In this document: positions 1-64,000 of the stretch, piece after piece
Numbering within the stretch: position 1 is the stretch's first letter
Layout: each line of letters begins with the position of its first letter
IMG/VR virus record: IMGVR_UViG_3300009164_003518
Span: 1 to 64,000 of that record
Length of the DNA: 64,000 nt
DNA from: an uncultured virus (IMG/VR IMGVR_UViG_3300009164_003518)
Taxonomy: Duplodnaviria; Heunggongvirae; Uroviricota; Caudoviricetes
Direction: 5' to 3' (one strand)
Notes under the pieces: generated by a model
What the model was told of the DNA's origin: nothing
What the model saw: only the letters and a program-made list of their open reading frames with translations
Databases searched by the model: none
Translations under genes and position numbers: made by a program

Positions 1-902
1 CCTTGTGGTCCTACTTGTCCCATTGGGCCTTGCGGTCCTTGCGGCCCAGGTGCAGGGTTAGTAAAGTCAGTGCCTGTTAGTGCTGGGCCTGCTGCCGGTC
101 CAGGAGACACTAATGCATAGTTAGTCACAGGCACAAACGATGTTGCAGATGCATTTGATACTGTGGATCCTAATATTGAATTTTTAACAGTGGCTAATGC
201 ATATCCTGGACAAGTGGGACTTGACAGTGGGTCAGCAATACACGGATCAGGCTTAACTGAATATTTTAAACTGAAGTTTACATTCATAACTTCTGGGCCG
301 TACGGTCCTACCCAATAATTGTTATCTCTACCAACAAATCCATATTGTACATTACCCATAGTTGATGCAGTATAAGGCGTGGCAAATGTTTCGCTAAAAT
401 TAAAAGTAGTCCAATTATACCTTCTATTAGTCTGACTTGTATAATCATAGGCAGCAACTTGATTGCCGCTACTGCCATATAATTTTACATAGGCAGACAA
501 ATAATCCTGAGCACCATTATCCCAACCGTTGCCGTTTTTAGCAGTGAATCCAAAGTTGAATCCGCTAAGTTGCACTCCACTGCCGCCAATAGACAATGCC
601 TTGTTTATGTTGACCACTTGATTTAAGTCTACTGTGCCGTATGAAAAATTAATAACATTAGATCCAGCACCCCACGCACTTACTCGAGGATTAGGGCCGC
701 AATATCCAGGGTCTCCATATGACCAACATGTCAACTGTTGTCCCACACTGCCTGCATTATTCCAGACTGATGTTGTATCCGTGGGACTACCGGTAAAATT
801 TGTTAGATTACCAGTAACAGAGTCAGTTGTTTGACTATTAGAATAACTTGAACACAAGAGCCCCAAGCAGAGCACCAATGCCAACTTTCTTATAAGTGTC
901 AT
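1..902 (-). CDS. Exported/structural protein, truncated by the window edge; carbohydrate-binding-like beta domain followed by G-X-Y collagen-like repeats
   Basis: Manually translated from ATG at 902: MTLIRKLALVLCLGLLCSSYSNSQTT...WVGPYGPEV...DPCIADPLSSPTCPGY...GPQGPQGPMGQVGPQ. Open to base 1, overlaps the upstream gene by 65 bp, and is missing from the ORF track. Confidence 0.75.
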   Translation of the reverse strand, partial: MTLIRKLALVLCLGLLCSSYSNSQTTDSVTGNLTNFTGSPTDTTSVWNNAGSVGQQLTCWSYGDPGYCGPNPRVSAWGAGSNVINFSYGTVDLNQVVNINKALSIGGSGVQLSGFNFGFTAKNGNGWDNGAQDYLSAYVKLYGSSGNQVAAYDYTSQTNRRYNWTTFNFSETFATPYTASTMGNVQYGFVGRDNNYWVGPYGPEVMNVNFSLKYSVKPDPCIADPLSSPTCPGYALATVKNSILGSTVSNASATSFVPVTNYALVSPGPAAGPALTGTDFTNPAPGPQGPQGPMGQVGPQ

Positions 903-2004
903 CTATTTTTGCCTCATCTATTTTTGGTATTTTATCCAAGTTAGCTTCCCACTCAGCTTTGGCTTGTAAACCAATCTTACCTTCGTATGGGCAAGGAGTG
1001 CCAGCAGCCAACATAGCGTCAAAAACACGACGATCTTGACACATAGTAGCAACTGCGGCTACCTTCATACCCATATCATACAATGTTTTACTTAACTTTA
1101 GTCGTTCACAATTCATATCGCGAACTGTTCCGCCGCCACTTACACCAAATATTTGTGTTTGTATACTTCCGCTTGTTCCTGTTGAGCATAAGTCGGCATT
1201 GCCGCCGCTCATCATTGCTGGGGCAACTGACGTAGGAGGAGGTTGGATTACTCGTTGTGTTATTTCAGTTTTGTTAATGTTAGTGTTGGTCATTTCACCA
1301 CTGTTAATATTTTGATTAACGTTGGCATTTTGATTAACATTAGTACTGGTGTTAGTGTTATTATTGTTATTAGTCATTGTACCACTATTGGTATTTTGAT
1401 TAATGTTAGTCATTGTACCACTATTAATGTTAGTGTTAGTGTTAGTGTTATTTGAGGTAGAAGTACTGTTATTAATATTACGGTTAGTCATGTCGCCGGT
1501 ATTAACATTATTGTTAGTATTTGTACTGGTACTGACATTATTGTTGTTATAGGTCATTGTACCACTGTTAATGTTATTGTTAGTATTAACATTATTAGAT
1601 GTACTGGTACTGGTACTAATATTACGGTTAGTCATATCACCTGTGTTAACGTTGTTGTTGTTAAATGTTTGCGTACCGCTGTTAATGTTGTTGTTGTTAT
1701 TGTTATTTGTATAGGTAACTGAACCACTCATAACATTGTTGTTATTATTGTTGTTGGTTACTGTGCCACTATTAACGTTGTTGTTGTTATTAGTGTTGGT
1801 TGTGCCACCGCTTAATGCAGTGTTATTGTTAGTAGTGACTGTGCCACTATTAACGTTGTTAGTGTTGATCGTACTGGTACTGGTAGTAGTACTATTAGTG
1901 TCAACCAGAGACTTTGAGTCGTAGGTACCCTGATTGATTAGTGTTTGTGCTTGTGCCGAAAGTGCAAGAAAGGCTATTATGCCCATTATTACTTTTCTTT
2001 TCAT
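838..2004 (-). CDS. Secreted Asn/Thr-rich repeat protein with a Cys-containing C-terminal domain
   Basis: Signal peptide (..ALSAQA), about 220 aa of NNNVNSGTMTN-type repeats, then PPPTSVAP..DLC..CERLKLSK..MCQD..GTPCP. TAAATA lies upstream. Confidence 0.75.
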   Translation of the reverse strand: MKRKVIMGIIAFLALSAQAQTLINQGTYDSKSLVDTNSTTTSTSTINTNNVNSGTVTTNNNTALSGGTTNTNNNNNVNSGTVTNNNNNNNVMSGSVTYTNNNNNNNINSGTQTFNNNNVNTGDMTNRNISTSTSTSNNVNTNNNINSGTMTYNNNNVSTSTNTNNNVNTGDMTNRNINNSTSTSNNTNTNTNINSGTMTNINQNTNSGTMTNNNNNTNTSTNVNQNANVNQNINSGEMTNTNINKTEITQRVIQPPPTSVAPAMMSGGNADLCSTGTSGSIQTQIFGVSGGGTVRDMNCERLKLSKTLYDMGMKVAAVATMCQDRRVFDAMLAAGTPCPYEGKIGLQAKAEWEANLDKIPKIDEAKIDDTYKKVGIGALLGALVFKLF

Positions 2005-2110
2005 GTTTTTCGCTCCATGTGAGAAATTTGTTCACCTATATATTTACGTATAGATTTGCGGAAATTAAACTCCGATGTTATTTTTTTGTTAGGTGTAAAT
2101 TTTTTAACAC

Positions 2111-2248
2111 CTAACGATCATTCGTAGGCTTAGGCGCTCGAACTCGGTCCTTAGATTCTTTCAGTATCTTTTCCGCTAATGGACTGGAGTGATGCGGGTG
2201 CTGCTTTGGGGGTGTTTTAGGTCTTGGCTTATGTTTGAACCAGCTCAT
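2111..2248 (-). CDS. Small basic protein, 45 aa
   Basis: MSWFKHKPRPKTPPKQHPHHSSPLAEKILKESKDRVRAPKPTNDR*, with a GGAG RBS and TAAATA upstream. Below the ORF-track cutoff. Confidence 0.55.
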   Translation of the reverse strand: MSWFKHKPRPKTPPKQHPHHSSPLAEKILKESKDRVRAPKPTNDR

Positions 2249-2314
2249 AAGAAATCTCCCTGTTGTTGCAAATTATTTACAACTCGAGGGAGATGATTTA
2301 TCTACAGCTATTAT

Positions 2315-3988
2315 TTAAGCAATGCCTACTTGCGGGCCAGCTTTACCTTGACTATCGTCAAAATCAATACCACCTGAAATAACTACACTGCTGTCACCAG
2401 ATGTAAGCATGTCACCTGAGTTAATAACTGTGTAGTTGCCGTTAGTTGGGTTAAGAACTAAGATAATGCCAACATTGTCAGTTTGGCTGTAAATTTGATA
2501 CCATGCGGCTGTTAGAATTGTTTTAAACTTTTCGTAGTCAATAGTACCATCTTCATTTGGAATACTTGCAATCATTTCTTCGTCAAAGAATGGTCTTCCT
2601 TTTTCTGAAACAACTGCTCCTACCGCAGTGATTAAAAATTCTGCCACAGCACCTTGTGGATTTACGCCGCGCTTGCCTTGTAGACCTGGCGGTACTTGTG
2701 CATTAAAACTATCAAACCATTTAGGGCTTGTCATGCTTGTATGCTTAACAGAGCCAGTTTCTTTTGTCTTGCCTGTACCTACTTTAGTTTTCACACCTTT
2801 AACAGTTTTGTACTTAAATTCTTCGCTAAAGTTTTTACCAATGCTATTGGGATCAACACCTGCTGTGTCGCATAGTTTTTTTAGTGCAGGTATAAATGTT
2901 TTCTTACCAGCAGAACCTGCAAGGACTCCGCTACCGCCTAATCGACCACCACTGTTAGCGTTACGGCTGGCCTTAACTTCAACATCAACTGAATTACCGG
3001 TTGCATCAACACTGCTTAGATCGCCTTTGCCTTTAGATTTTGAAACTGGTTTGCAAAGAATGGATAATCCAAGTTCACCTGGACCCCAGGCGCCACCGCC
3101 TTGGCCTGCGTCTAACGCTAATAGCTTATCAAATATTTTTTCGTATATGTATGCTAAGTCGGGATCAGTAATTAGTAATGCAATATTTCCTTCTTTAAGA
3201 TTAAGCAAATCATTAAACTCAACAATACCAGTCTCACATTGTTTCATAAAGTTTAAAATTTTAGGACTTTCTTTTTTAAAATTTCTTAAGTTAGGAGGTT
3301 GGTCTTTAAATCCCAAATCTTGGAAAATGTTTTCTAATGGGTATAGCAACTTTTGATAAAGTGCAGTTTGTGTAGGTTTTGGACGAGTATTGTTCTCATC
3401 ACGCTCACCTACACGTTTTGATTCATTAGAATACCAAACACGTAATTGATCTAATATACCCACTGCTTTACCTGCTAACAAGTCAGCAGATTCTTTAACT
3501 TGTTTAAAGAATTGATCTACAGTTACTAATGCTTCTGTACCGCCAGCAGTAAATGATTTCTTAACAGCACTAACATGTCCTTTGTGAATCATTCTCATAG
3601 AGTCTCGTAATGCTGGATCAGTACGCAAATTTGATAACATTTTTGCAGCAGCTTTGGGATCGCTCATCAATGCAACAAATGATTCGTACCACGGTTCGTC
3701 GCCTGCTTCGACTGCTTCTGCTATTGGTTCTTCTTTAGCTGGCGCAGGTACTTGAGCTACAGGAGCTGGGGTTGTAACTTGCGGTTGAGCTGCTGGTGCA
3801 GCCGGCTCTTCTATCGATTGCTTAGTAGTTGAAACAAGATTCTTAATAACACCCATAGCAACACTATAAAGCGGATCGTTAGGATCAACAATTTCAATAA
3901 TGTTGCTTAGAATCTGAAGATCGTTTTCACCTTTGCCCGTAGGCGGTGCAAACTCTAATAGGATTGATTTAAATTCACTGTATCTCAT
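2315..3988 (-). CDS. Probable capsid-internal protein with a PD-(D/E)xK-like nuclease core
   Basis: N-terminus MRYSEFKSILLE; GPGE..KGDL..VEVKAS motif; TAAATA at 3996-4001. Confidence 0.5.
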   Translation of the reverse strand: MRYSEFKSILLEFAPPTGKGENDLQILSNIIEIVDPNDPLYSVAMGVIKNLVSTTKQSIEEPAAPAAQPQVTTPAPVAQVPAPAKEEPIAEAVEAGDEPWYESFVALMSDPKAAAKMLSNLRTDPALRDSMRMIHKGHVSAVKKSFTAGGTEALVTVDQFFKQVKESADLLAGKAVGILDQLRVWYSNESKRVGERDENNTRPKPTQTALYQKLLYPLENIFQDLGFKDQPPNLRNFKKESPKILNFMKQCETGIVEFNDLLNLKEGNIALLITDPDLAYIYEKIFDKLLALDAGQGGGAWGPGELGLSILCKPVSKSKGKGDLSSVDATGNSVDVEVKASRNANSGGRLGGSGVLAGSAGKKTFIPALKKLCDTAGVDPNSIGKNFSEEFKYKTVKGVKTKVGTGKTKETGSVKHTSMTSPKWFDSFNAQVPPGLQGKRGVNPQGAVAEFLITAVGAVVSEKGRPFFDEEMIASIPNEDGTIDYEKFKTILTAAWYQIYSQTDNVGIILVLNPTNGNYTVINSGDMLTSGDSSVVISGGIDFDDSQGKAGPQVGIA

Positions 3989-3998
3989 AGTGTAATAT

Positions 3999-4679
3999 TT
4001 AGCGTATTTCCGGGAAGAGACATTCCTGTACGAACACTGTTACATCTTCTTCGCTAAGGCCTAAGCTAACCATAACTTTAGGTGTGTGCGGATTTTGCTT
4101 TTGATTTTGTGCATAGTAGTTCTGTGCTGCCGATGTATCTACAGCAGTGTTATTAGTTTCGCCTACACATTCTGTATAGTGATTTACTAAAATACTTGCT
4201 AAAGATGCTATCTGCTTTAGTTCGCTTTCATCACTAACGTTTCCGGCTGCTACCATATTTTTACTAAAAATACGCTGAGCCCATTCTGGTAATGCACGTT
4301 GTTTGTTCCATTCGTAACGACTGACTTCATCGCCGAAGTATTCAATCATAGGATGTGCTGTGTCGCCTGCTGGGCTGTAGTCAATAAAACAACCGGTAAT
4401 CTTGTTTTTACCTGCGATTACGTCAAAGCCGAATATCGGAGCAGGATTATGCGTATGTGGGAAAATACAACAATGCATCATCCAAAGACCTTTAGTGTCA
4501 CGAGCGTCTACAATATCGATGTGTGCTCGTCTATACAATTCGCCTGAATACACGCGGTTAACCCAACCGGGTTGGTTAAATCGATCCATTCCGGGCTCAT
4601 TAACTAATGTGCCCGTTTTCTCAAAAGTCTGTTCGAATTTTTCAGCAATATCTTGCAGTGTTTCCCAAACGTTACTCAT
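3999..4679 (-). CDS. pcyX: Ferredoxin-dependent bilin reductase, PcyX/PcyA family
   Basis: RRAHIDIVD, WMMHCCIFP and PIFGFDVIAG (catalytic His/Asp pair; Asp at the position of PcyA Glu76), LPEWAQRIFS, YAQNQKQNPHT. Overlaps the heme oxygenase gene. Confidence 0.88.
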   Translation of the reverse strand: MSNVWETLQDIAEKFEQTFEKTGTLVNEPGMDRFNQPGWVNRVYSGELYRRAHIDIVDARDTKGLWMMHCCIFPHTHNPAPIFGFDVIAGKNKITGCFIDYSPAGDTAHPMIEYFGDEVSRYEWNKQRALPEWAQRIFSKNMVAAGNVSDESELKQIASLASILVNHYTECVGETNNTAVDTSAAQNYYAQNQKQNPHTPKVMVSLGLSEEDVTVFVQECLFPEIR

Positions 4680-5211
4680 TTCCTAATACTTTCATTAATT
4701 TAATTGCCCATTCAAATGCAACACGGGCTTCGTCGCCAAGGTCGTCTGTAAGCTCTGCACGAATGGCTGCTTTTAAATTATGTGCATCCTTGAATTCGTA
4801 GAACTTACCAGAGCCTGGGCATTTTTTAGCAATGATCTGTCCGCCAAATAAATCGCCCATATGACGGCAGTATAGGTGTGCCTTAACTAAGTGTTTACGA
4901 GAGTCGTCGTAATTTAGTGCTAACAAATACTGGTAGTATTCAATGGTTGCAGGCAGCCATCTAAGTTGATGGTGCGGCCCAACTAATTCTATACAGTCTT
5001 GATATATCTTATGTGTACGTTCAATGTCTGGTAAGTTTTTTAACATACCTTGACTATTTGCCGCAGTTTCAATGCCGTTGTATACTAATACCATTTGCCA
5101 AAGATAGTTAGCATACTCTTCTTTAGAAAAGGTTCCGCCAACTAACTTTTTAGCAAATAAAGTTTCTTCTGCTTTTTGATGTAGATCGTGTGTAATGTCT
5201 CGTAAGCTCAT
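4672..5211 (-). CDS. hemO: Heme oxygenase
   Basis: THDLHQKAE (proximal His) and AHLYCRHMGDLFGGQII (distal helix). Confidence 0.92.
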   Translation of the reverse strand: MSLRDITHDLHQKAEETLFAKKLVGGTFSKEEYANYLWQMVLVYNGIETAANSQGMLKNLPDIERTHKIYQDCIELVGPHHQLRWLPATIEYYQYLLALNYDDSRKHLVKAHLYCRHMGDLFGGQIIAKKCPGSGKFYEFKDAHNLKAAIRAELTDDLGDEARVAFEWAIKLMKVLGNE

Positions 5212-5510
5212 TCTTCTTCCATTTTAATTTGGAGTGGGAAACCACTTGCTCGGGCAAGCTGGGTAGCTTCGACTGCTTTTACTTCTGCAATTTCGAAACT
5301 GTAAACTCCAGCAATTCCACTACCAGTACTATGTATCTGTATTGTAATATCTTTAGCTGTTTCTTGAGTGTGCTTAAAAATATCGGTTAAGATTCCAACT
5401 ACAAAATCCATAGGAGTAGTATCGTCGTTGATGAGAACTACTTTCCAACGTTTAGGTTCTTGAATCTTTTGTTTGATTTTATCGTCAATTTGAATTTCAG
5501 ATGTAGGCAT
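5208..5510 (-). CDS. clpS: ATP-dependent Clp protease adaptor ClpS
   Basis: KVVLINDDTTPMDFVV..IHSTGSGIAG..GFPLQIKME. Confidence 0.95.
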   Translation of the reverse strand: MPTSEIQIDDKIKQKIQEPKRWKVVLINDDTTPMDFVVGILTDIFKHTQETAKDITIQIHSTGSGIAGVYSFEIAEVKAVEATQLARASGFPLQIKMEEE

Positions 5511-5525
5511 AGTTATACTCTCTTT

Positions 5526-5550
5526 AAAAAGGGAGAAGTTGCCTCCTCCC
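5526..5550 (-). terminator. Rho-independent terminator after hsp20
   Basis: GGGAGGAG-GCAA-CTTCTCCC followed by a T run on the minus strand. Confidence 0.7.
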
Positions 5551-5563
5551 GTATTATTTACAT

Positions 5564-5998
5564 TTATTTTACTTCAATTCTTCGAGGCTTAAGAGCGTCG
5601 GGAATTATAAGTGTAAGTTTAATATGAAGGATGCCGTTAGTCAACAATACGTCGCCCACTTCCATATACTGCGGAATAGTAAAGGCTCTTTCAAAGTTTC
5701 TTGCGGCGAGGCCTCGATGTATGTATTGAGCATCACTGTTTTCTATTTCAGGCTTGTAACCCTTAATAATTAACTGATCCTGGTCAACCTCGACTGATAT
5801 ATCAGGCTTGTCAAATCCTGCAACTGCAATCTCAATTTCGTAGTGTGTATCGTCAAATTTGAGTATATTGAACGGAGGGTAATTGATGTTGTTACCAATT
5901 CCTTTTGATTCGATGTTATTGAAAATACGATCAAATCCGATCAATGCTCTACTTAAATGGGCAAGAGCTGCCGCATCAATAGTTCTTAATTGTGTCAT
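5564..5998 (-). CDS. ibpA: Small heat shock protein (IbpA/Hsp20)
   Basis: IGFDRIF..NYPPFNI..EIAVAGF..YIHRGLAARNFERAF..NGILHI..KPRRIEV. Confidence 0.95.
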   Translation of the reverse strand: MTQLRTIDAAALAHLSRALIGFDRIFNNIESKGIGNNINYPPFNILKFDDTHYEIEIAVAGFDKPDISVEVDQDQLIIKGYKPEIENSDAQYIHRGLAARNFERAFTIPQYMEVGDVLLTNGILHIKLTLIIPDALKPRRIEVK

Positions 5999-6050
5999 TT
6001 TATTTCTCCTTAATAAGCAAGAACTGCGTAGGGCCCCGAAGGCGCCCTAC
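5999..6050 (-). promoter_or_regulatory. ROSE-like RNA thermometer leader of hsp20
   Basis: mRNA: GUAGGGCGCC-UUCG-GGGCCCUAC hairpin, then UUCUUGCUUA-U-UAAGGAGAA, in which UUGCU pairs across the SD. Confidence 0.75.
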
Positions 6051-6065
6051 TTTAAAAATACTATC

Positions 6066-7985
6066 TTATTTTCTATCTTTAAAGATTTCTTCAAACTCTG
6101 CGTTTGTTTCAGCGGTGGTAGGTGTCTTACCTTCGTTTTTACTATTTTGTAAATCACCACGGACTTTCATGATTGGTTCTGCTATTTTTACAAGTTCCGT
6201 AGCCGCTTTATTAATTACATCGGTATCTTCACCTGCTAACGCTTCTTCAACTGCTGTTACACCTGCAAGGAATGCATCTCTATCTTCCTGAGTGATTTTA
6301 TCTTTAAACTCTTCACTTTCTTCAACGTCTTTAAGATCAGATTTTAGACTGTTAACCAATGCTTCGGCTTGGTTTCGCTCTTCAATAAGAGTTCGAAGTT
6401 TTTTATCTGACTCTGCATTAGCTTCAGCATCTTGTACCATACGCTCGATTTCTTCTGGTGTAAGACCGCTGTTACCTTGGATGGTAATTTTGTTTTCTTT
6501 ACCAGTTAGTTGATCTTTAGCAGATACATGCATAATACCATTAGCATCAATATCGAGTGTTACTTCAACTTGTGGCTGGCCTCTACGGCTTGGCGTTGGG
6601 ATCCCTTCAAGATTAAACTCGCCTAACAATTTGTTATACTGAGTAAACTCACGTTCTCCCTGGAAACATCTAATAGTAACAGCCTGTTGATTATCTTCAG
6701 CAGTTGTAAAATTCTGGCTTGTCTTAGTTGGGATAGTGGAGTTTTTAGCAATTAGCTTTGCCATCACGCCACCTTGGGTTTCAATACCAAGACTCAACGG
6801 AGTAACGTCTAATAGCAATACATCATTACGATCGCCTTTTAATACTGCGCCCTGGATTGCCGCGCCTGCCGCCACAGCTTCGTCTGGATTAACGTCTTTG
6901 CGTGGAGCCTTGCCAAATAGCTTTTCAACAGCTTCTTGCACCTTGGGCATACGTGTCATACCACCAACAAGAATAACATCACTGATGTCAGATGCTTGTA
7001 AGCCTGCGTCTGCTAATGCTGTACGGCATGGAGCCAAAGATCTCTGAATCAATGCATCTACTAAACTTTCAAATTTAGATCGGCTAATAGTAACATTTAA
7101 GTGCTTAGGTCCTGTGGCGTCAGCTGTGATATATGGTAAATTCACTGATGTGCTCTGTGTACTTGACAATTCAATCTTGGCTTTTTCAGCGGCTTCTTTC
7201 AAACGCTGTAATGCCAACATATCCTTAGTTAAGTCGATGCCTTGTTCTTTCTTGAACTCATCAACGATGTAATCCATAATACGTTGGTCAAAGTCTTCGC
7301 CGCCAAGGAATGTATCACCATTGGTAGACATTACTTCAATTTGTTTGTCGCCCTCAACTTCTGAAATTTCAATAATAGAAATATCAAATGTTCCGCCGCC
7401 AAGATCATAAACTGCAATCTTGCAGTCTGTTTTTTCTTGTTTGTCAACACCATAGGCAAGTGCGGCCGCTGTTGGCTCGTTGATAATACGCAGAACGTCA
7501 AGTCCTGCAATTTTGCCAGCATCTTTTGTTGCCTGTCTCTGGCTATCATTAAAGTATGCAGGAACAGTAATAACTGCTTCAGTTACTGCATAACCAAGAT
7601 AGTCTTCTGCAGTCTGTTTCATTTTACGTAAAACTTCCGCTGAGATTTGTGGCGGTGCTAATTCTTTATCATTAACCTTAACCCATGCATCGCCGTTTTC
7701 AGCTTCTATAATAGTGTATGGCATTAGGCCAATATCTTTCTGTACAGCTTCTTCTTTGAATTTACGACCAATTAAACGCTTTGATGCGTAGATTGTGTTT
7801 TTTGGGTTAGTGACTGCTTGTCGTTTTGCTGTTGCACCTACAAGAATTTCCGTATCTGTATATGCAATGATTGAGGGTGTTGTACGTGCGCCTTCGCTAT
7901 TTTCAATAACTTTAGTAACGCCATTTTCAATAATGGCTACACACGAATTTGTTGTACCGAGATCGATACCGATGACTTTGCTCAT
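6066..7985 (-). CDS. dnaK: Molecular chaperone DnaK (Hsp70)
   Basis: [45 protein letters not shown]; full length, 639 aa. Confidence 0.99.
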
Positions 7986-8040
7986 AATAGTTTCTCCTTA
8001 GTTAAGCAAGAATTTGTAGGCCCTTACGGCGCTCTACAAA
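7986..8040 (-). promoter_or_regulatory. ROSE-like RNA thermometer leader of dnaK
   Basis: mRNA: UUUGUAGAGCGCC-GUAA-GGGCCUACAAA hairpin, then UUCUUGCUUA-AC-UAAGGAGAA. Same architecture as the hsp20 leader. Confidence 0.72.
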
Positions 8041-8045
8041 TTTAT

Positions 8046-8630
8046 TTATCTTTTTCCACTTAACGGTGTGATTAATGTACCGTCAAATTTTGTAGTGCCT
8101 TGTAGTGTTTTAAACACATTCTGCACTCCTACTGCTTGATTCCACGCATCTTCAAGAGCATGGTGTTTTAGTACGGGAGGCCTGTTAGGATTGATACCAA
8201 TATCAAACAGTGTACGGGTATCACGAACTTCCCAAAAACTCCACGGAATTGCTTTGCCGATTTTACGAAAAATATGCTCACAAATAACAATATCAAATGT
8301 TGCACCGTGGCTCCAAACTCGTTTGGCTCCCCAACAGAATTTATAAAGTTGATGCATAGCGTCTACTATATCAACTCTATCAGTTTCTCCAAATGCTTCA
8401 TCTTGGGCTTCTTTGCTTTGATTAGCCCACCAAGCAATTGTATCGTCGTTGGTGACTAAGCCTATTTTGTCGCAACTATCTAAATCAACTCTTGTATAGA
8501 ACTTTGTACATTTTGGATCATTAACATCATCACCGAACGGATCAAACTTAACAGCGCCAATTGTAAGAATGGCAGCATCTGGGGATGTTGCCAAAGTTTC
8601 CAAGTCAATCATAATATCTGTATTTGCCAT
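8046..8630 (-). CDS. 3'-5' exoribonuclease (DEDDh, Rv2179c-like)
   Basis: MIDLETL..ILTIGAVKF..WSHGATFD..RDTRT..HHALEDA. Confidence 0.9.
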   Translation of the reverse strand: MANTDIMIDLETLATSPDAAILTIGAVKFDPFGDDVNDPKCTKFYTRVDLDSCDKIGLVTNDDTIAWWANQSKEAQDEAFGETDRVDIVDAMHQLYKFCWGAKRVWSHGATFDIVICEHIFRKIGKAIPWSFWEVRDTRTLFDIGINPNRPPVLKHHALEDAWNQAVGVQNVFKTLQGTTKFDGTLITPLSGKR

Positions 8631-8657
8631 TATATTCTTTCTTTATTAAGAACTAAC

Positions 8658-8686
8658 ATTATAGCATAATACAGATCATATGTCAA
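8658..8686 (-). promoter_or_regulatory. Consensus sigma70 promoter with extended -10
   Basis: TTGACA-17 nt-TATAAT with TGn before the -10. Confidence 0.85.
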
Positions 8687-8931
8687 TACATTTTCTTAGG
8701 TAGTTCTTGTTCTCTGAGCTTTTTAGCCCAACGACTTTTGGCTGCGGCTGCTTTGCGCTTTCGAGCTGTTGTGGGTTTCTCGTAAAACTCTTTCTTTTGT
8801 AAATCCTTGAGTTTATTACTGTCCTCAATTTTATTTTTGAATTTACGTAGGGCACGATTAACATCGTCACCATCTCTAAGAAATACGGTTGATCCGTATA
8901 ATCTAATTGCGTTATTGTCCTTCATCTTCAT
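8683..8931 (-). CDS. rpsU: Ribosomal protein bS21
   Basis: VNRALRKFKNKIE..KKEFYEKPTTARKRKAAAAKSR. Confidence 0.92.
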   Translation of the reverse strand: MKMKDNNAIRLYGSTVFLRDGDDVNRALRKFKNKIEDSNKLKDLQKKEFYEKPTTARKRKAAAAKSRWAKKLREQELPKKMY

Positions 8932-9343
8932 CCTCTTCTGGTTCTTCTTTGTCTTTGAATGCTTCTAAAATCCAATCAAGATTAAATATCCTGTTTCTAC
9001 TAATTAGATTCCAGGGCGTTAGCTCATCATTGGTCATATAGTATGCATTTGGTTGTGCTAATATAAAACTAACAAAATTTTTAGTTATCTCATCGCAGTT
9101 GTCAATATCTATAATAACAAAGTCCGAGTTATTGGCTGCATTAAGCATCCAGGCAATATCTACTTCATCTGTGTCATATATGTATACATTTATATCATCA
9201 GGGCAAGCACTAAGTAAAGTCTGAAATTGCATCTTTACTTTAGTGCTGGGTTTTACTAACAGATATCCGGGGTTCAAATTAAACAGCGTATCTGGTGGAG
9301 TGATAAGATTAATTTTTCCTAAGTTCATAAATTCTTTGTGCAA
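8912..9343 (-). CDS. Hypothetical protein
   Basis: Fits the operon; start may be the second Met. Confidence 0.6.
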   Translation of the reverse strand: MHKEFMNLGKINLITPPDTLFNLNPGYLLVKPSTKVKMQFQTLLSACPDDINVYIYDTDEVDIAWMLNAANNSDFVIIDIDNCDEITKNFVSFILAQPNAYYMTNDELTPWNLISRNRIFNLDWILEAFKDKEEPEEDEDEGQ

Positions 9344-9635
9344 AATAGTCTAATTGATCAATACTGTAGATGCTGAACTTAGGACCCTTTTCTTGAATTC
9401 GTTTTACAAATTCAGCTAACTCAGGCTCTTGTGTCTCATCAACTACAATATTTTTAAATTCGTGTTCGCTGTACTCTTTATATAGTCTATCTGAAGAACG
9501 CATTTGATCTTTTTTCATTATGCGTTGCCAAAGTGTTGTTTCACCTTGTTCAGCATTTTGAACATAGGTTAGTTCTTCTTCTCTTTGAGCTTCTGCTGCC
9601 CCTCTTCCTTGATCATGTAAGTTGTCTTTTTTTTT
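9309..9635 (-). CDS. -1 frame extension of the upstream membrane protein (includes track ORF 9309..9518)
   Basis: The reading frame is open from the A9 run (9627-9635): KKDNLHDQGRG..YVQNAEQGETTLWQRIMKKDQ.. Confidence 0.6.
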   Translation of the reverse strand, partial: KKKDNLHDQGRGAAEAQREEELTYVQNAEQGETTLWQRIMKKDQMRSSDRLYKEYSEHEFKNIVVDETQEPELAEFVKRIQEKGPKFSIYSIDQLDYFAQRIYELRKN

Positions 9636-10738
9636 AGATCTTCTGTAAGTTCAGGAAGAATTTGATAAGTTGATGAGTTCACTGTGAGATCCACAGTGTC
9701 AACTGTAGTAGGTTCAGTTTCTTCAACCTTGGGGGTAGCAGGAACAAATTCTACTACGGCAGTGACAGCGATATTCGGTGATTGAATTTCAATCGGTGTG
9801 TCAAGTTTTGCAACTATTGGATCTAAATTTTCAAAATGAGCAAATGGTTGATTCAAGTATGGATGTTTATCTAATACAGATTCGTCTGGTAAAACAGTTT
9901 CTTTGATCTGCTCAACCTGAGCGTCAGTTAACGGTCCATCGTCTGGCTCGTAAGTTGGCACTGGTACTACTTTTAGTTTTTCTTCTTTTAACCAGCCAAA
10001 CGTCATTTGAGCTGCCAATAGCATGATAACTGCCAAAGGATCAAATACAACCACAATTAAAATAATTACCCATGTAACGGCTTTTTCAAGAAGATTAGCA
10101 TCTGGGTTGTCACCGTAGACAAAAGCCGCGATGTATTTGATTGGTCCTACTTCGGCTTCTACTTTACGTACCTCAGCGGCAATAGGCGCCCTCTCTTCAG
10201 ATAGTTGACTAATAGTTTTCTGTTCGGCAGTGATCTCAGATTGGAGACGAGTACGTTCTTTTTGCTGTCCTCTTCGAATCGAAACTGCTTTGTCGGCACC
10301 CTTTTCATCTTGGCTTCGGCCCATGACTTGGTCCACAGCCTCATCCATCTGTTTAAGCGCCTTACGGTTCGCATCTATATTATCCTTTGCTGTCTTAATC
10401 TTTTCGTCATAGATGGCAATCTTACTTGTTACGTCGCCGCCGACTAAAGTTTGATCGGTATGTGCCTTACTTAAGAATCCAAAGATACCCATGCTGGTTA
10501 TAAACATTAGTACAATGATTGCAACCAACATGTAACTGCGTATAAAGTTAGGAGCTCGTTCCCAGTTAGCTTTAAGCCATGAAGCGCATACTAATTTTGC
10601 TATTTCTAAACTACCTCCCATAATATAGATAGGAATAGTTGCGGCTGCAAAAATAGCGGCCAAGCCAATAACACTATAATAGATGGCCACTCCGGAGATG
10701 ACAAGGCCAGTAAGGAGTAATAAAGACGCCAGTATCAT
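9569..10738 (-). CDS. Membrane protein with N-terminal TM helices, a coiled coil and a further TM helix
   Basis: Hydrophobic N-terminus, long heptad region, EVGPIKYIA..VVFDPLAV; an A AAA AAG site lies near the 3' end. Confidence 0.75.
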   Translation of the reverse strand: MILASLLLLTGLVISGVAIYYSVIGLAAIFAAATIPIYIMGGSLEIAKLVCASWLKANWERAPNFIRSYMLVAIIVLMFITSMGIFGFLSKAHTDQTLVGGDVTSKIAIYDEKIKTAKDNIDANRKALKQMDEAVDQVMGRSQDEKGADKAVSIRRGQQKERTRLQSEITAEQKTISQLSEERAPIAAEVRKVEAEVGPIKYIAAFVYGDNPDANLLEKAVTWVIILIVVVFDPLAVIMLLAAQMTFGWLKEEKLKVVPVPTYEPDDGPLTDAQVEQIKETVLPDESVLDKHPYLNQPFAHFENLDPIVAKLDTPIEIQSPNIAVTAVVEFVPATPKVEETEPTTVDTVDLTVNSSTYQILPELTEDLKKKTTYMIKEEGQQKLKEKKN

Positions 10739-10741
10739 TAA

Positions 10742-11365
10742 TTAAACAGTAGAAACTATTTCCGTTCCGTCTAAAATTTGAACAAAAACAGCATCATATA
10801 CATCGCCATCGGTATCAGGCCGTTGAATTGTAATTGATGACAGTACGCCTGCTGTTCCTACAGTGTCGTATGTATTCCATTTACGTGTATAGCCTGAGGT
10901 GCCGCCACGTTGAATACCTTGTGCTACAAGATAACGTATTGCTTTTGCTGTAGTGTCGATTGTAACAGCGGCACCTGTAGTAGGTGCAAATGTTGTAGCA
11001 ACTTTTTGAACTGCACCTAATACAAAATCATCTCTGTCATATTTTACAGTAAATGCAATGTTAGTAGGAACATTGTTAGCATCTGTTGCGCCGGCGCTGG
11101 TTACTTCTACATCAATAATTTGAGCATCACTATGCTTAGATAACTCTTCAATAATTGCTTGCCAGCGCATATTGCCACGACTTAATCGTAGTGAGTTTAC
11201 TTCAGATGAAGGTAATGTAGTGTAGCTATCCCAATTGTAGGGGTTTACTGCGCCATTAGCAGGTGCTGCCGCTGTCCATGTAGCAGTGCCACCGGTCATT
11301 GTAATTACCACACGATAAAAATCTGGTGATAGTTGGTTTGTGTCTTGTTGAAATCCTGAGGCCAT
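10742..11365 (-). CDS. Probable virion structural protein
   Basis: Thr/Ala-rich; TAAATA at 11391-11396. Confidence 0.5.
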   Translation of the reverse strand: MASGFQQDTNQLSPDFYRVVITMTGGTATWTAAAPANGAVNPYNWDSYTTLPSSEVNSLRLSRGNMRWQAIIEELSKHSDAQIIDVEVTSAGATDANNVPTNIAFTVKYDRDDFVLGAVQKVATTFAPTTGAAVTIDTTAKAIRYLVAQGIQRGGTSGYTRKWNTYDTVGTAGVLSSITIQRPDTDGDVYDAVFVQILDGTEIVSTV

Positions 11366-11386
11366 TTTTTAGCTTCCTATGTTATT

Positions 11387-11803
11387 CTAATATTTATCAA
11401 CAAAAGTCCAAGTCCTTCTATTAGTATTAAGACATGCGGTGTCTTGATAGCTATTAGCTTTGTCATTTATACGTATAAAACTATAAATTCTTCTACATAC
11501 TGTGCCGCTGGCTGGCCACGTATAAACAATTCTTACTTGTCCGTCTGCGTCGTCAATCATACTGCGCCATGTGACAGTTTCACCGTTGTCAAGATTATTT
11601 AGCGCATGATTAACGGCTTGTTTATGATTATCTAAATCTTGTTTAGATAATGATGTACCAAACCATTTGTTCATTACCCATGCAATGCCTACAGTTTGTG
11701 ATTCAAACGCAGGACTTTGTGCATATACAGGATTAAGGACTAACAGTAGGCACAATTTCCCAAGTACCGTCCCATTTTTTACACGCATAAGTACGTCTTT
11801 CAA
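11387..11803 (-). CDS. 17-kDa surface antigen (RT0821/Lpp0805)-like protein
   Basis: ALNNLDNGETVTW..G.V..YTWP..CRRI..TAC..W; start uncertain. Confidence 0.7.
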   Translation of the reverse strand: MKDVLMRVKNGTVLGKLCLLLVLNPVYAQSPAFESQTVGIAWVMNKWFGTSLSKQDLDNHKQAVNHALNNLDNGETVTWRSMIDDADGQVRIVYTWPASGTVCRRIYSFIRINDKANSYQDTACLNTNRRTWTFVDKY

Positions 11804-12050
11804 CTGTTTGTCCCCTTAAATTAGTAAGGTATCTAAATTCTCCGCAATCTGACGAGATTCCAGTTCGTGCCATAACTATTCGATCAACTGGGTCGTCGGA
11901 GCAGATAACAGTAGTTTTACTTGAAACATCACTGCCGTTATCTACTTCTACTATCTTCTTTGTATGACAAAATTGTCCTGCTACTTTTTTAGGTGATGAG
12001 CTACAGCCTGCGGCTGTAATTATCACTGCAAGAACAATTAGCCATTTCAT
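11733..12050 (-). CDS. Lipoprotein
   Basis: Lipobox AAGC; Cys-rich. Confidence 0.7.
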   Translation of the reverse strand: MKWLIVLAVIITAAGCSSSPKKVAGQFCHTKKIVEVDNGSDVSSKTTVICSDDPVDRIVMARTGISSDCGEFRYLTNLRGQTVERRTYACKKWDGTWEIVPTVSP

Positions 12051-12520
12051 TGCTTTCTCGCTTTAGATTCTGCAATAAGTTGATCAAATGTAGATTTAGG
12101 CATCTCAAGTCTAACAAATGTATAATGTTTCCCGCCCATGGTAAAATGTGCAGTTTCAGTACGCAGATGTTCGCGGATAGTAGTATCTTTTACCACATAC
12201 GAAATTCGAGTTCGTGTGGACTTTTTATCGTTTACAAAGTTAATCTCAGTTTCACTATTAACTTCACTGTTAATACGCTTGGCAAAGTTGTTCATCGCAA
12301 TAGCGTACATCTGTTCTTCGGCAGCCTGTGCATAAACACTTTCTCCACCGCCGCAGGCATTGGCAAATTCTTTCTTCCACCAAAACCAACCTTTAACTGA
12401 ACTCTGCTGGCATTCTGTATACCAATCTGGCATTGCATAGGCTTTGCGTTCTTCTACGGTCTTCATGCCTGAGCAGGCAGTTAGTGCGGCTATGATAGGA
12501 ATTAAAATAAACTTTTTCAT
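12047..12520 (-). CDS. Lipoprotein (LPP20-like)
   Basis: Lipobox LTAC; MPDWY..A..NFAKRINS. Confidence 0.7.
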   Translation of the reverse strand: MKKFILIPIIAALTACSGMKTVEERKAYAMPDWYTECQQSSVKGWFWWKKEFANACGGGESVYAQAAEEQMYAIAMNNFAKRINSEVNSETEINFVNDKKSTRTRISYVVKDTTIREHLRTETAHFTMGGKHYTFVRLEMPKSTFDQLIAESKARKQ

Positions 12521-12645
12521 TTTGCCATCTCCTGTGAGTGTGTTTTAATAGTGTCGACTCCTCGGTCAAGCATACGAGCAACGCCCGAGAATCCTACGGT
12601 AGCAAGTATTAGTCCAAAGACTGCGCCAATAACAAAGTTTTTCAT
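12517..12645 (-). CDS. Small membrane protein, 42 aa
   Basis: MKNFVIGAVFGLILATVGFSGVARMLDRGVDTIKTHSQEMAK*; ATGA overlap with the next gene; first gene after a promoter. Confidence 0.65.
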   Translation of the reverse strand: MKNFVIGAVFGLILATVGFSGVARMLDRGVDTIKTHSQEMAK

Positions 12646-12691
12646 ATTTGCCTTTCTGTGTGTGTGAAATTAAAAAGCCTCTGTAGCATGT

Positions 12692-12720
12692 ATTATACTA
12701 TCAGAGGCATTGTTAGTCAA
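12692..12720 (-). promoter_or_regulatory. sigma70 promoter overlapping a terminator-like hairpin
   Basis: TTGACT-17-TATAAT; GCCTCTG..CAGAGGC inverted repeat followed by a T run. Confidence 0.75.
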
Positions 12721-12730
12721 TGATATTTGG

Positions 12731-13033
12731 TTACTTAAAGAATATCAAAACCATCAATACGCTTTGGATGATAAATCCTACGCCAATTGTGATGACATTG
12801 AGCATATCCTTTTGGACTGCGGCTTTGACAAACATCAAAGTCAATCCTGTCCACATTAACAATATAATGTCTGCGCTGGGCATCTTATCAGTAAGCCCTG
12901 CCATCACAGCCAACAAACTTGGAATGGTTGCTGAATGGATTACAATTACTGCTAACCAACCCAAAGTTTCGGCAGATACATGGGCGACTTTTTCTCGCAC
13001 AAATGTTCTAACTGTTTCAACATTAAAATCCAT
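12731..13033 (-). CDS. Small integral membrane protein
   Basis: Three hydrophobic helices. Confidence 0.7.
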   Translation of the reverse strand: MDFNVETVRTFVREKVAHVSAETLGWLAVIVIHSATIPSLLAVMAGLTDKMPSADIILLMWTGLTLMFVKAAVQKDMLNVITIGVGFIIQSVLMVLIFFK

Positions 13034-13035
13034 GA

Positions 13036-13575
13036 TTATTCCTTATAAAAAATATGACGACCAATTTTACCAATTACTGGCTTACCCCAACCTGGATTAA
13101 CGTAGTCGGCATGATAGAACATGGCCTTCTTCATTGTGTCCAAACGGAATCCTTCTAATAGAACTTTTTTAGCAACTTCATAACTTTCATTATATGCTGC
13201 CGTGTTCTTAATAATTGCTTTGCCACCATTTAGGCAGTACCAGCTAAATTGGCAAACTACTTTTTCCATAAACACATTCTTTTGGTAAACAACGCCGCAG
13301 ACATCGCTGGGAAATTTTCCAGATGCTGCTCGATTCATTGTTACCTGTGCTACTGCTACTTTACCTTCGAAGGACTCATATCCTGCTTCGTGGTAAATGT
13401 TTTTGGCTAAACAATCTAATTGTCTTTCTCTATCTTTGGCTGTTATAATTTCTGTCGAAGCCATAGCTTCTAAATTTTCCAGAGACGAAAATTTCCTGGC
13501 TGTCACGGTTTGTATCAAACCTGCTATTAGAATGAAGCTAATAACAAAGATACTGAAACGTATCATTTTTTCCAT
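13036..13575 (-). CDS. Cell wall hydrolase, SleB/Hydrolase_2 family
   Basis: CLAKNIYHEA.YE..GKVAVAQVTMNR..CQFSW..FYHADYVNPGW..IGRHIFY. Confidence 0.93.
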   Translation of the reverse strand: MEKMIRFSIFVISFILIAGLIQTVTARKFSSLENLEAMASTEIITAKDRERQLDCLAKNIYHEAGYESFEGKVAVAQVTMNRAASGKFPSDVCGVVYQKNVFMEKVVCQFSWYCLNGGKAIIKNTAAYNESYEVAKKVLLEGFRLDTMKKAMFYHADYVNPGWGKPVIGKIGRHIFYKE

Positions 13576-13617
13576 AGTTTTCTCCTTAAGTAAGTAGTTA
13601 TCTCGAATAGATTCGAG

Positions 13618-14013
13618 TTATCTACGCATTTTGCTAATATCAATAGCTTCTTCGTCGCTAAACACCGGTACTGCATTGCTTTTATGCATTGTTGCAATAC
13701 CTTTAACTTTAGTTCCGGTATAGACCTTAGCTGGTGCTAATGTAGCAACACCATTATCCTGCCCTAAACTTTTAATATGGGTTGTTGTTCGGTTAGCAGG
13801 AATACTTAGCGAGTAATTCCCTGTTAAGGGTTCGGCGCACAATGCTCGCTTGCGCTTCTTTTCTTCAGCTTCTACTCCCCATCGTTTTTGAAGCTCTTTC
13901 CAATCTTTATCCAATTGCTCGCTTTTCCTTTTTGCTTCTGCGCTGGCAAATTTTACTTTACCTTTCTTCTTGCCTGTGGTACTGAGCCACGGGCCTTCTA
14001 AATGCATTGTCAT
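13618..14013 (-). CDS. Conserved phage hypothetical protein
   Basis: YTGTKVKGIATMHKSNAVPVF motif; has its own promoter. Confidence 0.7.
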   Translation of the reverse strand: MTMHLEGPWLSTTGKKKGKVKFASAEAKRKSEQLDKDWKELQKRWGVEAEEKKRKRALCAEPLTGNYSLSIPANRTTTHIKSLGQDNGVATLAPAKVYTGTKVKGIATMHKSNAVPVFSDEEAIDISKMRR

Positions 14014-14043
14014 ATTTTCACCAAAAGTTAAAACACAAGCTAT

Positions 14044-14072
14044 AGTATATAGCCTTGTTCGACTTCTGTCAA
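14044..14072 (-). promoter_or_regulatory. sigma70 promoter
   Basis: TTGACA-17-TATACT. Confidence 0.8.
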
Positions 14073-14393
14073 CTAAAACGAGTTAGCTACCATTTCGAGC
14101 AATTCTTCATGCTCGAAATATGCATATTCTGGATTAAATTCATAAATGCCATCTTCTATGCTTTGCCAGTTTTCTATGCCTAAGATTTCAAAAATCTCAT
14201 GCTTGCTTAACGGTTCGTCTCGCATATGGCTAACCCAGGCAGCTGTCATCACAGCACAGGCAAATACAACACGATCGCTGTAGACATCATTGGCTTCACA
14301 CCATTCAACTGTGCGTCGAAGATAATACTCTATATCTTCAATTCTGTGTTCTAATTGAGAAATCCAAAGTTTAGTTTGATTTCTTGACCACAT
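14073..14393 (-). CDS. Hypothetical protein
   Basis: Likely start MWSRNQ, just after the iscA stop. Confidence 0.6.
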   Translation of the reverse strand: MWSRNQTKLWISQLEHRIEDIEYYLRRTVEWCEANDVYSDRVVFACAVMTAAWVSHMRDEPLSKHEIFEILGIENWQSIEDGIYEFNPEYAYFEHEELLEMVANSF

Positions 14394-14394
14394 A

Positions 14395-14721
14395 TTATAT
14401 CCTAAAAGATTCGCCGCACCCGCAACGGTCACGCTCATTTGGGTTTGAAAAGTCGAATCCTTCGTTGAGTCCTTCACGGACCCAATCCATGGTTATTCCA
14501 GTTAAGTAAACTAAACTTTTAGCATCTATTAATACTACAAAGTCTTTTTGAGCAAAGTTAGTAACACCTTCTTCATATTTGTACTCGTCAACATATTCTA
14601 AGGTATAGGCTAAGCCGCTACAGCCAGTAGTTCTTACACCGACACGGATGCCTACGCCTTTGCCACGGCGCTCTAACGTTTGCTTAATCTTTTTATACGC
14701 TGTGTCGGTTACGGTAATCAT
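14395..14721 (-). CDS. iscA: Fe-S cluster assembly protein IscA
   Basis: GVRTTGCSGLAY..F.NPN..CGCGESF. Confidence 0.96.
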   Translation of the reverse strand: MITVTDTAYKKIKQTLERRGKGVGIRVGVRTTGCSGLAYTLEYVDEYKYEEGVTNFAQKDFVVLIDAKSLVYLTGITMDWVREGLNEGFDFSNPNERDRCGCGESFRI

Positions 14722-15079
14722 TTACGGCTGCTTTGATAGCATCTTCTGCTAAAATTGAACAATGTATCTTAACCGGCGGCAGGGCTAATTCTTCGGCAAT
14801 TTCGGAGTTTTTAATTTCTCCGGCTTTATCGATGTGCATTCCTTTGACCCACTCTGTAATGAGGCTCGAACTCGCGATAGCCGATCCGCAGCCATACGTT
14901 TTAAATTTCGCATCTGTAATAATACCTGTATCATGATCCACCTTTATCTGTAGCTTCATTACGTCGCCACAAGCAGGTGCGCCAACCATACCAGTACCAA
15001 TATCAGGATCACCCTTGTCAAAAGATCCGACATTACGAGGGTTTTCGTAGTGGTCTATCACCTTATTGCTGTATGCCAT
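14693..15079 (-). CDS. iscU: Fe-S scaffold IscU
   Basis: YSNKVIDHYENPRNVG, APACGDVM, YGCGSAIAS, LPPVKIHCS. Confidence 0.98.
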   Translation of the reverse strand: MAYSNKVIDHYENPRNVGSFDKGDPDIGTGMVGAPACGDVMKLQIKVDHDTGIITDAKFKTYGCGSAIASSSLITEWVKGMHIDKAGEIKNSEIAEELALPPVKIHCSILAEDAIKAAVNDYRNRHSV

Positions 15080-15133
15080 TTTTGTTACTCACTAAATATA
15101 AAGTATTTATAACCCCGATTGCATATATTCTTA

Positions 15134-15739
15134 TTAAACGTAAATAACGTAGTCTGGATATTTTTGTATACTATCTGTTAATACAGATGCTAAAGATTCT
15201 TTAATCAATCCTTGATACATAATTAATTGTTTGCTGTGGCCTGGATTAAAGTCTGTAGCATGTTTTACTCTTAGATCATGATACCACCAAGTATTAGTCT
15301 CTTCCGGTAATTTTAGATAGTGCTTATTACTATTACTATCTTCATACCACCAAGTTTGCGTTGGATTAGTATCAATTAGTATACTTCTTATTGAATTGAA
15401 TTCAGTGCTCGCTGCAAAATCATGATGAGCACCGACCGTATTAACACTTTGCAACACTCGAACTACATGAACTTCCATGGGAAGTTTATCTAAGTTATCA
15501 AATAACAACGGAAATAATTCAGGACAGTTCACATTGTTACATGTGTACGGCATGATATCACCTGGATCTATACCTGTTTTAACGTAGATATCGAATCCTT
15601 TCCAATAAACTTGTCTTGCGTTTTTTGTCCGTGATGACTTGGTAACAAATTTTTTATTTTGATCCCATACTTTATTCCATACTTCCCAGTCTTTAGGCTG
15701 GACTTTGGGGAAAATTAATGGAACTGATACTGGAATCAT
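15134..15739 (-). CDS. Possible 2OG-Fe(II) oxygenase (Asp/Asn beta-hydroxylase-like)
   Basis: HHD..WWY....KH facial-triad-like pattern. Confidence 0.45.
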   Translation of the reverse strand: MIPVSVPLIFPKVQPKDWEVWNKVWDQNKKFVTKSSRTKNARQVYWKGFDIYVKTGIDPGDIMPYTCNNVNCPELFPLLFDNLDKLPMEVHVVRVLQSVNTVGAHHDFAASTEFNSIRSILIDTNPTQTWWYEDSNSNKHYLKLPEETNTWWYHDLRVKHATDFNPGHSKQLIMYQGLIKESLASVLTDSIQKYPDYVIYV

Positions 15740-15772
15740 ATTCTACCCCTGTATTAGTAGGGGCCCTTTGAT

Positions 15773-15973
15773 TTATTTCTTGTCTGCAGGCTTACGTTCG
15801 TTTTTAACTGCGGTAACATCGTTACGAGTTTCTTTGCACAACTTAGCCAAATCTTGGCAATGTTTACGAACACGGGTGCCGGCAGCGCCAACTTCCTTGT
15901 CATAGAACTTTTCGAAGTCTGCCTCCATGGCCTCTACGATTTTTGTGAACTCTTGATATTTGTTTGCTGACAT
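15773..15973 (-). CDS. Histone H1-like (Hc1 family) protein
   Basis: EADFEKFYDKEVGAAGTRVRK..DLAKLCKETR. Confidence 0.75.
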   Translation of the reverse strand: MSANKYQEFTKIVEAMEADFEKFYDKEVGAAGTRVRKHCQDLAKLCKETRNDVTAVKNERKPADKK

Positions 15974-16000
15974 AATAGTCTCCTTTTGTTATATTAGTTA

Positions 16001-16192
16001 TTACCAGTGATGTAATGTGTTTGCAATAATGAAACAACATGTTATCACATGTATGATCACCCAGAACGTCTTTAAAAACAACGCTATACGTGCTTCTCTT
16101 AAAGAAAGTATAGGTATATCCGGACGATCTTCGTCTGTTTGGCCCATTAAATGACCTGTTGCTCTTGCCCAAACTTTCTCTAAACTATTCAT
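16001..16192 (-). CDS. Small membrane protein
   Basis: C-terminal TM helix; ATGA overlap with the upstream gene. Confidence 0.65.
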   Translation of the reverse strand: MNSLEKVWARATGHLMGQTDEDRPDIPILSLREARIALFLKTFWVIIHVITCCFIIANTLHHW

Positions 16193-16686
16193 AGTATAGG
16201 AAATTGTCCGTCAAGCCAGGCTTTGCAGTCTGACCAATTTTTATAAATGTGTGATTTTCCACCAGCTTCGATCCATTCTCGACAATTAGAGTGTCTATCG
16301 TCAATTAGGATATCTTCAGGACTTTTGCAGTATCGCCACTTGTCGTGACTAAATGGTCCAAAGAACACTGGAATACCGGGAAAGTGAGAATTTGCCCACC
16401 ACACTTTATCCTGTGCCGCAAATGGCATTGAGTAATCATGTGGTAATGCTGTTAAGAAATATAGTCCACATCCTGTCTTAGCATGATGTGTTCTACACCA
16501 ATTAACTAATTCAGTAGCGCCGGCCATCAACGGCAAGTTACGATAGAAACGCATGTCGTCTTTAACTTTATCCCATTGTTCTTGTGGAATACGATCACCA
16601 TCTTTGTTCCATCGTAGTTTAAGAACTTGTTGTGCGTGGGCATGCCAATCAGCAACAACATCGTCCATGTCTAAATAAATGTTCAT
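16189..16686 (-). CDS. 5'(3')-deoxyribonucleotidase, HAD family
   Basis: IYLDMDDVVADW, FLTALP, DKVWW, ILIDDR..W..AGG. Confidence 0.88.
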   Translation of the reverse strand: MNIYLDMDDVVADWHAHAQQVLKLRWNKDGDRIPQEQWDKVKDDMRFYRNLPLMAGATELVNWCRTHHAKTGCGLYFLTALPHDYSMPFAAQDKVWWANSHFPGIPVFFGPFSHDKWRYCKSPEDILIDDRHSNCREWIEAGGKSHIYKNWSDCKAWLDGQFPIL

Positions 16687-16722
16687 GTAAACATTATGCT
16701 TTCATCTGATAAAAAGATCAAG

Positions 16723-17028
16723 TTAATTGGCAAACACGTCCGGTGAACCAGCAGTAATTGCACCGCTGTCAGTTGAGTCGCCTACTCGTGCAACTGCAAT
16801 GTTACCAACAAACACACTGCCTGAGCCAGCGTTAATTGCGGCAGAATGTGCAACACATCGTCTTCCACTTTTAATAGTATGAGCTGCTGTAGGATTTCCT
16901 ACACATTCAACTGGAATACCATTGGCAAAGACATTAGCGCCTGCACCTGTTGGTCCTGTAACCGTAGTAGAACCGTCACAGCTATGTCCTGTAGTTGTTG
17001 GGTCTCCGTCTCTGGCTATTGCTGGCAT
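16723..17028 (-). CDS. PAAR spike-tip protein
   Basis: MPAIARDGD..GH.C..VFANGIP..H..ARVGD..GSPDVF. Confidence 0.93.
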   Translation of the reverse strand: MPAIARDGDPTTTGHSCDGSTTVTGPTGAGANVFANGIPVECVGNPTAAHTIKSGRRCVAHSAAINAGSGSVFVGNIAVARVGDSTDSGAITAGSPDVFAN

Positions 17029-17033
17029 ATTGA

Positions 17034-17348
17034 TTAGGTAATTATACTGCCTGCTGATACTGGTTGAATACCAGTTGTTTGAAACAAGTACTGTTCAGCA
17101 ATTTCTTTTACGGTTGTTCCACTTAGCATCACGGCTGCTTTATTTATAGTATAGTCAGCTTCCGGAGTAACTGTCATCATCACTGGTGCCATGGCCGGAC
17201 CGTTTTTAGTCATAGCCAGCATAACCGGCCTTGCTATAGTGAAACTGGTCATGTCTTCTTTGACATATTTTCCAATGAGTTCATCGCCGGTGATTATTTT
17301 TAAACTTACGATATCACCTGCATCAAATTTTGATTTTTCTAATAGCAT
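17034..17348 (-). CDS. Hypothetical Sm-like-fold protein
   Basis: GDIVSLKIITGDELIGK..YLFQTTGI; likely start MLLEK. Confidence 0.6.
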   Translation of the reverse strand: MLLEKSKFDAGDIVSLKIITGDELIGKYVKEDMTSFTIARPVMLAMTKNGPAMAPVMMTVTPEADYTINKAAVMLSGTTVKEIAEQYLFQTTGIQPVSAGSIIT

Positions 17349-17349
17349 A

Positions 17350-17592
17350 TTAACCTTTAAGTGTGTTAAAAAATTCTTCGTCTTTATCAGCAAGGCCTTG
17401 AAAGCCTCCGGGCAATAGCACGCCGTCTTTAAAAATTTGTGGAACTGAGCGTAGTCCTTGATCTACTAAAAACTCTCGGGCACCAGGTTCATCTTCCATT
17501 TTAATTACAGTAAATGGAATTTCTTTGCTTTCTAATAGTGCTTTTGTTCTGTCGCAAAATGGACAGTTATTTTTTGAATATACAGTTATCAT
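17350..17592 (-). CDS. grx: Glutaredoxin
   Basis: CPFC, RSVPQIF, GGF. Confidence 0.95.
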   Translation of the reverse strand: MITVYSKNNCPFCDRTKALLESKEIPFTVIKMEDEPGAREFLVDQGLRSVPQIFKDGVLLPGGFQGLADKDEEFFNTLKG

Positions 17593-17609
17593 ATGATCTC
17601 CTTGTTAGA

Positions 17610-18710
17610 TTATAACACAGGCAGTGCATCATAGTCAAGTGTTTCACTCATGATACCAATTACATAGTTTGTACTTTCGTTCTCTTGCAATGCTGTCTGC
17701 TTCTTGCTGGTATCGACGTGCTTGTTAAACCAGGGAATAGGAGTTGACTTAGGAGCACTGGTTTGATACTTGATACCAATATCTTTTAACGCACCGACTG
17801 CTGTGTAGTCAACAAAGTCACGTAAGATGTTTGCGTTGAGTCCAATAACTGGACCCATCTTAAACAAGTAAGTAGCCCATTCTTTTTCTTCACGGATAAC
17901 ATCTATGTACAATGCATACACTTCTGCTTCACATTCTTGTTTAGCTTCGGCAAAGCGAGGGTCTTCTTTGATTACTTGATTGATCAAATACGCTGTCCAG
18001 CCTTTGTGTAGCAATTCATCTTGTAGGATCAAGCTGATGATGTTACCGTTGCCCATGAATATCTTATTCTCTACCATGGCCAATGAAGTTGCAAATGATA
18101 CCATAAAGCGGAATGCTTCCAGCGCATAACTTGCATGTAACGCTAACCAGATTGCTTTGATATATTCCTTTTCAGGTATAACTTCGCCAAGTTCTTTACG
18201 ACAGTTGATAACGTGTAGTTTGTCATAGTAGTTGCCTACTGAACTGGCCATGTCTACAATTTCTTTAGTGTCGTGAATAGTGTTAAACACATCCTTAGGC
18301 ACATTGTAGATATTTCTAATTATATGACTGTAGCTTTTGCTGTGGATGTTGGTCTCGAAGAAACCCCAATTGTACATGAGTGCTTCTACTTCGGGGAGAC
18401 TACACACAGGAGTGAATACCTGTGTTGGTCCACGACCTTGCAAACTATCAAGTGCTGTTTGACGTAGCAAGTTACTGGTGAAGATATGCTTGACTGCTTC
18501 ACTTGCATCTTTAAAATCGTTTGAATCTTTAGTAAGACTGATCTCTTCTGGTTGCCAAAAGAAACCACGTGCTGTGGCTTCAAAGTCAGCAATTTTTTTG
18601 TATTTGATTTCTTCAAAGCGTTGAATGGTAACTGGGCCTGCTGGGTCCAAAAACATCTTACGATTTAAATAATCTGTTTTAGTTGTTAGATTATATTGTT
18701 GTTTACTCAT
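17610..18710 (-). CDS. nrdB: Ribonucleotide reductase class Ia beta subunit
   Basis: FWQPEEI, QTALDSLQGR, ETNIHSKSYSHI, EAFRFMVSF, DELLH, QENE..Y. Confidence 0.97.
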   Translation of the reverse strand: MSKQQYNLTTKTDYLNRKMFLDPAGPVTIQRFEEIKYKKIADFEATARGFFWQPEEISLTKDSNDFKDASEAVKHIFTSNLLRQTALDSLQGRGPTQVFTPVCSLPEVEALMYNWGFFETNIHSKSYSHIIRNIYNVPKDVFNTIHDTKEIVDMASSVGNYYDKLHVINCRKELGEVIPEKEYIKAIWLALHASYALEAFRFMVSFATSLAMVENKIFMGNGNIISLILQDELLHKGWTAYLINQVIKEDPRFAEAKQECEAEVYALYIDVIREEKEWATYLFKMGPVIGLNANILRDFVDYTAVGALKDIGIKYQTSAPKSTPIPWFNKHVDTSKKQTALQENESTNYVIGIMSETLDYDALPVL

Positions 18711-18904
18711 TGATGTCCTCTGTGAATTAATTGATTAACCATGTTGAGATCAAACTCCAACTTAGAGATTCGATCTCGTGCCTGTTGATATTCTTCACTG
18801 TGAACATCGCCGTTGTTTACCACAATATCTAAATACATCTCTGCGGCACGGTCGTGTGCTGTTTTAATATCGTGTTCTAATAATACTCTTCTATCTTTTA
18901 ACAT
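18707..18904 (-). CDS. Small hypothetical protein between nrdA and nrdB
   Basis: AGGA RBS; ATGA overlap with nrdB. Confidence 0.6.
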   Translation of the reverse strand: MLKDRRVLLEHDIKTAHDRAAEMYLDIVVNNGDVHSEEYQQARDRISKLEFDLNMVNQLIHRGHQ

Positions 18905-18913
18905 GTCAATTCC

Positions 18914-21271
18914 TTATAGTTTACAACTTTCGCAGTCCTCTTCGAATAGGTCTAATTCGCTAATAACGCCATTACGACCGTTAAGAGAGTGCCCATTAAC
19001 ATATGACTCAGCAATAGCATCTACTAAAACTTTGCTACCTGCTTTGTTAATTAAACTATAGTAAAACGTTTTCAATCCCCAGTAGTGACTTTGCATCAAG
19101 TTCTTAGCAATCAACGTAGTTGGTACTTTACGATCTGGAAAATGTGCAGGATTATAGAATGTATTAGTTGAAATACTTTGATCAACGTAGGCAGCAATAA
19201 CTGCGGCTGTTTTTAAATAGCCGTCGCAGTTTTTTTGTTCCCACATTAGTTGATACTTGTTCTTCAATTTGTGATACTCAGGAACAACTTGTGTAAATGA
19301 TCCTGCTTTGCTTTCTTTTGTACTAATCAAGCTCATAGGCATTTCAATACCATTAGTACTGTTGATAACAACACTACTTGATTCAACTGGAGCAACTGCC
19401 ATTTGTGTAGCATTACGAACACCATGTTCTTTCATGTTAACACGCAAGGTTTCCCAATCAAGTTCTGGAGTAAAGTCTGCAAGCTCATTAACACCTGTAG
19501 CACGTAGTTCCCAGGGAAAGGTGCCTTGACCATATCGTGTACGATCACTGCCTTCACAACGGCCGCGTTCTTTAGCCAGTTCAACCGATGCCTCAGTTAG
19601 GTAGTAGGATTGATGTTCCATCCATGTTTTAACTTCAGCTAAAGAGTCTTGCTCTCCATACTTAAGACTTCGCTTGGCATGCCAGTAAGCAAGATTAGTG
19701 ATACCAATTCCCAATGGGCGGATTTCATCATTGCTTAACTTCGACTGAATTGATAAGAAATCTTGATAGTCCAGTATATTATTGAGGCTTCTATGTAAAA
19801 TGCGACAAGCCCTGCGCATATCTTCAGGATTACGGAAGGCTCCCCAATTAATGGAACCAAGAGTGCATAAAGCGATGCGGCCATCAGCATCATCGAGACG
19901 CTTAAAAGACTTAGTAGGTAATAATATTTCACAGCATAGGTTACTCTGGTAAATTGTATGATACTCAGGATCAAATGGTCCTTGTTTCATCACGTTGTCA
20001 ATAAACACAAGATAGATACGTCCTGTGTCAGTGCGCTCTTTTAGTATGCCACTTTTGAATACTTCTTCAGCACTCATAGTCTTAGTACGCAGGCCCGGAG
20101 TACGTTCGTACTTTACATACAGCTCTTCAAAACGAGCCGTGTTTTGATAGAAGGCTTCGTACAAGTCAGGTACTTCGTTGGGATCAAAGAATGTTATTTG
20201 TTCTTTGTTTTTAAATCGTCTCCAGAAGAAAGCACTAAGCACAACCCCATAATCCATATGACGGACTCGGGTTTCTTCTGTTCCTTGGTTGTTCTTAAGC
20301 ACAATAAGATCATCAAACTGGTGATGCCAAATAGGATAAAATACAGTAGCACTTGCATTACGAATACCTCCTTGTGAACATGATCGTAAATCTCCGAACC
20401 ATTTCTTTAAGAAAGGTATCATACCAGTATGCATGATTTCGCCACCTCTGATGGGACTACCCAGGGGACGTAGTCTGCCAATCTCTAAACCAATGCCCGC
20501 ACGTTTACTGGCATACTTGGCCATCATTTCACCAGAAGCGAAAATACTATCCAAGTCATCATCACTGCGAATAAGTACGCACGAACTGAATTGCTTAGTA
20601 GGGGTACCGAGACCAGCAAGGACAGGGGTAGCAAGAGTAAATAATCCATCAGATGCTGCATTGTAGTATTCCTTTATATATTTCATTCGAGCACTGTTAG
20701 GCTCTTCTTTGTGAAATACTGTTGCGGCAGCGATCATATATCTAATCTGAGGAGTCTCGTATGTTTGTTTAGTACTACGGTTTTTAACTAAGTATTTCTC
20801 TATTAATTGTTCAATAGCGGCATAACCATACTGCTCATCTTTGCTATGATCCAGCATGTCATTCATCTTGTTCCAGTCTTCTTCACCATACCATTCCAGT
20901 AGCTCTGCTGTGTATAAGCCAGTGGCCACATTGGTCTTTACAATCTCGTAAAGGTGAGGAGGTTCGTAACTGCCATAAACATCCTTACGCAACATTGATA
21001 CTCGTTGCTTGCCTGCTACGTATTGATAGTTAACATGCCCAACATCTGGATTTGATTCTACGTCGATCAAATCAACGATTGCTCGCAGTGTAATTTCGTC
21101 AATTTCTTTAGTTGTAATACCGTCATAAAAATGAGGCTGACTTTTAATTTCAATCATTGACTGACTAACATCTGCTATACTACTACATACTTTTGCAATT
21201 TGTGTTTGCCATTTTTCAATTGTCAGCGTTTCTTTTGCTCCGCTTCTCTTAATTACAGTTATGTTAGTCAT
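18914..21271 (-). CDS. nrdA: Ribonucleotide reductase class Ia alpha subunit
   Basis: ATP cone (VIKRSG), QFSSCVLI, QSNLCCEI, KTFYY, C-terminal CESCKL. Confidence 0.98.
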   Translation of the reverse strand: MTNITVIKRSGAKETLTIEKWQTQIAKVCSSIADVSQSMIEIKSQPHFYDGITTKEIDEITLRAIVDLIDVESNPDVGHVNYQYVAGKQRVSMLRKDVYGSYEPPHLYEIVKTNVATGLYTAELLEWYGEEDWNKMNDMLDHSKDEQYGYAAIEQLIEKYLVKNRSTKQTYETPQIRYMIAAATVFHKEEPNSARMKYIKEYYNAASDGLFTLATPVLAGLGTPTKQFSSCVLIRSDDDLDSIFASGEMMAKYASKRAGIGLEIGRLRPLGSPIRGGEIMHTGMIPFLKKWFGDLRSCSQGGIRNASATVFYPIWHHQFDDLIVLKNNQGTEETRVRHMDYGVVLSAFFWRRFKNKEQITFFDPNEVPDLYEAFYQNTARFEELYVKYERTPGLRTKTMSAEEVFKSGILKERTDTGRIYLVFIDNVMKQGPFDPEYHTIYQSNLCCEILLPTKSFKRLDDADGRIALCTLGSINWGAFRNPEDMRRACRILHRSLNNILDYQDFLSIQSKLSNDEIRPLGIGITNLAYWHAKRSLKYGEQDSLAEVKTWMEHQSYYLTEASVELAKERGRCEGSDRTRYGQGTFPWELRATGVNELADFTPELDWETLRVNMKEHGVRNATQMAVAPVESSSVVINSTNGIEMPMSLISTKESKAGSFTQVVPEYHKLKNKYQLMWEQKNCDGYLKTAAVIAAYVDQSISTNTFYNPAHFPDRKVPTTLIAKNLMQSHYWGLKTFYYSLINKAGSKVLVDAIAESYVNGHSLNGRNGVISELDLFEEDCESCKL

Positions 21272-21334
21272 ATTTTATTCTCAGTGTCTTTCTTACTGCT
21301 CATGCAGTACAATATTTTTAATTTAGAAAACTAT

Positions 21335-21769
21335 TTAGTGAAGAGGTGGCATCACATATATCTTTAAATTGGATAGCGTTTTTGGTAGGGTTTTAGCGGG
21401 AATCCAGCCGGTTTCGTCGAAGCCGTAGACCTTATCATTTATGTATAACAAATAATACACTGTTTTATTGATTATGTCAATAGATATTTTTATCAAAGGT
21501 TTAGCGTTTTCAAAGTGCGTAGTTAATTGTAGAGTGTAACAGATTGCCAGTATAATATTGAATTGACAATATTCATTTTCATCTATGAGTTCCCACGGTG
21601 TGGGCCAACGACTTTGATCATATGGATCGGTATAAACTTTTACGTGGGGTAATTTTTTAAAATATAAATGAACATCATCCAATGGAGTAGATGATGTTTC
21701 GAGTTGTTGCCTAAATGCAAACCAATCTGCAAGACGCTGTGCTGTTTTTTGCTCGATTGGTTTGAACAT
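21335..21769 (-). CDS. Hypothetical protein
   Basis: DPYDQSRWPTPWELI; coupled to the upstream gene. Confidence 0.6.
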   Translation of the reverse strand: MFKPIEQKTAQRLADWFAFRQQLETSSTPLDDVHLYFKKLPHVKVYTDPYDQSRWPTPWELIDENEYCQFNIILAICYTLQLTTHFENAKPLIKISIDIINKTVYYLLYINDKVYGFDETGWIPAKTLPKTLSNLKIYVMPPLH

Positions 21770-23712
21770 TAACTAAGTGCAGAGTAGGCATAGGTGAATG
21801 TGCTGGTATTGTCACCTGTGTTGGCATTGGTATAATAAATTACTATTGATTTAATACTTGAACTTGTAACTAAGGATGCTTGTAATAATAAATTACTGTC
21901 TTCACCATCTGCACCTACATACTCATACTCGTCAACAAGTTGAACATTGTTATTAGTTTTGTCAACTGCAATATGTAACGTGCCTTTTTTCATCTGTGTG
22001 TATTCAGTACTTTGAAAAACATAGTCAATTTTAAAACCAGACGATGTGTTCAACGGAAAGCGTACAAGTATTGCAGGGGAGGTAGTTGGCAATAATGTAA
22101 TTGTATTTGTTTTAGTTTCCTGAAATAATACATGACCTTCAACTTCGGGTAAGTATGCTTCTGATAGATTATGTGTTGCTAAATCATTAATTACATTACC
22201 TTGGTCGGCTCGGTCAAAGCTGTCTTGGCTTGAGCTGTTGCCTGCTGACAAGAATGAAATTTGTGCGTACACATTATTGCTGTTACCGCCAAAGTTGTTA
22301 CCTACGTTGACAAATGTATTCCCGATAGATCGATTGCCATAGCCTGTTTCAACAATAATACCCTGTTGACAAACTTTGTCAAATAAGCTGTTTGAAATGA
22401 TATTCTTTCTTGGGCCATAATCTGTAGAGCCTTCGCCAAATCCAATACCTTTGTATAGCGTTTTAAAAATACAGCCTTCAAACTGATTGTTAATAATATC
22501 GGTATTAGAGTATATTGCGTAAGTAAATCCTTCTGCTTGAAATCCAGTAAACTTATTACGTTCGCAAGTAACCAACGAGCTCTTAGCAGTCATTTCCAAT
22601 GCCACGCTGTTGTCGATAGGGGTACCAGGACTCCAAGGAGCAGCGTCTGGAAGTAAGTCAGGAGTCCATGGACCCAGAGCTTTAATATTAATAAATTCGC
22701 TATCCTTAACATTTTTAAAGTCGAATGCTCTTACAGAAGTTAAGTTAGTTGCAACTGAAAAATCCTTAAACAAAATATTCTTAGGTTGATTATTAGCAGT
22801 AGTGGACCCATCAGTTCCTTTTGTTACTTTAGTAGATGTGTCATTAATAAATGTAAATGCTGATACAGTGTTGAATACTGGATATGTTGCCGAAGTTGAC
22901 GACAATGTAAATGTTAAATCGTTAGCAGGAGTACTGCCACCTAATGCGTTTCCTAAGATTTTAATTGTATCACCAACCGCATACCCGCTGCCGCTGTGTA
23001 CTATAGAAAAATTCATAGATGCGGCTGCATAAGAAGTGCCTGTGCCAGTTTTAGTAACTGTGATAATTGCTCCGGAACCCGAGCCTGTAAGTGTTGTTGT
23101 AGCACAATTAGTATATGTACCTGCGGTTGTTACACTGGTACCTGCTCGAGTTAAAGTAGTTTCCGTATTGATACCACCTTTGATAAAATTAAACACAGTT
23201 TTGCCAATGCCACTGCCCACTAATCGAACATTGCTTGGAATGTACAATGTGCCAGTAATCTTATATGTACCAGGGTCGAATTCCAATGCAACTTTATTAG
23301 CAACTGGGGTAGTGTTTGCGTATAAATTCCAGATTGCGTTTTGTATTAGTGCAGTTTGATCAGCATCTGCGTCGAGCCCGCTAACTCCAAAACTGCCTGC
23401 GTTAACTGCGCCTTCATCAAGTCTCTCTTGCAAAGTGCGCTCTATAATATTACCGTTAAGCCCTGTTAAGATTGAAGTATCATTAGGTTTATATTGATAC
23501 TGTTCTAACAAGTCAAGAATGTTATCGTGCTCTGTAAGCACTTTGGTATTTCCAACAGCTGGGGAGCCTTCCGATACAGCACCATTCCCAATGTAAAGTT
23601 CTTGGGTGTCGATTGCCCAAGCTAATTCGCCGCTGGCAAGTTGAGGAAGCCCAGTCCCTTCATTCTTTTTTCCGCGTCTTAGCTGTATGCGACTTATCTG
23701 TACTACGGCCAT
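21769..23712 (-). CDS. Tail fibre/spike protein with an Mtd_N-like N-terminus and a pectate-lyase-like beta-helix
   Basis: MAVVQISRIQLRRG..LPQLASGELAW..ELYIGNG; FDPGTYKITGTLYIPSNVRLVGSG; N.F repeats. Confidence 0.75.
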   Translation of the reverse strand: MAVVQISRIQLRRGKKNEGTGLPQLASGELAWAIDTQELYIGNGAVSEGSPAVGNTKVLTEHDNILDLLEQYQYKPNDTSILTGLNGNIIERTLQERLDEGAVNAGSFGVSGLDADADQTALIQNAIWNLYANTTPVANKVALEFDPGTYKITGTLYIPSNVRLVGSGIGKTVFNFIKGGINTETTLTRAGTSVTTAGTYTNCATTTLTGSGSGAIITVTKTGTGTSYAAASMNFSIVHSGSGYAVGDTIKILGNALGGSTPANDLTFTLSSTSATYPVFNTVSAFTFINDTSTKVTKGTDGSTTANNQPKNILFKDFSVATNLTSVRAFDFKNVKDSEFINIKALGPWTPDLLPDAAPWSPGTPIDNSVALEMTAKSSLVTCERNKFTGFQAEGFTYAIYSNTDIINNQFEGCIFKTLYKGIGFGEGSTDYGPRKNIISNSLFDKVCQQGIIVETGYGNRSIGNTFVNVGNNFGGNSNNVYAQISFLSAGNSSSQDSFDRADQGNVINDLATHNLSEAYLPEVEGHVLFQETKTNTITLLPTTSPAILVRFPLNTSSGFKIDYVFQSTEYTQMKKGTLHIAVDKTNNNVQLVDEYEYVGADGEDSNLLLQASLVTSSSIKSIVIYYTNANTGDNTSTFTYAYSALS

Positions 23713-23734
23713 AAATATCCCCTATATTGGATAT

Positions 23735-24427
23735 TTATCCGTTTTCTTTGTAGTACTGATCTACTCTATTACACCACTGTTCTGTCCAGTAGTCAAAGTC
23801 TTTGGGTTCAAGTATAAATTCCTGATACTGGAAATCTTTACTACACATTAGAATAACTCCTTTGCGTATGTTTGTACCGTAGACTTCGTTGTGCGCCAGT
23901 GCATAGGCTGTAAGCTGTAGAAAATAGTCTCCAATCCACTCAAGTTTTTTAGGTTTATTTGTTTGTTTATAATCTAAAATACTTTGATCGCCTTCATGCA
24001 CTCCTACACAGTCAGTAGTACCCGCATATAGTTCCGGAAAGTATAACGGAACTTCGTTACCCCATACTTCGTTTACTCTATTGGTCATGCCCTGATCGAC
24101 AATGATCTTAGCCATAGCATGACTTTGCTGGCTGAAGGGATTAGTACCTGGGTCAGTTAAGAAACCTTGAGTAACATAGTCTTCAAGATATTTGTGCATA
24201 CGTGTTCCGCGATTGGCGGCTTCGGTTACAATCTCTTGAGCTTTAACTTCTCCTACGCTTTTTTTCCAACGTGCAAGTGCTTCACGTGCCTCTGCAGGCT
24301 TAGTTTTATCAAGTACTGTGGTAACAGAAGGAACTCGATGTCCTTCTGGTGTAGAGTATAATCTACGTCCGTTTACTTGTTGTCTTTCTACTGGTTTATA
24401 TTGGTAACGTTCTATTAATAATGTCAT
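23735..24427 (-). CDS. PD-(D/E)xK exonuclease (Cas4/Exo5-like)
   Basis: PSVTTVL, RGTRMH, YAGTTDC..ILDYKQ..QLTAYA. Confidence 0.9.
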   Translation of the reverse strand: MTLLIERYQYKPVERQQVNGRRLYSTPEGHRVPSVTTVLDKTKPAEAREALARWKKSVGEVKAQEIVTEAANRGTRMHKYLEDYVTQGFLTDPGTNPFSQQSHAMAKIIVDQGMTNRVNEVWGNEVPLYFPELYAGTTDCVGVHEGDQSILDYKQTNKPKKLEWIGDYFLQLTAYALAHNEVYGTNIRKGVILMCSKDFQYQEFILEPKDFDYWTEQWCNRVDQYYKENG

Positions 24428-24432
24428 AGTAC

Positions 24433-24461
24433 ATTATATAGCATTACCACAGTAAGGTCAA
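24433..24461 (-). promoter_or_regulatory. sigma70 promoter
   Basis: TTGACC-17-TATAAT. Confidence 0.8.
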
Positions 24462-24796
24462 CCTAATTTTTTTGCGGCTGCTCGTTTTGCTGAAGTATTA
24501 ACAGCGTTTTTGGCTTTTTGCTTATCACCAACTGTGCCGGGTTCTTGTTTCTTAGCTTTAGTTTTGATAGTTATACCATTTTCGTCAAAGTTATCAACAA
24601 TATTTTTTAACTCGGGAGTGGAATCAAATTGAGCCTTAAAGGCATCATAGTCAACATCTTGACCTGTTACATTCTGCATCATTTTGGAAACTGCTGGCCA
24701 GGCGAACTGTGCTGTTACGCCCTTGCTATCGGCCCTGCTTTGTAAGTTAGTAAGGATGCGGATAATCATATCCGCATCTTCATTTACTTTTTTTTT
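24458..24796 (-). CDS. -1 frameshift extension of the 305 aa protein (includes track ORF 24458..24769)
   Basis: Open from the A9 run: KKVNEDADMIIRILTNLQ..; the internal ATG is buried in a hairpin. Confidence 0.7.
   Translation of the reverse strand, partial: KKKVNEDADMIIRILTNLQSRADSKGVTAQFAWPAVSKMMQNVTGQDVDYDAFKAQFDSTPELKNIVDNFDENGITIKTKAKKQEPGTVGDKQKAKNAVNTSAKRAAAKKLG
24755..24796 (-). promoter_or_regulatory. Programmed -1 frameshift signal (A AAA AAG plus 10 bp hairpin)
   Basis: TCA AAA AAA AAG TAA, 8 nt spacer, then GATGCGGATA-TGAT-TATCCGCATC. Confidence 0.75.
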
Positions 24797-25701
24797 GAAC
24801 TAAGGATAGTGCCTAATCTACGGCTGTATTCAATACTTTCACGTTTTGCTCGGCCTGCTGCTTCTTCGCCGCCTGTTGCTGGTTCGCTTGCTGCAAATGC
24901 ATCGCCTGCGCCTGTGTCTGGCTCGCCCATTGTTGAAGGCATCTCTCCGCCTAAGTCTGACATAGGAGCAGCGCCACCCGCACCCATTGGTGCTTCTTCG
25001 CCTGTTAGGATACTAACTGCCTGAGCCAACGTTGTACGATGGCTTTCTAAACTTGTATATAATTCTTCTAATGCTGGTTTAACTTTATCGCTAAATTGTT
25101 GGCTGATATCGCTACCTAATTCGTCTCTTATAGAGTCAACTAATTCTAACATTGATTCTGCTTTCATGCCGGACACATCTTCGAGCCAGCCTGTAATACG
25201 GTCGACCATATCACGAGCACTCATAATTAGAGCTGCTTTTTCTTCTTCGCCTTCTGTTAATGTACGCTCACTTAGTACGCCACGTAACACTTCTAATGCC
25301 TCTTCGATACTTTCTTTCTTTGCCATCTTAGTTGCTGTGACGTCTTTAACTTTCTCAGCATCTTTGCCAAACTTCTTTTTAAATGTACCGTCCGCTGCAT
25401 CCATGCCTTTCTTAAACTTGGCCTTCTTGCTCTTCTCAGCTTCTGAAAGAGTACGCTCTTTAATTTCTTGGCGAACAACACCGAGCATAGCTCTGTGCTT
25501 TTGATATTCGTTGTTTTCTAAAACACTGTCAAAACTATTAGTTTTTTCAAATGTTCCAAGTTTTTCTGAAAGTTGTAGTTGTACTTGGGAAAGTTGTGCA
25601 TCGCTGAACTTGTTAAGTGTCAAGCGATAACCAAACTTATTGGCTAAACTTTCGTTAAGTGTATCACTGCTGATTTTATTCGATAATTCTCTGATTTGCA
25701 T
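24784..25701 (-). CDS. Probable head scaffold/internal protein
   Basis: MQIRELS..; many L/I-x-E sites; helical, with an acidic Gly/Ala tail; TAAATA at 25730-25735. Confidence 0.55.
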   Translation of the reverse strand: MQIRELSNKISSDTLNESLANKFGYRLTLNKFSDAQLSQVQLQLSEKLGTFEKTNSFDSVLENNEYQKHRAMLGVVRQEIKERTLSEAEKSKKAKFKKGMDAADGTFKKKFGKDAEKVKDVTATKMAKKESIEEALEVLRGVLSERTLTEGEEEKAALIMSARDMVDRITGWLEDVSGMKAESMLELVDSIRDELGSDISQQFSDKVKPALEELYTSLESHRTTLAQAVSILTGEEAPMGAGGAAPMSDLGGEMPSTMGEPDTGAGDAFAASEPATGGEEAAGRAKRESIEYSRRLGTILSSKKK

Positions 25702-25737
25702 GTTAGCATCCTAAAAGACTTGTTATTGTTATTTATG

Positions 25738-26175
25738 TCAAAACATAGATTTAAACTTAGCGGCAATTTTTGTTTTAGCTTGTCTTGCTCGGGAGTCTGT
25801 GAGTTCCCAGCGCCACAAGGCAAGGTCGCGTCTGTCTAAATCTTTAACTGTAATGTATCTATGTTTAAAAATAGTAGCATCTGTTGCGTTCTGCTGATAA
25901 CTACTATCTAATTGTTTTATTTCATTGTAGGCTGTTAATTTATTAATACTAAAATATTTAGCTGCCATTAATGCGCAGGCCTTAAGGTTAAACTTATCAA
26001 CTAAGTAACCTCCAATCCTGAGTAAATTCCAGGTTCCTTGGTTATTTCGCTTAATTCTAAATCCAGCGTAAACCAAACTACCATCATTTAGCAATGCCAC
26101 TGGTAATTCTTTCTTAAATTCTTCTTCAAGAAAGTTCTCTAATTTTTCCGCTTGTTTTTTAAAATTCATTGGCAA
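25738..26175 (-). CDS. Hypothetical protein
   Basis: Fits the operon. Confidence 0.6.
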   Translation of the reverse strand: MPMNFKKQAEKLENFLEEEFKKELPVALLNDGSLVYAGFRIKRNNQGTWNLLRIGGYLVDKFNLKACALMAAKYFSINKLTAYNEIKQLDSSYQQNATDATIFKHRYITVKDLDRRDLALWRWELTDSRARQAKTKIAAKFKSMF

Positions 26176-26359
26176 TTACCTTAGGATTACTGTCTCCTAT
26201 CTTAATTACCAAACTTTTGCGTATGAGGCCTTCGATTATGAATTGATCATGCTCGTTAAAACTATTTAGGTAAGACACAGATTCAAGACGCCTAAGCATG
26301 GCATCTTCTTCTCGTGTAGTCCAAATTACAAAATTGCCAATTAACTCGTTAATTTTCAT
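26159..26359 (-). CDS. Small hypothetical protein (MKINEL N-terminus)
   Basis: ATGA overlap; LIRKSLV motif. Confidence 0.6.
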   Translation of the reverse strand: MKINELIGNFVIWTTREEDAMLRRLESVSYLNSFNEHDQFIIEGLIRKSLVIKIGDSNPKVIANEF

Positions 26360-27180
26360 AATCCTGCCATCTTACGTATATGGGAAATATCTTCTACCGG
26401 TGAAGCTGATACTGCTACGTCTTTGCCTACAAAGTTAGGCTTAACGTCTGCACCGCCTGGACCACCTTGCCCTGGCATTTGTAATTGTAATTTGCCAGTT
26501 TCATCTTGCGAAATTTTTGGTGCGTTAGGATTGGTTTTATCAATCTGTGTTTGAACACCGGTTGTTGGATTTTGCAGGACGGTCTGCTTGTCATCATCCT
26601 TGGCTACTTTTAGCATGCCGCTTTCTTCGTCCACTGTGTCATCTGCCTTGCCAAAAGGATGCACTTCTGCCCACTGTGTGCCTTGCTTCTGTACCCATTT
26701 ACCAGGTTTAAACTTACTGCGAATAATGCCGTGTAACTTCAATGCTTGCTCTGGGGTATCTCTAAATCCTTGGGCGCGAGCTTCACGCTCAACTTGATTA
26801 GAAACCATTTTCTTTTTAAGTCTGCCATCGGCATAAATGTAAAGTAAATTAGATTCGTCACTCATGTCTCTTTCACGTCGACCAAACCCTGTTTCGCTGG
26901 ATTGTTTATCTCTGTCATATGCAGATGCACTGCCTTGACTGCGATATAGTGCTTCTTGTTCAGTGCTTTCGCGTTCCATACGATCGTTATAGTCGTTGGC
27001 CATTTGTTCTTTCTTGTCTAAATAATTTTGATATCTCTGTTGATCACGCTCAGTTGCATCTGGTGCGTCTGCTTTGGCCTTTAGATAGGTAGCATGTGAT
27101 TGATCTAATGATCGACGGTGTTGTGCAGCCACACTGTTTGGATTATATGCTTCCGCTGGTTTAATTTGATTTACTTTCAT
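26356..27180 (-). CDS. Probable capsid-internal protein
   Basis: Hydrophilic; C-terminus HIRKMAGL. Confidence 0.5.
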   Translation of the reverse strand: MKVNQIKPAEAYNPNSVAAQHRRSLDQSHATYLKAKADAPDATERDQQRYQNYLDKKEQMANDYNDRMERESTEQEALYRSQGSASAYDRDKQSSETGFGRRERDMSDESNLLYIYADGRLKKKMVSNQVEREARAQGFRDTPEQALKLHGIIRSKFKPGKWVQKQGTQWAEVHPFGKADDTVDEESGMLKVAKDDDKQTVLQNPTTGVQTQIDKTNPNAPKISQDETGKLQLQMPGQGGPGGADVKPNFVGKDVAVSASPVEDISHIRKMAGL

Positions 27181-27893
27181 TTGTGTTCTCCAAGGCTCAG
27201 TGCCTTATCTTGTAATTTATATAAGTGCTGTTGTAATTGTCCAATAAAGCCTTTAGCACGTAACACTTTAAATGCTACATTCTCTACACTGAACTCACCA
27301 CCTTGTTCTAATCCTGACTGACGCAATTTTTTAATTTCTTGTTGCACTTCTTTAGCTTCTTCAAAACTATCAGTAGTAAGTGCCTGCATTATTTTATTTA
27401 AGTAATTCTCAACTTTTGCAGTAACGTCGCTGTCGCTGATTTTAATAGTGCTCATAGTTGGTTCACTAAGCCACTTGTTGTCAAGTATACTGTAGACTCC
27501 AAGACTGTGATGCTCTTGACTATCTGGTTGTACATATAACTCTACGTCAATGCCTTTGATTTTAATATCGTGTATATGATTATACTGATTTTTCTTTGCA
27601 TCGTAAAGCGGTTTGAGTAATAGCTCTCGTTCAGCGGGTACTGTAACTATTAAGTGTAAATCTAAATCGCTTTGTGGAGTGTAGGAATATGCTGCGTTGG
27701 ATCCTGATATTGTAACATCTTTGAGCAATAGTTCAGGGATATCTATGAATTCGATAAAATGTTTTGCTATTTGTAATAGCTTATATCTTATCTGGGGATG
27801 TAGTATACTACCTTGCCATAAGAGAGGATTCAGTTCTTTATGAAATTGAACAGCTGAGTCGACTATGCCTTCTGTGAATTCTCTTATATACAT
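27177..27893 (-). CDS. Nucleotidyltransferase (Pol-beta superfamily)
   Basis: SGSNAAYSY..SDLDLHL..VELYVQ..GEFSVENVAFKVLR; MYIREF N-terminus. Confidence 0.8.
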   Translation of the reverse strand: MYIREFTEGIVDSAVQFHKELNPLLWQGSILHPQIRYKLLQIAKHFIEFIDIPELLLKDVTISGSNAAYSYTPQSDLDLHLIVTVPAERELLLKPLYDAKKNQYNHIHDIKIKGIDVELYVQPDSQEHHSLGVYSILDNKWLSEPTMSTIKISDSDVTAKVENYLNKIMQALTTDSFEEAKEVQQEIKKLRQSGLEQGGEFSVENVAFKVLRAKGFIGQLQQHLYKLQDKALSLGEHK

Positions 27894-27912
27894 CGTGCAT
27901 TATTTAACAGAA

Positions 27913-28260
27913 TTATAAGCCGAGGAACTTTAATACATGTGGGAAGTTAATAGCGTTGATCCAGCCTGCGCCTGCGGCAAACGCTAAACCTGCCATAGCA
28001 TACAGTGTGACTTTGTTTTTGATTTTTTCTAAACCGTTGATCTTTTCAAAGATCTCGTCGTGTTGCTTGTTGCTGGCATCTGCCATCTCACACAGTTTCT
28101 TGTCCAGCAAGTCACGGGTGTTGTCCAAACAATCGTGCATGTCTTTGACGTCTGCCTTGAGTTCGTCAAGTTTACTTTCTATTTGGTGTACTTTGGTTTC
28201 AACTACCGCTACACGCTCTGGTAACGTAGCCAATTGTGCTACTGCTTCTTTTGTGGCCAT
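27913..28260 (-). CDS. Coiled-coil protein with a C-terminal TM helix (XhlA/holin-like)
   Basis: ERVAVVETKV.. heptads and a C-terminal hydrophobic helix; GGAG RBS before MATKE. Confidence 0.55.
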   Translation of the reverse strand: MATKEAVAQLATLPERVAVVETKVHQIESKLDELKADVKDMHDCLDNTRDLLDKKLCEMADASNKQHDEIFEKINGLEKIKNKVTLYAMAGLAFAAGAGWINAINFPHVLKFLGL

Positions 28261-28363
28261 AATTAGGCATTCTCCAATGTTATAAGTCAGGGGTTCGCTC
28301 AGAACCATGTGCCTACTGTATGATTGAAATGCCTAATGTGTAAAATGCCTACTGTTATATTTA
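28261..28363 (-). promoter_or_regulatory. Structured 5' leader with three UAGGCA repeats
   Basis: Repeats at 28310, 28330 and 28346 are complementary to AAUGCCUA between the SD and the AUG; GGUUC/GAACC hairpin. Confidence 0.6.
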
Positions 28364-28768
28364 GCTTCTTAAGTAAAAAACAATATTTCGAGATGCCCCA
28401 TCGGTTACAAATACATTGTAGTTTTGTTCAATACTTTCGCTAAGTCCTGCGATATACGGTACTCCGTTAAAGTCAGTTATCATATAGCCTACAGGATTCT
28501 CGTTATGTTCAAATAATCGATCACGTTCTGTATAAAAGTCAAATGCCCATATTCTAATAATTTCGTTAGTATTAAATCCTAATGCAGTGCCAACGCTGTT
28601 GATTAACTGTGGCGGAGTAGTAAACGATATATTTGCCCTAATACCAAGTGTTTGTATAACTGTTTGAAAGTTTTGTTCTTTCCAGCGTAATTCTTCTTTG
28701 CCCAGTTCGCTTCTATATTGCCCGGTATGTGTAATATCAACTGTGGTGTATAAACTGTAATTCATCAC
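28361..28768 (-). CDS. Hypothetical protein
   Basis: LYTTVDITHTG..QNFQTVIQTLGIRAN; TAAATA upstream. Confidence 0.65.
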   Translation of the reverse strand: MMNYSLYTTVDITHTGQYRSELGKEELRWKEQNFQTVIQTLGIRANISFTTPPQLINSVGTALGFNTNEIIRIWAFDFYTERDRLFEHNENPVGYMITDFNGVPYIAGLSESIEQNYNVFVTDGASRNIVFYLRS

Positions 28769-28783
28769 GTATTTAACAGAGGT

Positions 28784-28810
28784 AAAAAAGCCTGCTATAA
28801 AAGCAGGCTT
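28784..28810 (-). terminator. Rho-independent terminator
   Basis: AAGCCTGCT-TTTAT-AGCAGGCTT followed by TTTT. Confidence 0.8.
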
Positions 28811-28839
28811 AGTCTTCCCATCCCGGGGTAAGTCGTTAA

Positions 28840-29208
28840 TTACTTAGCTGGTGTAAAGATTGCTTCGATACTAACAGTAACACCTGCAATAGCCATGTCA
28901 GCATCAGCAACTGTTAGGTCGCCTGTGCCTTGAACACGCAAGAATACATTGTCAGTTGTTCCGCTAACGAAAGCTGAACCGTCTGCTGTACCAACTGCTG
29001 CAACTGTGAATGCTGAATCACCTGTTCCACCAGAACCGTGTGCAGTTGTGATGTAACCAATGATTGAAGACAAGTCAGCGTCTGTTAAGTTTGTACCTGC
29101 AACCTTAACGATCAGCTCGCGGCCGACGTCAGCTTGGTTGATTTGGTGCTTTAAATAATTTGCGCCAACTGTTGTTGCGCCTACTACTACTGAAATATTT
29201 GATGGCAT
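28840..29208 (-). CDS. Probable virion structural protein
   Basis: Gly/Ala/Thr-rich, strong GAGGAG RBS, with its own TAAATA and terminator. Confidence 0.55.
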   Translation of the reverse strand: MPSNISVVVGATTVGANYLKHQINQADVGRELIVKVAGTNLTDADLSSIIGYITTAHGSGGTGDSAFTVAAVGTADGSAFVSGTTDNVFLRVQGTGDLTVADADMAIAGVTVSIEAIFTPAK

Positions 29209-29319
29209 AATAATTCTCCTCTGGATATGCTATTCAACTACTCACACTCTGTGAGCCTTTGTAATAATATTTATCCAAACTCTGGAAAAATGTTCAGTAA
29301 GAGTACAGTTTTAGTGACT

Positions 29320-29973
29320 TTATTTTAATGGGTTTGACAGTACTTGATCAATATCTTGTAGTAGGTCAAATTGCGGCATATATGTTCTATATGCATTTAA
29401 AATGCGGGCGGCAGTGTTTGATACGTCACTATCCACTGGATTATTGTAGCTTAATAATCTGCGTATTTCTTTGTAAAGTGCTGTGTTAATTCCCAGAGCC
29501 TGTTCAAGCTGCATTAAAAAATAAACATTGCGACTGCTTTCGCTGTTAATGGTGTATAACCATCCATTTAGTGCCATGGTAGGTAAATGTATGCGTTCAC
29601 GAGCTTTACGTGCATCTGATGAATGGAATATTTGTTCAACTCGTCGAGGGTCTGCTTGTACAAAATATACTAAATTATGCAGGTCAGTTGCACCGGATCT
29701 AAACTCTGTATAGTTACTATACATACAGGTAGTCTTAGCATATCTTTCTGCAATTTTTTTACCGTTCTTTAATCTTGATAAGAATTCAATGGTAAGCACA
29801 GTAAGGTACAATAATTCGCAGGCACCACTGTAGGTTAATTTTAGATCGCTTTCACTGCGTAGCATTCGAGCTTCTTTTAATTCTTTGATAAAGCTCATCA
29901 TGCCTGTAGGTTTTGATTCATAGTCTAAACTATGGCCGCCTGCCATTAACGCTCTTTCCATTTCTGTAAACAT
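29320..29973 (-). CDS. Hypothetical protein, probably head-associated
   Basis: EMERALMAGGHSL; internal MSFIKELKE. Confidence 0.55.
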   Translation of the reverse strand: MFTEMERALMAGGHSLDYESKPTGMMSFIKELKEARMLRSESDLKLTYSGACELLYLTVLTIEFLSRLKNGKKIAERYAKTTCMYSNYTEFRSGATDLHNLVYFVQADPRRVEQIFHSSDARKARERIHLPTMALNGWLYTINSESSRNVYFLMQLEQALGINTALYKEIRRLLSYNNPVDSDVSNTAARILNAYRTYMPQFDLLQDIDQVLSNPLK

Positions 29974-31124
29974 TATGTAGGTGTCCAGCGTTTACGAGGT
30001 ACAAGTTTAACGTTGCCAAATTGTTTGTTTTTATCGGCATAGCGTACACGCCCTTCACCTTCAGTATCCCAAATTTCTCCTTGGGCACCGCTTTCAATTT
30101 GTTGTATAACGTCGTCTTTAAGTTCCATTATCTGAGTAACAAGACTAAACACAGCTTCTAATGCATTTTGATTTAGCTGTGCTAACTCTTTAATCTTGGT
30201 CTGCTTATTAGTACTGACCTTGCTGGTAGTAAGCCAATTAAAGAAGGCATTAGCATTTAGATTAGCGAGCTGTTTGGCCTTAGCAGTTTGGTTAACAAAG
30301 GTATAGAGTATATTTTTAAGGTCGCCAAGTCCTGGAGTTTCTTGTAAAAAACTATCTATACCCTTAGCGTTCTGTTTAAGATATGCTTCAACTGCTGCGA
30401 TTTTATCGCTGCCGACACTCACAGGTGAGGAATTATAAACTGGGCCTTGTACAATTAATTGTGCCGTGCCGTTAAACATGCTGAAGTCGTCTAATGGCTT
30501 TTGTTCATCGTCTGGCATGCCAAACTGTGGAAAAAATGCATGTCCCACAACCATTACCTGTGCGTTGGCAATACGTTGCCCAAGTTCACTGTCTGCTCTT
30601 ACGTGATAGCAAGTCTTTGATTTAGGATTAGGACAGAATGTATAAACACCTTGTTGATCTACTGCTGGTTGTTGTAAAAATAATCCGTCAGCGTAGACAA
30701 AGCCCACAAAGTCACGGGGTGTAGCTTTGTCAAATAACGGATATAGCGATGCAAATTGTTTGGCAAATTGATCACGTGCTCGCTTGTCTTCTGGGGTCTT
30801 AGGTGTACCGCTTTTGTTAGCAATAAAATCTTCTACTTCTTCTGGGCTTGTGGTCATTGCACCACGGCTCCAACCATTATGTCCAGCTAACACTAACGGG
30901 CCGCCTCGCGTTGCACGGCCCCAATATATTTGAGGATTACCGTCCCATTTCATACGTACAGTTTGACTGCCTTCTTCTGTGGCAATTTCTCTAACGTGTG
31001 CAAGAGCTTCAAGCGTTCCATTACTGCCATGGAAGAATACGAGATCTTCCAGATGGTTAAATGCACGGCCAAGTTTTTTCTTGGCAGCTACCTCTGCTTC
31101 TTTTAAGAATTCATTTGCTCTCAT
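29973..31124 (-). CDS. DUF6267-like protein with a ligase-type KxDG motif
   Basis: HLEDLVF, KWDGNP, ADGLF, GEG.V, VKLVPR; MRANEFLKE N-terminus. Confidence 0.7.
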   Translation of the reverse strand: MRANEFLKEAEVAAKKKLGRAFNHLEDLVFFHGSNGTLEALAHVREIATEEGSQTVRMKWDGNPQIYWGRATRGGPLVLAGHNGWSRGAMTTSPEEVEDFIANKSGTPKTPEDKRARDQFAKQFASLYPLFDKATPRDFVGFVYADGLFLQQPAVDQQGVYTFCPNPKSKTCYHVRADSELGQRIANAQVMVVGHAFFPQFGMPDDEQKPLDDFSMFNGTAQLIVQGPVYNSSPVSVGSDKIAAVEAYLKQNAKGIDSFLQETPGLGDLKNILYTFVNQTAKAKQLANLNANAFFNWLTTSKVSTNKQTKIKELAQLNQNALEAVFSLVTQIMELKDDVIQQIESGAQGEIWDTEGEGRVRYADKNKQFGNVKLVPRKRWTPT

Positions 31125-31873
31125 ATTTTATTCAACACGTTACGGAACCATTCTTGTGGTCCTTCTTCGGCAACTTTATCTTGCTTTTTTGGACTCCAAT
31201 TAGGATCCTCTTCGGCTCGGGCAAGTAATGCCTGTGCTTGCTCTTCAGGCAATGATTTCAATATAGCTTCTACACTACCAAGACTCTTTGATGTTGCCTT
31301 TGGACTAATAAGTCGCTGTGCTATTTCATCAAGGTCATCGCTGACAAATTCGCCTTTTTTACCTTCAGCGGTTCTACTGAACAAGCCTTGCCAAGCTGAC
31401 CACATATAACCTTTTTGTTTGGCCAAGATGGCCATGACCAACTGTTTGTTTACACCTTTATATGGGCTTTTATCTGGAATATCATGTGTGTGAAATTTAC
31501 TGATTCTGTCTGCCTTAGGAGTAATCATTATATCTACTTGGTGGGCTTCGGTACCAACTGGCACACGAACATGTACGTTGATACCAGTTTGTGCAGTTTG
31601 TAAACCCTGAGCTGAAATAAAATCACTTAACGCTCTACGTGCAGATTTGGCATCTTTTGATTTAAAAAAATTAACTACTTGTTCTTCGTCAGCAATAACA
31701 TCCATGTCACCACTTTTCTTGCCAGCTTTTGGAGTAGCTGCTGATCCAACTGGGATCACAGAAAGGCCTGCGCCTGCTACTGCTCGTTGTACTTTATTTA
31801 AAATCTCTGGCACCAATGCGTGATCAAATGGTGTAACATCCGGAAATACATTTCCGCCTTCAAGCAGTATCAT
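31121..31873 (-). CDS. Nucleotidyltransferase-fold protein
   Basis: LLEGGNVF, VGSA..KSGDMDV, QVDIM, SPYKGV. Confidence 0.75.
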   Translation of the reverse strand: MILLEGGNVFPDVTPFDHALVPEILNKVQRAVAGAGLSVIPVGSAATPKAGKKSGDMDVIADEEQVVNFFKSKDAKSARRALSDFISAQGLQTAQTGINVHVRVPVGTEAHQVDIMITPKADRISKFHTHDIPDKSPYKGVNKQLVMAILAKQKGYMWSAWQGLFSRTAEGKKGEFVSDDLDEIAQRLISPKATSKSLGSVEAILKSLPEEQAQALLARAEEDPNWSPKKQDKVAEEGPQEWFRNVLNKI

Positions 31874-32120
31874 CTCTGTTTTCCTGTATTTTTTTAATGC
31901 CGCGCTTAAATTTCGCTGGCTCTGCTGTTCTAATAGCGTTTATAAATCGACGCTCAAGCTCGGCTGCTGTTTCAAGGTCGTAATTTTCTCTAATTAACGA
32001 TAATAAGTTAATTGCACTTTCAATAAGGTTAGAACCGCGACTTTCGATTACTAAATCTTTGTTACGATTTACACCTAAATCACTCAATTCTTGTAGGATT
32101 GACCTTGTACTTTTTCTCAT
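31860..32120 (-). CDS. Conserved hypothetical protein
   Basis: TRSILQEL..IESR..IESAINLL..ELERRFINAIR. Confidence 0.65.
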   Translation of the reverse strand: MRKSTRSILQELSDLGVNRNKDLVIESRGSNLIESAINLLSLIRENYDLETAAELERRFINAIRTAEPAKFKRGIKKIQENRDDTA

Positions 32121-32251
32121 GTTTCAGCATTCCTTTGCTATATTTACCGTTTTTGCAAAGTAAAATAAAAATGTTGCAATGCCAGGTAAAAAGACTAAAT
32201 ATATTAGTAGAAACCATGAGTCTCTACACACACTTACACAAGGATTATAGC

Positions 32252-32431
32252 ATGAAATTCATATCAGAGCAAATGATTAGAGTAATGGAACGTTTATCAG
32301 AAATGTTTCCAGGATCTAATTATCAAAGCAGCTTAGACGCTTATCTAAGCACCAAAGGCATTACCGATGCCGCCCAGTTGGAAAACTATATCCAACAATA
32401 CCACTATTCTCAAAAGGAAAAAAATATATGA
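32252..32431 (+). CDS. DUF3563-like small protein
   Basis: SSLDAYLSTKGITDAAQLENYIQQY; AAGGA RBS. Confidence 0.55.
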   Translation: MKFISEQMIRVMERLSEMFPGSNYQSSLDAYLSTKGITDAAQLENYIQQYHYSQKEKNI

Positions 32432-32532
32432 AAAAAATTATCAACACAATTTACGAAGGTCTAATTAACTGGGCAGAAATGATCCATGAGTATCGTCAAA
32501 GCTCTGCAAGCAGATATCATTATTGGAAGTAA
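32428..32532 (+). CDS. Small protein, 34 aa
   Basis: MKKIINTIYEGLINWAEMIHEYRQSSASRYHYWK*; ATGA overlap. Confidence 0.55.
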   Translation: MKKIINTIYEGLINWAEMIHEYRQSSASRYHYWK

Positions 32533-32534
32533 TC

Positions 32535-32618
32535 ATGGACATAGAATTAGTAGCAATTCAGATTATTGTGTTTGGCATAATAATTCTTGTATACATGACG
32601 CAGGAGTTTTTTAAATGA
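32535..32618 (+). CDS. Single-TM peptide, 27 aa
   Basis: MDIELVAIQIIVFGIIILVYMTQEFFK*. Confidence 0.5.
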   Translation: MDIELVAIQIIVFGIIILVYMTQEFFK

Positions 32619-32713
32619 ATTTTATAGAAACTCTCATAATGTTACTACGCTGGAAACAAGAAGGATGGGAAGTACATCCTATTATCACTGGCGAGTTCGA
32701 AGGCTGGGTTTAA
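32615..32713 (+). CDS. Small protein, 32 aa
   Basis: MNFIETLIMLLRWKQEGWEVHPIITGEFEGWV*; AGGAG RBS; ATGA overlap. Confidence 0.55.
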   Translation: MNFIETLIMLLRWKQEGWEVHPIITGEFEGWV

Positions 32714-32726
32714 ATCACCATATCGC

Positions 32727-32760
32727 TTTACAGACACTACAGTTGTCTGTATAATAAATA
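32727..32760 (+). promoter_or_regulatory. sigma70 promoter containing a palindrome, overlapping TAAATA
   Basis: TTTACA-17-TATAAT; TACAGACA-N7-TGTCTGTA at 32729-32751. Confidence 0.7.
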
Positions 32761-32790
32761 CATTACACATATACACACAAGGAGAATAAT

Positions 32791-33066
32791 ATGTTCACAC
32801 CAGATTTCTACATTGATTTATTTCAATCATCAAAGCGTCAGTTAACCAACCAAGTTTACAAAGACGACACACTTAACAAAGCCTGCAATGCATTTATCGA
32901 CGCTCAAACAGCGTTTGCTAAAATGATGGTTAAAAATTACATTGATTTATCTGCACACAGTGCGGACGCTATCAGTAAAGTTTTGTTCCCTAAAAAGGAA
33001 GAAACAGTCAAGTCCAAGACTGCTAAAAAATCAGACAATACAGACATTAACACACAAGGAGAATAA
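32791..33066 (+). CDS. Phasin-like helical protein
   Basis: YIDLFQSSKRQLTN..FIDAQTAFAK amphipathic pattern; AAGGAG RBS. Confidence 0.55.
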   Translation: MFTPDFYIDLFQSSKRQLTNQVYKDDTLNKACNAFIDAQTAFAKMMVKNYIDLSAHSADAISKVLFPKKEETVKSKTAKKSDNTDINTQGE

Positions 33067-33067
33067 T

Positions 33068-33331
33068 ATGTCATTTGAAACAAAATTACCAGAAGTTAAA
33101 TTCAACAAGAACGGCTACGAAATCCGCACAGATATCTTGGGTATGGCCAAGGATTTAGTTAGCGATGACTTTCATGTCAAGTTCCAGGGTTGGGAAATGA
33201 CTGCCGCTCGTGACGAAAAGACTGGTCAGATCGTTACCACAGTGGGCATGCCAAGCCACCCAGGTCTTGAGAAAGTTTTGGAAACAGCAGAGAAAATGTA
33301 CGCCTTTGTCAATACTGGCGCTAAAAAATAA
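33068..33331 (+). CDS. Conserved phage hypothetical protein
   Basis: Start MSFETK; KNGYEIRTDILGMAK..P..EKVLETAEKMYAFV. Confidence 0.7.
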   Translation: MSFETKLPEVKFNKNGYEIRTDILGMAKDLVSDDFHVKFQGWEMTAARDEKTGQIVTTVGMPSHPGLEKVLETAEKMYAFVNTGAKK

Positions 33332-33371
33332 TTATATACGCTTATAGAGCAAACTATATTATACTATAAAC

Positions 33372-33398
33372 AAAAAGGACTCTTCGGAGTCCTTTTTT
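33372..33398. terminator. Bidirectional terminator
   Basis: AAAAAGGACTC-TTCG-GAGTCCTTTTTT between convergent genes. Confidence 0.9.
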
Positions 33399-34032
33399 AT
33401 TGCCACGCTACCATTTTAAATCGTTCACGTGGAATATTGAAATAGTCACACTTCCAATGGCTCTGTTCAAAGAAGTCCAAGTGATGCCACTTGTCCTTAT
33501 GTTCAAGTATTTGCTGTGCCGCATCATCCCAGTCTATAGTAGCCAGTTTAGCCTGTACCTGTAGTTTGCGTACTTGCACTTCTTCATAGTCAAAGCCATC
33601 GTATTCCCAGTGTAGGACTTCAAAAGCGTTACCTGCTCTATCTACATAATCCATTGAAAAGTCTAAACCCCACTTGGGTCGCAGGGCTATTAACTTATTA
33701 ACTAACGGAATAGTCTTGGCCCAGAACCGTAACTCTGCCAATGCTTCACCTGCGTAGGCCTTGCGTTCAAACAGTAGGCTGTGATTTAATACAGCACCTT
33801 CAACACGATCTAACTGTGTAAACCAATCTTGTTTGACTGCACGGATATGTTCTCTATGTTTCTTAGGTTTAACCCAGTTGCCGTAGGCAAAGTGTTGTTC
33901 AATAACAGTTAGATCATAACCGTTTTGATCAAACAGGGCAAGATCCTCTGGTGTTGGAAGATATACTAACTTGGCTATGGGCTTGTCCCAGTAACCGTTT
34001 GGATTTAACAGATTATCTGTTAAGTGAATCAT
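33397..34032 (-). CDS. Hypothetical protein
   Basis: FDQNGYDL..NHSLLFER..PKWGLDFSMDY. Confidence 0.65.
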   Translation of the reverse strand: MIHLTDNLLNPNGYWDKPIAKLVYLPTPEDLALFDQNGYDLTVIEQHFAYGNWVKPKKHREHIRAVKQDWFTQLDRVEGAVLNHSLLFERKAYAGEALAELRFWAKTIPLVNKLIALRPKWGLDFSMDYVDRAGNAFEVLHWEYDGFDYEEVQVRKLQVQAKLATIDWDDAAQQILEHKDKWHHLDFFEQSHWKCDYFNIPRERFKMVAWQ

Positions 34033-34037
34033 TTAAC

Positions 34038-34250
34038 TTAGGTAGTTGTAGTCCAAGGACGACCTTCAACAAGTCCACCGGTGTTGGCATTGTCTGTAAC
34101 AGCATTGCCTGTGTATTGTGTGGGCAATTGTGTAATATTGTAGGTTGCTCGAGGATTGCCATCTGCCGCACGTTTGGTCGCTGCCAAATCAAGTTTAGCC
34201 TTTTGACGTAATTCTTTAGTTGATAATGTTGATATGCCGTTAAGTGCCAT
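34038..34250 (-). CDS. Small virion-type protein
   Basis: MALNGISTL..LPTQY..GLVEGRPW; GAGG RBS; TAAATA upstream. Confidence 0.6.
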   Translation of the reverse strand: MALNGISTLSTKELRQKAKLDLAATKRAADGNPRATYNITQLPTQYTGNAVTDNANTGGLVEGRPWTTTT

Positions 34251-34270
34251 GTTATACCTCTTCCTAATAT

Positions 34271-37200
34271 TTATCCTATCCAAATCTGCTTAGAAGATCC
34301 CGAACCTGCTATCACTCGTACTTCGCCAGACTCACCGCCCAACTTCAACGATGCAGGTTCATTCGAGTACTCTTGTTTGAACAGTGTATAGCCCTTGGTG
34401 AAACTGTAGCCCATAATATCACCAACGTGATTTACAGGATAGTACATTCGAGTTACACCAAGATTGTCAATTAGATCAAGATCTACATATGAACTATTGA
34501 TGTCACTTCTACTGCTCTGTGTTAGATAATCAGCAGTAATGTTAATTGTAGGATCTTGAACTATGTTAGATACTATGGTGTTGCTGGCTTCAGCCATCAA
34601 GTCTGACACAGTGACATTGCTCACTGCCATAGTCATACTTGTTGCCACTTCTGCACCTAACTGATTGACTGAGAACACTTCAACAAAGTTGAATATCTGC
34701 TCAATGGCAGTGTCAATGTTGTAAGTAACAAACGGTATGTCATTGAAGTTGTACTTGACAGATGTACTGAAAATAGTAATCACTGCCAATACTGCATCAT
34801 TGACATTGTTACTGATAATAGTATTAGATGCTACACTGCTCAGTTCGTTATCGCTTGTTGATGCAACTGAGATAATAACTGCCACTTGAACATCAGCATC
34901 GAACACCAACGCTGTGGTATCAACGAAGTTGAATATTTGGACAATGGCTTCTTCGGCAACTAACTCAACAAACTGTACAGTTTCAACGTTACTGGTTATC
35001 TCATTGCTGACAATGTCTACTACAGCCAAGTTAGTTGTGTCAGTGTATGAGTATACTACTGCTACTTGTACATCAGCGTCAACTTCATTATTTGAAACAT
35101 CAACGACATTGAATGATTGTATGACTATGTCTTCAGCAACTAACTCAACAAACTGTACAGTTTCAACATTGCTGGTTATTTCAGTGCTGACAATGTCAAC
35201 CACAGCAAGGTTAGCACTATCGTCATAGGCATATACTATTGATACTTGTACTTCGGCTGCTATTTCATTATCTGAAATATTAACAACATTGTATGATTGT
35301 ATGACTATGTCTTCAGCAACTAACTCAACAAACTGTACAGTTTCAACATCGCTGGTTATTTCAGTGCTGACAATGTCTACTACAGCAAGGACGGCACTAT
35401 CAACTACATTAACTGCTCTGCTGATCAATACAGTAGCATCTATCTCACTGTCGGAAGTATCAACATAGTTGAATATCAGTTGAATTAGATCTTCTGCGGC
35501 AACTTCTACGTCAGCATCAGAAACAACAAAACTTGTTATGGCGTTATCGCCTGTTGCACCAATGTCGGCAATGTATCCAAATTCTGCGCCGAGGTTGTGT
35601 ATCTGTACAATGCCAAGGTCTGTTACGTTGGTATTATCTAACAACAGGCCTGTACCAGTGACATATGGTCCATCAGTTGGGCCATTTAGTGCATCTGATA
35701 CAGATATTGTTATTGTATAAGAACTGTCTGGCTGTTCTTCTACAACTATATCACTGATAGTTCCATAATAGACAAACGGTGAGCCGTCAATTAACAATCG
35801 CTGGCCACGGTTTGGAGCAAATACTTTATCTTCTATGGCTTTGAGCAGTGCGGCCACATCGCCAGGTTGTCCATCACTTCTGTCTTCACCTGCCAGCACA
35901 ACGTCTGCCGTGTCACCAATCTTGGCATATTCGAACGGCACTTGTGGTACTGCCAACCGTACTTTGATGGCTTTGTCGTAGAGATCCAGATCAGCGGATT
36001 CTGGATAATTGAATATTCGTTTCTCAATTGCTGTTGCAGCCAACTCGAAGAACTGTATAGTTTCTACATTGCTGGTTATCTCATTGCTGACAATGTCTAC
36101 TACAGCCAATACAGCAGTGTCATAATATACATGTACTAATTTTACTACTACATCTGCATCTAATTCAACATCAACAGTGTTATCAACAACGAATATCTGC
36201 TGGATAGTATCTGTAGCAGCCAATTCAAAGAACTGTACAGTATCAACGTTGCTGGTTATCTCGTTACTGACAATATCTACCAAGGCCAATACAGCAGTGT
36301 CATCAATGCTGAATGACTTGCTGATTACCACTGTGGCATCAATTTCTAAGGCTGTACTATCAACATAGTTAAATCGTTGTTCAATGGCTTCTGTAGCAGC
36401 AAGATCTAAGAATGAACTGTCTTGTACATTGCTGGTTATCTCATTGCTGACAATATCTACTACAGCCAACACAGCATTGTCACTGAACGAGTAGGCATTT
36501 GATATAACAACAGTAGATTCAATTTCTAAATCAGTTGTGTCTACATAATTGAATCGCTGTTCAATTGCTTCATTGACACCCATGTCAAGTGCTATGGTAT
36601 TGTCAAGTTCAGTTATGTACTCAATGCTCTGTATGTCTACCAATGCCAACACAGCACTGTCGTCAACTGCATAGATTGCCGATGTAGTAAATGTTGATGT
36701 TATCTCAATGTCTGCTGAATCGGCAATATTGGATACTTTTATAATGGCGTCAGTAGCAGTTAAGTCTAAGAATGAACTGTCTTGTACGTTACTTGTGTAT
36801 TCAATGCTCTGTATGTCTACTAATGCCAACACAGCACTATCAGCAAATACATATGCTAATGATATTACAGTTGTTGCGGCTATTTCTGTGTTGGCACTGT
36901 CAACATAATTAAATCTCTGCTCAACTGCTTCTGTAGCGGCAAGATCCAAGAATGAACTGTCTTGAACAGTGCTGGTTATCTCATTGCTGACAATATCTAC
37001 TACAGCCAACACAGCACTATCTGCAAATACATATGCTAATGAAACTACCGTTGTGGCATCAATTTCTAATGCTGTACTATCAACATAGTTGAATCTCTGC
37101 TCAACTGCTTCTGTAGCGGCAAGATCCAAGAATGAACTGTCTTGTACATTGCTTGTGTATTCAATACTCTGTATATCTACCAGGGCCAATACAGCACTGT

Positions 37201-40200
37201 CAACATATATGAACAACTGGCTAATTACCACTGTAGATTCAATCTCTACAGCAGCATTGTCAACATAGTTGAATCTCTGTTCAATAGCAGTAGTAGCAGC
37301 CAACTCTATGAATGAACTATCTTGAACGTTACTTGTGTATTCAATGCTCTGTATGTCTACCAGTGCCAACACAGCACTATCAGCAAATACATACGCTAAT
37401 GATATTACAGTTGTGGCTGCTATTTCAACAGCAATTGTATCAGCATAACTAACTTTCTGTTCAATAACAGTAGTGGCAGTTAAGTCTAAGAATGAACTGT
37501 CTTCAATGTTACTGATGTATTCGATACTGTGAATATCTACAACAGCAAGGGTAGCACTATCAGCAAATACATATGCCAATGATATAACAGTTGTTGCGTC
37601 TATCTCTACCGCAGTTGTATCAGCATAATTGAATCGCTGTTCAATAGCAGTGGTAGCGGCAAGTTCAAGTCCTACAGTATTATCAAGTTCAGTTATGTAC
37701 TCAATTGATTGTATATCTACAACAGCAAGATTGGCGCTGTCAACATAGTTGAATCTTTGTTTGACTGTGTCAGTGGCTGTGATCTCTACAGCAGTAGTAT
37801 CAATATAACTAATCTTCTGTTCAATAGCAGTGGTAGCGGCGAGATCTAAGAATGAACTATCTTGAACGTTACTCGAGTAGGCAATACTCTGTATATCTAC
37901 CAAGGCCAATACAGCACTGCTGTTAATTGTAACTATTCGTGTTACTACATCAGTAGCGGCAAATTCACAGAACTCTATATCATCAAAATTACGTTTAGAT
38001 GATGTAGATACAATATCAACTAATGCCAATACAGCACTGTCTGCAATAGTAACTACTCGCTTGACTGCGGCAGTGGCTGTGATCTCAAGTGCTAACGTAT
38101 TGGCAATCACACTGGCTAACGAAGTAGCATCACTATCAGCAATCACCACTGTGGCCGTGCTATCAAAGACAAAACGTTGTTCAACAACAGTTGTTGCTGT
38201 TAACTCAAGTGCTACGTTATTATTAACGTTGCTGGCTATCTCAACACTTTGTATATCAACAATGGCTAAGTTGGCTGTGTTAACAACTCCACGTGTTGAA
38301 CTTGTTACAGAACTATCAGATACTGCTAATGCAGCTTCTGTAGCATAGACTCTTATTTTACTTACTACATCAGTAGCCGCAAGTTCAATTGCTACATCAT
38401 TATCAACGTTGCTGGCTATTTCATTGCTGACAATATCTACCAGAGCCAACACAGCAGTGCTATTAATAGCACGGATGCGTTTAACAGTGGTTGTTGCCGC
38501 AATCTCAAGTTCTACTGTGTTGTCAATATTTCTCTTTACTTCAGTGCTTTGAATATCAACTACAGCCAATACCGCAGTTTCATCCAGTACAACAATCTGT
38601 TTGACTGTTGAGGTTGCGTTAAGTTCAAGATCAGTTACGCTGACTAATACAAATAGTTTAATTACTACAGCCGATGCCGCAATTTCAATAGCAACTGTAT
38701 CATCAATGACAGTTACATATTTGACTACGTCAGTAACACCCATTTCAAGTGCTATGGTATTATCAAGTTCAGTGATGTACTCAATTGATTGTATGTCAAC
38801 AACAGCCAATACCGCAGTGCTGTTAATTGCATAAACGTGTTTGATTACATCTGTAACTACAAATTCACTGAACTCTACATCATTGATATTATGTTTAGAT
38901 GACGTAGATACAATATCAACTAATGCCAATGTGACAGAGTCGTCAAGTACAACAATTTGTTTAACCGCTGAAGTAATACCAAGTTCTATTGATCCAACTG
39001 TGATACGTGACAGCGATCGTTTCTCAACTGCTGTTGCTGTAATTTCTACAGCAATCGTATCATCAATAACAGTTACGTACTTGACTACGTCAGTGACACC
39101 TATTTCAAGTGCTACGGTGTTGTCAAGTTCAGTGATGTACTCGATACTTTGTATATCAACTACAGCCAATACAGCAGTGCTATTGATTACTGATACTTGT
39201 TTGATTACATCAGTGATTATGAATTCACAGAATTCTACATCATTGATGTTGTGTTTAGATGACGTAGATACAATGTCTACCAATGCTAACTCAGCATCGT
39301 CATCAACAATGAATATCTGTTGAATTGCTGAAGTAATACCAAGTTCTATTGATCCAACTGTGATACGTGACAGCGATCGTTTCTCAACTGCTGATGCTGT
39401 AACCTCAAGTGCTGTTGTTTCAACTGACGTAACCACATGGGCAATAACATCAGTTACAGCAACTTCCAGTGCTATGGTATTGTCAATCTCTGTTGAGTAT
39501 TCAATGCTCTGTATATCTACCAGGGCCAACACGGCAGTGGCAATACGTGCAAATACTCGTTTCTCAACTGCGGTTGCTGTAATCTCAAGTGCTGTTGTTT
39601 CAACTGATGTAACCACATAGGCAACGGCATCAGTAACACCCATTTCAAGTGCTATGGTATTATCAAGTTCAGTGATGTACTCAATTGATTGTACGTCAAC
39701 AACAGCCAATACCGCAGTGCTGACAATTGCGTAAGCATGTTTGATTACATCAGTAACTTCGAATTCAAAGAATTCTACATCGGCAAAGTTGCGTTTAGAT
39801 GACGTAGATACAATATCAACTAATGCCAATACAGCATCGTCGTCAACAATGAATCTCTGCTGTATTAATGAAGTTGCAGTAATTTCAAGTGGTGCTGTGG
39901 CAATACGTGCAAATACTCGTTTCTCAACTGTGGTTGCCGCAATCTCAAGTGCTGTTGTTTCAACTGATTTGAATACTGCGGTTACCACATCAGTAACAGC
40001 AAGTTCAAGTGCTATGGTATTATCAAGTTCAGTGATGTACTCAATTGATTGTATATCAACCAGAGCCAATACCGCAGTATCGTCAAATACTCTAACATAC
40101 TTAACTACTTCGTTTCTATTAACTTCTAAAGGTATTGTAGCAACATTGTTACTGACTATGCTGTTAGATGTTACACCAAATATCTTGTACGGACGCGGTG

Positions 40201-43141
40201 TTATTACAACACTATTAGAAACTATGCTGTTTGATGCCGTAGCGCCAAGTTCAACACTGCCTGTTGAACTACGTGCAAATACACGTTTCTCAACTGCTGT
40301 TGCCGCTAACTCAATGAATACCGCATTACCAGTGAATACTATAGTTCTGCTAATTACAGATGTTACACCAAAGGCCAATGCCACTGTGTTATTAACATTG
40401 CTGGCTATCTCAACTGATTGTATATCAACAACAGCAAGGTTGGCAGTGGTTACAACAGCAAATGATCTCTTAACAACTGATGTTGCTTCAATTTCAAGCG
40501 CAACGGTATTCTCTTTAACAAATCTAACCTTGGTAGCATCAATGTCTACTACTGCCAAGTTGGCAGTGCTTACAACATTGACTATCTGCTTGACAGTGGT
40601 TGTGGCAGCAATCTCATTATTGAAAGTGCTGGACAACGTAAACGACTTACTTACTTGAGTTGTTGCCGATAGGTTAACTGCTGCCGTAGCAGTGTTCTCA
40701 CTTCTTATGGTATTGGCAGTTGTGCCGGCAACATTCAGTGCAGTTGTTGTGATACGTTCATAGCCACGTGTTACTACCGATGTGGCAGCAACTTCAATTG
40801 CACCAACAGTGATGCGAGACATTGAACGTCTTTCAAGTGCGGTGGCTGCAATCTCAAGTGCTAATGTATTCTCTCTAACAAATCTAACTTTAGTAGCATC
40901 AATATCTACCACTGCCAAGTTGGCTGTACTTGCAACATTAACTATGCGTTTGAATGTAGTTGTGGCAGCAATCTCATTGTTAACTGTGCTTGATACTACA
41001 TATGGTTTAATTACAATAGCACTGGCTGATACTACCAATGCTGTTGTAGTCGAAACAACGACTTTTCTTTGAACTGCGGTAGTAGCACTGATTGCCAACG
41101 CCGCTGTAGAAGCAACTTTGACTATACGCTTGTTTGTAGAAGTGGCAGCAATTTCCAACGGCAATACTGTGATACGTGATAGCGATCGTCTTTCAACTGA
41201 ACTGGCTGCGATTTCAATAGGTGCTGTTGAACTACGTGCAAATGCTCGTTTTACTACAGAAGTTGCTGCTACTTGCAATGCGGTTGTAGTGACAAATGCT
41301 GTTGTTTTCTTAATTGTGAACGTGGCAGCAATTTCAATTGGTGCTGTTGCACTACGTGCATATACTCGTTTTATTACAGAAGTGGCTGCAATTTCAAGTG
41401 CTAACGTATTTGCTCTTGCAAGTATAACTTTGGTAGCATCAATATCTACTACAGCAAGATTGGCTGCGCTTACAACGTTGACTATCTGTTTAAACTCACT
41501 TGCGGCAGTGATTTCTAACGGGCAAACAGTAGCATTTAAGAAGATTGGACTTGGCAGTATGTCTACTGATTCTGCTGTGATAAACAACTTTGCTTTTGTT
41601 ACAAGGGCAAAGAATGGTTGAGGATATTCTGAGGCTGTGTAATGTAACTCTGTAATGGCCGCAGTTGATATAGGACCAACTGGAATTGGCACACCACGTT
41701 CAGGGTCTGCACTTGGGAACGCATAGTGTACTTCATCACATCTAATGGTCAGTACTGCTGGATCTGTTACATTTAGCCTTACTGCATCACGTTTAACTAC
41801 AACATCTACACTGTCAATAACATACTGTAGTGTTAGGTCAACTGGAACAATAAATCTTCTGCGCTCAACAAATACAGCATCAATGTTTAATGGAGCAGGG
41901 TCTCTGTTCCAATGATTGAACTGATGGCCAATGAACTGCTCTTGGGCAATTGAGTTAACTGATATAGGACCAACAGGAACGCCTGGACTTCGTTGTGCAT
42001 CCGAACCTTGGAACAAGTAATGTAATTCAGTAACTGCTACATTGAGAGTAATTGTATCAACAACATTTAATCTTACTGCTTCACGATAGACTGCTGTGCC
42101 CGTTAATCCAAGTTGTAAAGGTGCCAGTTCACTATTGAATCCTCTTATACTCTCTTGAACAGTTGCATCACCAATAATGAACGGAGCAGGATCTCTATTC
42201 CAATGGACGTTTTGATAGCCAATGAACTGCTCTTGGGCAATTGAGTTAACTGATATAGGACCAAATGGTATACCTGGACTTATTGTTCTGTCTGGGTCAG
42301 CAAAGAAATAGTTTAGTTCATTGACTACCAGATCAAGAGCAATTGTATCGATAACATTTAATCTAATGGCATCTCGTTTATAGGCAAAGAAAGTTACACC
42401 AATTTGTAAAGGTGCTACTTCGTAATTGAATCCTCTTACACGTTTTTCAACCGCAGAGCCGCCTATTTCTAATTCTGCAGGTTCTCTATTCCAACGAACA
42501 TTTTGATATCCAATGAACTGTTCTTGTGCAATAGAGTTAATTGATACGGGACCAAATGGTATACCTGGACTGATTGTTCTATCTGGATCAGCAAAGAAGT
42601 AATGTAATTCAGTAAATTGAACATTGAGAGCAATGGTATCATTGACTCTTAATCTAATGGCTTCACGATAAACAGCAGTGCCAGTTAGATTAATTTGTAA
42701 AGGTGCAACTTCGTAATTGTATCCTTTTACACGTTTTTCAACAGCAGATGCGCCAATAACGAATTCTGCAGGATCTCTATTCCAATGTGTGTTCTGATAT
42801 CCAATGAATTGCTCATCACCGAGAGTGTTAACTGATATTGGTCCGAGAGGAATACCTGGAGCAACTGTTATTTGCTCCGGAGTTAGTTTATTAAACTCGT
42901 AGGCAACGCCGGACTCGCCAGCATACATTACTGCTGGAGAGATATAAACGTGTCTATTGGAAGTTGTAGCAGTAACGTTTACTACAAGAGGCGCGGATTC
43001 TGTAAAGAACTCACGTAGTGCGTAACGGACTGTAACTACGTCCGTGCCGCCTATTTCTAATTCTGCAAAATAAACAGTAAAGGCATCTGGTTCTGTAGCT
43101 AAAGGAGATTCAGCAACTGTGCTTTGTGATATCGCTGACAC
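34271..43141 (-). CDS. Giant 2956 aa repetitive beta-rich protein (probable long fibre)
   Basis: About five N-terminal PGIP.GPISVN..EQFIG..WNR.PA repeats, then dozens of A.LA(V/L)VDI.S.E repeats; last gene of the tail module. Confidence 0.75.
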   Translation of the reverse strand: MSAISQSTVAESPLATEPDAFTVYFAELEIGGTDVVTVRYALREFFTESAPLVVNVTATTSNRHVYISPAVMYAGESGVAYEFNKLTPEQITVAPGIPLGPISVNTLGDEQFIGYQNTHWNRDPAEFVIGASAVEKRVKGYNYEVAPLQINLTGTAVYREAIRLRVNDTIALNVQFTELHYFFADPDRTISPGIPFGPVSINSIAQEQFIGYQNVRWNREPAELEIGGSAVEKRVRGFNYEVAPLQIGVTFFAYKRDAIRLNVIDTIALDLVVNELNYFFADPDRTISPGIPFGPISVNSIAQEQFIGYQNVHWNRDPAPFIIGDATVQESIRGFNSELAPLQLGLTGTAVYREAVRLNVVDTITLNVAVTELHYLFQGSDAQRSPGVPVGPISVNSIAQEQFIGHQFNHWNRDPAPLNIDAVFVERRRFIVPVDLTLQYVIDSVDVVVKRDAVRLNVTDPAVLTIRCDEVHYAFPSADPERGVPIPVGPISTAAITELHYTASEYPQPFFALVTKAKLFITAESVDILPSPIFLNATVCPLEITAASEFKQIVNVVSAANLAVVDIDATKVILARANTLALEIAATSVIKRVYARSATAPIEIAATFTIKKTTAFVTTTALQVAATSVVKRAFARSSTAPIEIAASSVERRSLSRITVLPLEIAATSTNKRIVKVASTAALAISATTAVQRKVVVSTTTALVVSASAIVIKPYVVSSTVNNEIAATTTFKRIVNVASTANLAVVDIDATKVRFVRENTLALEIAATALERRSMSRITVGAIEVAATSVVTRGYERITTTALNVAGTTANTIRSENTATAAVNLSATTQVSKSFTLSSTFNNEIAATTTVKQIVNVVSTANLAVVDIDATKVRFVKENTVALEIEATSVVKRSFAVVTTANLAVVDIQSVEIASNVNNTVALAFGVTSVISRTIVFTGNAVFIELAATAVEKRVFARSSTGSVELGATASNSIVSNSVVITPRPYKIFGVTSNSIVSNNVATIPLEVNRNEVVKYVRVFDDTAVLALVDIQSIEYITELDNTIALELAVTDVVTAVFKSVETTALEIAATTVEKRVFARIATAPLEITATSLIQQRFIVDDDAVLALVDIVSTSSKRNFADVEFFEFEVTDVIKHAYAIVSTAVLAVVDVQSIEYITELDNTIALEMGVTDAVAYVVTSVETTALEITATAVEKRVFARIATAVLALVDIQSIEYSTEIDNTIALEVAVTDVIAHVVTSVETTALEVTASAVEKRSLSRITVGSIELGITSAIQQIFIVDDDAELALVDIVSTSSKHNINDVEFCEFIITDVIKQVSVINSTAVLAVVDIQSIEYITELDNTVALEIGVTDVVKYVTVIDDTIAVEITATAVEKRSLSRITVGSIELGITSAVKQIVVLDDSVTLALVDIVSTSSKHNINDVEFSEFVVTDVIKHVYAINSTAVLAVVDIQSIEYITELDNTIALEMGVTDVVKYVTVIDDTVAIEIAASAVVIKLFVLVSVTDLELNATSTVKQIVVLDETAVLAVVDIQSTEVKRNIDNTVELEIAATTTVKRIRAINSTAVLALVDIVSNEIASNVDNDVAIELAATDVVSKIRVYATEAALAVSDSSVTSSTRGVVNTANLAIVDIQSVEIASNVNNNVALELTATTVVEQRFVFDSTATVVIADSDATSLASVIANTLALEITATAAVKRVVTIADSAVLALVDIVSTSSKRNFDDIEFCEFAATDVVTRIVTINSSAVLALVDIQSIAYSSNVQDSSFLDLAATTAIEQKISYIDTTAVEITATDTVKQRFNYVDSANLAVVDIQSIEYITELDNTVGLELAATTAIEQRFNYADTTAVEIDATTVISLAYVFADSATLAVVDIHSIEYISNIEDSSFLDLTATTVIEQKVSYADTIAVEIAATTVISLAYVFADSAVLALVDIQSIEYTSNVQDSSFIELAATTAIEQRFNYVDNAAVEIESTVVISQLFIYVDSAVLALVDIQSIEYTSNVQDSSFLDLAATEAVEQRFNYVDSTALEIDATTVVSLAYVFADSAVLAVVDIVSNEITSTVQDSSFLDLAATEAVEQRFNYVDSANTEIAATTVISLAYVFADSAVLALVDIQSIEYTSNVQDSSFLDLTATDAIIKVSNIADSADIEITSTFTTSAIYAVDDSAVLALVDIQSIEYITELDNTIALDMGVNEAIEQRFNYVDTTDLEIESTVVISNAYSFSDNAVLAVVDIVSNEITSNVQDSSFLDLAATEAIEQRFNYVDSTALEIDATVVISKSFSIDDTAVLALVDIVSNEITSNVDTVQFFELAATDTIQQIFVVDNTVDVELDADVVVKLVHVYYDTAVLAVVDIVSNEITSNVETIQFFELAATAIEKRIFNYPESADLDLYDKAIKVRLAVPQVPFEYAKIGDTADVVLAGEDRSDGQPGDVAALLKAIEDKVFAPNRGQRLLIDGSPFVYYGTISDIVVEEQPDSSYTITISVSDALNGPTDGPYVTGTGLLLDNTNVTDLGIVQIHNLGAEFGYIADIGATGDNAITSFVVSDADVEVAAEDLIQLIFNYVDTSDSEIDATVLISRAVNVVDSAVLAVVDIVSTEITSDVETVQFVELVAEDIVIQSYNVVNISDNEIAAEVQVSIVYAYDDSANLAVVDIVSTEITSNVETVQFVELVAEDIVIQSFNVVDVSNNEVDADVQVAVVYSYTDTTNLAVVDIVSNEITSNVETVQFVELVAEEAIVQIFNFVDTTALVFDADVQVAVIISVASTSDNELSSVASNTIISNNVNDAVLAVITIFSTSVKYNFNDIPFVTYNIDTAIEQIFNFVEVFSVNQLGAEVATSMTMAVSNVTVSDLMAEASNTIVSNIVQDPTINITADYLTQSSRSDINSSYVDLDLIDNLGVTRMYYPVNHVGDIMGYSFTKGYTLFKQEYSNEPASLKLGGESGEVRVIAGSGSSKQIWIG
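34700..41480 (-). repeat. Degenerate in-frame tandem repeats (about 22 aa subunits, often 66 aa period)
   Basis: Recurrent DNA such as tcaagtgctatggtattatcaagttcagtgatgtactcaat and gctggttatctcattgctgacaat. Confidence 0.85.
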
Positions 43142-43156
43142 AGCAGCCTACCTCCT

Positions 43157-46100
43157 TTATGCTTGTGATTCAGACCATGTAATACGAGCCGAACAGTTAA
43201 ATGGTACTGTAGCGTTAACCTCTGAAGTGTTAATAACTTTAATTGCCAGTGTTAGTACGTCAGGTCCATTTGGAAACACTCCGTCGCCGCCTAAGATACA
43301 ATTACCCATGTCAGTAATCTGGCTTAGATCCACGTTGGTAACATTGTTCAAACGTTTAGTACCAACACCACCAGATTGTCCACCACCTTGTGCTCTAAAA
43401 CTGAATATCTTAGTACCACCAACTACAGTGTCTCCCACTGTGTGGTTAACCAAGTTACTCAATGAAGGTGATGTAACTTTCTGCCAGTTAATATTACTTA
43501 AACTCGGATTTAGAATCAAGTTAATTTCACAATCATGTGTCAACACCATACCAGCCTGCTGTAACTGCAATTGCATACGGTTGATAATATCGCGTTCACC
43601 AATGTTACCAGTAACACCGTTGTCAACTGACGGAGACAATCGAATACTAATCAATGGAATATCACTAAACAATAGACCGGCTGTGTCACCAGCGGCCGGT
43701 GTACCAATGTTAACCACTACACCACTGCCAACAACTGGATAGCCTGTTGGGAACGAGTTCTGCGTTGCATAGTATATGCGCACAAGATAGTTACTGCCTG
43801 AATACTGCGCTTGGTTAACCGTCTGTCCTTTCAGTTGATTGTCAGCCGTGTATAGCGGAGTACCAGTACTAAACTTGGCAGCATCACTTGTGGCAAAACT
43901 TAACTGTACAAACCAATCATAATTACGCTTGGTTTGATTGTAAACATAAATCAACGAACTGGCTTGGTTAGTTGTTGCTGTGGCAGTCTGTCCATTGGTA
44001 AATGTCAATGTATCGCTGGCAGCAGTAAACAAGTAGGCCTTGTCATCGTCAAATCTACCATCCATAATAACTGAAGTACCCCAGTGGAATAGTTTAGGTT
44101 GATATGTTGCTACGCCTGTGTTTTCAACTTCGTAACGTGCAGGAATGTTACCAGAACGCATATAAGCCTCTGTTTCCTTGTTGTTATGAATAAACTCATG
44201 TACATAGATCACGTGACCGTATGTGTCTTTAAATCCAAAGCGGATCTTACCAGCACCGTACCATGAATAGTCCATATAGGCCATCTGAATCTTGGTCTTG
44301 TCAAGCAAGAAATTACTTGGTCCGTTGCCGTCGCAAATGTCAATGTTCCATTGACTTTGTGGTATTTTAAGATCGAAAGTCTTAGTAACAATAACACCAC
44401 TTGCTGATGCACCTTTGTACTTAGGCTGAATGATCATGTTGTCTTTACCAGTAATAGCAATGACCTTGTAAGTCTGTCCTCGTAGTACAACTCTGTCGCC
44501 CGCCGCCACCTGTCCAACGAAGTTGGTGTTAGTGCCAAGAACTATGTTGCTATCCTTGCTGCAGGTAACCGTACCGCTTAACTGATTTGTACTGTTTCTT
44601 CTTACTGCATACAGAACTTGTCCGTCAAAGGCAAAATAAAAACCGTTTTGGAAGTCAAACATACCGCAACGTGTTTCAGCGTTCTGCCATCCGTCAATAG
44701 TGAATTGTATTGTGCCACCTGGGGAAATAGTTGTAGGAATATTGGCCAATGAATACTGGAAGGAGAATGCATCAAACACTTGACAAACAGTTTGGGAACC
44801 ATTGTACTCGCCGGCTGATGAACCACTAACTGTAATTCTTGATCCTGCTGGTATACCATGTGGATATTTGGTAGTAATCAGTGCTGCCTTAGTTACTGAC
44901 AATGCAGTCTTGGCTGCACCAATTGCTGTGGCAGCGGCCTGGATGCCGGCAGTGGCCCAAGCGTAAGTTGGTGCTGTCCGTGTGTAACTGGCAAGTCCTG
45001 CTGTAACACCCAGATTAACCACGTCTGTGGTAAGTTGTACAAGATTCTGTACAATGGTAGCATCACCGGAACTTGCATTATTACCAGTAGTTACCTGCGC
45101 TGTAACGTTACCAGCACTCCGTGTTACTGATGCACCTTGTACAATCTGTCCTACAATAACTTTCAGTCTGTTATAAGCAGCCACTGTGGCAACTTTGTGT
45201 GATGCGGCAATACCTGTAGTAGAACCATCGCCGTTACCCAGCGCATAGTCAAAGAATTTTGCCTGTGTATAGTTGGCAAAGTTTCCGCCATACAATATGT
45301 CAAAGCAAAGAGCACGTACAGCATACTTAATGTCACGTGTACATTTTGCCACGTTGTGGTCTGCACTTGGATAAGTCACAGCAACATAGGCATTGATTTC
45401 ATCTTCAATAAACGTCAAGTTGGCCAGCAATTTATCCTTGGCAGCAATTTGACTGGTAGTTGCTGTGCTGGGATTAGCAAATGTAGGATTGCTGGCCGCA
45501 GTTCTACCATTGGTCAAGCAGGTTGTTATCTCTGTGAAATAAGCATTGATTCTTGAGATAGCAGTGGCATCTGCAGCCACTTGCGTCAATGCTAATATTT
45601 CTGCCTTGGCTCTTAGAATACGAGCAGTAACTACAGGACTCAAAAACTTTGAATTGGTTTCTGCAATACCATTAAACACACCAAAGTATGTTGAACCAGT
45701 GGCTATGTCATATTGAGCACCGTCAACAATGTAGCCAATGTCACGTTCGCACTTGACGTCTGTAATGGCTGCCATTGTTTCCACTGGAATAGGTGGATTA
45801 AAGTTAATGGCCAAACTGATCTGAATACCTTTACCAGACTGGTAACGGAAATACTTACGTGTTTGACGCACAATTTGACTGTTTGGCGCTGTTCCTGCTT
45901 GTATTTCAACACCACCGTCGAATGGTCGGTGATTAGTAGCACCGTCAGGTCTTACGTAGACCTTAGTTGGAATTAAGTGTGTTGTAGTGGCCGCGGTAAA
46001 TGTACAAGGCGTTGTCAATGCCAATGAAGTATCACTGACCACACTGCTGATTGTAAATGGTAACAATGAGCCTGGTGTTGAGTTATTGTTCTTGACATAG

Positions 46101-49100
46101 AAGATATCGCCTGGCTTGTAATAAGTCAGGAACAGACTGTCATCAGATCCTTTAACAACTGCACTACCGTTGGTAACTGCAACAGTACCAATAGATGTGA
46201 TCATACCATTTACTGTACTGCTGGTAAAGATGTGTGTACTTGTTGCCTGCGCACTCCAAGTTATGTCAATACCTGTACCGTTATTATAATTGGCTATACT
46301 GCTGGCCAGTTTAATATAAGTTTCGTCTGCTAAGATTACATAGTATGTACTACCATTAGAGAAACCAGTAAAATCAGCGTTTCCGTTGTTACTGTAAACA
46401 ATTGGAGTACCAGCCGCCAAATAATGGCCGCCTGGAAACTTGAAAAAGTTGTTGGTATCTTGACTGAGTTTGACCAGCGATAGTGATTTCTTACCGGCTT
46501 TGAAAGCAAGGCCAAAGTCAAACGTATTTGAACTGGTTATTGCTGTCGCAGTATACACTCCGTCTAACGCACCAAACTGGTTGGTAACGTCCAACATTGC
46601 TATTGCGGCAGGGTCAGTATTGGTGTCAATTGTGCCGGCCATTGCACCTGCATGATTTGCACACACATAGTATAGTATATCAGGCGCATTAGTAGGAACT
46701 GCAAAAATCACTGTGCCACCTTGAGTACCGTTGTTGGTCACACCTGTAGCATAGGCGTCTGCTGTGCCTGATGTCTTTAGTGTTTTAATATAGAATGGGT
46801 GGCCTGTTGCTGCCACTGTAAATGAATAGGTATAACCTTTCTTCAAATACAGTGTGGGATTAACCGTAGTTCCATGATTGATTACCCAGTTAGTACTTCC
46901 GTTGTTAGTAACCGTAAATGCTGACTGTCCTTGTGGGCCAGAAGTGCCTGTATCAGTAATGTCAATTTCAACGCCGGCTGTGGAATTTAAACTAAATCTG
47001 TTTTCATCAACAACTTTTGCTTTATAATTCTGTCCAGATACCAATGATGGCAATGTCCAACCTGTGGCCAATGTGTCCATAATTTTCTTATCTAAGTTTA
47101 ATAGATACGTTGCATTGACTGTGATTGATGATGGAACACGAATCAAGAAACTCACAGTGATCATGTTGTAGCTAAAGTTGTACAAAAACGCATAGTATGT
47201 ACTGTATGATGAAGTTTGACTATAGTATCCATATGGATCCCATGACTCTTTTCGTATCTTCATCTGTACATAGATAATTTGATCACGGCCGGCCTGTTGC
47301 CAGTATTGTGCAATACGTGTGTATCTCCAATCAGTTAACGTAGCAGTAGTAGTTGTATAGAACGGAGGTGTAGTGTTAATGTTGACCTGATCAATACTAT
47401 AACTGTACGATGAACTGTGGTTCATGTAGAAATACGTTTCAGCATATCTGTTTAAAGGATGCGCATGTAGTACAAGATAGTAGTCAATTTGTTTATCTTT
47501 TACATAGGTAGGCATGATAATGATATGACCTGAACTGGCCACGGATGTACCTCTACCAAAATCTTCTGCCTGCCCAGTATCCCATGGATGTCCTGGTGCA
47601 TAACTTGGGTACCAGTAACCGTACTGATTATCATAAACACGACTGTAAAAACTCCAACCACCTTGGAAGTTGGTAATATCACTGGCAGCACCGTATAAGA
47701 ATGGCTGGCTGTTATTTGGTCCGTCCATGAACAGTTTGGCCGTTGAGCCTTGTGTGCTCAACCATGCGGCAATGCCTGACCCTATGATCTTATAGAATGT
47801 TTCAAAGTTAGTATTGCTACCAGTAAAACTAATTGCGCCCGAGGTAGTTGTTGGCAATACCGCACCGTTGTCTGCGGTAACGGTCAATTGATTATCATCT
47901 ACCAAGCCGTGTTTAGAAACATAGAAAGTGTTTCTTGTCAATCTATTTCTTGAACCAGCAAATGTGTAACTGCCGTTGGCAGCAGAAATTCTAACAGGAG
48001 TAGTGCCAGTTCTAATTCTAAATCTGGAGGCACTTACACGTTCAATGGTATAAGTTCCACCGGCCAATGTACTTGGTGTAAAGGAAGTAGAAAAATCACC
48101 TGCACCGTGTGTATAATAATAAATTGGTAATCCACTTGTGCTTAATGTTATGCTTTGTCCTGTGATAAATCCATGATTGGCGGCATAAAAACTGTCATTT
48201 TCTGGATCGTCGTTCAATGGTACAAAGAACATCTCACCTCTGGAGAAGTACCAACTTGAGTTGAATGTATAGTAGTAGTGGTTGTTATAGTGAAGGATCT
48301 GCGTTTGGTTCCAAATCAACACGTTGTTTGATGCTGGTGACTTAAAGTTGTTGTTAGATGAATAACGTGTCCAATCTTCAACAAAGTTATGACTCTTTGG
48401 ATATGTAGTATGCGGATCAGTACCCATGTTACCACTGTAGGTAGTTGAGTAATAGACACCATAGTTGTAGAATAGGTAGTTATAGGCATTAACGAAGCCG
48501 TTGTTTGTGCCTTTAAAGTAGGGAACAAAATAATCTGGTGCACGGCCCATCAAACCAACATAGCCGCCTGAACCTGAGTAGGCGCTTTTATAGAATGCTT
48601 GAGTCTGTAAGTCCCAACCTGAACCTGAACCATAGGCAGCAGAAGCAAAGGTAAAGTAGGCAGTGTTATCCCAGAATGGAGAGTAACTACTGTAGATTTC
48701 ATAGGCAATCATAAACTCGCCACGACCGCCGTTGTAGGTGCCTGCGTTTGAGAATACTATGGGTATGCCGGAGGTGGAACTTTTCAACTGGAACGTGTTG
48801 GCAGTGGGGTTAGTAACAAAGTAAAATTCTAAGTTGACTAACGGAGTGATTGGGCCATCAACGCCGGCTGGTTTGCTGTACAACAGTACATCGTTTTCTC
48901 TCAGTTGGTGATTAACCCAAGTAATGGTACTGGAAGCCACTGACACTGCACTGGCATTGAATTTTAAATAATAGGCACCTTGAACTGCTCTGGTTTCTGT
49001 CAGTGTTAGATCAGGACTGATTGTGGCACTTTCAGTGTCTGTAAAATCTACATAAGGAAAGCCGTCAGGTGCAGTAGTGCCACCAGTTACAGTGATAGTC

Positions 49101-49939
49101 AACTGTTTCGGTGACACACTGTTGATCAAATAGAAGTTTGATCCTACTGAAAATCCGTGATCTGTAGGAGTCGACACTGTCAATGTACTTGGATTAAGCG
49201 CATTGGTACTAATACCGTTTGTGCTTACATAGGTAACATCACTGCCTGCATAGAACTGTCCAGGTAAAATGGTCGTATATGGTGTTTTAACGTTGGCTGA
49301 GGTGGATTGTACTGCACGAGCCTTATAGGTAAAAGTCAATGTATCTAACACACTGTTGACCAGGTATTTGCCTTCTGCTGTCAACGTACTTAGTCCACCT
49401 ACGTCAATAGGGCTACCCTTGGCCAATCTGTGAGGATCAGATACTACCACAGTAATCAAGTTACTGTTGGCCAGTGTAGTGACTCGAGTAATACCAATCA
49501 GTGTACTGTCTGCACTTTTGCCAAAGAAACTGGGGATGTTATTTGAAAGTTCAACTGTTTCCCACTTGGCAGTTTGTAAGCCATATTCAAAGTCAGTGTC
49601 AATCAAGTTCTCTGGAGCACTGATACGATATTTATTTACAGGATCAACAAATGATTCTTCTGGTCTGGTAGTGCCGTGGTCTTCTTCATAGAACGCTTGA
49701 ATCTTATCCGTAGCACTCATCAAAGCACAATCATAGTCAAGAACGATTGTGGTCTTTCTTGTTTGTGTGTTTATCGAATGAGACAGGATACCATTTACCG
49801 TGTCGTTAAAGGTAAACATGGTAACACCCGCTGTTACATTGGTTATCAATAACAATCGCTCTTGGTCGACTATACCATCTAACACTATGGTGTCAGTGCT
49901 GGGTGTAAATACGTAATTATGTGCTAATTTTTTTGACAT
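43157..49939 (-). CDS. Multidomain tail/baseplate fibre protein with cupredoxin-like and phycobiliprotein-like domains
   Basis: PENLIDTDFEYGLQ..KWE, RQTRKYFRYQSGKG, YSWYGAG.IRFG, AYMRSGN.PARYE, C-terminal WSESQA; ubiquitin-like HGF..G repeats. Confidence 0.8.
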   Translation of the reverse strand: MSKKLAHNYVFTPSTDTIVLDGIVDQERLLLITNVTAGVTMFTFNDTVNGILSHSINTQTRKTTIVLDYDCALMSATDKIQAFYEEDHGTTRPEESFVDPVNKYRISAPENLIDTDFEYGLQTAKWETVELSNNIPSFFGKSADSTLIGITRVTTLANSNLITVVVSDPHRLAKGSPIDVGGLSTLTAEGKYLVNSVLDTLTFTYKARAVQSTSANVKTPYTTILPGQFYAGSDVTYVSTNGISTNALNPSTLTVSTPTDHGFSVGSNFYLINSVSPKQLTITVTGGTTAPDGFPYVDFTDTESATISPDLTLTETRAVQGAYYLKFNASAVSVASSTITWVNHQLRENDVLLYSKPAGVDGPITPLVNLEFYFVTNPTANTFQLKSSTSGIPIVFSNAGTYNGGRGEFMIAYEIYSSYSPFWDNTAYFTFASAAYGSGSGWDLQTQAFYKSAYSGSGGYVGLMGRAPDYFVPYFKGTNNGFVNAYNYLFYNYGVYYSTTYSGNMGTDPHTTYPKSHNFVEDWTRYSSNNNFKSPASNNVLIWNQTQILHYNNHYYYTFNSSWYFSRGEMFFVPLNDDPENDSFYAANHGFITGQSITLSTSGLPIYYYTHGAGDFSTSFTPSTLAGGTYTIERVSASRFRIRTGTTPVRISAANGSYTFAGSRNRLTRNTFYVSKHGLVDDNQLTVTADNGAVLPTTTSGAISFTGSNTNFETFYKIIGSGIAAWLSTQGSTAKLFMDGPNNSQPFLYGAASDITNFQGGWSFYSRVYDNQYGYWYPSYAPGHPWDTGQAEDFGRGTSVASSGHIIIMPTYVKDKQIDYYLVLHAHPLNRYAETYFYMNHSSSYSYSIDQVNINTTPPFYTTTTATLTDWRYTRIAQYWQQAGRDQIIYVQMKIRKESWDPYGYYSQTSSYSTYYAFLYNFSYNMITVSFLIRVPSSITVNATYLLNLDKKIMDTLATGWTLPSLVSGQNYKAKVVDENRFSLNSTAGVEIDITDTGTSGPQGQSAFTVTNNGSTNWVINHGTTVNPTLYLKKGYTYSFTVAATGHPFYIKTLKTSGTADAYATGVTNNGTQGGTVIFAVPTNAPDILYYVCANHAGAMAGTIDTNTDPAAIAMLDVTNQFGALDGVYTATAITSSNTFDFGLAFKAGKKSLSLVKLSQDTNNFFKFPGGHYLAAGTPIVYSNNGNADFTGFSNGSTYYVILADETYIKLASSIANYNNGTGIDITWSAQATSTHIFTSSTVNGMITSIGTVAVTNGSAVVKGSDDSLFLTYYKPGDIFYVKNNNSTPGSLLPFTISSVVSDTSLALTTPCTFTAATTTHLIPTKVYVRPDGATNHRPFDGGVEIQAGTAPNSQIVRQTRKYFRYQSGKGIQISLAINFNPPIPVETMAAITDVKCERDIGYIVDGAQYDIATGSTYFGVFNGIAETNSKFLSPVVTARILRAKAEILALTQVAADATAISRINAYFTEITTCLTNGRTAASNPTFANPSTATTSQIAAKDKLLANLTFIEDEINAYVAVTYPSADHNVAKCTRDIKYAVRALCFDILYGGNFANYTQAKFFDYALGNGDGSTTGIAASHKVATVAAYNRLKVIVGQIVQGASVTRSAGNVTAQVTTGNNASSGDATIVQNLVQLTTDVVNLGVTAGLASYTRTAPTYAWATAGIQAAATAIGAAKTALSVTKAALITTKYPHGIPAGSRITVSGSSAGEYNGSQTVCQVFDAFSFQYSLANIPTTISPGGTIQFTIDGWQNAETRCGMFDFQNGFYFAFDGQVLYAVRRNSTNQLSGTVTCSKDSNIVLGTNTNFVGQVAAGDRVVLRGQTYKVIAITGKDNMIIQPKYKGASASGVIVTKTFDLKIPQSQWNIDICDGNGPSNFLLDKTKIQMAYMDYSWYGAGKIRFGFKDTYGHVIYVHEFIHNNKETEAYMRSGNIPARYEVENTGVATYQPKLFHWGTSVIMDGRFDDDKAYLFTAASDTLTFTNGQTATATTNQASSLIYVYNQTKRNYDWFVQLSFATSDAAKFSTGTPLYTADNQLKGQTVNQAQYSGSNYLVRIYYATQNSFPTGYPVVGSGVVVNIGTPAAGDTAGLLFSDIPLISIRLSPSVDNGVTGNIGERDIINRMQLQLQQAGMVLTHDCEINLILNPSLSNINWQKVTSPSLSNLVNHTVGDTVVGGTKIFSFRAQGGGQSGGVGTKRLNNVTNVDLSQITDMGNCILGGDGVFPNGPDVLTLAIKVINTSEVNATVPFNCSARITWSESQA

Positions 49940-49945
49940 TGTTGT

Positions 49946-50311
49946 TTAACCTCCGAGGGCGATAGCAAGGGCAGTGGCTGCCGTTGAACCTCTATCGTAC
50001 TCGATTAAAGACTCGCTGTTGATTGTGATAAAAATTTGTTTGTTGCCTGCGCCAAAGTTAGTCAATTGATTACTGTTGGAACTTGCAACGACCTTGAGCC
50101 TCACTATAGAATTGGTAGCGGTGACATAGTAGCCGACACCAGTTTCCCATTCGGTAGTTCCTGGATTGGTTATAGCATAGTCGAATTGACTGCCATTGAC
50201 GCATACTGCTGAAAATGGAAGGAATCCACTACCGGATCCGACTAATGCCACTGTTCCCGTGCCTGTGGTTAAGAAAACTTCCTTAACCCTATCTGAGCGA
50301 AGTTTTGCCAT
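49946..50311 (-). CDS. Tail fibre module protein
   Basis: DRVKE..TTGTGT..WETGVG..SSN..NFGAG.K. Confidence 0.65.
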   Translation of the reverse strand: MAKLRSDRVKEVFLTTGTGTVALVGSGSGFLPFSAVCVNGSQFDYAITNPGTTEWETGVGYYVTATNSIVRLKVVASSNSNQLTNFGAGNKQIFITINSESLIEYDRGSTAATALAIALGG

Positions 50312-50327
50312 TTCATTGACTCCTTAA

Positions 50328-50732
50328 TTAAGGATTGTTCAATGTAATTGTCAAAGTGATTCTTATCTCGTCACCGTTGTTAGCAATGTTAATTGGAGCA
50401 TTACTGAATCTATTGGCAAACATCAACGCACCTGTGGTCTTCTGTGTTACGTAGTAACCATAAATGTTACCAGCGGCACCACTGAAACCAAATGTCTGTT
50501 GTGGGTAAGCGGCAGTTGATGGGTCACCATCTGTGAATACGAAGGTTGCTGGTAACAGTTCAATTGAAGCGTAACCATTACCTGATACTTCAGTATAGTC
50601 GCCTGCGATGTCTGTCTTAGCAGGTGTTTGGTCATCGCTATAAAGACGCAACACCAAATTCTCACCTGCGGTCTTGTTTAAAAATGCTTTTAGTGCAACT
50701 GTTTCAGCTGCGTTTGTGAATACTACGGCCAT
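50328..50732 (-). CDS. Tail module protein
   Basis: LVLRLY..TEVSGNGYA..IYGYYV..RF..AP..NGD.I. Confidence 0.65.
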   Translation of the reverse strand: MAVVFTNAAETVALKAFLNKTAGENLVLRLYSDDQTPAKTDIAGDYTEVSGNGYASIELLPATFVFTDGDPSTAAYPQQTFGFSGAAGNIYGYYVTQKTTGALMFANRFSNAPINIANNGDEIRITLTITLNNP

Positions 50733-50772
50733 GTTTTTGTTCCTTTAATGAAAGAGAATTCTCTATTCTTAT

Positions 50773-51654
50773 TTATACAAAAGAGTAGGTAAATTCCACT
50801 GACAGTCCCGAACCTCTGTTCTGGGCTCCAACTGTATTTATGTCCACAGTCAAGTAGTCGTCCGAAACCATAGAAATATCCACAACTTCAACTTTCTTAA
50901 CTGTGTTTTGGGCTATTAAAATAGTTTTAACAGCCACTCCTGTTTTTCTAATAACCACTGTAACTGTGTCATCAGCAACACTTGCGAGCCTTGTTATAAT
51001 TTTATTAACTTTGATATTTGCGGGATTATGCCATCGTATTTGGCCTGTGGTTAGGGATAATTCCCCATCTTGATAGAGTATTACTGATTTATCTTCTGCT
51101 GTTATTTTGATAGATTTTGGATCAGAACTTATATCTGTTGTGATCTTAATTCCCGAACCTGCTACAAATCGAATAGTATCCAGTCCGTTGGCAACAAGGT
51201 CTTGCTGGCCATCTACTTTCCAGTATTTGAAAGTAGAATTCATTCCCACTTTAACTGCGCCGTCACCCAGGTCAGTGATGTCAAAGCCGGCTTCGGTGTC
51301 AAACCTAATGGCTGTGATGTTATTAATAGTTCCGCTTACAATGTTGGCGCCGTCAATTACACTGACAGATAGTGGGTTTGCCACCACACCCGAAAGGTCT
51401 GCACTGATAACTCCGTTGACAATCTTAATGGTAGAGCCATCAATCTTAACACCACCCTTAGTGGTTGTACTGGCAGTGGGCAGTATGTAACCGCCTGTGC
51501 CACCAGAACCTAAATGGATACCTCCAGGAGTTACACCATCACTTAGTCTAAAGTCTCCAGTTTCTATATCAAAGAATAAATTGCCTGATTGTCCGACAAA
51601 TTCTTCAATGTCAATCTTGGTTAAACCCGCTTGTATTTTACGTAAAAATGCCAT
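50773..51654 (-). CDS. Fibre-associated structural protein
   Basis: FVGQSGNLFFD..RLSDGVTPGG, LPTASTTTKGGVKI, DYLTVDI..G..GSGL.V. Confidence 0.65.
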   Translation of the reverse strand: MAFLRKIQAGLTKIDIEEFVGQSGNLFFDIETGDFRLSDGVTPGGIHLGSGGTGGYILPTASTTTKGGVKIDGSTIKIVNGVISADLSGVVANPLSVSVIDGANIVSGTINNITAIRFDTEAGFDITDLGDGAVKVGMNSTFKYWKVDGQQDLVANGLDTIRFVAGSGIKITTDISSDPKSIKITAEDKSVILYQDGELSLTTGQIRWHNPANIKVNKIITRLASVADDTVTVVIRKTGVAVKTILIAQNTVKKVEVVDISMVSDDYLTVDINTVGAQNRGSGLSVEFTYSFV

Positions 51655-51673
51655 TATCGCTCCTGGCTTTTAA

Positions 51674-51931
51674 TTATCTAAACATAGGGTTTTGTTTTTC
51701 TTCAGGTTCAGTTTCGTCTTGTGTTAAATTGTTAATAACAGGACTTACTTTGCCTGCTTCTGCTTTTTTAAGCTCTACATCTTGTTGTAGCGGAGGAACC
51801 ATTACAGGATCAGGGTCTAACTCTGACGGATCTTTTGGATCATCTGCGCCTGGCATGTCGATTTCTGGATCGCCATCTCCATTGATTTTAATTGTAATTG
51901 GTACGTTGATTGTAAATTCACGGGCTCGCAT
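51674..51931 (-). CDS. Small acidic probable capsid-internal protein
   Basis: MRAREF..MVPPLQQDVELKK..G. Confidence 0.6.
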   Translation of the reverse strand: MRAREFTINVPITIKINGDGDPEIDMPGADDPKDPSELDPDPVMVPPLQQDVELKKAEAGKVSPVINNLTQDETEPEEKQNPMFR

Positions 51932-51972
51932 ATATTTTATCCTCTACCAATATTTATCTTAAATAACAGACT

Positions 51973-53172
51973 ATGATAGATAAACAACCATTCGAAGCAT
52001 TACTAAAAAACCTTAAAGATTCTGGCAAGTATCGTGTGTTTAACGATATTATGCGTGAAAACGGCAAGTTCCCCCAGGCCATATGGTATGGGCCATACGC
52101 TATAAAGAACATTGTAAACTGGTGCTCAAACGATTACTTGGGCATGGGTCAGCATAAGGTTGTTATAGATGCTATGCGTACAGCATTGGACATGACAGGT
52201 GCTGGCTCAGGCGGTACTCGCAACATTGCAGGTACCAGTCACTATCACGTTGCGTTAGAACACGAGCTTGCAACACTGCATAAGAAAGAACGGGCATTGT
52301 TATTCTCAAGTGCTTATGTGGCCAACGAGTGGACACTGATAGCACTGGCTAAGATCATTCCCAATATAGAATATATCAGCGACAGTAATAATCACAACTC
52401 AATCATTGTGGGCATACAGCACAGTCGTGCAAAGAAAAGTATATTCAAACATAACGATATGCAGATGTTAGAGGAACTGTTGGAAGTCAGTGTGGCTGCA
52501 GGTAATAAACCCTGCATTGTATTTGAGTCAGTATACTCAATGGATGGCGATGTGGGCATGATCAAAGAGATATGTGACCTTGCTGATAAGTATGGTGCTA
52601 TGACCTACATTGATGAAGTACATGCTGTGGGCCTGTATGGGGCAACAGGTGCAGGCAAAGTTGAGGAGTACGGGCTACAGGATCGTGTTGACATAGTTAA
52701 CGGTACACTTGGTAAAGCATTTGGAGTACAGGGCGGATACATTGCCTGTGACAGTATCGTAGCTGATGCTATCCGTAGTATTGCCGCTGGCTTTATCTTT
52801 ACAACATCTATGAGTCCTGTAACCTGTGCTGGCGCACTGGCTGCTGTTAAGTACTTAAAAAGTCATGGTGAGCTACGTGAGCAACATCAAGACCGTGCCC
52901 GCAAGTTAAAATATAGATTGATCAAAGCTGGCATACCCGTTATGGCGTGTAGTACTACACACATTGTACCTGTGCTGGTTGGGGATGCTAAACGTGCCAA
53001 AGCAATGAGCGATGCATTGATTAACGATCACAACATCTATGTGCAGGCCATCAACTATCCCACAGTGGATGTGGGAACGGAGAGGTTGCGATTTGCTCCC
53101 ACTCCGTTTCACGATGATGGTATGATCGAAGACTTGGTTCAAGCCCTCGTCAAAGTGTTTAACACATACTGA
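51973..53172 (+). CDS. hemA: 5-aminolevulinate synthase (Shemin/C4 pathway, PLP-dependent)
   Basis: [79 protein letters not shown]. Confidence 0.93.
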
Positions 53173-53392
53173 GAACTTGTGTAACACCAAATACTAATGC
53201 AGCTCGTAACTGCAAGTCAGCGCCAGCAGATTCTAACTTCTCAGTGTTGATCAAGTCTTCAAGCAGGGCACGAGCTTCGTCTTGTGAAACTTGTCCGTTC
53301 TGTAGAGCTTCTGCTATTTGTAGAGCATATTGAGCACGTTCAGCTGCCCAAGGTTGCCCACTGTTAATCACTTCATGCAGTACTGAGCTCAT
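53159..53392 (-). CDS. Hypothetical protein
   Basis: Start MSSVLHE; ATGA overlap. Confidence 0.6.
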
Positions 53393-54276
53393 AGTCCGCT
53401 CGCGCCCATTGTTGCCCACTCACGTGCGCCATTTGGTAATGTCTGCTCACAAGCCAACTGTGCTACCATTGTTGTAACAATACCTGCTACAACCGCTGCA
53501 CAACTTTGTGGGACGATCATAGCACCAGCCGCTACATCAAACGATTTTGCCAACGAGAATGCAATGGCAAACGTTAGAATTTGTTTATTAGATTCACCGA
53601 TTGCTTTACGCACATCTGGAGCCATCCAAATCAATTCAACAAATGCTGCTGCTGTTAAATCACAGGCTGCACCTAATGCTACTGCACCTACAGTTTCTTT
53701 AGCTGCCAAATACATAATAGCAGTAGAACTTAGTGGTGCTGTTGCTGCCACTGTAGTTGCTTGACTGCTTGGCTCTGGACGATATAACAACGCGGCAAAT
53801 ACTGTACCTAATGCAATGCTAACACCGATCTGGCAGTAGTTGGCTTGCACCCACTCAGCCATCAACTCACCACCACGTGCGACACCATATACACCTGCAC
53901 GAGCACCTTGCTCCATGGCTCTAATAGCCAACTTGCTACCTGCATCAATATCACCAAGAGCGGCATCAGCTACTTTAGCAGACCACATACCATGACGGGT
54001 GTAACCAATTTTTGCTTGTCCGGCGGCACTAACTCCGATACCGTGAACTGAGTTGATCGAGTTTCTCGCAAACTGTTCAGCTTGACCAGTAAGATTACCA
54101 GCCCCATCAGTGATCTGTTGACCTGCAACATTAATTGCTTTAGGTGTTTCTCTGATTACAGTATTGATTACATTAGTAGTAGGTGCTACTACTGCGTTGT
54201 TAACTGTGTTTACTGCGCTGTTAAATGTATTTGTCACAGCCGTGTAGCTACTTTTCTTAAACGGATTCCATCCCAT
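53389..54276 (-). CDS. Ala-rich protein with hydrophobic C-terminal helices
   Basis: MGWNPFKK N-terminus; several hydrophobic segments. Confidence 0.6.
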   Translation of the reverse strand: MGWNPFKKSSYTAVTNTFNSAVNTVNNAVVAPTTNVINTVIRETPKAINVAGQQITDGAGNLTGQAEQFARNSINSVHGIGVSAAGQAKIGYTRHGMWSAKVADAALGDIDAGSKLAIRAMEQGARAGVYGVARGGELMAEWVQANYCQIGVSIALGTVFAALLYRPEPSSQATTVAATAPLSSTAIMYLAAKETVGAVALGAACDLTAAAFVELIWMAPDVRKAIGESNKQILTFAIAFSLAKSFDVAAGAMIVPQSCAAVVAGIVTTMVAQLACEQTLPNGAREWATMGASGL

Positions 54277-54294
54277 AATTTAACTCCTTAATAA

Positions 54295-55014
54295 TTATTT
54301 GGATTTTTCTAACTTAGCAATGTAGTTGGCCATCATGTGATCAAACACACCAATATACTTTTGCCCTTTTGATCTGGCTCTCAATCTACTGCGAACCATA
54401 TCTTTCACACGCTGCCACGGAGTTAGGTCTCTAAACTCTCCATGGAAGTTCATGTACTTGTGTGTGCCATGATGATCAAATCCCATTAGTCTAAATGGAA
54501 CTTTGGTTACATCATCACAGTTGTTTTGTACTCTGTAATGCTCTATTGTTAAGCTCTTAACAAACTCTGCATTGCCAACTCTTGGCGAACCAAATGTTAC
54601 CAATGCTGTTACACGATCCTGCATACGACTGGCAGCGATTGTGGCCATGGCAGCACCAAGACTGTGTCCAGTTACATATACATTACCTGGATTGTCTGCA
54701 AGTGCGGCAGTGATGCTGGGCCATAGTTTGTTTATTTCGCCTTTGAATCCTACGTGTACTTTGCCGCCACAGGCTTCAATGTTCTTACCTGACTTTAGGT
54801 CTGCCAACACATCTGACTTCTCAGTTACTTCAGTACCTCTAAATGACAGCACTGTAATAGTACCATTGGTTAACAAGTATGCCTGTGCTCCGTCTATGTC
54901 AAAGAACTCTACAATGGTATAGCCTAAGGCTTTAAACTTACTTTTAGAATCTTTGGGATTGTCATAGGTAGTTTGCGCTATGTTAGCAAACTCTAATAGT
55001 AGTTCTGTTTTCAT
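54295..55014 (-). CDS. Lipase class 3
   Basis: SFRGTE, VHVGF, VTGHSLGAAMA, TFGSPRVG, DDVTKVP, DH.M..Y. Confidence 0.93.
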   Translation of the reverse strand: MKTELLLEFANIAQTTYDNPKDSKSKFKALGYTIVEFFDIDGAQAYLLTNGTITVLSFRGTEVTEKSDVLADLKSGKNIEACGGKVHVGFKGEINKLWPSITAALADNPGNVYVTGHSLGAAMATIAASRMQDRVTALVTFGSPRVGNAEFVKSLTIEHYRVQNNCDDVTKVPFRLMGFDHHGTHKYMNFHGEFRDLTPWQRVKDMVRSRLRARSKGQKYIGVFDHMMANYIAKLEKSK

Positions 55015-55397
55015 TAGAATCTTCCTTGTGTTGTTTTAGCCAGCACGTCAGCTTGCTGTTTAATAATCTTGATCTTTATATCGCAATACATAGGACTAAC
55101 TGGTCCTGTCTTTAGGCGATCCTGATACTCGTTAACAGTGTTTGTTATTGTACCAGTTAGCTTGGCAATATCCTTAGTGGGTTTAGTCTTAGCATAGGTA
55201 TCAAACCACTCTACATTCAATGCTAATGATTTAAGCTGTTGGGCTTGATCACCTCGACAATCAAAGTGATTAGTCTGTACCTGGATGTCTGTTATGACTT
55301 TGGCTTGATTGGCATCCCACTTGCTGGGAATCATATCAACTATGCTGGCACAACCAGTTAGTCCTACTACTGCTAACATAACTATGAGTCTTTTCAT
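55014..55397 (-). CDS. Lipoprotein
   Basis: Lipobox LTGC. Confidence 0.75.
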   Translation of the reverse strand: MKRLIVMLAVVGLTGCASIVDMIPSKWDANQAKVITDIQVQTNHFDCRGDQAQQLKSLALNVEWFDTYAKTKPTKDIAKLTGTITNTVNEYQDRLKTGPVSPMYCDIKIKIIKQQADVLAKTTQGRF

Positions 55398-55407
55398 ATT
55401 CTAATCC

Positions 55408-56220
55408 TTAGTCTGCTTTACCGCACTTAGCACGTTTTGCATTTGTCAATGCGCCATAGTCCATAGGCCACTCTTGTCCTGGGGTAATCTCTTTTGCGTT
55501 AGCAGGGAATTTATATGCTACACCTGCTTGTTTCATAATCTCTGCTACCGGCTTACGGAATACTGTTAGATCGTTACCTAAATTAACATATGGTTTAGTA
55601 TGGGGGAATACCCAACCTGCAATCTGTTTTGTATCGTTATTAATTACTATCTTGTAGTAACCGTGTGGAACAATAACGCCAGCACCGATAGTAGGATCGC
55701 CAGCACCATAGAATGCGCCAACATAGATGGTAAATGACTGTTTCTGTTGTACTGCCCAACCTCGGATGTTAGTTTCAAGTAGTTTCCATATGCCACGATT
55801 TAAACTGCCATGCTGTGGATACATATTAGTCATTAGGAATGATTCGTATTCAACAATCTCACTCCAAGATAAGTCGCCATCCGGAGCGGCATGTCCTTTG
55901 TCATAGCCTGTGCCAGCGTAGTCATCTGGGCGGGCACCGTTTGGTATGCTCTTGTCTGCTACAAAAGCATTAGTACGTGGCCAGCAGCCTAATGCATTTT
56001 GTGGCAGTAGCGTGTAGGCAACATAAACAGGAATCTTTACAGGAGCATCATAAGCAACCAAATACGCTTCACGGCAGATTGGTTGTGATGGACGCAGGGT
56101 GGCTGCAAAGCCATATGGGCTATGAACAGCGCAGGCTTGTGGTGGTAGTGGAGCACGTTGCTCCCAGGCTTGTGCTAATCCTGCTGTGATCAGCAAGACT
56201 AAGGCTAATAATCGTTTCAT
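55408..56220 (-). CDS. Secreted DNA/RNA non-specific endonuclease (NucA family)
   Basis: Signal peptide (AQA), GYDKGHAAP, SFLMTNMYPQ..LNRGIWKLLE, VPHGYYK. Confidence 0.93.
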   Translation of the reverse strand: MKRLLALVLLITAGLAQAWEQRAPLPPQACAVHSPYGFAATLRPSQPICREAYLVAYDAPVKIPVYVAYTLLPQNALGCWPRTNAFVADKSIPNGARPDDYAGTGYDKGHAAPDGDLSWSEIVEYESFLMTNMYPQHGSLNRGIWKLLETNIRGWAVQQKQSFTIYVGAFYGAGDPTIGAGVIVPHGYYKIVINNDTKQIAGWVFPHTKPYVNLGNDLTVFRKPVAEIMKQAGVAYKFPANAKEITPGQEWPMDYGALTNAKRAKCGKAD

Positions 56221-56250
56221 GTAGTACCTCGTTAAGTACTACTATTTACC

Positions 56251-56667
56251 TTAGAAGCTGTTGTTGAACCATCCAACCTTTTTACCGTCGGCTATTCGTT
56301 TGTCATAAGCTTCTACACTACCCGGAAAACGCCAAGCCCATACTGCTACAATGCACATGAATATGCCCGTGTACACTACGCCCTTAACAGGCACAGTAAA
56401 GCTCATAATAACCAAACTGGTACTCATCATGGCCAGCATAAAGTATTTCATCTTCTGTGGGAACACACGTTTTTCACCCCAGTTGGTTAGGAACGGTCCA
56501 AAGATCTTATGGTTGTATAACCAACGATGCATACGTTCATTGCCCTTGCTAAAGCAATAGGCAGCAAACACTACAAAACAACTATAAGGGATGCCCGGAG
56601 TTATTAATCCGATATAAGCCATACCCAAACTTAAAAATCCCAATACATTCCAAAATAACTTTTTCAT
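56251..56667 (-). CDS. ybaN: Inner membrane protein YbaN (DUF454)
   Basis: LG..IG..PG.P..F..AAYCFSK..RMHRWL..HKIFGPFL..W..K. Confidence 0.85.
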   Translation of the reverse strand: MKKLFWNVLGFLSLGMAYIGLITPGIPYSCFVVFAAYCFSKGNERMHRWLYNHKIFGPFLTNWGEKRVFPQKMKYFMLAMMSTSLVIMSFTVPVKGVVYTGIFMCIVAVWAWRFPGSVEAYDKRIADGKKVGWFNNSF

Positions 56668-57176
56668 GTAAGGTACTCCAGCCACTCTTGATAACGAACT
56701 TGGTAAGGCAATCGTTTACGTTTGTTAACCAGTTCATAGAACTCTGGCTTATAAGGTTTGTACTTAGGTTTATATTTGGTACTTGCACCTTTGTTTGCAT
56801 TGCATGTGCCGCAGGCTGTAACACAGTTTTCAAAGCTGGTCTTGCCGCCTTTGCTCACAGGCATAACGTGGTCAAGAGTACATTCTTTTTTCTGCAACAC
56901 CTTTTCGCAGTACAAGCAAGTGTACAAGTCTCGAAGGTATACATTGCTTCTTGAGAATCGAACGTTGCTTTTAGTCTTCATATATTCTTTTAATATGATA
57001 ACACTGGGAACCTTAGTTTCCCATACTGCACTATGTACAATCCATTCTTCGTGCCATGTAAGTACGTGGCACTTTTCAAGTACCATATACTTTATAGCTT
57101 CTTGCCAATCAATAGTAGAAACTGGCAGAAAGCTAACTGGTGCTCCGTCGGCATTGAGTACGAGCGTGTCTGACAT
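56664..57176 (-). CDS. HNH endonuclease (McrA-like)
   Basis: LVLNAD..P, RDLYTCLYC, TLDHVMPVSKGG..NCVTAC..CN..KG. Confidence 0.92.
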   Translation of the reverse strand: MSDTLVLNADGAPVSFLPVSTIDWQEAIKYMVLEKCHVLTWHEEWIVHSAVWETKVPSVIILKEYMKTKSNVRFSRSNVYLRDLYTCLYCEKVLQKKECTLDHVMPVSKGGKTSFENCVTACGTCNANKGASTKYKPKYKPYKPEFYELVNKRKRLPYQVRYQEWLEYLT

Positions 57177-57249
57177 GTTAGATTTCCGTGTTAGGTTGAA
57201 TACTATATTATATAGTAAAATTGCTACTTGAACAAGCAGTTTTGGTGTG

Positions 57250-57798
57250 TTAAGCTAATATAGATCGAGCAAACTCGTTGCCAGAATGATCGATAGCTTT
57301 AGTCCATTGGCTTTGATTATCGAGATCAAACACTAAATCTTGATCTGCTGTGGCCACTAACCAACTATGGTTATGTTTAAACGGTGGGTTACCTTGTATC
57401 TCATTCTCGAGTTGACCGGGAGTCCACCCACACAATCCTACAAACAATCTCCATCGAGCAGGACAGTTGCCCATGGCTAAGTTTGTTAGTATATCTGCAC
57501 TTGAACTAATAGAAAACGTATCATTAATTCTCATAGTGTTACTACACTTCCATTCGGCGCTGTGCAACATAGTAAATGCTTTAACATTTACAGGGCCACC
57601 AATATGTACAAATCCCGCAACATCTAAACTTACATTATGTTGTAGTGCAAACTCTTTAATAGTCATTTGACTGCGTTTATTCAACACAAGACCCACAGCG
57701 CCTTTGGTATGCTGCTCTGTTAGAAAAATTGTAGATTTTTCCCAGAAGTTACCTCTTACACTTGGAGGCGCAATGATTAAGTTACCTGTAAAATTCAT
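57250..57798 (-). CDS. YqgE/AlgH family protein (DUF179)
   Basis: GAVGLVLNK, GGPV, LHS, G..GW..GQLENEI..W. Confidence 0.9.
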   Translation of the reverse strand: MNFTGNLIIAPPSVRGNFWEKSTIFLTEQHTKGAVGLVLNKRSQMTIKEFALQHNVSLDVAGFVHIGGPVNVKAFTMLHSAEWKCSNTMRINDTFSISSSADILTNLAMGNCPARWRLFVGLCGWTPGQLENEIQGNPPFKHNHSWLVATADQDLVFDLDNQSQWTKAIDHSGNEFARSILA

Positions 57799-59213
57799 TA
57801 TGCAAATATCGTTCCGCCGACTTGCTGGCCGCCGGCTGCTTTAAGTTTATGTAAGTATCCAATGTTGGTACCAGGACCATAAGCTGCCGGATTGGCAGCA
57901 GTGAATCGTTGAATATCCTTTGGAGCATTAGGTAAGTGCTCTTTGATACCAGTTAGTATCGAAGTTAACTGTCGTTGTGTTGGGCCTCGAGTAAAATTAG
58001 GACTGGCTGCATGTCCGTCGGCACTGGTTCCAGTAACTGCTTGGAATTGGTTAGGAGCCATTAGCACACTGACAACACTGTTGCCCCACTTACCGGATCT
58101 CGTTCTATTTAAGATAACTGCCATGACCAGGGCCTGCTCTTCTGAGTTGTTACTTGCTTCTGCAGAAACTGCTCTTAATAGGTAGTTCCATTCTTTCTCG
58201 TCCATGTCTCTACCTAAGAACTTGTCGGCAGTTGCTTTGCCTTCTTTGACTGTTTCGTCTGATGCTAATGCGGCTAAGTCGGCAGCGCCTTTACTATAGT
58301 CTGTGCTCTTAACATCCTTGTCTGTACTCTTAGTAATTGTAATACCTTTAGTAGCAATCAATTTATTAAGTGCGGCTACAGTTTCTGTGCCCGGATCACC
58401 ATCTACAGTAAGACTATTTGCCTGTTGGAATGCTTTAACAGCCTCAACAGTTTCAGGGCCACGTATCCCATCTGGACCATGCTTTGGTAATTTATATCCT
58501 AACGCTATCAATGCCTGCTGAACATCACGCACAGCAGGGCCTCTACGTCCGGTCGGAACATCAAGGGTGGGTGCAGAAGGCGAGCCGCCTTGGCCTGCTT
58601 TGTCTTTGGTGCGAGGTGCGCCTGGTGCGCCTGTACTGTTTCCTAAGGAAACACCGCTACCAGATTGAGCTGTAACTTTATTGGCTACTTCTTTATAAAC
58701 AGCCATAGTGGCATGCACGCCATCTGTTAATGGCTTGCCGTCGATATCGATAATAGGAACATCGATTGCACCTTTGATAGCATTGCGAACTTCTTCTTGA
58801 TAATCGCCGCCGTAGTATTGAGCAAGGCCTGCGCCACTGCCTGGGCCATTAGGAAATAGCATAAAATATACTTTGGCGGGCTGTTGTGCTTGAACTTTAG
58901 CAACTACATTGGCCACGTTAGATGCAATAGTAGCTGCCGGAACTGGCTTACGCTGTCCTTTACTATCTATAACTGATCTCGATGCATTAGCAGTGTCGTT
59001 GGCACCCTGAGAAACTACTACAATCGCGCCTGCTGGTAGCTTACTGATATTAGCCAGCATTTGACTGTCTGTACTACTGCGGCCACCGATAGCTAAGTTA
59101 ACCCAATCTTTGCCTCCAGCGTGTGCGATAGCCACTGCATGGCTATCGCCTATCGTATAGAATTTTGGGGTTTCACCAGCTTCTTTTACAATTTTAAATT
59201 CGTTGAATCTCAT
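57798..59213 (-). CDS. Virion-associated muralytic fusion: SGNH esterase, peptidoglycan-binding domain and SleB-like hydrolase
   Basis: IGDSHA..G.ND..DGVH; VQQALIALGY..DGIRGPET..FQ..DG..G..T; AEA..VMAVILNR..NQFQ; start MRFNEF. Confidence 0.8.
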   Translation of the reverse strand: MRFNEFKIVKEAGETPKFYTIGDSHAVAIAHAGGKDWVNLAIGGRSSTDSQMLANISKLPAGAIVVVSQGANDTANASRSVIDSKGQRKPVPAATIASNVANVVAKVQAQQPAKVYFMLFPNGPGSGAGLAQYYGGDYQEEVRNAIKGAIDVPIIDIDGKPLTDGVHATMAVYKEVANKVTAQSGSGVSLGNSTGAPGAPRTKDKAGQGGSPSAPTLDVPTGRRGPAVRDVQQALIALGYKLPKHGPDGIRGPETVEAVKAFQQANSLTVDGDPGTETVAALNKLIATKGITITKSTDKDVKSTDYSKGAADLAALASDETVKEGKATADKFLGRDMDEKEWNYLLRAVSAEASNNSEEQALVMAVILNRTRSGKWGNSVVSVLMAPNQFQAVTGTSADGHAASPNFTRGPTQRQLTSILTGIKEHLPNAPKDIQRFTAANPAAYGPGTNIGYLHKLKAAGGQQVGGTIFA

Positions 59214-59458
59214 TGGCCTTTCCTTGTACCCCAATCAGGAATCTTGCCGCCATACTTTTTGCCTTTGACTTTGTGTCCGCCCATGACCATACGGCTCTTT
59301 GGACTCTTACCCATCTTATGGCTTTTGTCACCTTCGCGGGCACGTAGACCTTGACTCTTACAGGATGCAAGGTTACTTGCGCCTAAATCACTGTTAGACT
59401 TAGTGCTGATGCAAAGAGCTCGGGATGCTTTTTCTGTGATAATTTCGCTGACTTTCAT
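59210..59458 (-). CDS. Small basic probable capsid-internal protein
   Basis: MKVSEIITE; Lys-rich. Confidence 0.6.
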   Translation of the reverse strand: MKVSEIITEKASRALCISTKSNSDLGASNLASCKSQGLRAREGDKSHKMGKSPKSRMVMGGHKVKGKKYGGKIPDWGTRKGQ

Positions 59459-59469
59459 GTATGTATTTA

Positions 59470-60291
59470 TTAGCTTTCAGTATCCAGCCATTCATATACA
59501 TTTAGCCACTGTTGCTTACCCACAGTTTCTTTTAAGTGCTTTAAGTTTGCCTTAGTATTGCTACGAAAACGTTGTAGTTCTTGTTGCGAAACTGGTTCAT
59601 ATTCTATTTCTACACCTTCTTGGTCAGCAATATATTCAGCAATATCTAAGAAGCTATGGGCAAGGCCTGCACCCACGTTCCAAATGCCTGAACCGTTAAC
59701 AGTGGTCATGAAATCAGTATGTATACGGCAAACATCGCCTACCCATGTCCAATCTCTGTATACATGCTCGGCCGTTTCCCACACTGTGATCTTGCCTTCT
59801 TTGCGGGCCTGTTGACGCCATTTGTAAATGGCATTGGCTCGTTTACCTCTAAGATGCATCCACTTGCCGTAGACGTTAAAGTAACGAAACCCTTGTACCA
59901 TGATAGTAGGCTCTTGCTGGAATACCCAGCGATCAAATAGATACTTTGACCACGCATAAGGAGTCTGCGGATAGCAGGGAGCAAACTCACTGAAGTCTTT
60001 AGTTTGTCCGTAGACTGTGCTACTGCTGGCATACTGTAAGTTTACACCATTGTACTGACAGGCAGTGAATATCTCTTGACTGAATTCGAAGTTTTGTTTT
60101 AATACAGTGTCAACATCTGTATTGGCAACATCTGCTATTGCTCCGAGGTGTATAACCCAGTTGTAGGGCTTTACATTAGGGAAGTCTTTAGGATCCCACT
60201 CCCAACCTTCAACTTCATGTCCTTGTTGGTTTAACCAACTCATCATATTGCGACCAATAAACCCTTGGTGCCCGGTTACAAGAATCTTCAT
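59470..60291 (-). CDS. NAD-dependent epimerase (ADP-heptose 6-epimerase/RfaD-like)
   Basis: VTGHQGFIG, YASS, YAWSKYLFD, GFRYFNVYG, RDW..V.D. Confidence 0.85.
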   Translation of the reverse strand: MKILVTGHQGFIGRNMMSWLNQQGHEVEGWEWDPKDFPNVKPYNWVIHLGAIADVANTDVDTVLKQNFEFSQEIFTACQYNGVNLQYASSSTVYGQTKDFSEFAPCYPQTPYAWSKYLFDRWVFQQEPTIMVQGFRYFNVYGKWMHLRGKRANAIYKWRQQARKEGKITVWETAEHVYRDWTWVGDVCRIHTDFMTTVNGSGIWNVGAGLAHSFLDIAEYIADQEGVEIEYEPVSQQELQRFRSNTKANLKHLKETVGKQQWLNVYEWLDTES

Positions 60292-60335
60292 AGTTACCTC
60301 TCACTGAATATTTATAGGGTTGTTAAGAAGACATA

Positions 60336-60362
60336 AAAAAAGCAGCCCTGAGGCTGCTTTTA
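60336..60362 (-). terminator. Rho-independent terminator
   Basis: AAAGCAGCC-TCAG-GGCTGCTTT followed by TTTT. Confidence 0.85.
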
Positions 60363-60379
60363 ATTTAAGCAATAAGAGC

Positions 60380-60652
60380 TTAGACTAAGCCAGCTGCCAA
60401 TGCTTTGTAACCTGCGGCTACAACCTTACGGCTTGGCTTGCCAATTACATACTCAGTAACAGCAACACCATTGCCCGCGACACGCTTGTTTGCGTATACA
60501 GCATAACCGTTTTGACGGATGCGGCTAACTTCAGCACTGATGTTCTTAATGCCAAAACGCTTAGTGGCTTGTGCTGGAGTAACAACTTCGCCGTTGTACA
60601 ATGCGTTAAAAAGTTTGAAAGTCTTAGTTTCTGGATTGAAATGTTTAATCAT
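60380..60652 (-). CDS. Winged-helix DNA-binding protein
   Basis: TPAQATKRFGIKN..A.VSRIRQNGY..Y.IG.PSR..VAAGY. Confidence 0.7.
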   Translation of the reverse strand: MIKHFNPETKTFKLFNALYNGEVVTPAQATKRFGIKNISAEVSRIRQNGYAVYANKRVAGNGVAVTEYVIGKPSRKVVAAGYKALAAGLV

Positions 60653-60698
60653 AATAGTTTTCCTTGTTAGTGTTAGCTTTAATTGCTAACGTTCTATA

Positions 60699-60727
60699 AG
60701 TATAAGCGAAATGCGATGCAAGGTCAA
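60699..60727 (-). promoter_or_regulatory. sigma70 promoter
   Basis: TTGACC-17-TATACT. Confidence 0.75.
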
Positions 60728-60746
60728 GATAAACGGTAAAACACGT

Positions 60747-61094
60747 TTAAATTTTAATGCCCAATGTATCCACTTCTTCTTTTGATAATACGCCTTTAAA
60801 GGTCTTGCCGGGAAAACGCTGTCCAACCAAATCTAATGCTTCTTGAAGTGTAGCACCTTGTGCAAGGAATTCTTTAGTAGTATCGTTGTATAGATAAATC
60901 ACGTCATCATGTCGCTCTACTCTAAGAGGATCTGAGCTGTCAGTTTCAGCATCATCGGGTTGTTTAAATTTTTCTAAAATTGTAATTAGAGAACCGGGAT
61001 CCTCTAATAATTTATTCATTATTCGTTGAGTCCAGCGACTATGTAGCCACCAGCCGTAGATGAATCCCAATACAAAAGTTATTAAAATTTCCAT
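60747..61094 (-). CDS. Membrane-anchored hypothetical protein
   Basis: N-terminal TM helix; FLAQG..RFP. Confidence 0.65.
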   Translation of the reverse strand: MEILITFVLGFIYGWWLHSRWTQRIMNKLLEDPGSLITILEKFKQPDDAETDSSDPLRVERHDDVIYLYNDTTKEFLAQGATLQEALDLVGQRFPGKTFKGVLSKEEVDTLGIKI

Positions 61095-61095
61095 G

Positions 61096-61278
61096 TTATG
61101 AATTTACCGTTTCTGTGAATCGTTGTAAAAAAGCATCAACTAAGCAATTGTAAGTATTGCCAGTGTTAATGTTATCATAGTGAATCCAAGTTTCTTGATC
61201 ATTGTTAATTACGTTCGAGACTTTGAACACAATCGATGCAGATGTTGTCCACCGTGATCCTATTTTGATTTGTTTCAT
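61096..61278 (-). CDS. Small hypothetical protein
   Basis: Start MKQIKIGSRW; TAAATA upstream. Confidence 0.55.
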   Translation of the reverse strand: MKQIKIGSRWTTSASIVFKVSNVINNDQETWIHYDNINTGNTYNCLVDAFLQRFTETVNS

Positions 61279-61292
61279 ATCTTTATTTAATG

Positions 61293-61580
61293 TTAACTGC
61301 CCCATTTTAGTATCCAATATGTATAATCTTTAGCAGTTAGTTTAGCCGTTACGATGTAACTATATCCGTAAGTTAAGTGATCCGTTTGCCTATGCCATTC
61401 GGGTTGATCCACAGCATGATTCATAACCCATTGGCCCATTTCACTTTGCTGCCATTCCCAAAGTGGTTGTGCGGCATAGAGATCTGGATCATCAACATCA
61501 CCCATCTGAAAGCGATGCACTACCGCAGTTTTAATTTCAACTACTTGATCGTTAATGACATTAAACTGATTGAGATACAT
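61293..61580 (-). CDS. Hypothetical protein, C-terminal xLKW family
   Basis: GDVDDPDLYAAQPLWEWQ..YWILKW. Confidence 0.6.
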   Translation of the reverse strand: MYLNQFNVINDQVVEIKTAVVHRFQMGDVDDPDLYAAQPLWEWQQSEMGQWVMNHAVDQPEWHRQTDHLTYGYSYIVTAKLTAKDYTYWILKWGS

Positions 61581-61914
61581 TTTCCTCAGCGATGACCAAT
61601 CTCTTGAAAGTTTCGAAGTTTCCCCGTGCTCTATCAAGTCCGGGGTATTTTCCACATAGCTCATCTAACTGCTTTTCCTCTGCTTGTTTTTTGCTTGCCC
61701 AATCTAATATAGATTCTGCTTCGGGTGTTAGGCTTACTGTAGGATAGAATACGCTAAATTGTTTCCACATGTTGCCATCATTAACTTCCATACAGTTCAT
61801 ATTAGAGTTCCATCGAAGCATGCCGGCGCCTACTGATCCTGGGCTAATATATGGATCACTTACACCGCTGTTTGAAATAGTAATATACTTACTGCCATTG
61901 ATGTTTTTAATCAT
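61561..61914 (-). CDS. Hypothetical protein
   Basis: GMLRWN..MEVNDG..W..ILDWA..YPGL. Confidence 0.6.
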   Translation of the reverse strand: MIKNINGSKYITISNSGVSDPYISPGSVGAGMLRWNSNMNCMEVNDGNMWKQFSVFYPTVSLTPEAESILDWASKKQAEEKQLDELCGKYPGLDRARGNFETFKRLVIAEENVSQSV

Positions 61915-62138
61915 TCGTTACCACTCCATCTTAATATAAACCAGTCTCGTTGGCTTTCTTTACGGAAGCTGAACAATCTATCAGTCATCCGCATGCCTTT
62001 ACCAAACTCGCTGTTACACCAATCTTCCATTTCTTTAAGTTGAATTTCAGAAACTGGTATCGCATCTTCGTTATCATCGTCTTCAATAACTATGCCAGGT
62101 AGTCTAAACATACCCACTTCACAGGTCTTAAGTTTCAT
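61911..62138 (-). CDS. Hypothetical protein, FILRW family
   Basis: WC..FRKESQRDWFILRWS. Confidence 0.6.
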   Translation of the reverse strand: MKLKTCEVGMFRLPGIVIEDDDNEDAIPVSEIQLKEMEDWCNSEFGKGMRMTDRLFSFRKESQRDWFILRWSGNE

Positions 62139-62287
62139 AATGATTTAATCCGTTCAATAATCTGTTTTGCATCTAACATGTTGCTGGTTTCTAATAGTTT
62201 TTCAATAATACTATCTTGTTGATTATACACGGGTTGACACATATAGTCAAGACTGTACGGTTGTGTCCATTTAATTGAGTATTTCAT
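62135..62287 (-). CDS. Small protein, 50 aa
   Basis: MKYSIKWTQPY..IERIKSL*; ATGA overlaps at both ends; absent from the ORF track. Confidence 0.6.
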   Translation of the reverse strand: MKYSIKWTQPYSLDYMCQPVYNQQDSIIEKLLETSNMLDAKQIIERIKSL

Positions 62288-62565
62288 GAGCTCCACCTTA
62301 ATAAGAACATGGTTATTTGTTTGTCGTTAGTAAATTGAAACATGTCGAAACTGATACGCTTTCCACATTTACTATCCTGGCACCACTTTTGGATTGGATC
62401 CATGTCTGATTCTTTCAAACCCAATTCAAATCCTCTTTGTTGAGGCAACCATGTGGCTTTGAGTTTTCGTCCGGGCAGTTGATGCCAAATGATCTTAGGT
62501 GGATTAGGCAACATGCGCATGAATGCCTGCGCAGACATTGCTCGTTTACTGTTAAACCCTGTCAT
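62284..62565 (-). CDS. Hypothetical protein, FLLRW family
   Basis: WCQ..F..KQITMFLLRWS. Confidence 0.6.
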   Translation of the reverse strand: MTGFNSKRAMSAQAFMRMLPNPPKIIWHQLPGRKLKATWLPQQRGFELGLKESDMDPIQKWCQDSKCGKRISFDMFQFTNDKQITMFLLRWSS

Positions 62566-62888
62566 GACCACCTCAATATAAACCAATCACGATCTTTGGC
62601 ATTACGGAACCAAAACTTGGCATTGTTCACATACCAACGTTGATCAGCTGTCCGTACACCGTCTTTATGTGTAGGACCAAATGAGTTAACCATCCATTCC
62701 ATCATATCGCTCCACTTACCTTCTGCATTCATAGGAGCCACTGTGAGATACTCGTGACCAAACACTGTACCCTTGCTGTACTCTAAGTAGTAATCAAATA
62801 CATAGCCCATACCTTTAAGAACCTGCTTATCAATATCGTCAGACATGCGTTGTCCGGCAGCATCTAAGATTGCTTGTTCTAATGTCAT
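62562..62888 (-). CDS. Hypothetical protein, FILRW family
   Basis: WMVNSFGP..RW..FWFRNAKDRDWFILRWS. Confidence 0.6.
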   Translation of the reverse strand: MTLEQAILDAAGQRMSDDIDKQVLKGMGYVFDYYLEYSKGTVFGHEYLTVAPMNAEGKWSDMMEWMVNSFGPTHKDGVRTADQRWYVNNAKFWFRNAKDRDWFILRWS

Positions 62889-63250
62889 TTACGTGCTAAC
62901 TCCAACAGCATCACATACTTTTGATAGGCTTTTTCCACTGCGGGATTGTTCAGCCTAACATTCCTATCTTGTTCATAACGTGCCATCAGTTGTCGTTCTG
63001 AGTCAAGTCTTTTGTAATGTCCTTCTGCATCTGTAACAAAACCTATAAGGCTGTCTAATCTATCTTTGGGCATTAGGATGTCAACACAGTCTACTTCTTC
63101 AATTTGCATTGCTGTCTGATAGAAAGTATTATCGCTAACAGCATAATTCCAAGCATTTGTCTTGTGCCACATGTTAGGAATCCTGCGTAGCTTGCGACGG
63201 CTTTGCTCCACACGCATATCAAACTTGTTAAAAAATTCTTCTTCCTTCAT
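62885..63250 (-). CDS. Hypothetical protein
   Basis: NPAVEKAYQKY.MLLEL. Confidence 0.6.
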   Translation of the reverse strand: MKEEEFFNKFDMRVEQSRRKLRRIPNMWHKTNAWNYAVSDNTFYQTAMQIEEVDCVDILMPKDRLDSLIGFVTDAEGHYKRLDSERQLMARYEQDRNVRLNNPAVEKAYQKYVMLLELARK

Positions 63251-63465
63251 GATAGATACTTTAATGCAAATAGTGTTGAATACTTTTCTTCATAGAAGGT
63301 AAAATTAGTAAAGCCCTTGACATCACCAATCATTGGATCCCAACGGCTTTGATTGTAGGCAAAGTCAAAATGCACACCCTGTACCAATCCGCTGGCACGT
63401 AGTTCTTTAACTATCTCAATTACAGCTACTGGATTTTTATCTTTGACAACAACGGTTATAGCCAT
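63247..63465 (-). CDS. Hypothetical protein, FALKY variant
   Basis: GLVQGVHFDFAY..FYEEKYSTLFALKY. Confidence 0.6.
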   Translation of the reverse strand: MAITVVVKDKNPVAVIEIVKELRASGLVQGVHFDFAYNQSRWDPMIGDVKGFTNFTFYEEKYSTLFALKYLS

Positions 63466-63776
63466 TTAAGTTTGAACCAATTGGCTTCCTTGTCTGAGCG
63501 CAAATAGATCTTAGTGTCATAGAACTCAGTGTGCCAACACCAATGTGTGTTAACATTGAACTCGTCAGATAACATCTGCAGATAGTGTTCACGCTCACAG
63601 CTCATGCCCCACGTCTGTATGCACCAATCTCGGACCTCTTGAAACTTTGTAATCTTTTGACTCTTGTTTAGCTTGGTATGGATTATAGCAAACGAAGTGT
63701 TCTTAATGTCAACTACATAGGCAAACACATCTGAGCCAGTGTATCGCTTGTCTGTTTTCTTAACAGTGATCTTCAT
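63456..63776 (-). CDS. Hypothetical protein, FKLKW family
   Basis: RDWCIQTWG..IYL..EANWFKLKW. Confidence 0.6.
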   Translation of the reverse strand: MKITVKKTDKRYTGSDVFAYVVDIKNTSFAIIHTKLNKSQKITKFQEVRDWCIQTWGMSCEREHYLQMLSDEFNVNTHWCWHTEFYDTKIYLRSDKEANWFKLKWL

Positions 63777-63979
63777 TTGTCTTCAAAACCAAAGAGTACT
63801 TTTAAATCGGCGCCGAGCAGATGCCCGTGTTCCCAAGTGCTACGAGCATACCGATCGCACTCCAATATAACCATTTTAGTATATTGCTCCACTGCGGCTT
63901 CCCACTTGACTCGATCCTTGCCCAGGCCGTAGACATCAATATGTGATTCTCTAACAAGTTCTCTAATTCGTTCGTTCAT
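63773..63979 (-). CDS. Small hypothetical protein
   Basis: MNERIRELV..ILEC..FG; ATGA overlaps. Confidence 0.6.
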   Translation of the reverse strand: MNERIRELVRESHIDVYGLGKDRVKWEAAVEQYTKMVILECDRYARSTWEHGHLLGADLKVLFGFEDK

Positions 63980-64000
63980 TCTTCAACTCCAAAATGTTGT

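Follow-up and report, generated by a model that had tools for sequence, protein, structure and literature searches.

The window analysed here is a stretch of 64,000 nucleotides from an uncultured freshwater virus and belongs to a contig of 72,957 bp. An open reading frame of 305 residues on the minus strand (ORF1) is followed by a second frame (ORF2), an exonuclease gene and then nrdA and nrdB, an order which agrees with that in phages GAP32 and RaK2. The records of near relatives reach 330–383 kb. The features discussed below are as follows, in positions of the window:

24784..25701, minus strand: ORF1, 305 aa, the predicted short isoform; homologue of RaK2 gp135, GAP32 gp293 and CBB_298
25651..25659, minus strand: L-N-E, residues 15–17 of ORF1, a candidate gp21-type cleavage site that would end an N-terminal leader
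24787..24796, minus strand: putative recoding site, nine A then G, holding A_AAA_AAA (24796..24790) and A_AAA_AAG (24793..24787), both in frame
24784..24786, minus strand: 0-frame stop TAA, directly abutting the recoding site, as in 85 of the 112 junctions compared below
24779..24787, minus strand: V-N-E in the -1 frame, a candidate prohead-protease site at which ORF2 would be released
24755..24778, minus strand: hairpin with a 10-bp stem and a 4-nt loop, separated from the heptamer by 8 nt; predicted 3' stimulator
24458..24796, minus strand: ORF2, read in the -1 frame and 109 residues long when counted after KKK
24433..24461, minus strand: sigma-70-like promoter with 11 of 12 matches, just behind ORF2 and before the exonuclease gene at 24427..23735 (phrog_298)
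9626..9635, minus strand: second A9G site in the same codon phase as the first, A9 at 9635..9627, with no near hairpin

The 3' end of ORF1 reads TCA AAA AAA AAG TAA, with the nine A at 24796..24788 on the minus strand. Past the run the -1 frame reads KKKVNEDAD and leads into the frame 24769..24458, which gives a predicted trans-frame product of 414 aa. The ATG of this downstream frame sits at the top of the stem, where the hairpin also buries it. The hairpin can be extended to 24782..24751 at the cost of one mismatch, and the 81-nt region has a predicted fold of -20 kcal/mol (z -3.4), equalled in 1 of 200 shuffles. A first-pass annotation of the window had proposed a programmed -1 frameshift of the dnaX/IS type at this position, stimulated by a perfect hairpin and yielding isoforms of about 305 and about 415 aa of a probable head scaffold protein. 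The anatomy that it described (A9G, stop, 10-bp hairpin at 8 nt and open -1 frame) was found to be exact, and the lengths of ORF1 and of the predicted trans-frame product agree with those it gave.

Homopolymers are error-prone, and the frame break could be attributed to an assembly error or to a broken gene, the true sequence being A10 in one frame. An A11 run at one locus (L246), which would need a +1 shift and may itself be an error, and the existence of fused forms are both in keeping with such an explanation. The length of the run was nevertheless maintained when checked against contigs from three other sequencing runs (X2, X6 and X7), which cross the A9 without an indel, contigs rather than raw reads being compared. 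The same break recurs in more than 100 distinct junctions at identities down to about 35%, with the stop directly after the run in 85 of 112, and the probability of an error is considered negligible.

Conservation of the junction was examined in three samples of homologous loci, which overlap and were not summed. Sample (a) was drawn from 587 IMG/VR loci identified by protein alignment, of which the best 80 were used, at 41–100% identity. Sample (b) was collected by searching DNA for a pattern of the ORF1 core and was blind to the junction; 40 of its 120 loci were too short and 80 were usable. Sample (c) consisted of 80 metagenome loci, which after removal of 16 duplicates and 7 cut loci gave 57 distinct junctions, while (a) and (b) pooled gave 112. 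Loci found by the motif were used together with the -1-frame peptides of the protein-found loci to build the ORF2 profile, and were left out of the conservation counts because they had been selected by the junction itself. The frame relation, for which the first-pass annotation had named conservation in related phages as a check, was kept in all 80 protein-found loci (the best 80 of 587), and ORF2 was also in the -1 frame in all 57 distinct metagenome junctions. The 65 distinct junctions of sample (a), drawn from the best 80 of 587 loci, comprised 48 A9G, 10 A10, 6 A9C and one A6G. In the junction-blind sample 67 of 80 loci carried an in-frame run with ORF2 in the -1 frame, 12 were runless with a Met leader of their own for ORF2, and one carried the A11 run.

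An explanation without recoding treats ORF2 as a gene of its own, whose translation would begin at the ATG at 24769 or through re-initiation, and the A run as doing no more than encode a needed Lys-Lys-Lys tail. The window does contain this ATG, and a separate start is found in 12 of the 80 junction-blind homologues and in the cultured RaK2-like phages. The ATG at 24769 is however buried in the stem and occurs in 3 of the 112 junctions, namely the window and two close relatives. An ATG within the first 15 codons of ORF2 was absent in 96 of 112 junctions, ATG, GTG and TTG were all absent in 78, and a TAATG stop-start overlap that would permit re-initiation was present in 9. The silent positions of the run are fixed, the codon that gives the first A being TCA or CCA in 106 of 112 junctions (TCA accounts for 23% of the serine codons here), and in those homologues where ORF2 is started separately the run is gone and so, for the most part, is the lysine tail. 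A separately started ORF2 in the window is regarded as very improbable, and the comparison strongly supports the two isoforms that had been proposed; programmed -1 recoding at the A9 site as such is very probably real and conserved. Homologues that lack a slippery site and start the second gene independently, which had been named beforehand as evidence against a frameshift, do occur as a minority. Since loss of the run was accompanied by gain of an ATG leader in 12 of 12 cases, these runless loci are read as ancestral and reverted states and not as a refutation.

The hairpin was followed in 30 members of the window's clade, where 92% of the cells were paired, 21 cells were changed on both sides and 6 of the 10 pairs had two-sided changes. 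None of 500 shuffles was as good, although relatedness inflates this test, and a slid alignment paired 28–47%. The stem also covaries in homologues that have no ATG to hide, the ATG being present in 3 of the 30 clade members. Across the 112 junctions a downstream structure was found within 50 nt in 65 and within 100 nt in 27 of the other 47, compared to 9 of 112 control windows (metagenome loci). Sample (b) had a stem within 60 nt in 29 of 65 loci, not significantly different from 13 other loci (p 0.24). An upstream Shine-Dalgarno sequence in place of the hairpin was considered and rejected, with 3 of 47 hairpin-less junctions against 1 of 65 (p 0.5). Pairing to the anti-Shine-Dalgarno sequence was no better than background and reached -6 kcal/mol or better in 4 of 112 junctions, and upstream structure was not enriched (5 of 47 against 1 of 65 junctions).

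A consensus scan called a terminator-like site on the plus strand at 24753–24780, which would make the hairpin and T run an intrinsic terminator of the opposite strand and the overlap of frames a by-product. Against this, the T9 begins 7–9 nt past the stem instead of adjoining it, the scan found 3 such sites where 3.5 were expected by chance, and a terminator leaves the start-less ORF2 and the hairpin-less runs unexplained. The terminator explanation is considered extremely improbable.

Programmed recoding at this site could proceed through the ribosome or through RNA polymerase, and the sequence cannot tell these routes apart because both give an identical junction. In one explanation the polymerase is faithful and only the ribosome shifts, by -1 frameshifting on the tandem heptamers A_AAA_AAA and then A_AAA_AAG with stimulation by the hairpin. 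The in-frame X_XXY_YYZ heptamer at 24793..24787 has G as its last base in 95 of 112 junctions, A in 12 and C in 5, and a single codon phase with G predominates at both A9 sites of the contig. The usual spacing of a stimulator is 5–9 nt (PMC5009743) and the covarying stem lies at 8 nt, while downstream structure at 50 or 100 nt is present in 92 of 112 junctions. A_AAA_AAG and A_AAA_AAA together make up 72% of the heptamers reported for IS elements (PMC4066793), and five ATG-less junctions carry just A6G or A8G. A purely ribosomal signal accounts less well for the survival of exactly nine A through changes of phase and loss of the G, and for the second site, which has no stimulator close by (seen in 3 of 42 at 50 nt). 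Unstimulated heptamers are moreover weak in E. coli, where bare heptamers shift 2–10 times a background of 0.055% (PMC4066793), and the heptamer is followed on its 3' side by U, which is less shift-prone than C. Frameshifting by the ribosome alone is judged unlikely. Ribosome sliding on poly(A) was also considered; it was set aside because about 11 A are needed in an E. coli cell-free system (PMC4363877).

The length of the A run was the best-kept feature of the junction. Nine or more A were present in 106 of 112 junctions and in 56 of 57 metagenome junctions, and in 17 of 112 the G was lost and the run kept. Seven related metagenome junctions, which form one clade, read TCG AAA AAA AAA G, and together with L507 in the third phase they make 8 of 57 junctions with exactly nine A, all of them -1; a near stem was found in 2 of these 8. 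Efficient slippage of bacterial polymerase is reported for runs of nine A or T (PMC5009743, PMC1088944). These data are consistent with an explanation by polymerase alone, in which an A is added on A9 as in Thermus thermophilus dnaX and the hairpin serves another purpose, such as the blocking of internal starts or protection of the message. The run is also retained in hairpin-less lineages and at the second site, and A9 is rare in five related records, where 8 of 13 occurrences fall at the two recoding sites. Slippage by polymerase alone is, however, at odds with a stem that covaries where there is no ATG to hide and lies at the distance of a frameshift stimulator, and with the five ATG-less junctions that have runs of 6 or 8 A; we hold it to be distinctly unlikely. 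Tandem slippery runs were observed near the ORF1 stop in L221, L493, L503, L233 and L244, consisting either of two A9 or of A9G followed by a shorter A_AAA_AAG.

Only two A9 runs are present on the coding strand in the whole contig, both at conserved frame junctions. The second lies 54 bases before the stop of a 389-aa ORF for a probable membrane protein (10738..9569, minus strand), and from it the -1 frame is open to 9309, giving an extension of about 107 residues and a dual-coding overlap of about 50 nt. Removal of 18 duplicates and 7 cut loci from 80 homologous loci left 55 distinct junctions, of which 39 had a run with a -1 extension, 4 had the extension in frame and 12 were without it. 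Near structure was rare: within 50 nt it was seen in 3 of 42 and within 100 nt in 12, with other runs making up three of these 42. The extension is fused in three longer proteins. This conservation suggests that the second site also recodes, extending the probable membrane protein. In five related records of 115–383 kb there were 2–3 A9 runs per record, 13 in total, with 5 at the first site, 3 at the second and 5 elsewhere. A third candidate, at an apparent domain junction of a gene of about 900 codons (L430, L431, L432–L466), was rejected; the Lys-rich A runs there, which follow an internal Met, are 4–9 bases long, with nine A in 4 and A8G, the commonest form, in 7 of 15 distinct junctions, all in frame. 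At L422 (G005:C1:192078-192088) an A10 run connects two ORFs, the upstream one of 263 aa and, in the -1 frame, the downstream one of 305 aa; this single case represents a third recoding site or else an error in the homopolymer.

The stricter conservation of run length than of the heptamer or hairpin, together with the hairpin-less second site, suggests that polymerase slippage likely adds to ribosomal frameshifting. The covarying hairpin of the window's clade agrees with the dnaX/IS-type ribosomal signal of the first-pass annotation, but in the family as a whole the conservation of nine A is stricter than that of A_AAA_AAG or of a hairpin close by. In the combined mechanism the hairpin would help the ribosome to slip back one base on A_AAA_AAG, and some transcripts would gain one more A from RNA polymerase at the nine-A run. 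Slippage by these routes would yield the 305-residue form and a 414-residue form that carries ORF2. As a counterpoint, the ninth A can also be read as part of a second heptamer, A_AAA_AAA, with no need for polymerase slippage. On balance, the action of both routes at A9 is marginally favoured.

The mechanisms and the frameshift extension of phage structural proteins are already known, and several characterised systems can be compared with this site. E. coli dnaX and the IS3/IS911-family elements (PMC4066793, PMC5009743) share the in-frame A_AAA_AAG, the 3' stem-loop at 5–9 nt and two products per gene, and the IS elements also share extension into an overlapping ORF. An upstream Shine-Dalgarno sequence is present in dnaX and in many IS, where it is not obligatory, whereas it is not enriched in the phage family; in addition the phage run of nine A exceeds the need of the heptamer, and the near stem is missing in many relatives and at the second site. 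In T. thermophilus dnaX and Deinococcus IS, for which slippage on A9 is described (PMC1088944, PMC5009743), the likeness lies in the nine-A run as best-kept feature, the tolerance of phase changes and the joining of two ORFs that one added A would cause. The phage differs in its covarying downstream hairpin and preferred A_AAA_AAG phase, both superfluous for slippage, and its site is known from sequence. The magnesium chelatase gene chlD (PMC3711429, PMC9227772) has A_AAA_AAA_AA in the same phase, a -1 shift, downstream structure and natural fusions; the cassette A_AAA_AAA_AA gave 40% shifting, whatever the mechanism, in E. coli (PMC3711429). In contrast to the phage junction, for which the evidence is comparative, chlD is a cellular enzyme gene whose shift was seen in E. 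coli reporters. In T7/T3 gp10, the major head protein of Lactobacillus phage A2, Listeria PSA/A118 and lambda gpG/gpGT (PMC5009743), a fraction of a virion or assembly protein likewise gains a C-terminal domain. The ORF1 family is unrelated to these, the extension is winged-helix-like rather than Ig-like with a protease-type motif at the junction, and ORF1/ORF2 are distinguished by separate, recoded and fused states within one family. Neither recoding site is described in the literature searched, which includes few subscription papers, and the word 'frameshift' is absent from the main text of the RaK2, CBB, phAPEC6 and bS21-phage papers.

The bS21 gene of the window lies at 8683..8919 on the minus strand (PF01165, E 1e-14), near genes for an exonuclease, a probable DnaK and Hsp20. 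In the bS21 phages of PMC9723584 this gene is located beside terminase and capsid genes, which is not the case on this contig, and because of this difference in context the Bacteroidetes host of those phages was not transferred to the present phage.

The closest characterised relatives of the locus are the gene pairs RaK2 gp135/gp136, GAP32 gp293/gp294, CBB_298/299 and Atu_ph07 AUZ94856/AUZ94855, which are homologous to ORF1/ORF2 and, in RaK2, GAP32 and CBB, syntenic before the exonuclease. These pairs differ in being two separate genes, with an ORF2 that has its own start and a leader ending I-T-E, and the ORF1 homologues of RaK2, GAP32 and CBB are without the N-terminal 140 residues. Searches by tblastn of ORF1 and of protein P0130 against annotated phages gave no match, and the cultured-phage relatives were found via Foldseek, synteny and a profile. 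ORF1 matches phrog_14154, a virion structural protein (E 3e-8), and its profile finds GAP32 gp293 (E 2.6e-19) and RaK2 gp135 (E 2.9e-14) among 19 neighbouring proteins. The AF2 model of ORF1 is all-helical (pLDDT 78), and Foldseek links it to RaK2 and Atu_ph07 proteins. Both the homology and the synteny with the RaK2 gp135/GAP32 gp293 virion protein family were thus observed. By mass spectrometry CBB_298 gave 10 peptides and CBB_299 gave 2 in CBB virions (PMC5259590), and gp135 gave 7 in RaK2 virions, gp136 being absent from the supplement searched (PMC3622015).

The head scaffold function given to ORF1 in the first-pass annotation was not supported in its strict sense. ORF1 is a long helical protein with L/I-X-E motifs, as expected of a gp22-type scaffold by a weak criterion, but its locus does not adjoin the genes of a prohead protease and of a major capsid protein. 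The PF03420 gp21-type protease and its acidic neighbours lie at least 110 kb from ORF1 in 4 of 4 near-complete relatives, those neighbours have no match to the ORF1 profile, and in CBB the head genes are CBB_252–257 while the ORF1 homologue is CBB_298. ORF1 is therefore probably not the gp22-type scaffold, scaffold-like genes being found beside the gp21 protease, and the distance from that protease, the unlike neighbours and the homology to a virion protein indicate that ORF1 is probably a virion protein.

The ORF2 profile gave weak matches to GAP32 gp294 and RaK2 gp136 (E 6e-4 and 1e-3), with an hhalign probability of 28%. ORF2 is a probable homologue of GAP32 gp294, RaK2 gp136 and CBB_299, an assignment in which the sequence link is weak and which leans on synteny. 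The protein is basic, with a pI of 9.4 counted after the E of V-N-E, and its model has an H-E-H-H-E-E, winged-helix-like arrangement (pLDDT 73). When this model was compared with solved structures the best VIA Z was 6.8 (rmsd 4.3, 77 residues), short of a clear match, with many winged-helix entries in the top rows, and Foldseek gave no PDB match at E 0.001. No significant Pfam match was obtained for ORF1, for ORF2 or for the extension at the second site, and the ESM Atlas returned unnamed viral clusters only.

A protease-type motif is present behind the lysines of the junction. The pattern [VILM]xE occurs within 12 residues in the -1 frame in 111 of 112 junctions, compared to 20 of 809 control windows, and I-T-E-D-A occupies the equivalent place in GAP32 gp294 and RaK2 gp136. 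Forms of ORF2 with their own start open with M-[RK]-x-x-[EDQ], and most of them have [ILFY]-x-E within 10–11 residues; the recoded forms have no Met leader, yet keep [VILM]-x-E right behind the lysines. In ORF1, N16 and E17 are nearly invariant in 44 homologues, and E17, E82, E150 and E288 are conserved. T4 gp21 cleaves after L/I-X-E, and leaders of 10 residues direct internal proteins to the head (PMC9026906); phAPEC6, a relative, carries an inner body in its head (PMC7247149). As an L/I-X-E-type leader motif is present in ORF1 and in the separately started ORF2 forms, these motifs suggest that the products of ORF1 and ORF2 may be targeted to the prohead, located inside the head and cleaved. 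ORF2 would then be made at a set, lower ratio and carried into the prohead on ORF1, where cleavage at V-N-E by a gp21-type protease would release the domain that is basic and winged-helix-like.

Further features were observed in the neighbourhood. The -10 box of the sigma-70-like promoter behind ORF2 ends 5 nt before the exonuclease ATG, a similar stretch is present in six close homologous loci, and the position suggests a leaderless transcript. Genes upstream of ORF1 (26159..31873, minus strand) have the similar N-termini MKINEL, MYIREF, MRANEF and MILLEG, and this row possibly encodes further head-targeted proteins. A 2956-aa ORF at 34271..43141 on the minus strand is repetitive, acidic and rich in Val, Ile, Ala and Thr.

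The history of the junction was examined with a FastTree phylogeny of ORF1 (131 rows, 217 columns) with its root placed on GAP32 and RaK2, in which an ORF2 homologue is started separately as in other RaK2-like cultured phages. In this provisional tree separate genes were basal and the recoded state fell in one group, with a support of only 0.78. Inside the recoded group there were three apparent returns to a separate start (one of them nested, support 0.996) and two fusions. In-frame ORF1–ORF2 fusions made up 2 of 270 proteins, P0162 and P0152, the latter in a cluster of 7. Both read KKK-I-S at the junction, that of P0152 being known as protein only. L196 and L487 carry A6G in frame together with a Met leader and a probable ribosome-binding site for ORF2, and are read as a state intermediate between recoded and separate ORF2. 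In a basal group (L216, L243, L267 and L282) an extra ORF lies between ORF1 and ORF2, with similar M-[RK]-x-x-[ED] leaders at the start of both. Recoding appears to have replaced the start signal of a once separate ORF2 gene.

A more tentative proposal, which we regard as possible but doubtful, is that the nine-A run is a reusable two-isoform switch acting at both polymerase and ribosome and tuned for each gene by a hairpin. At the present locus it would have taken the place of the start codon and the capsid-targeting leader in a virion protein that was once encoded separately and would now enter the head attached to its neighbour, in a set ratio, to be freed by the prohead protease, the separate, recoded and fused states having been exchanged several times. 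A recoding site is well supported in a large and widespread group of uncultured RaK2-related jumbo phages, in which gene callers annotate a truncated ORF2 or miss its start. The natural variants (A9G, A10, A9C, A8G, A6G, shifted phase, with or without hairpin, separate start and fusion) form a ready panel that bears on the division of work between ribosome and polymerase at A-rich sites. The comparison also suggests a route by which recoding may arise between two separate structural genes and fix the proportion of their products in the virion.
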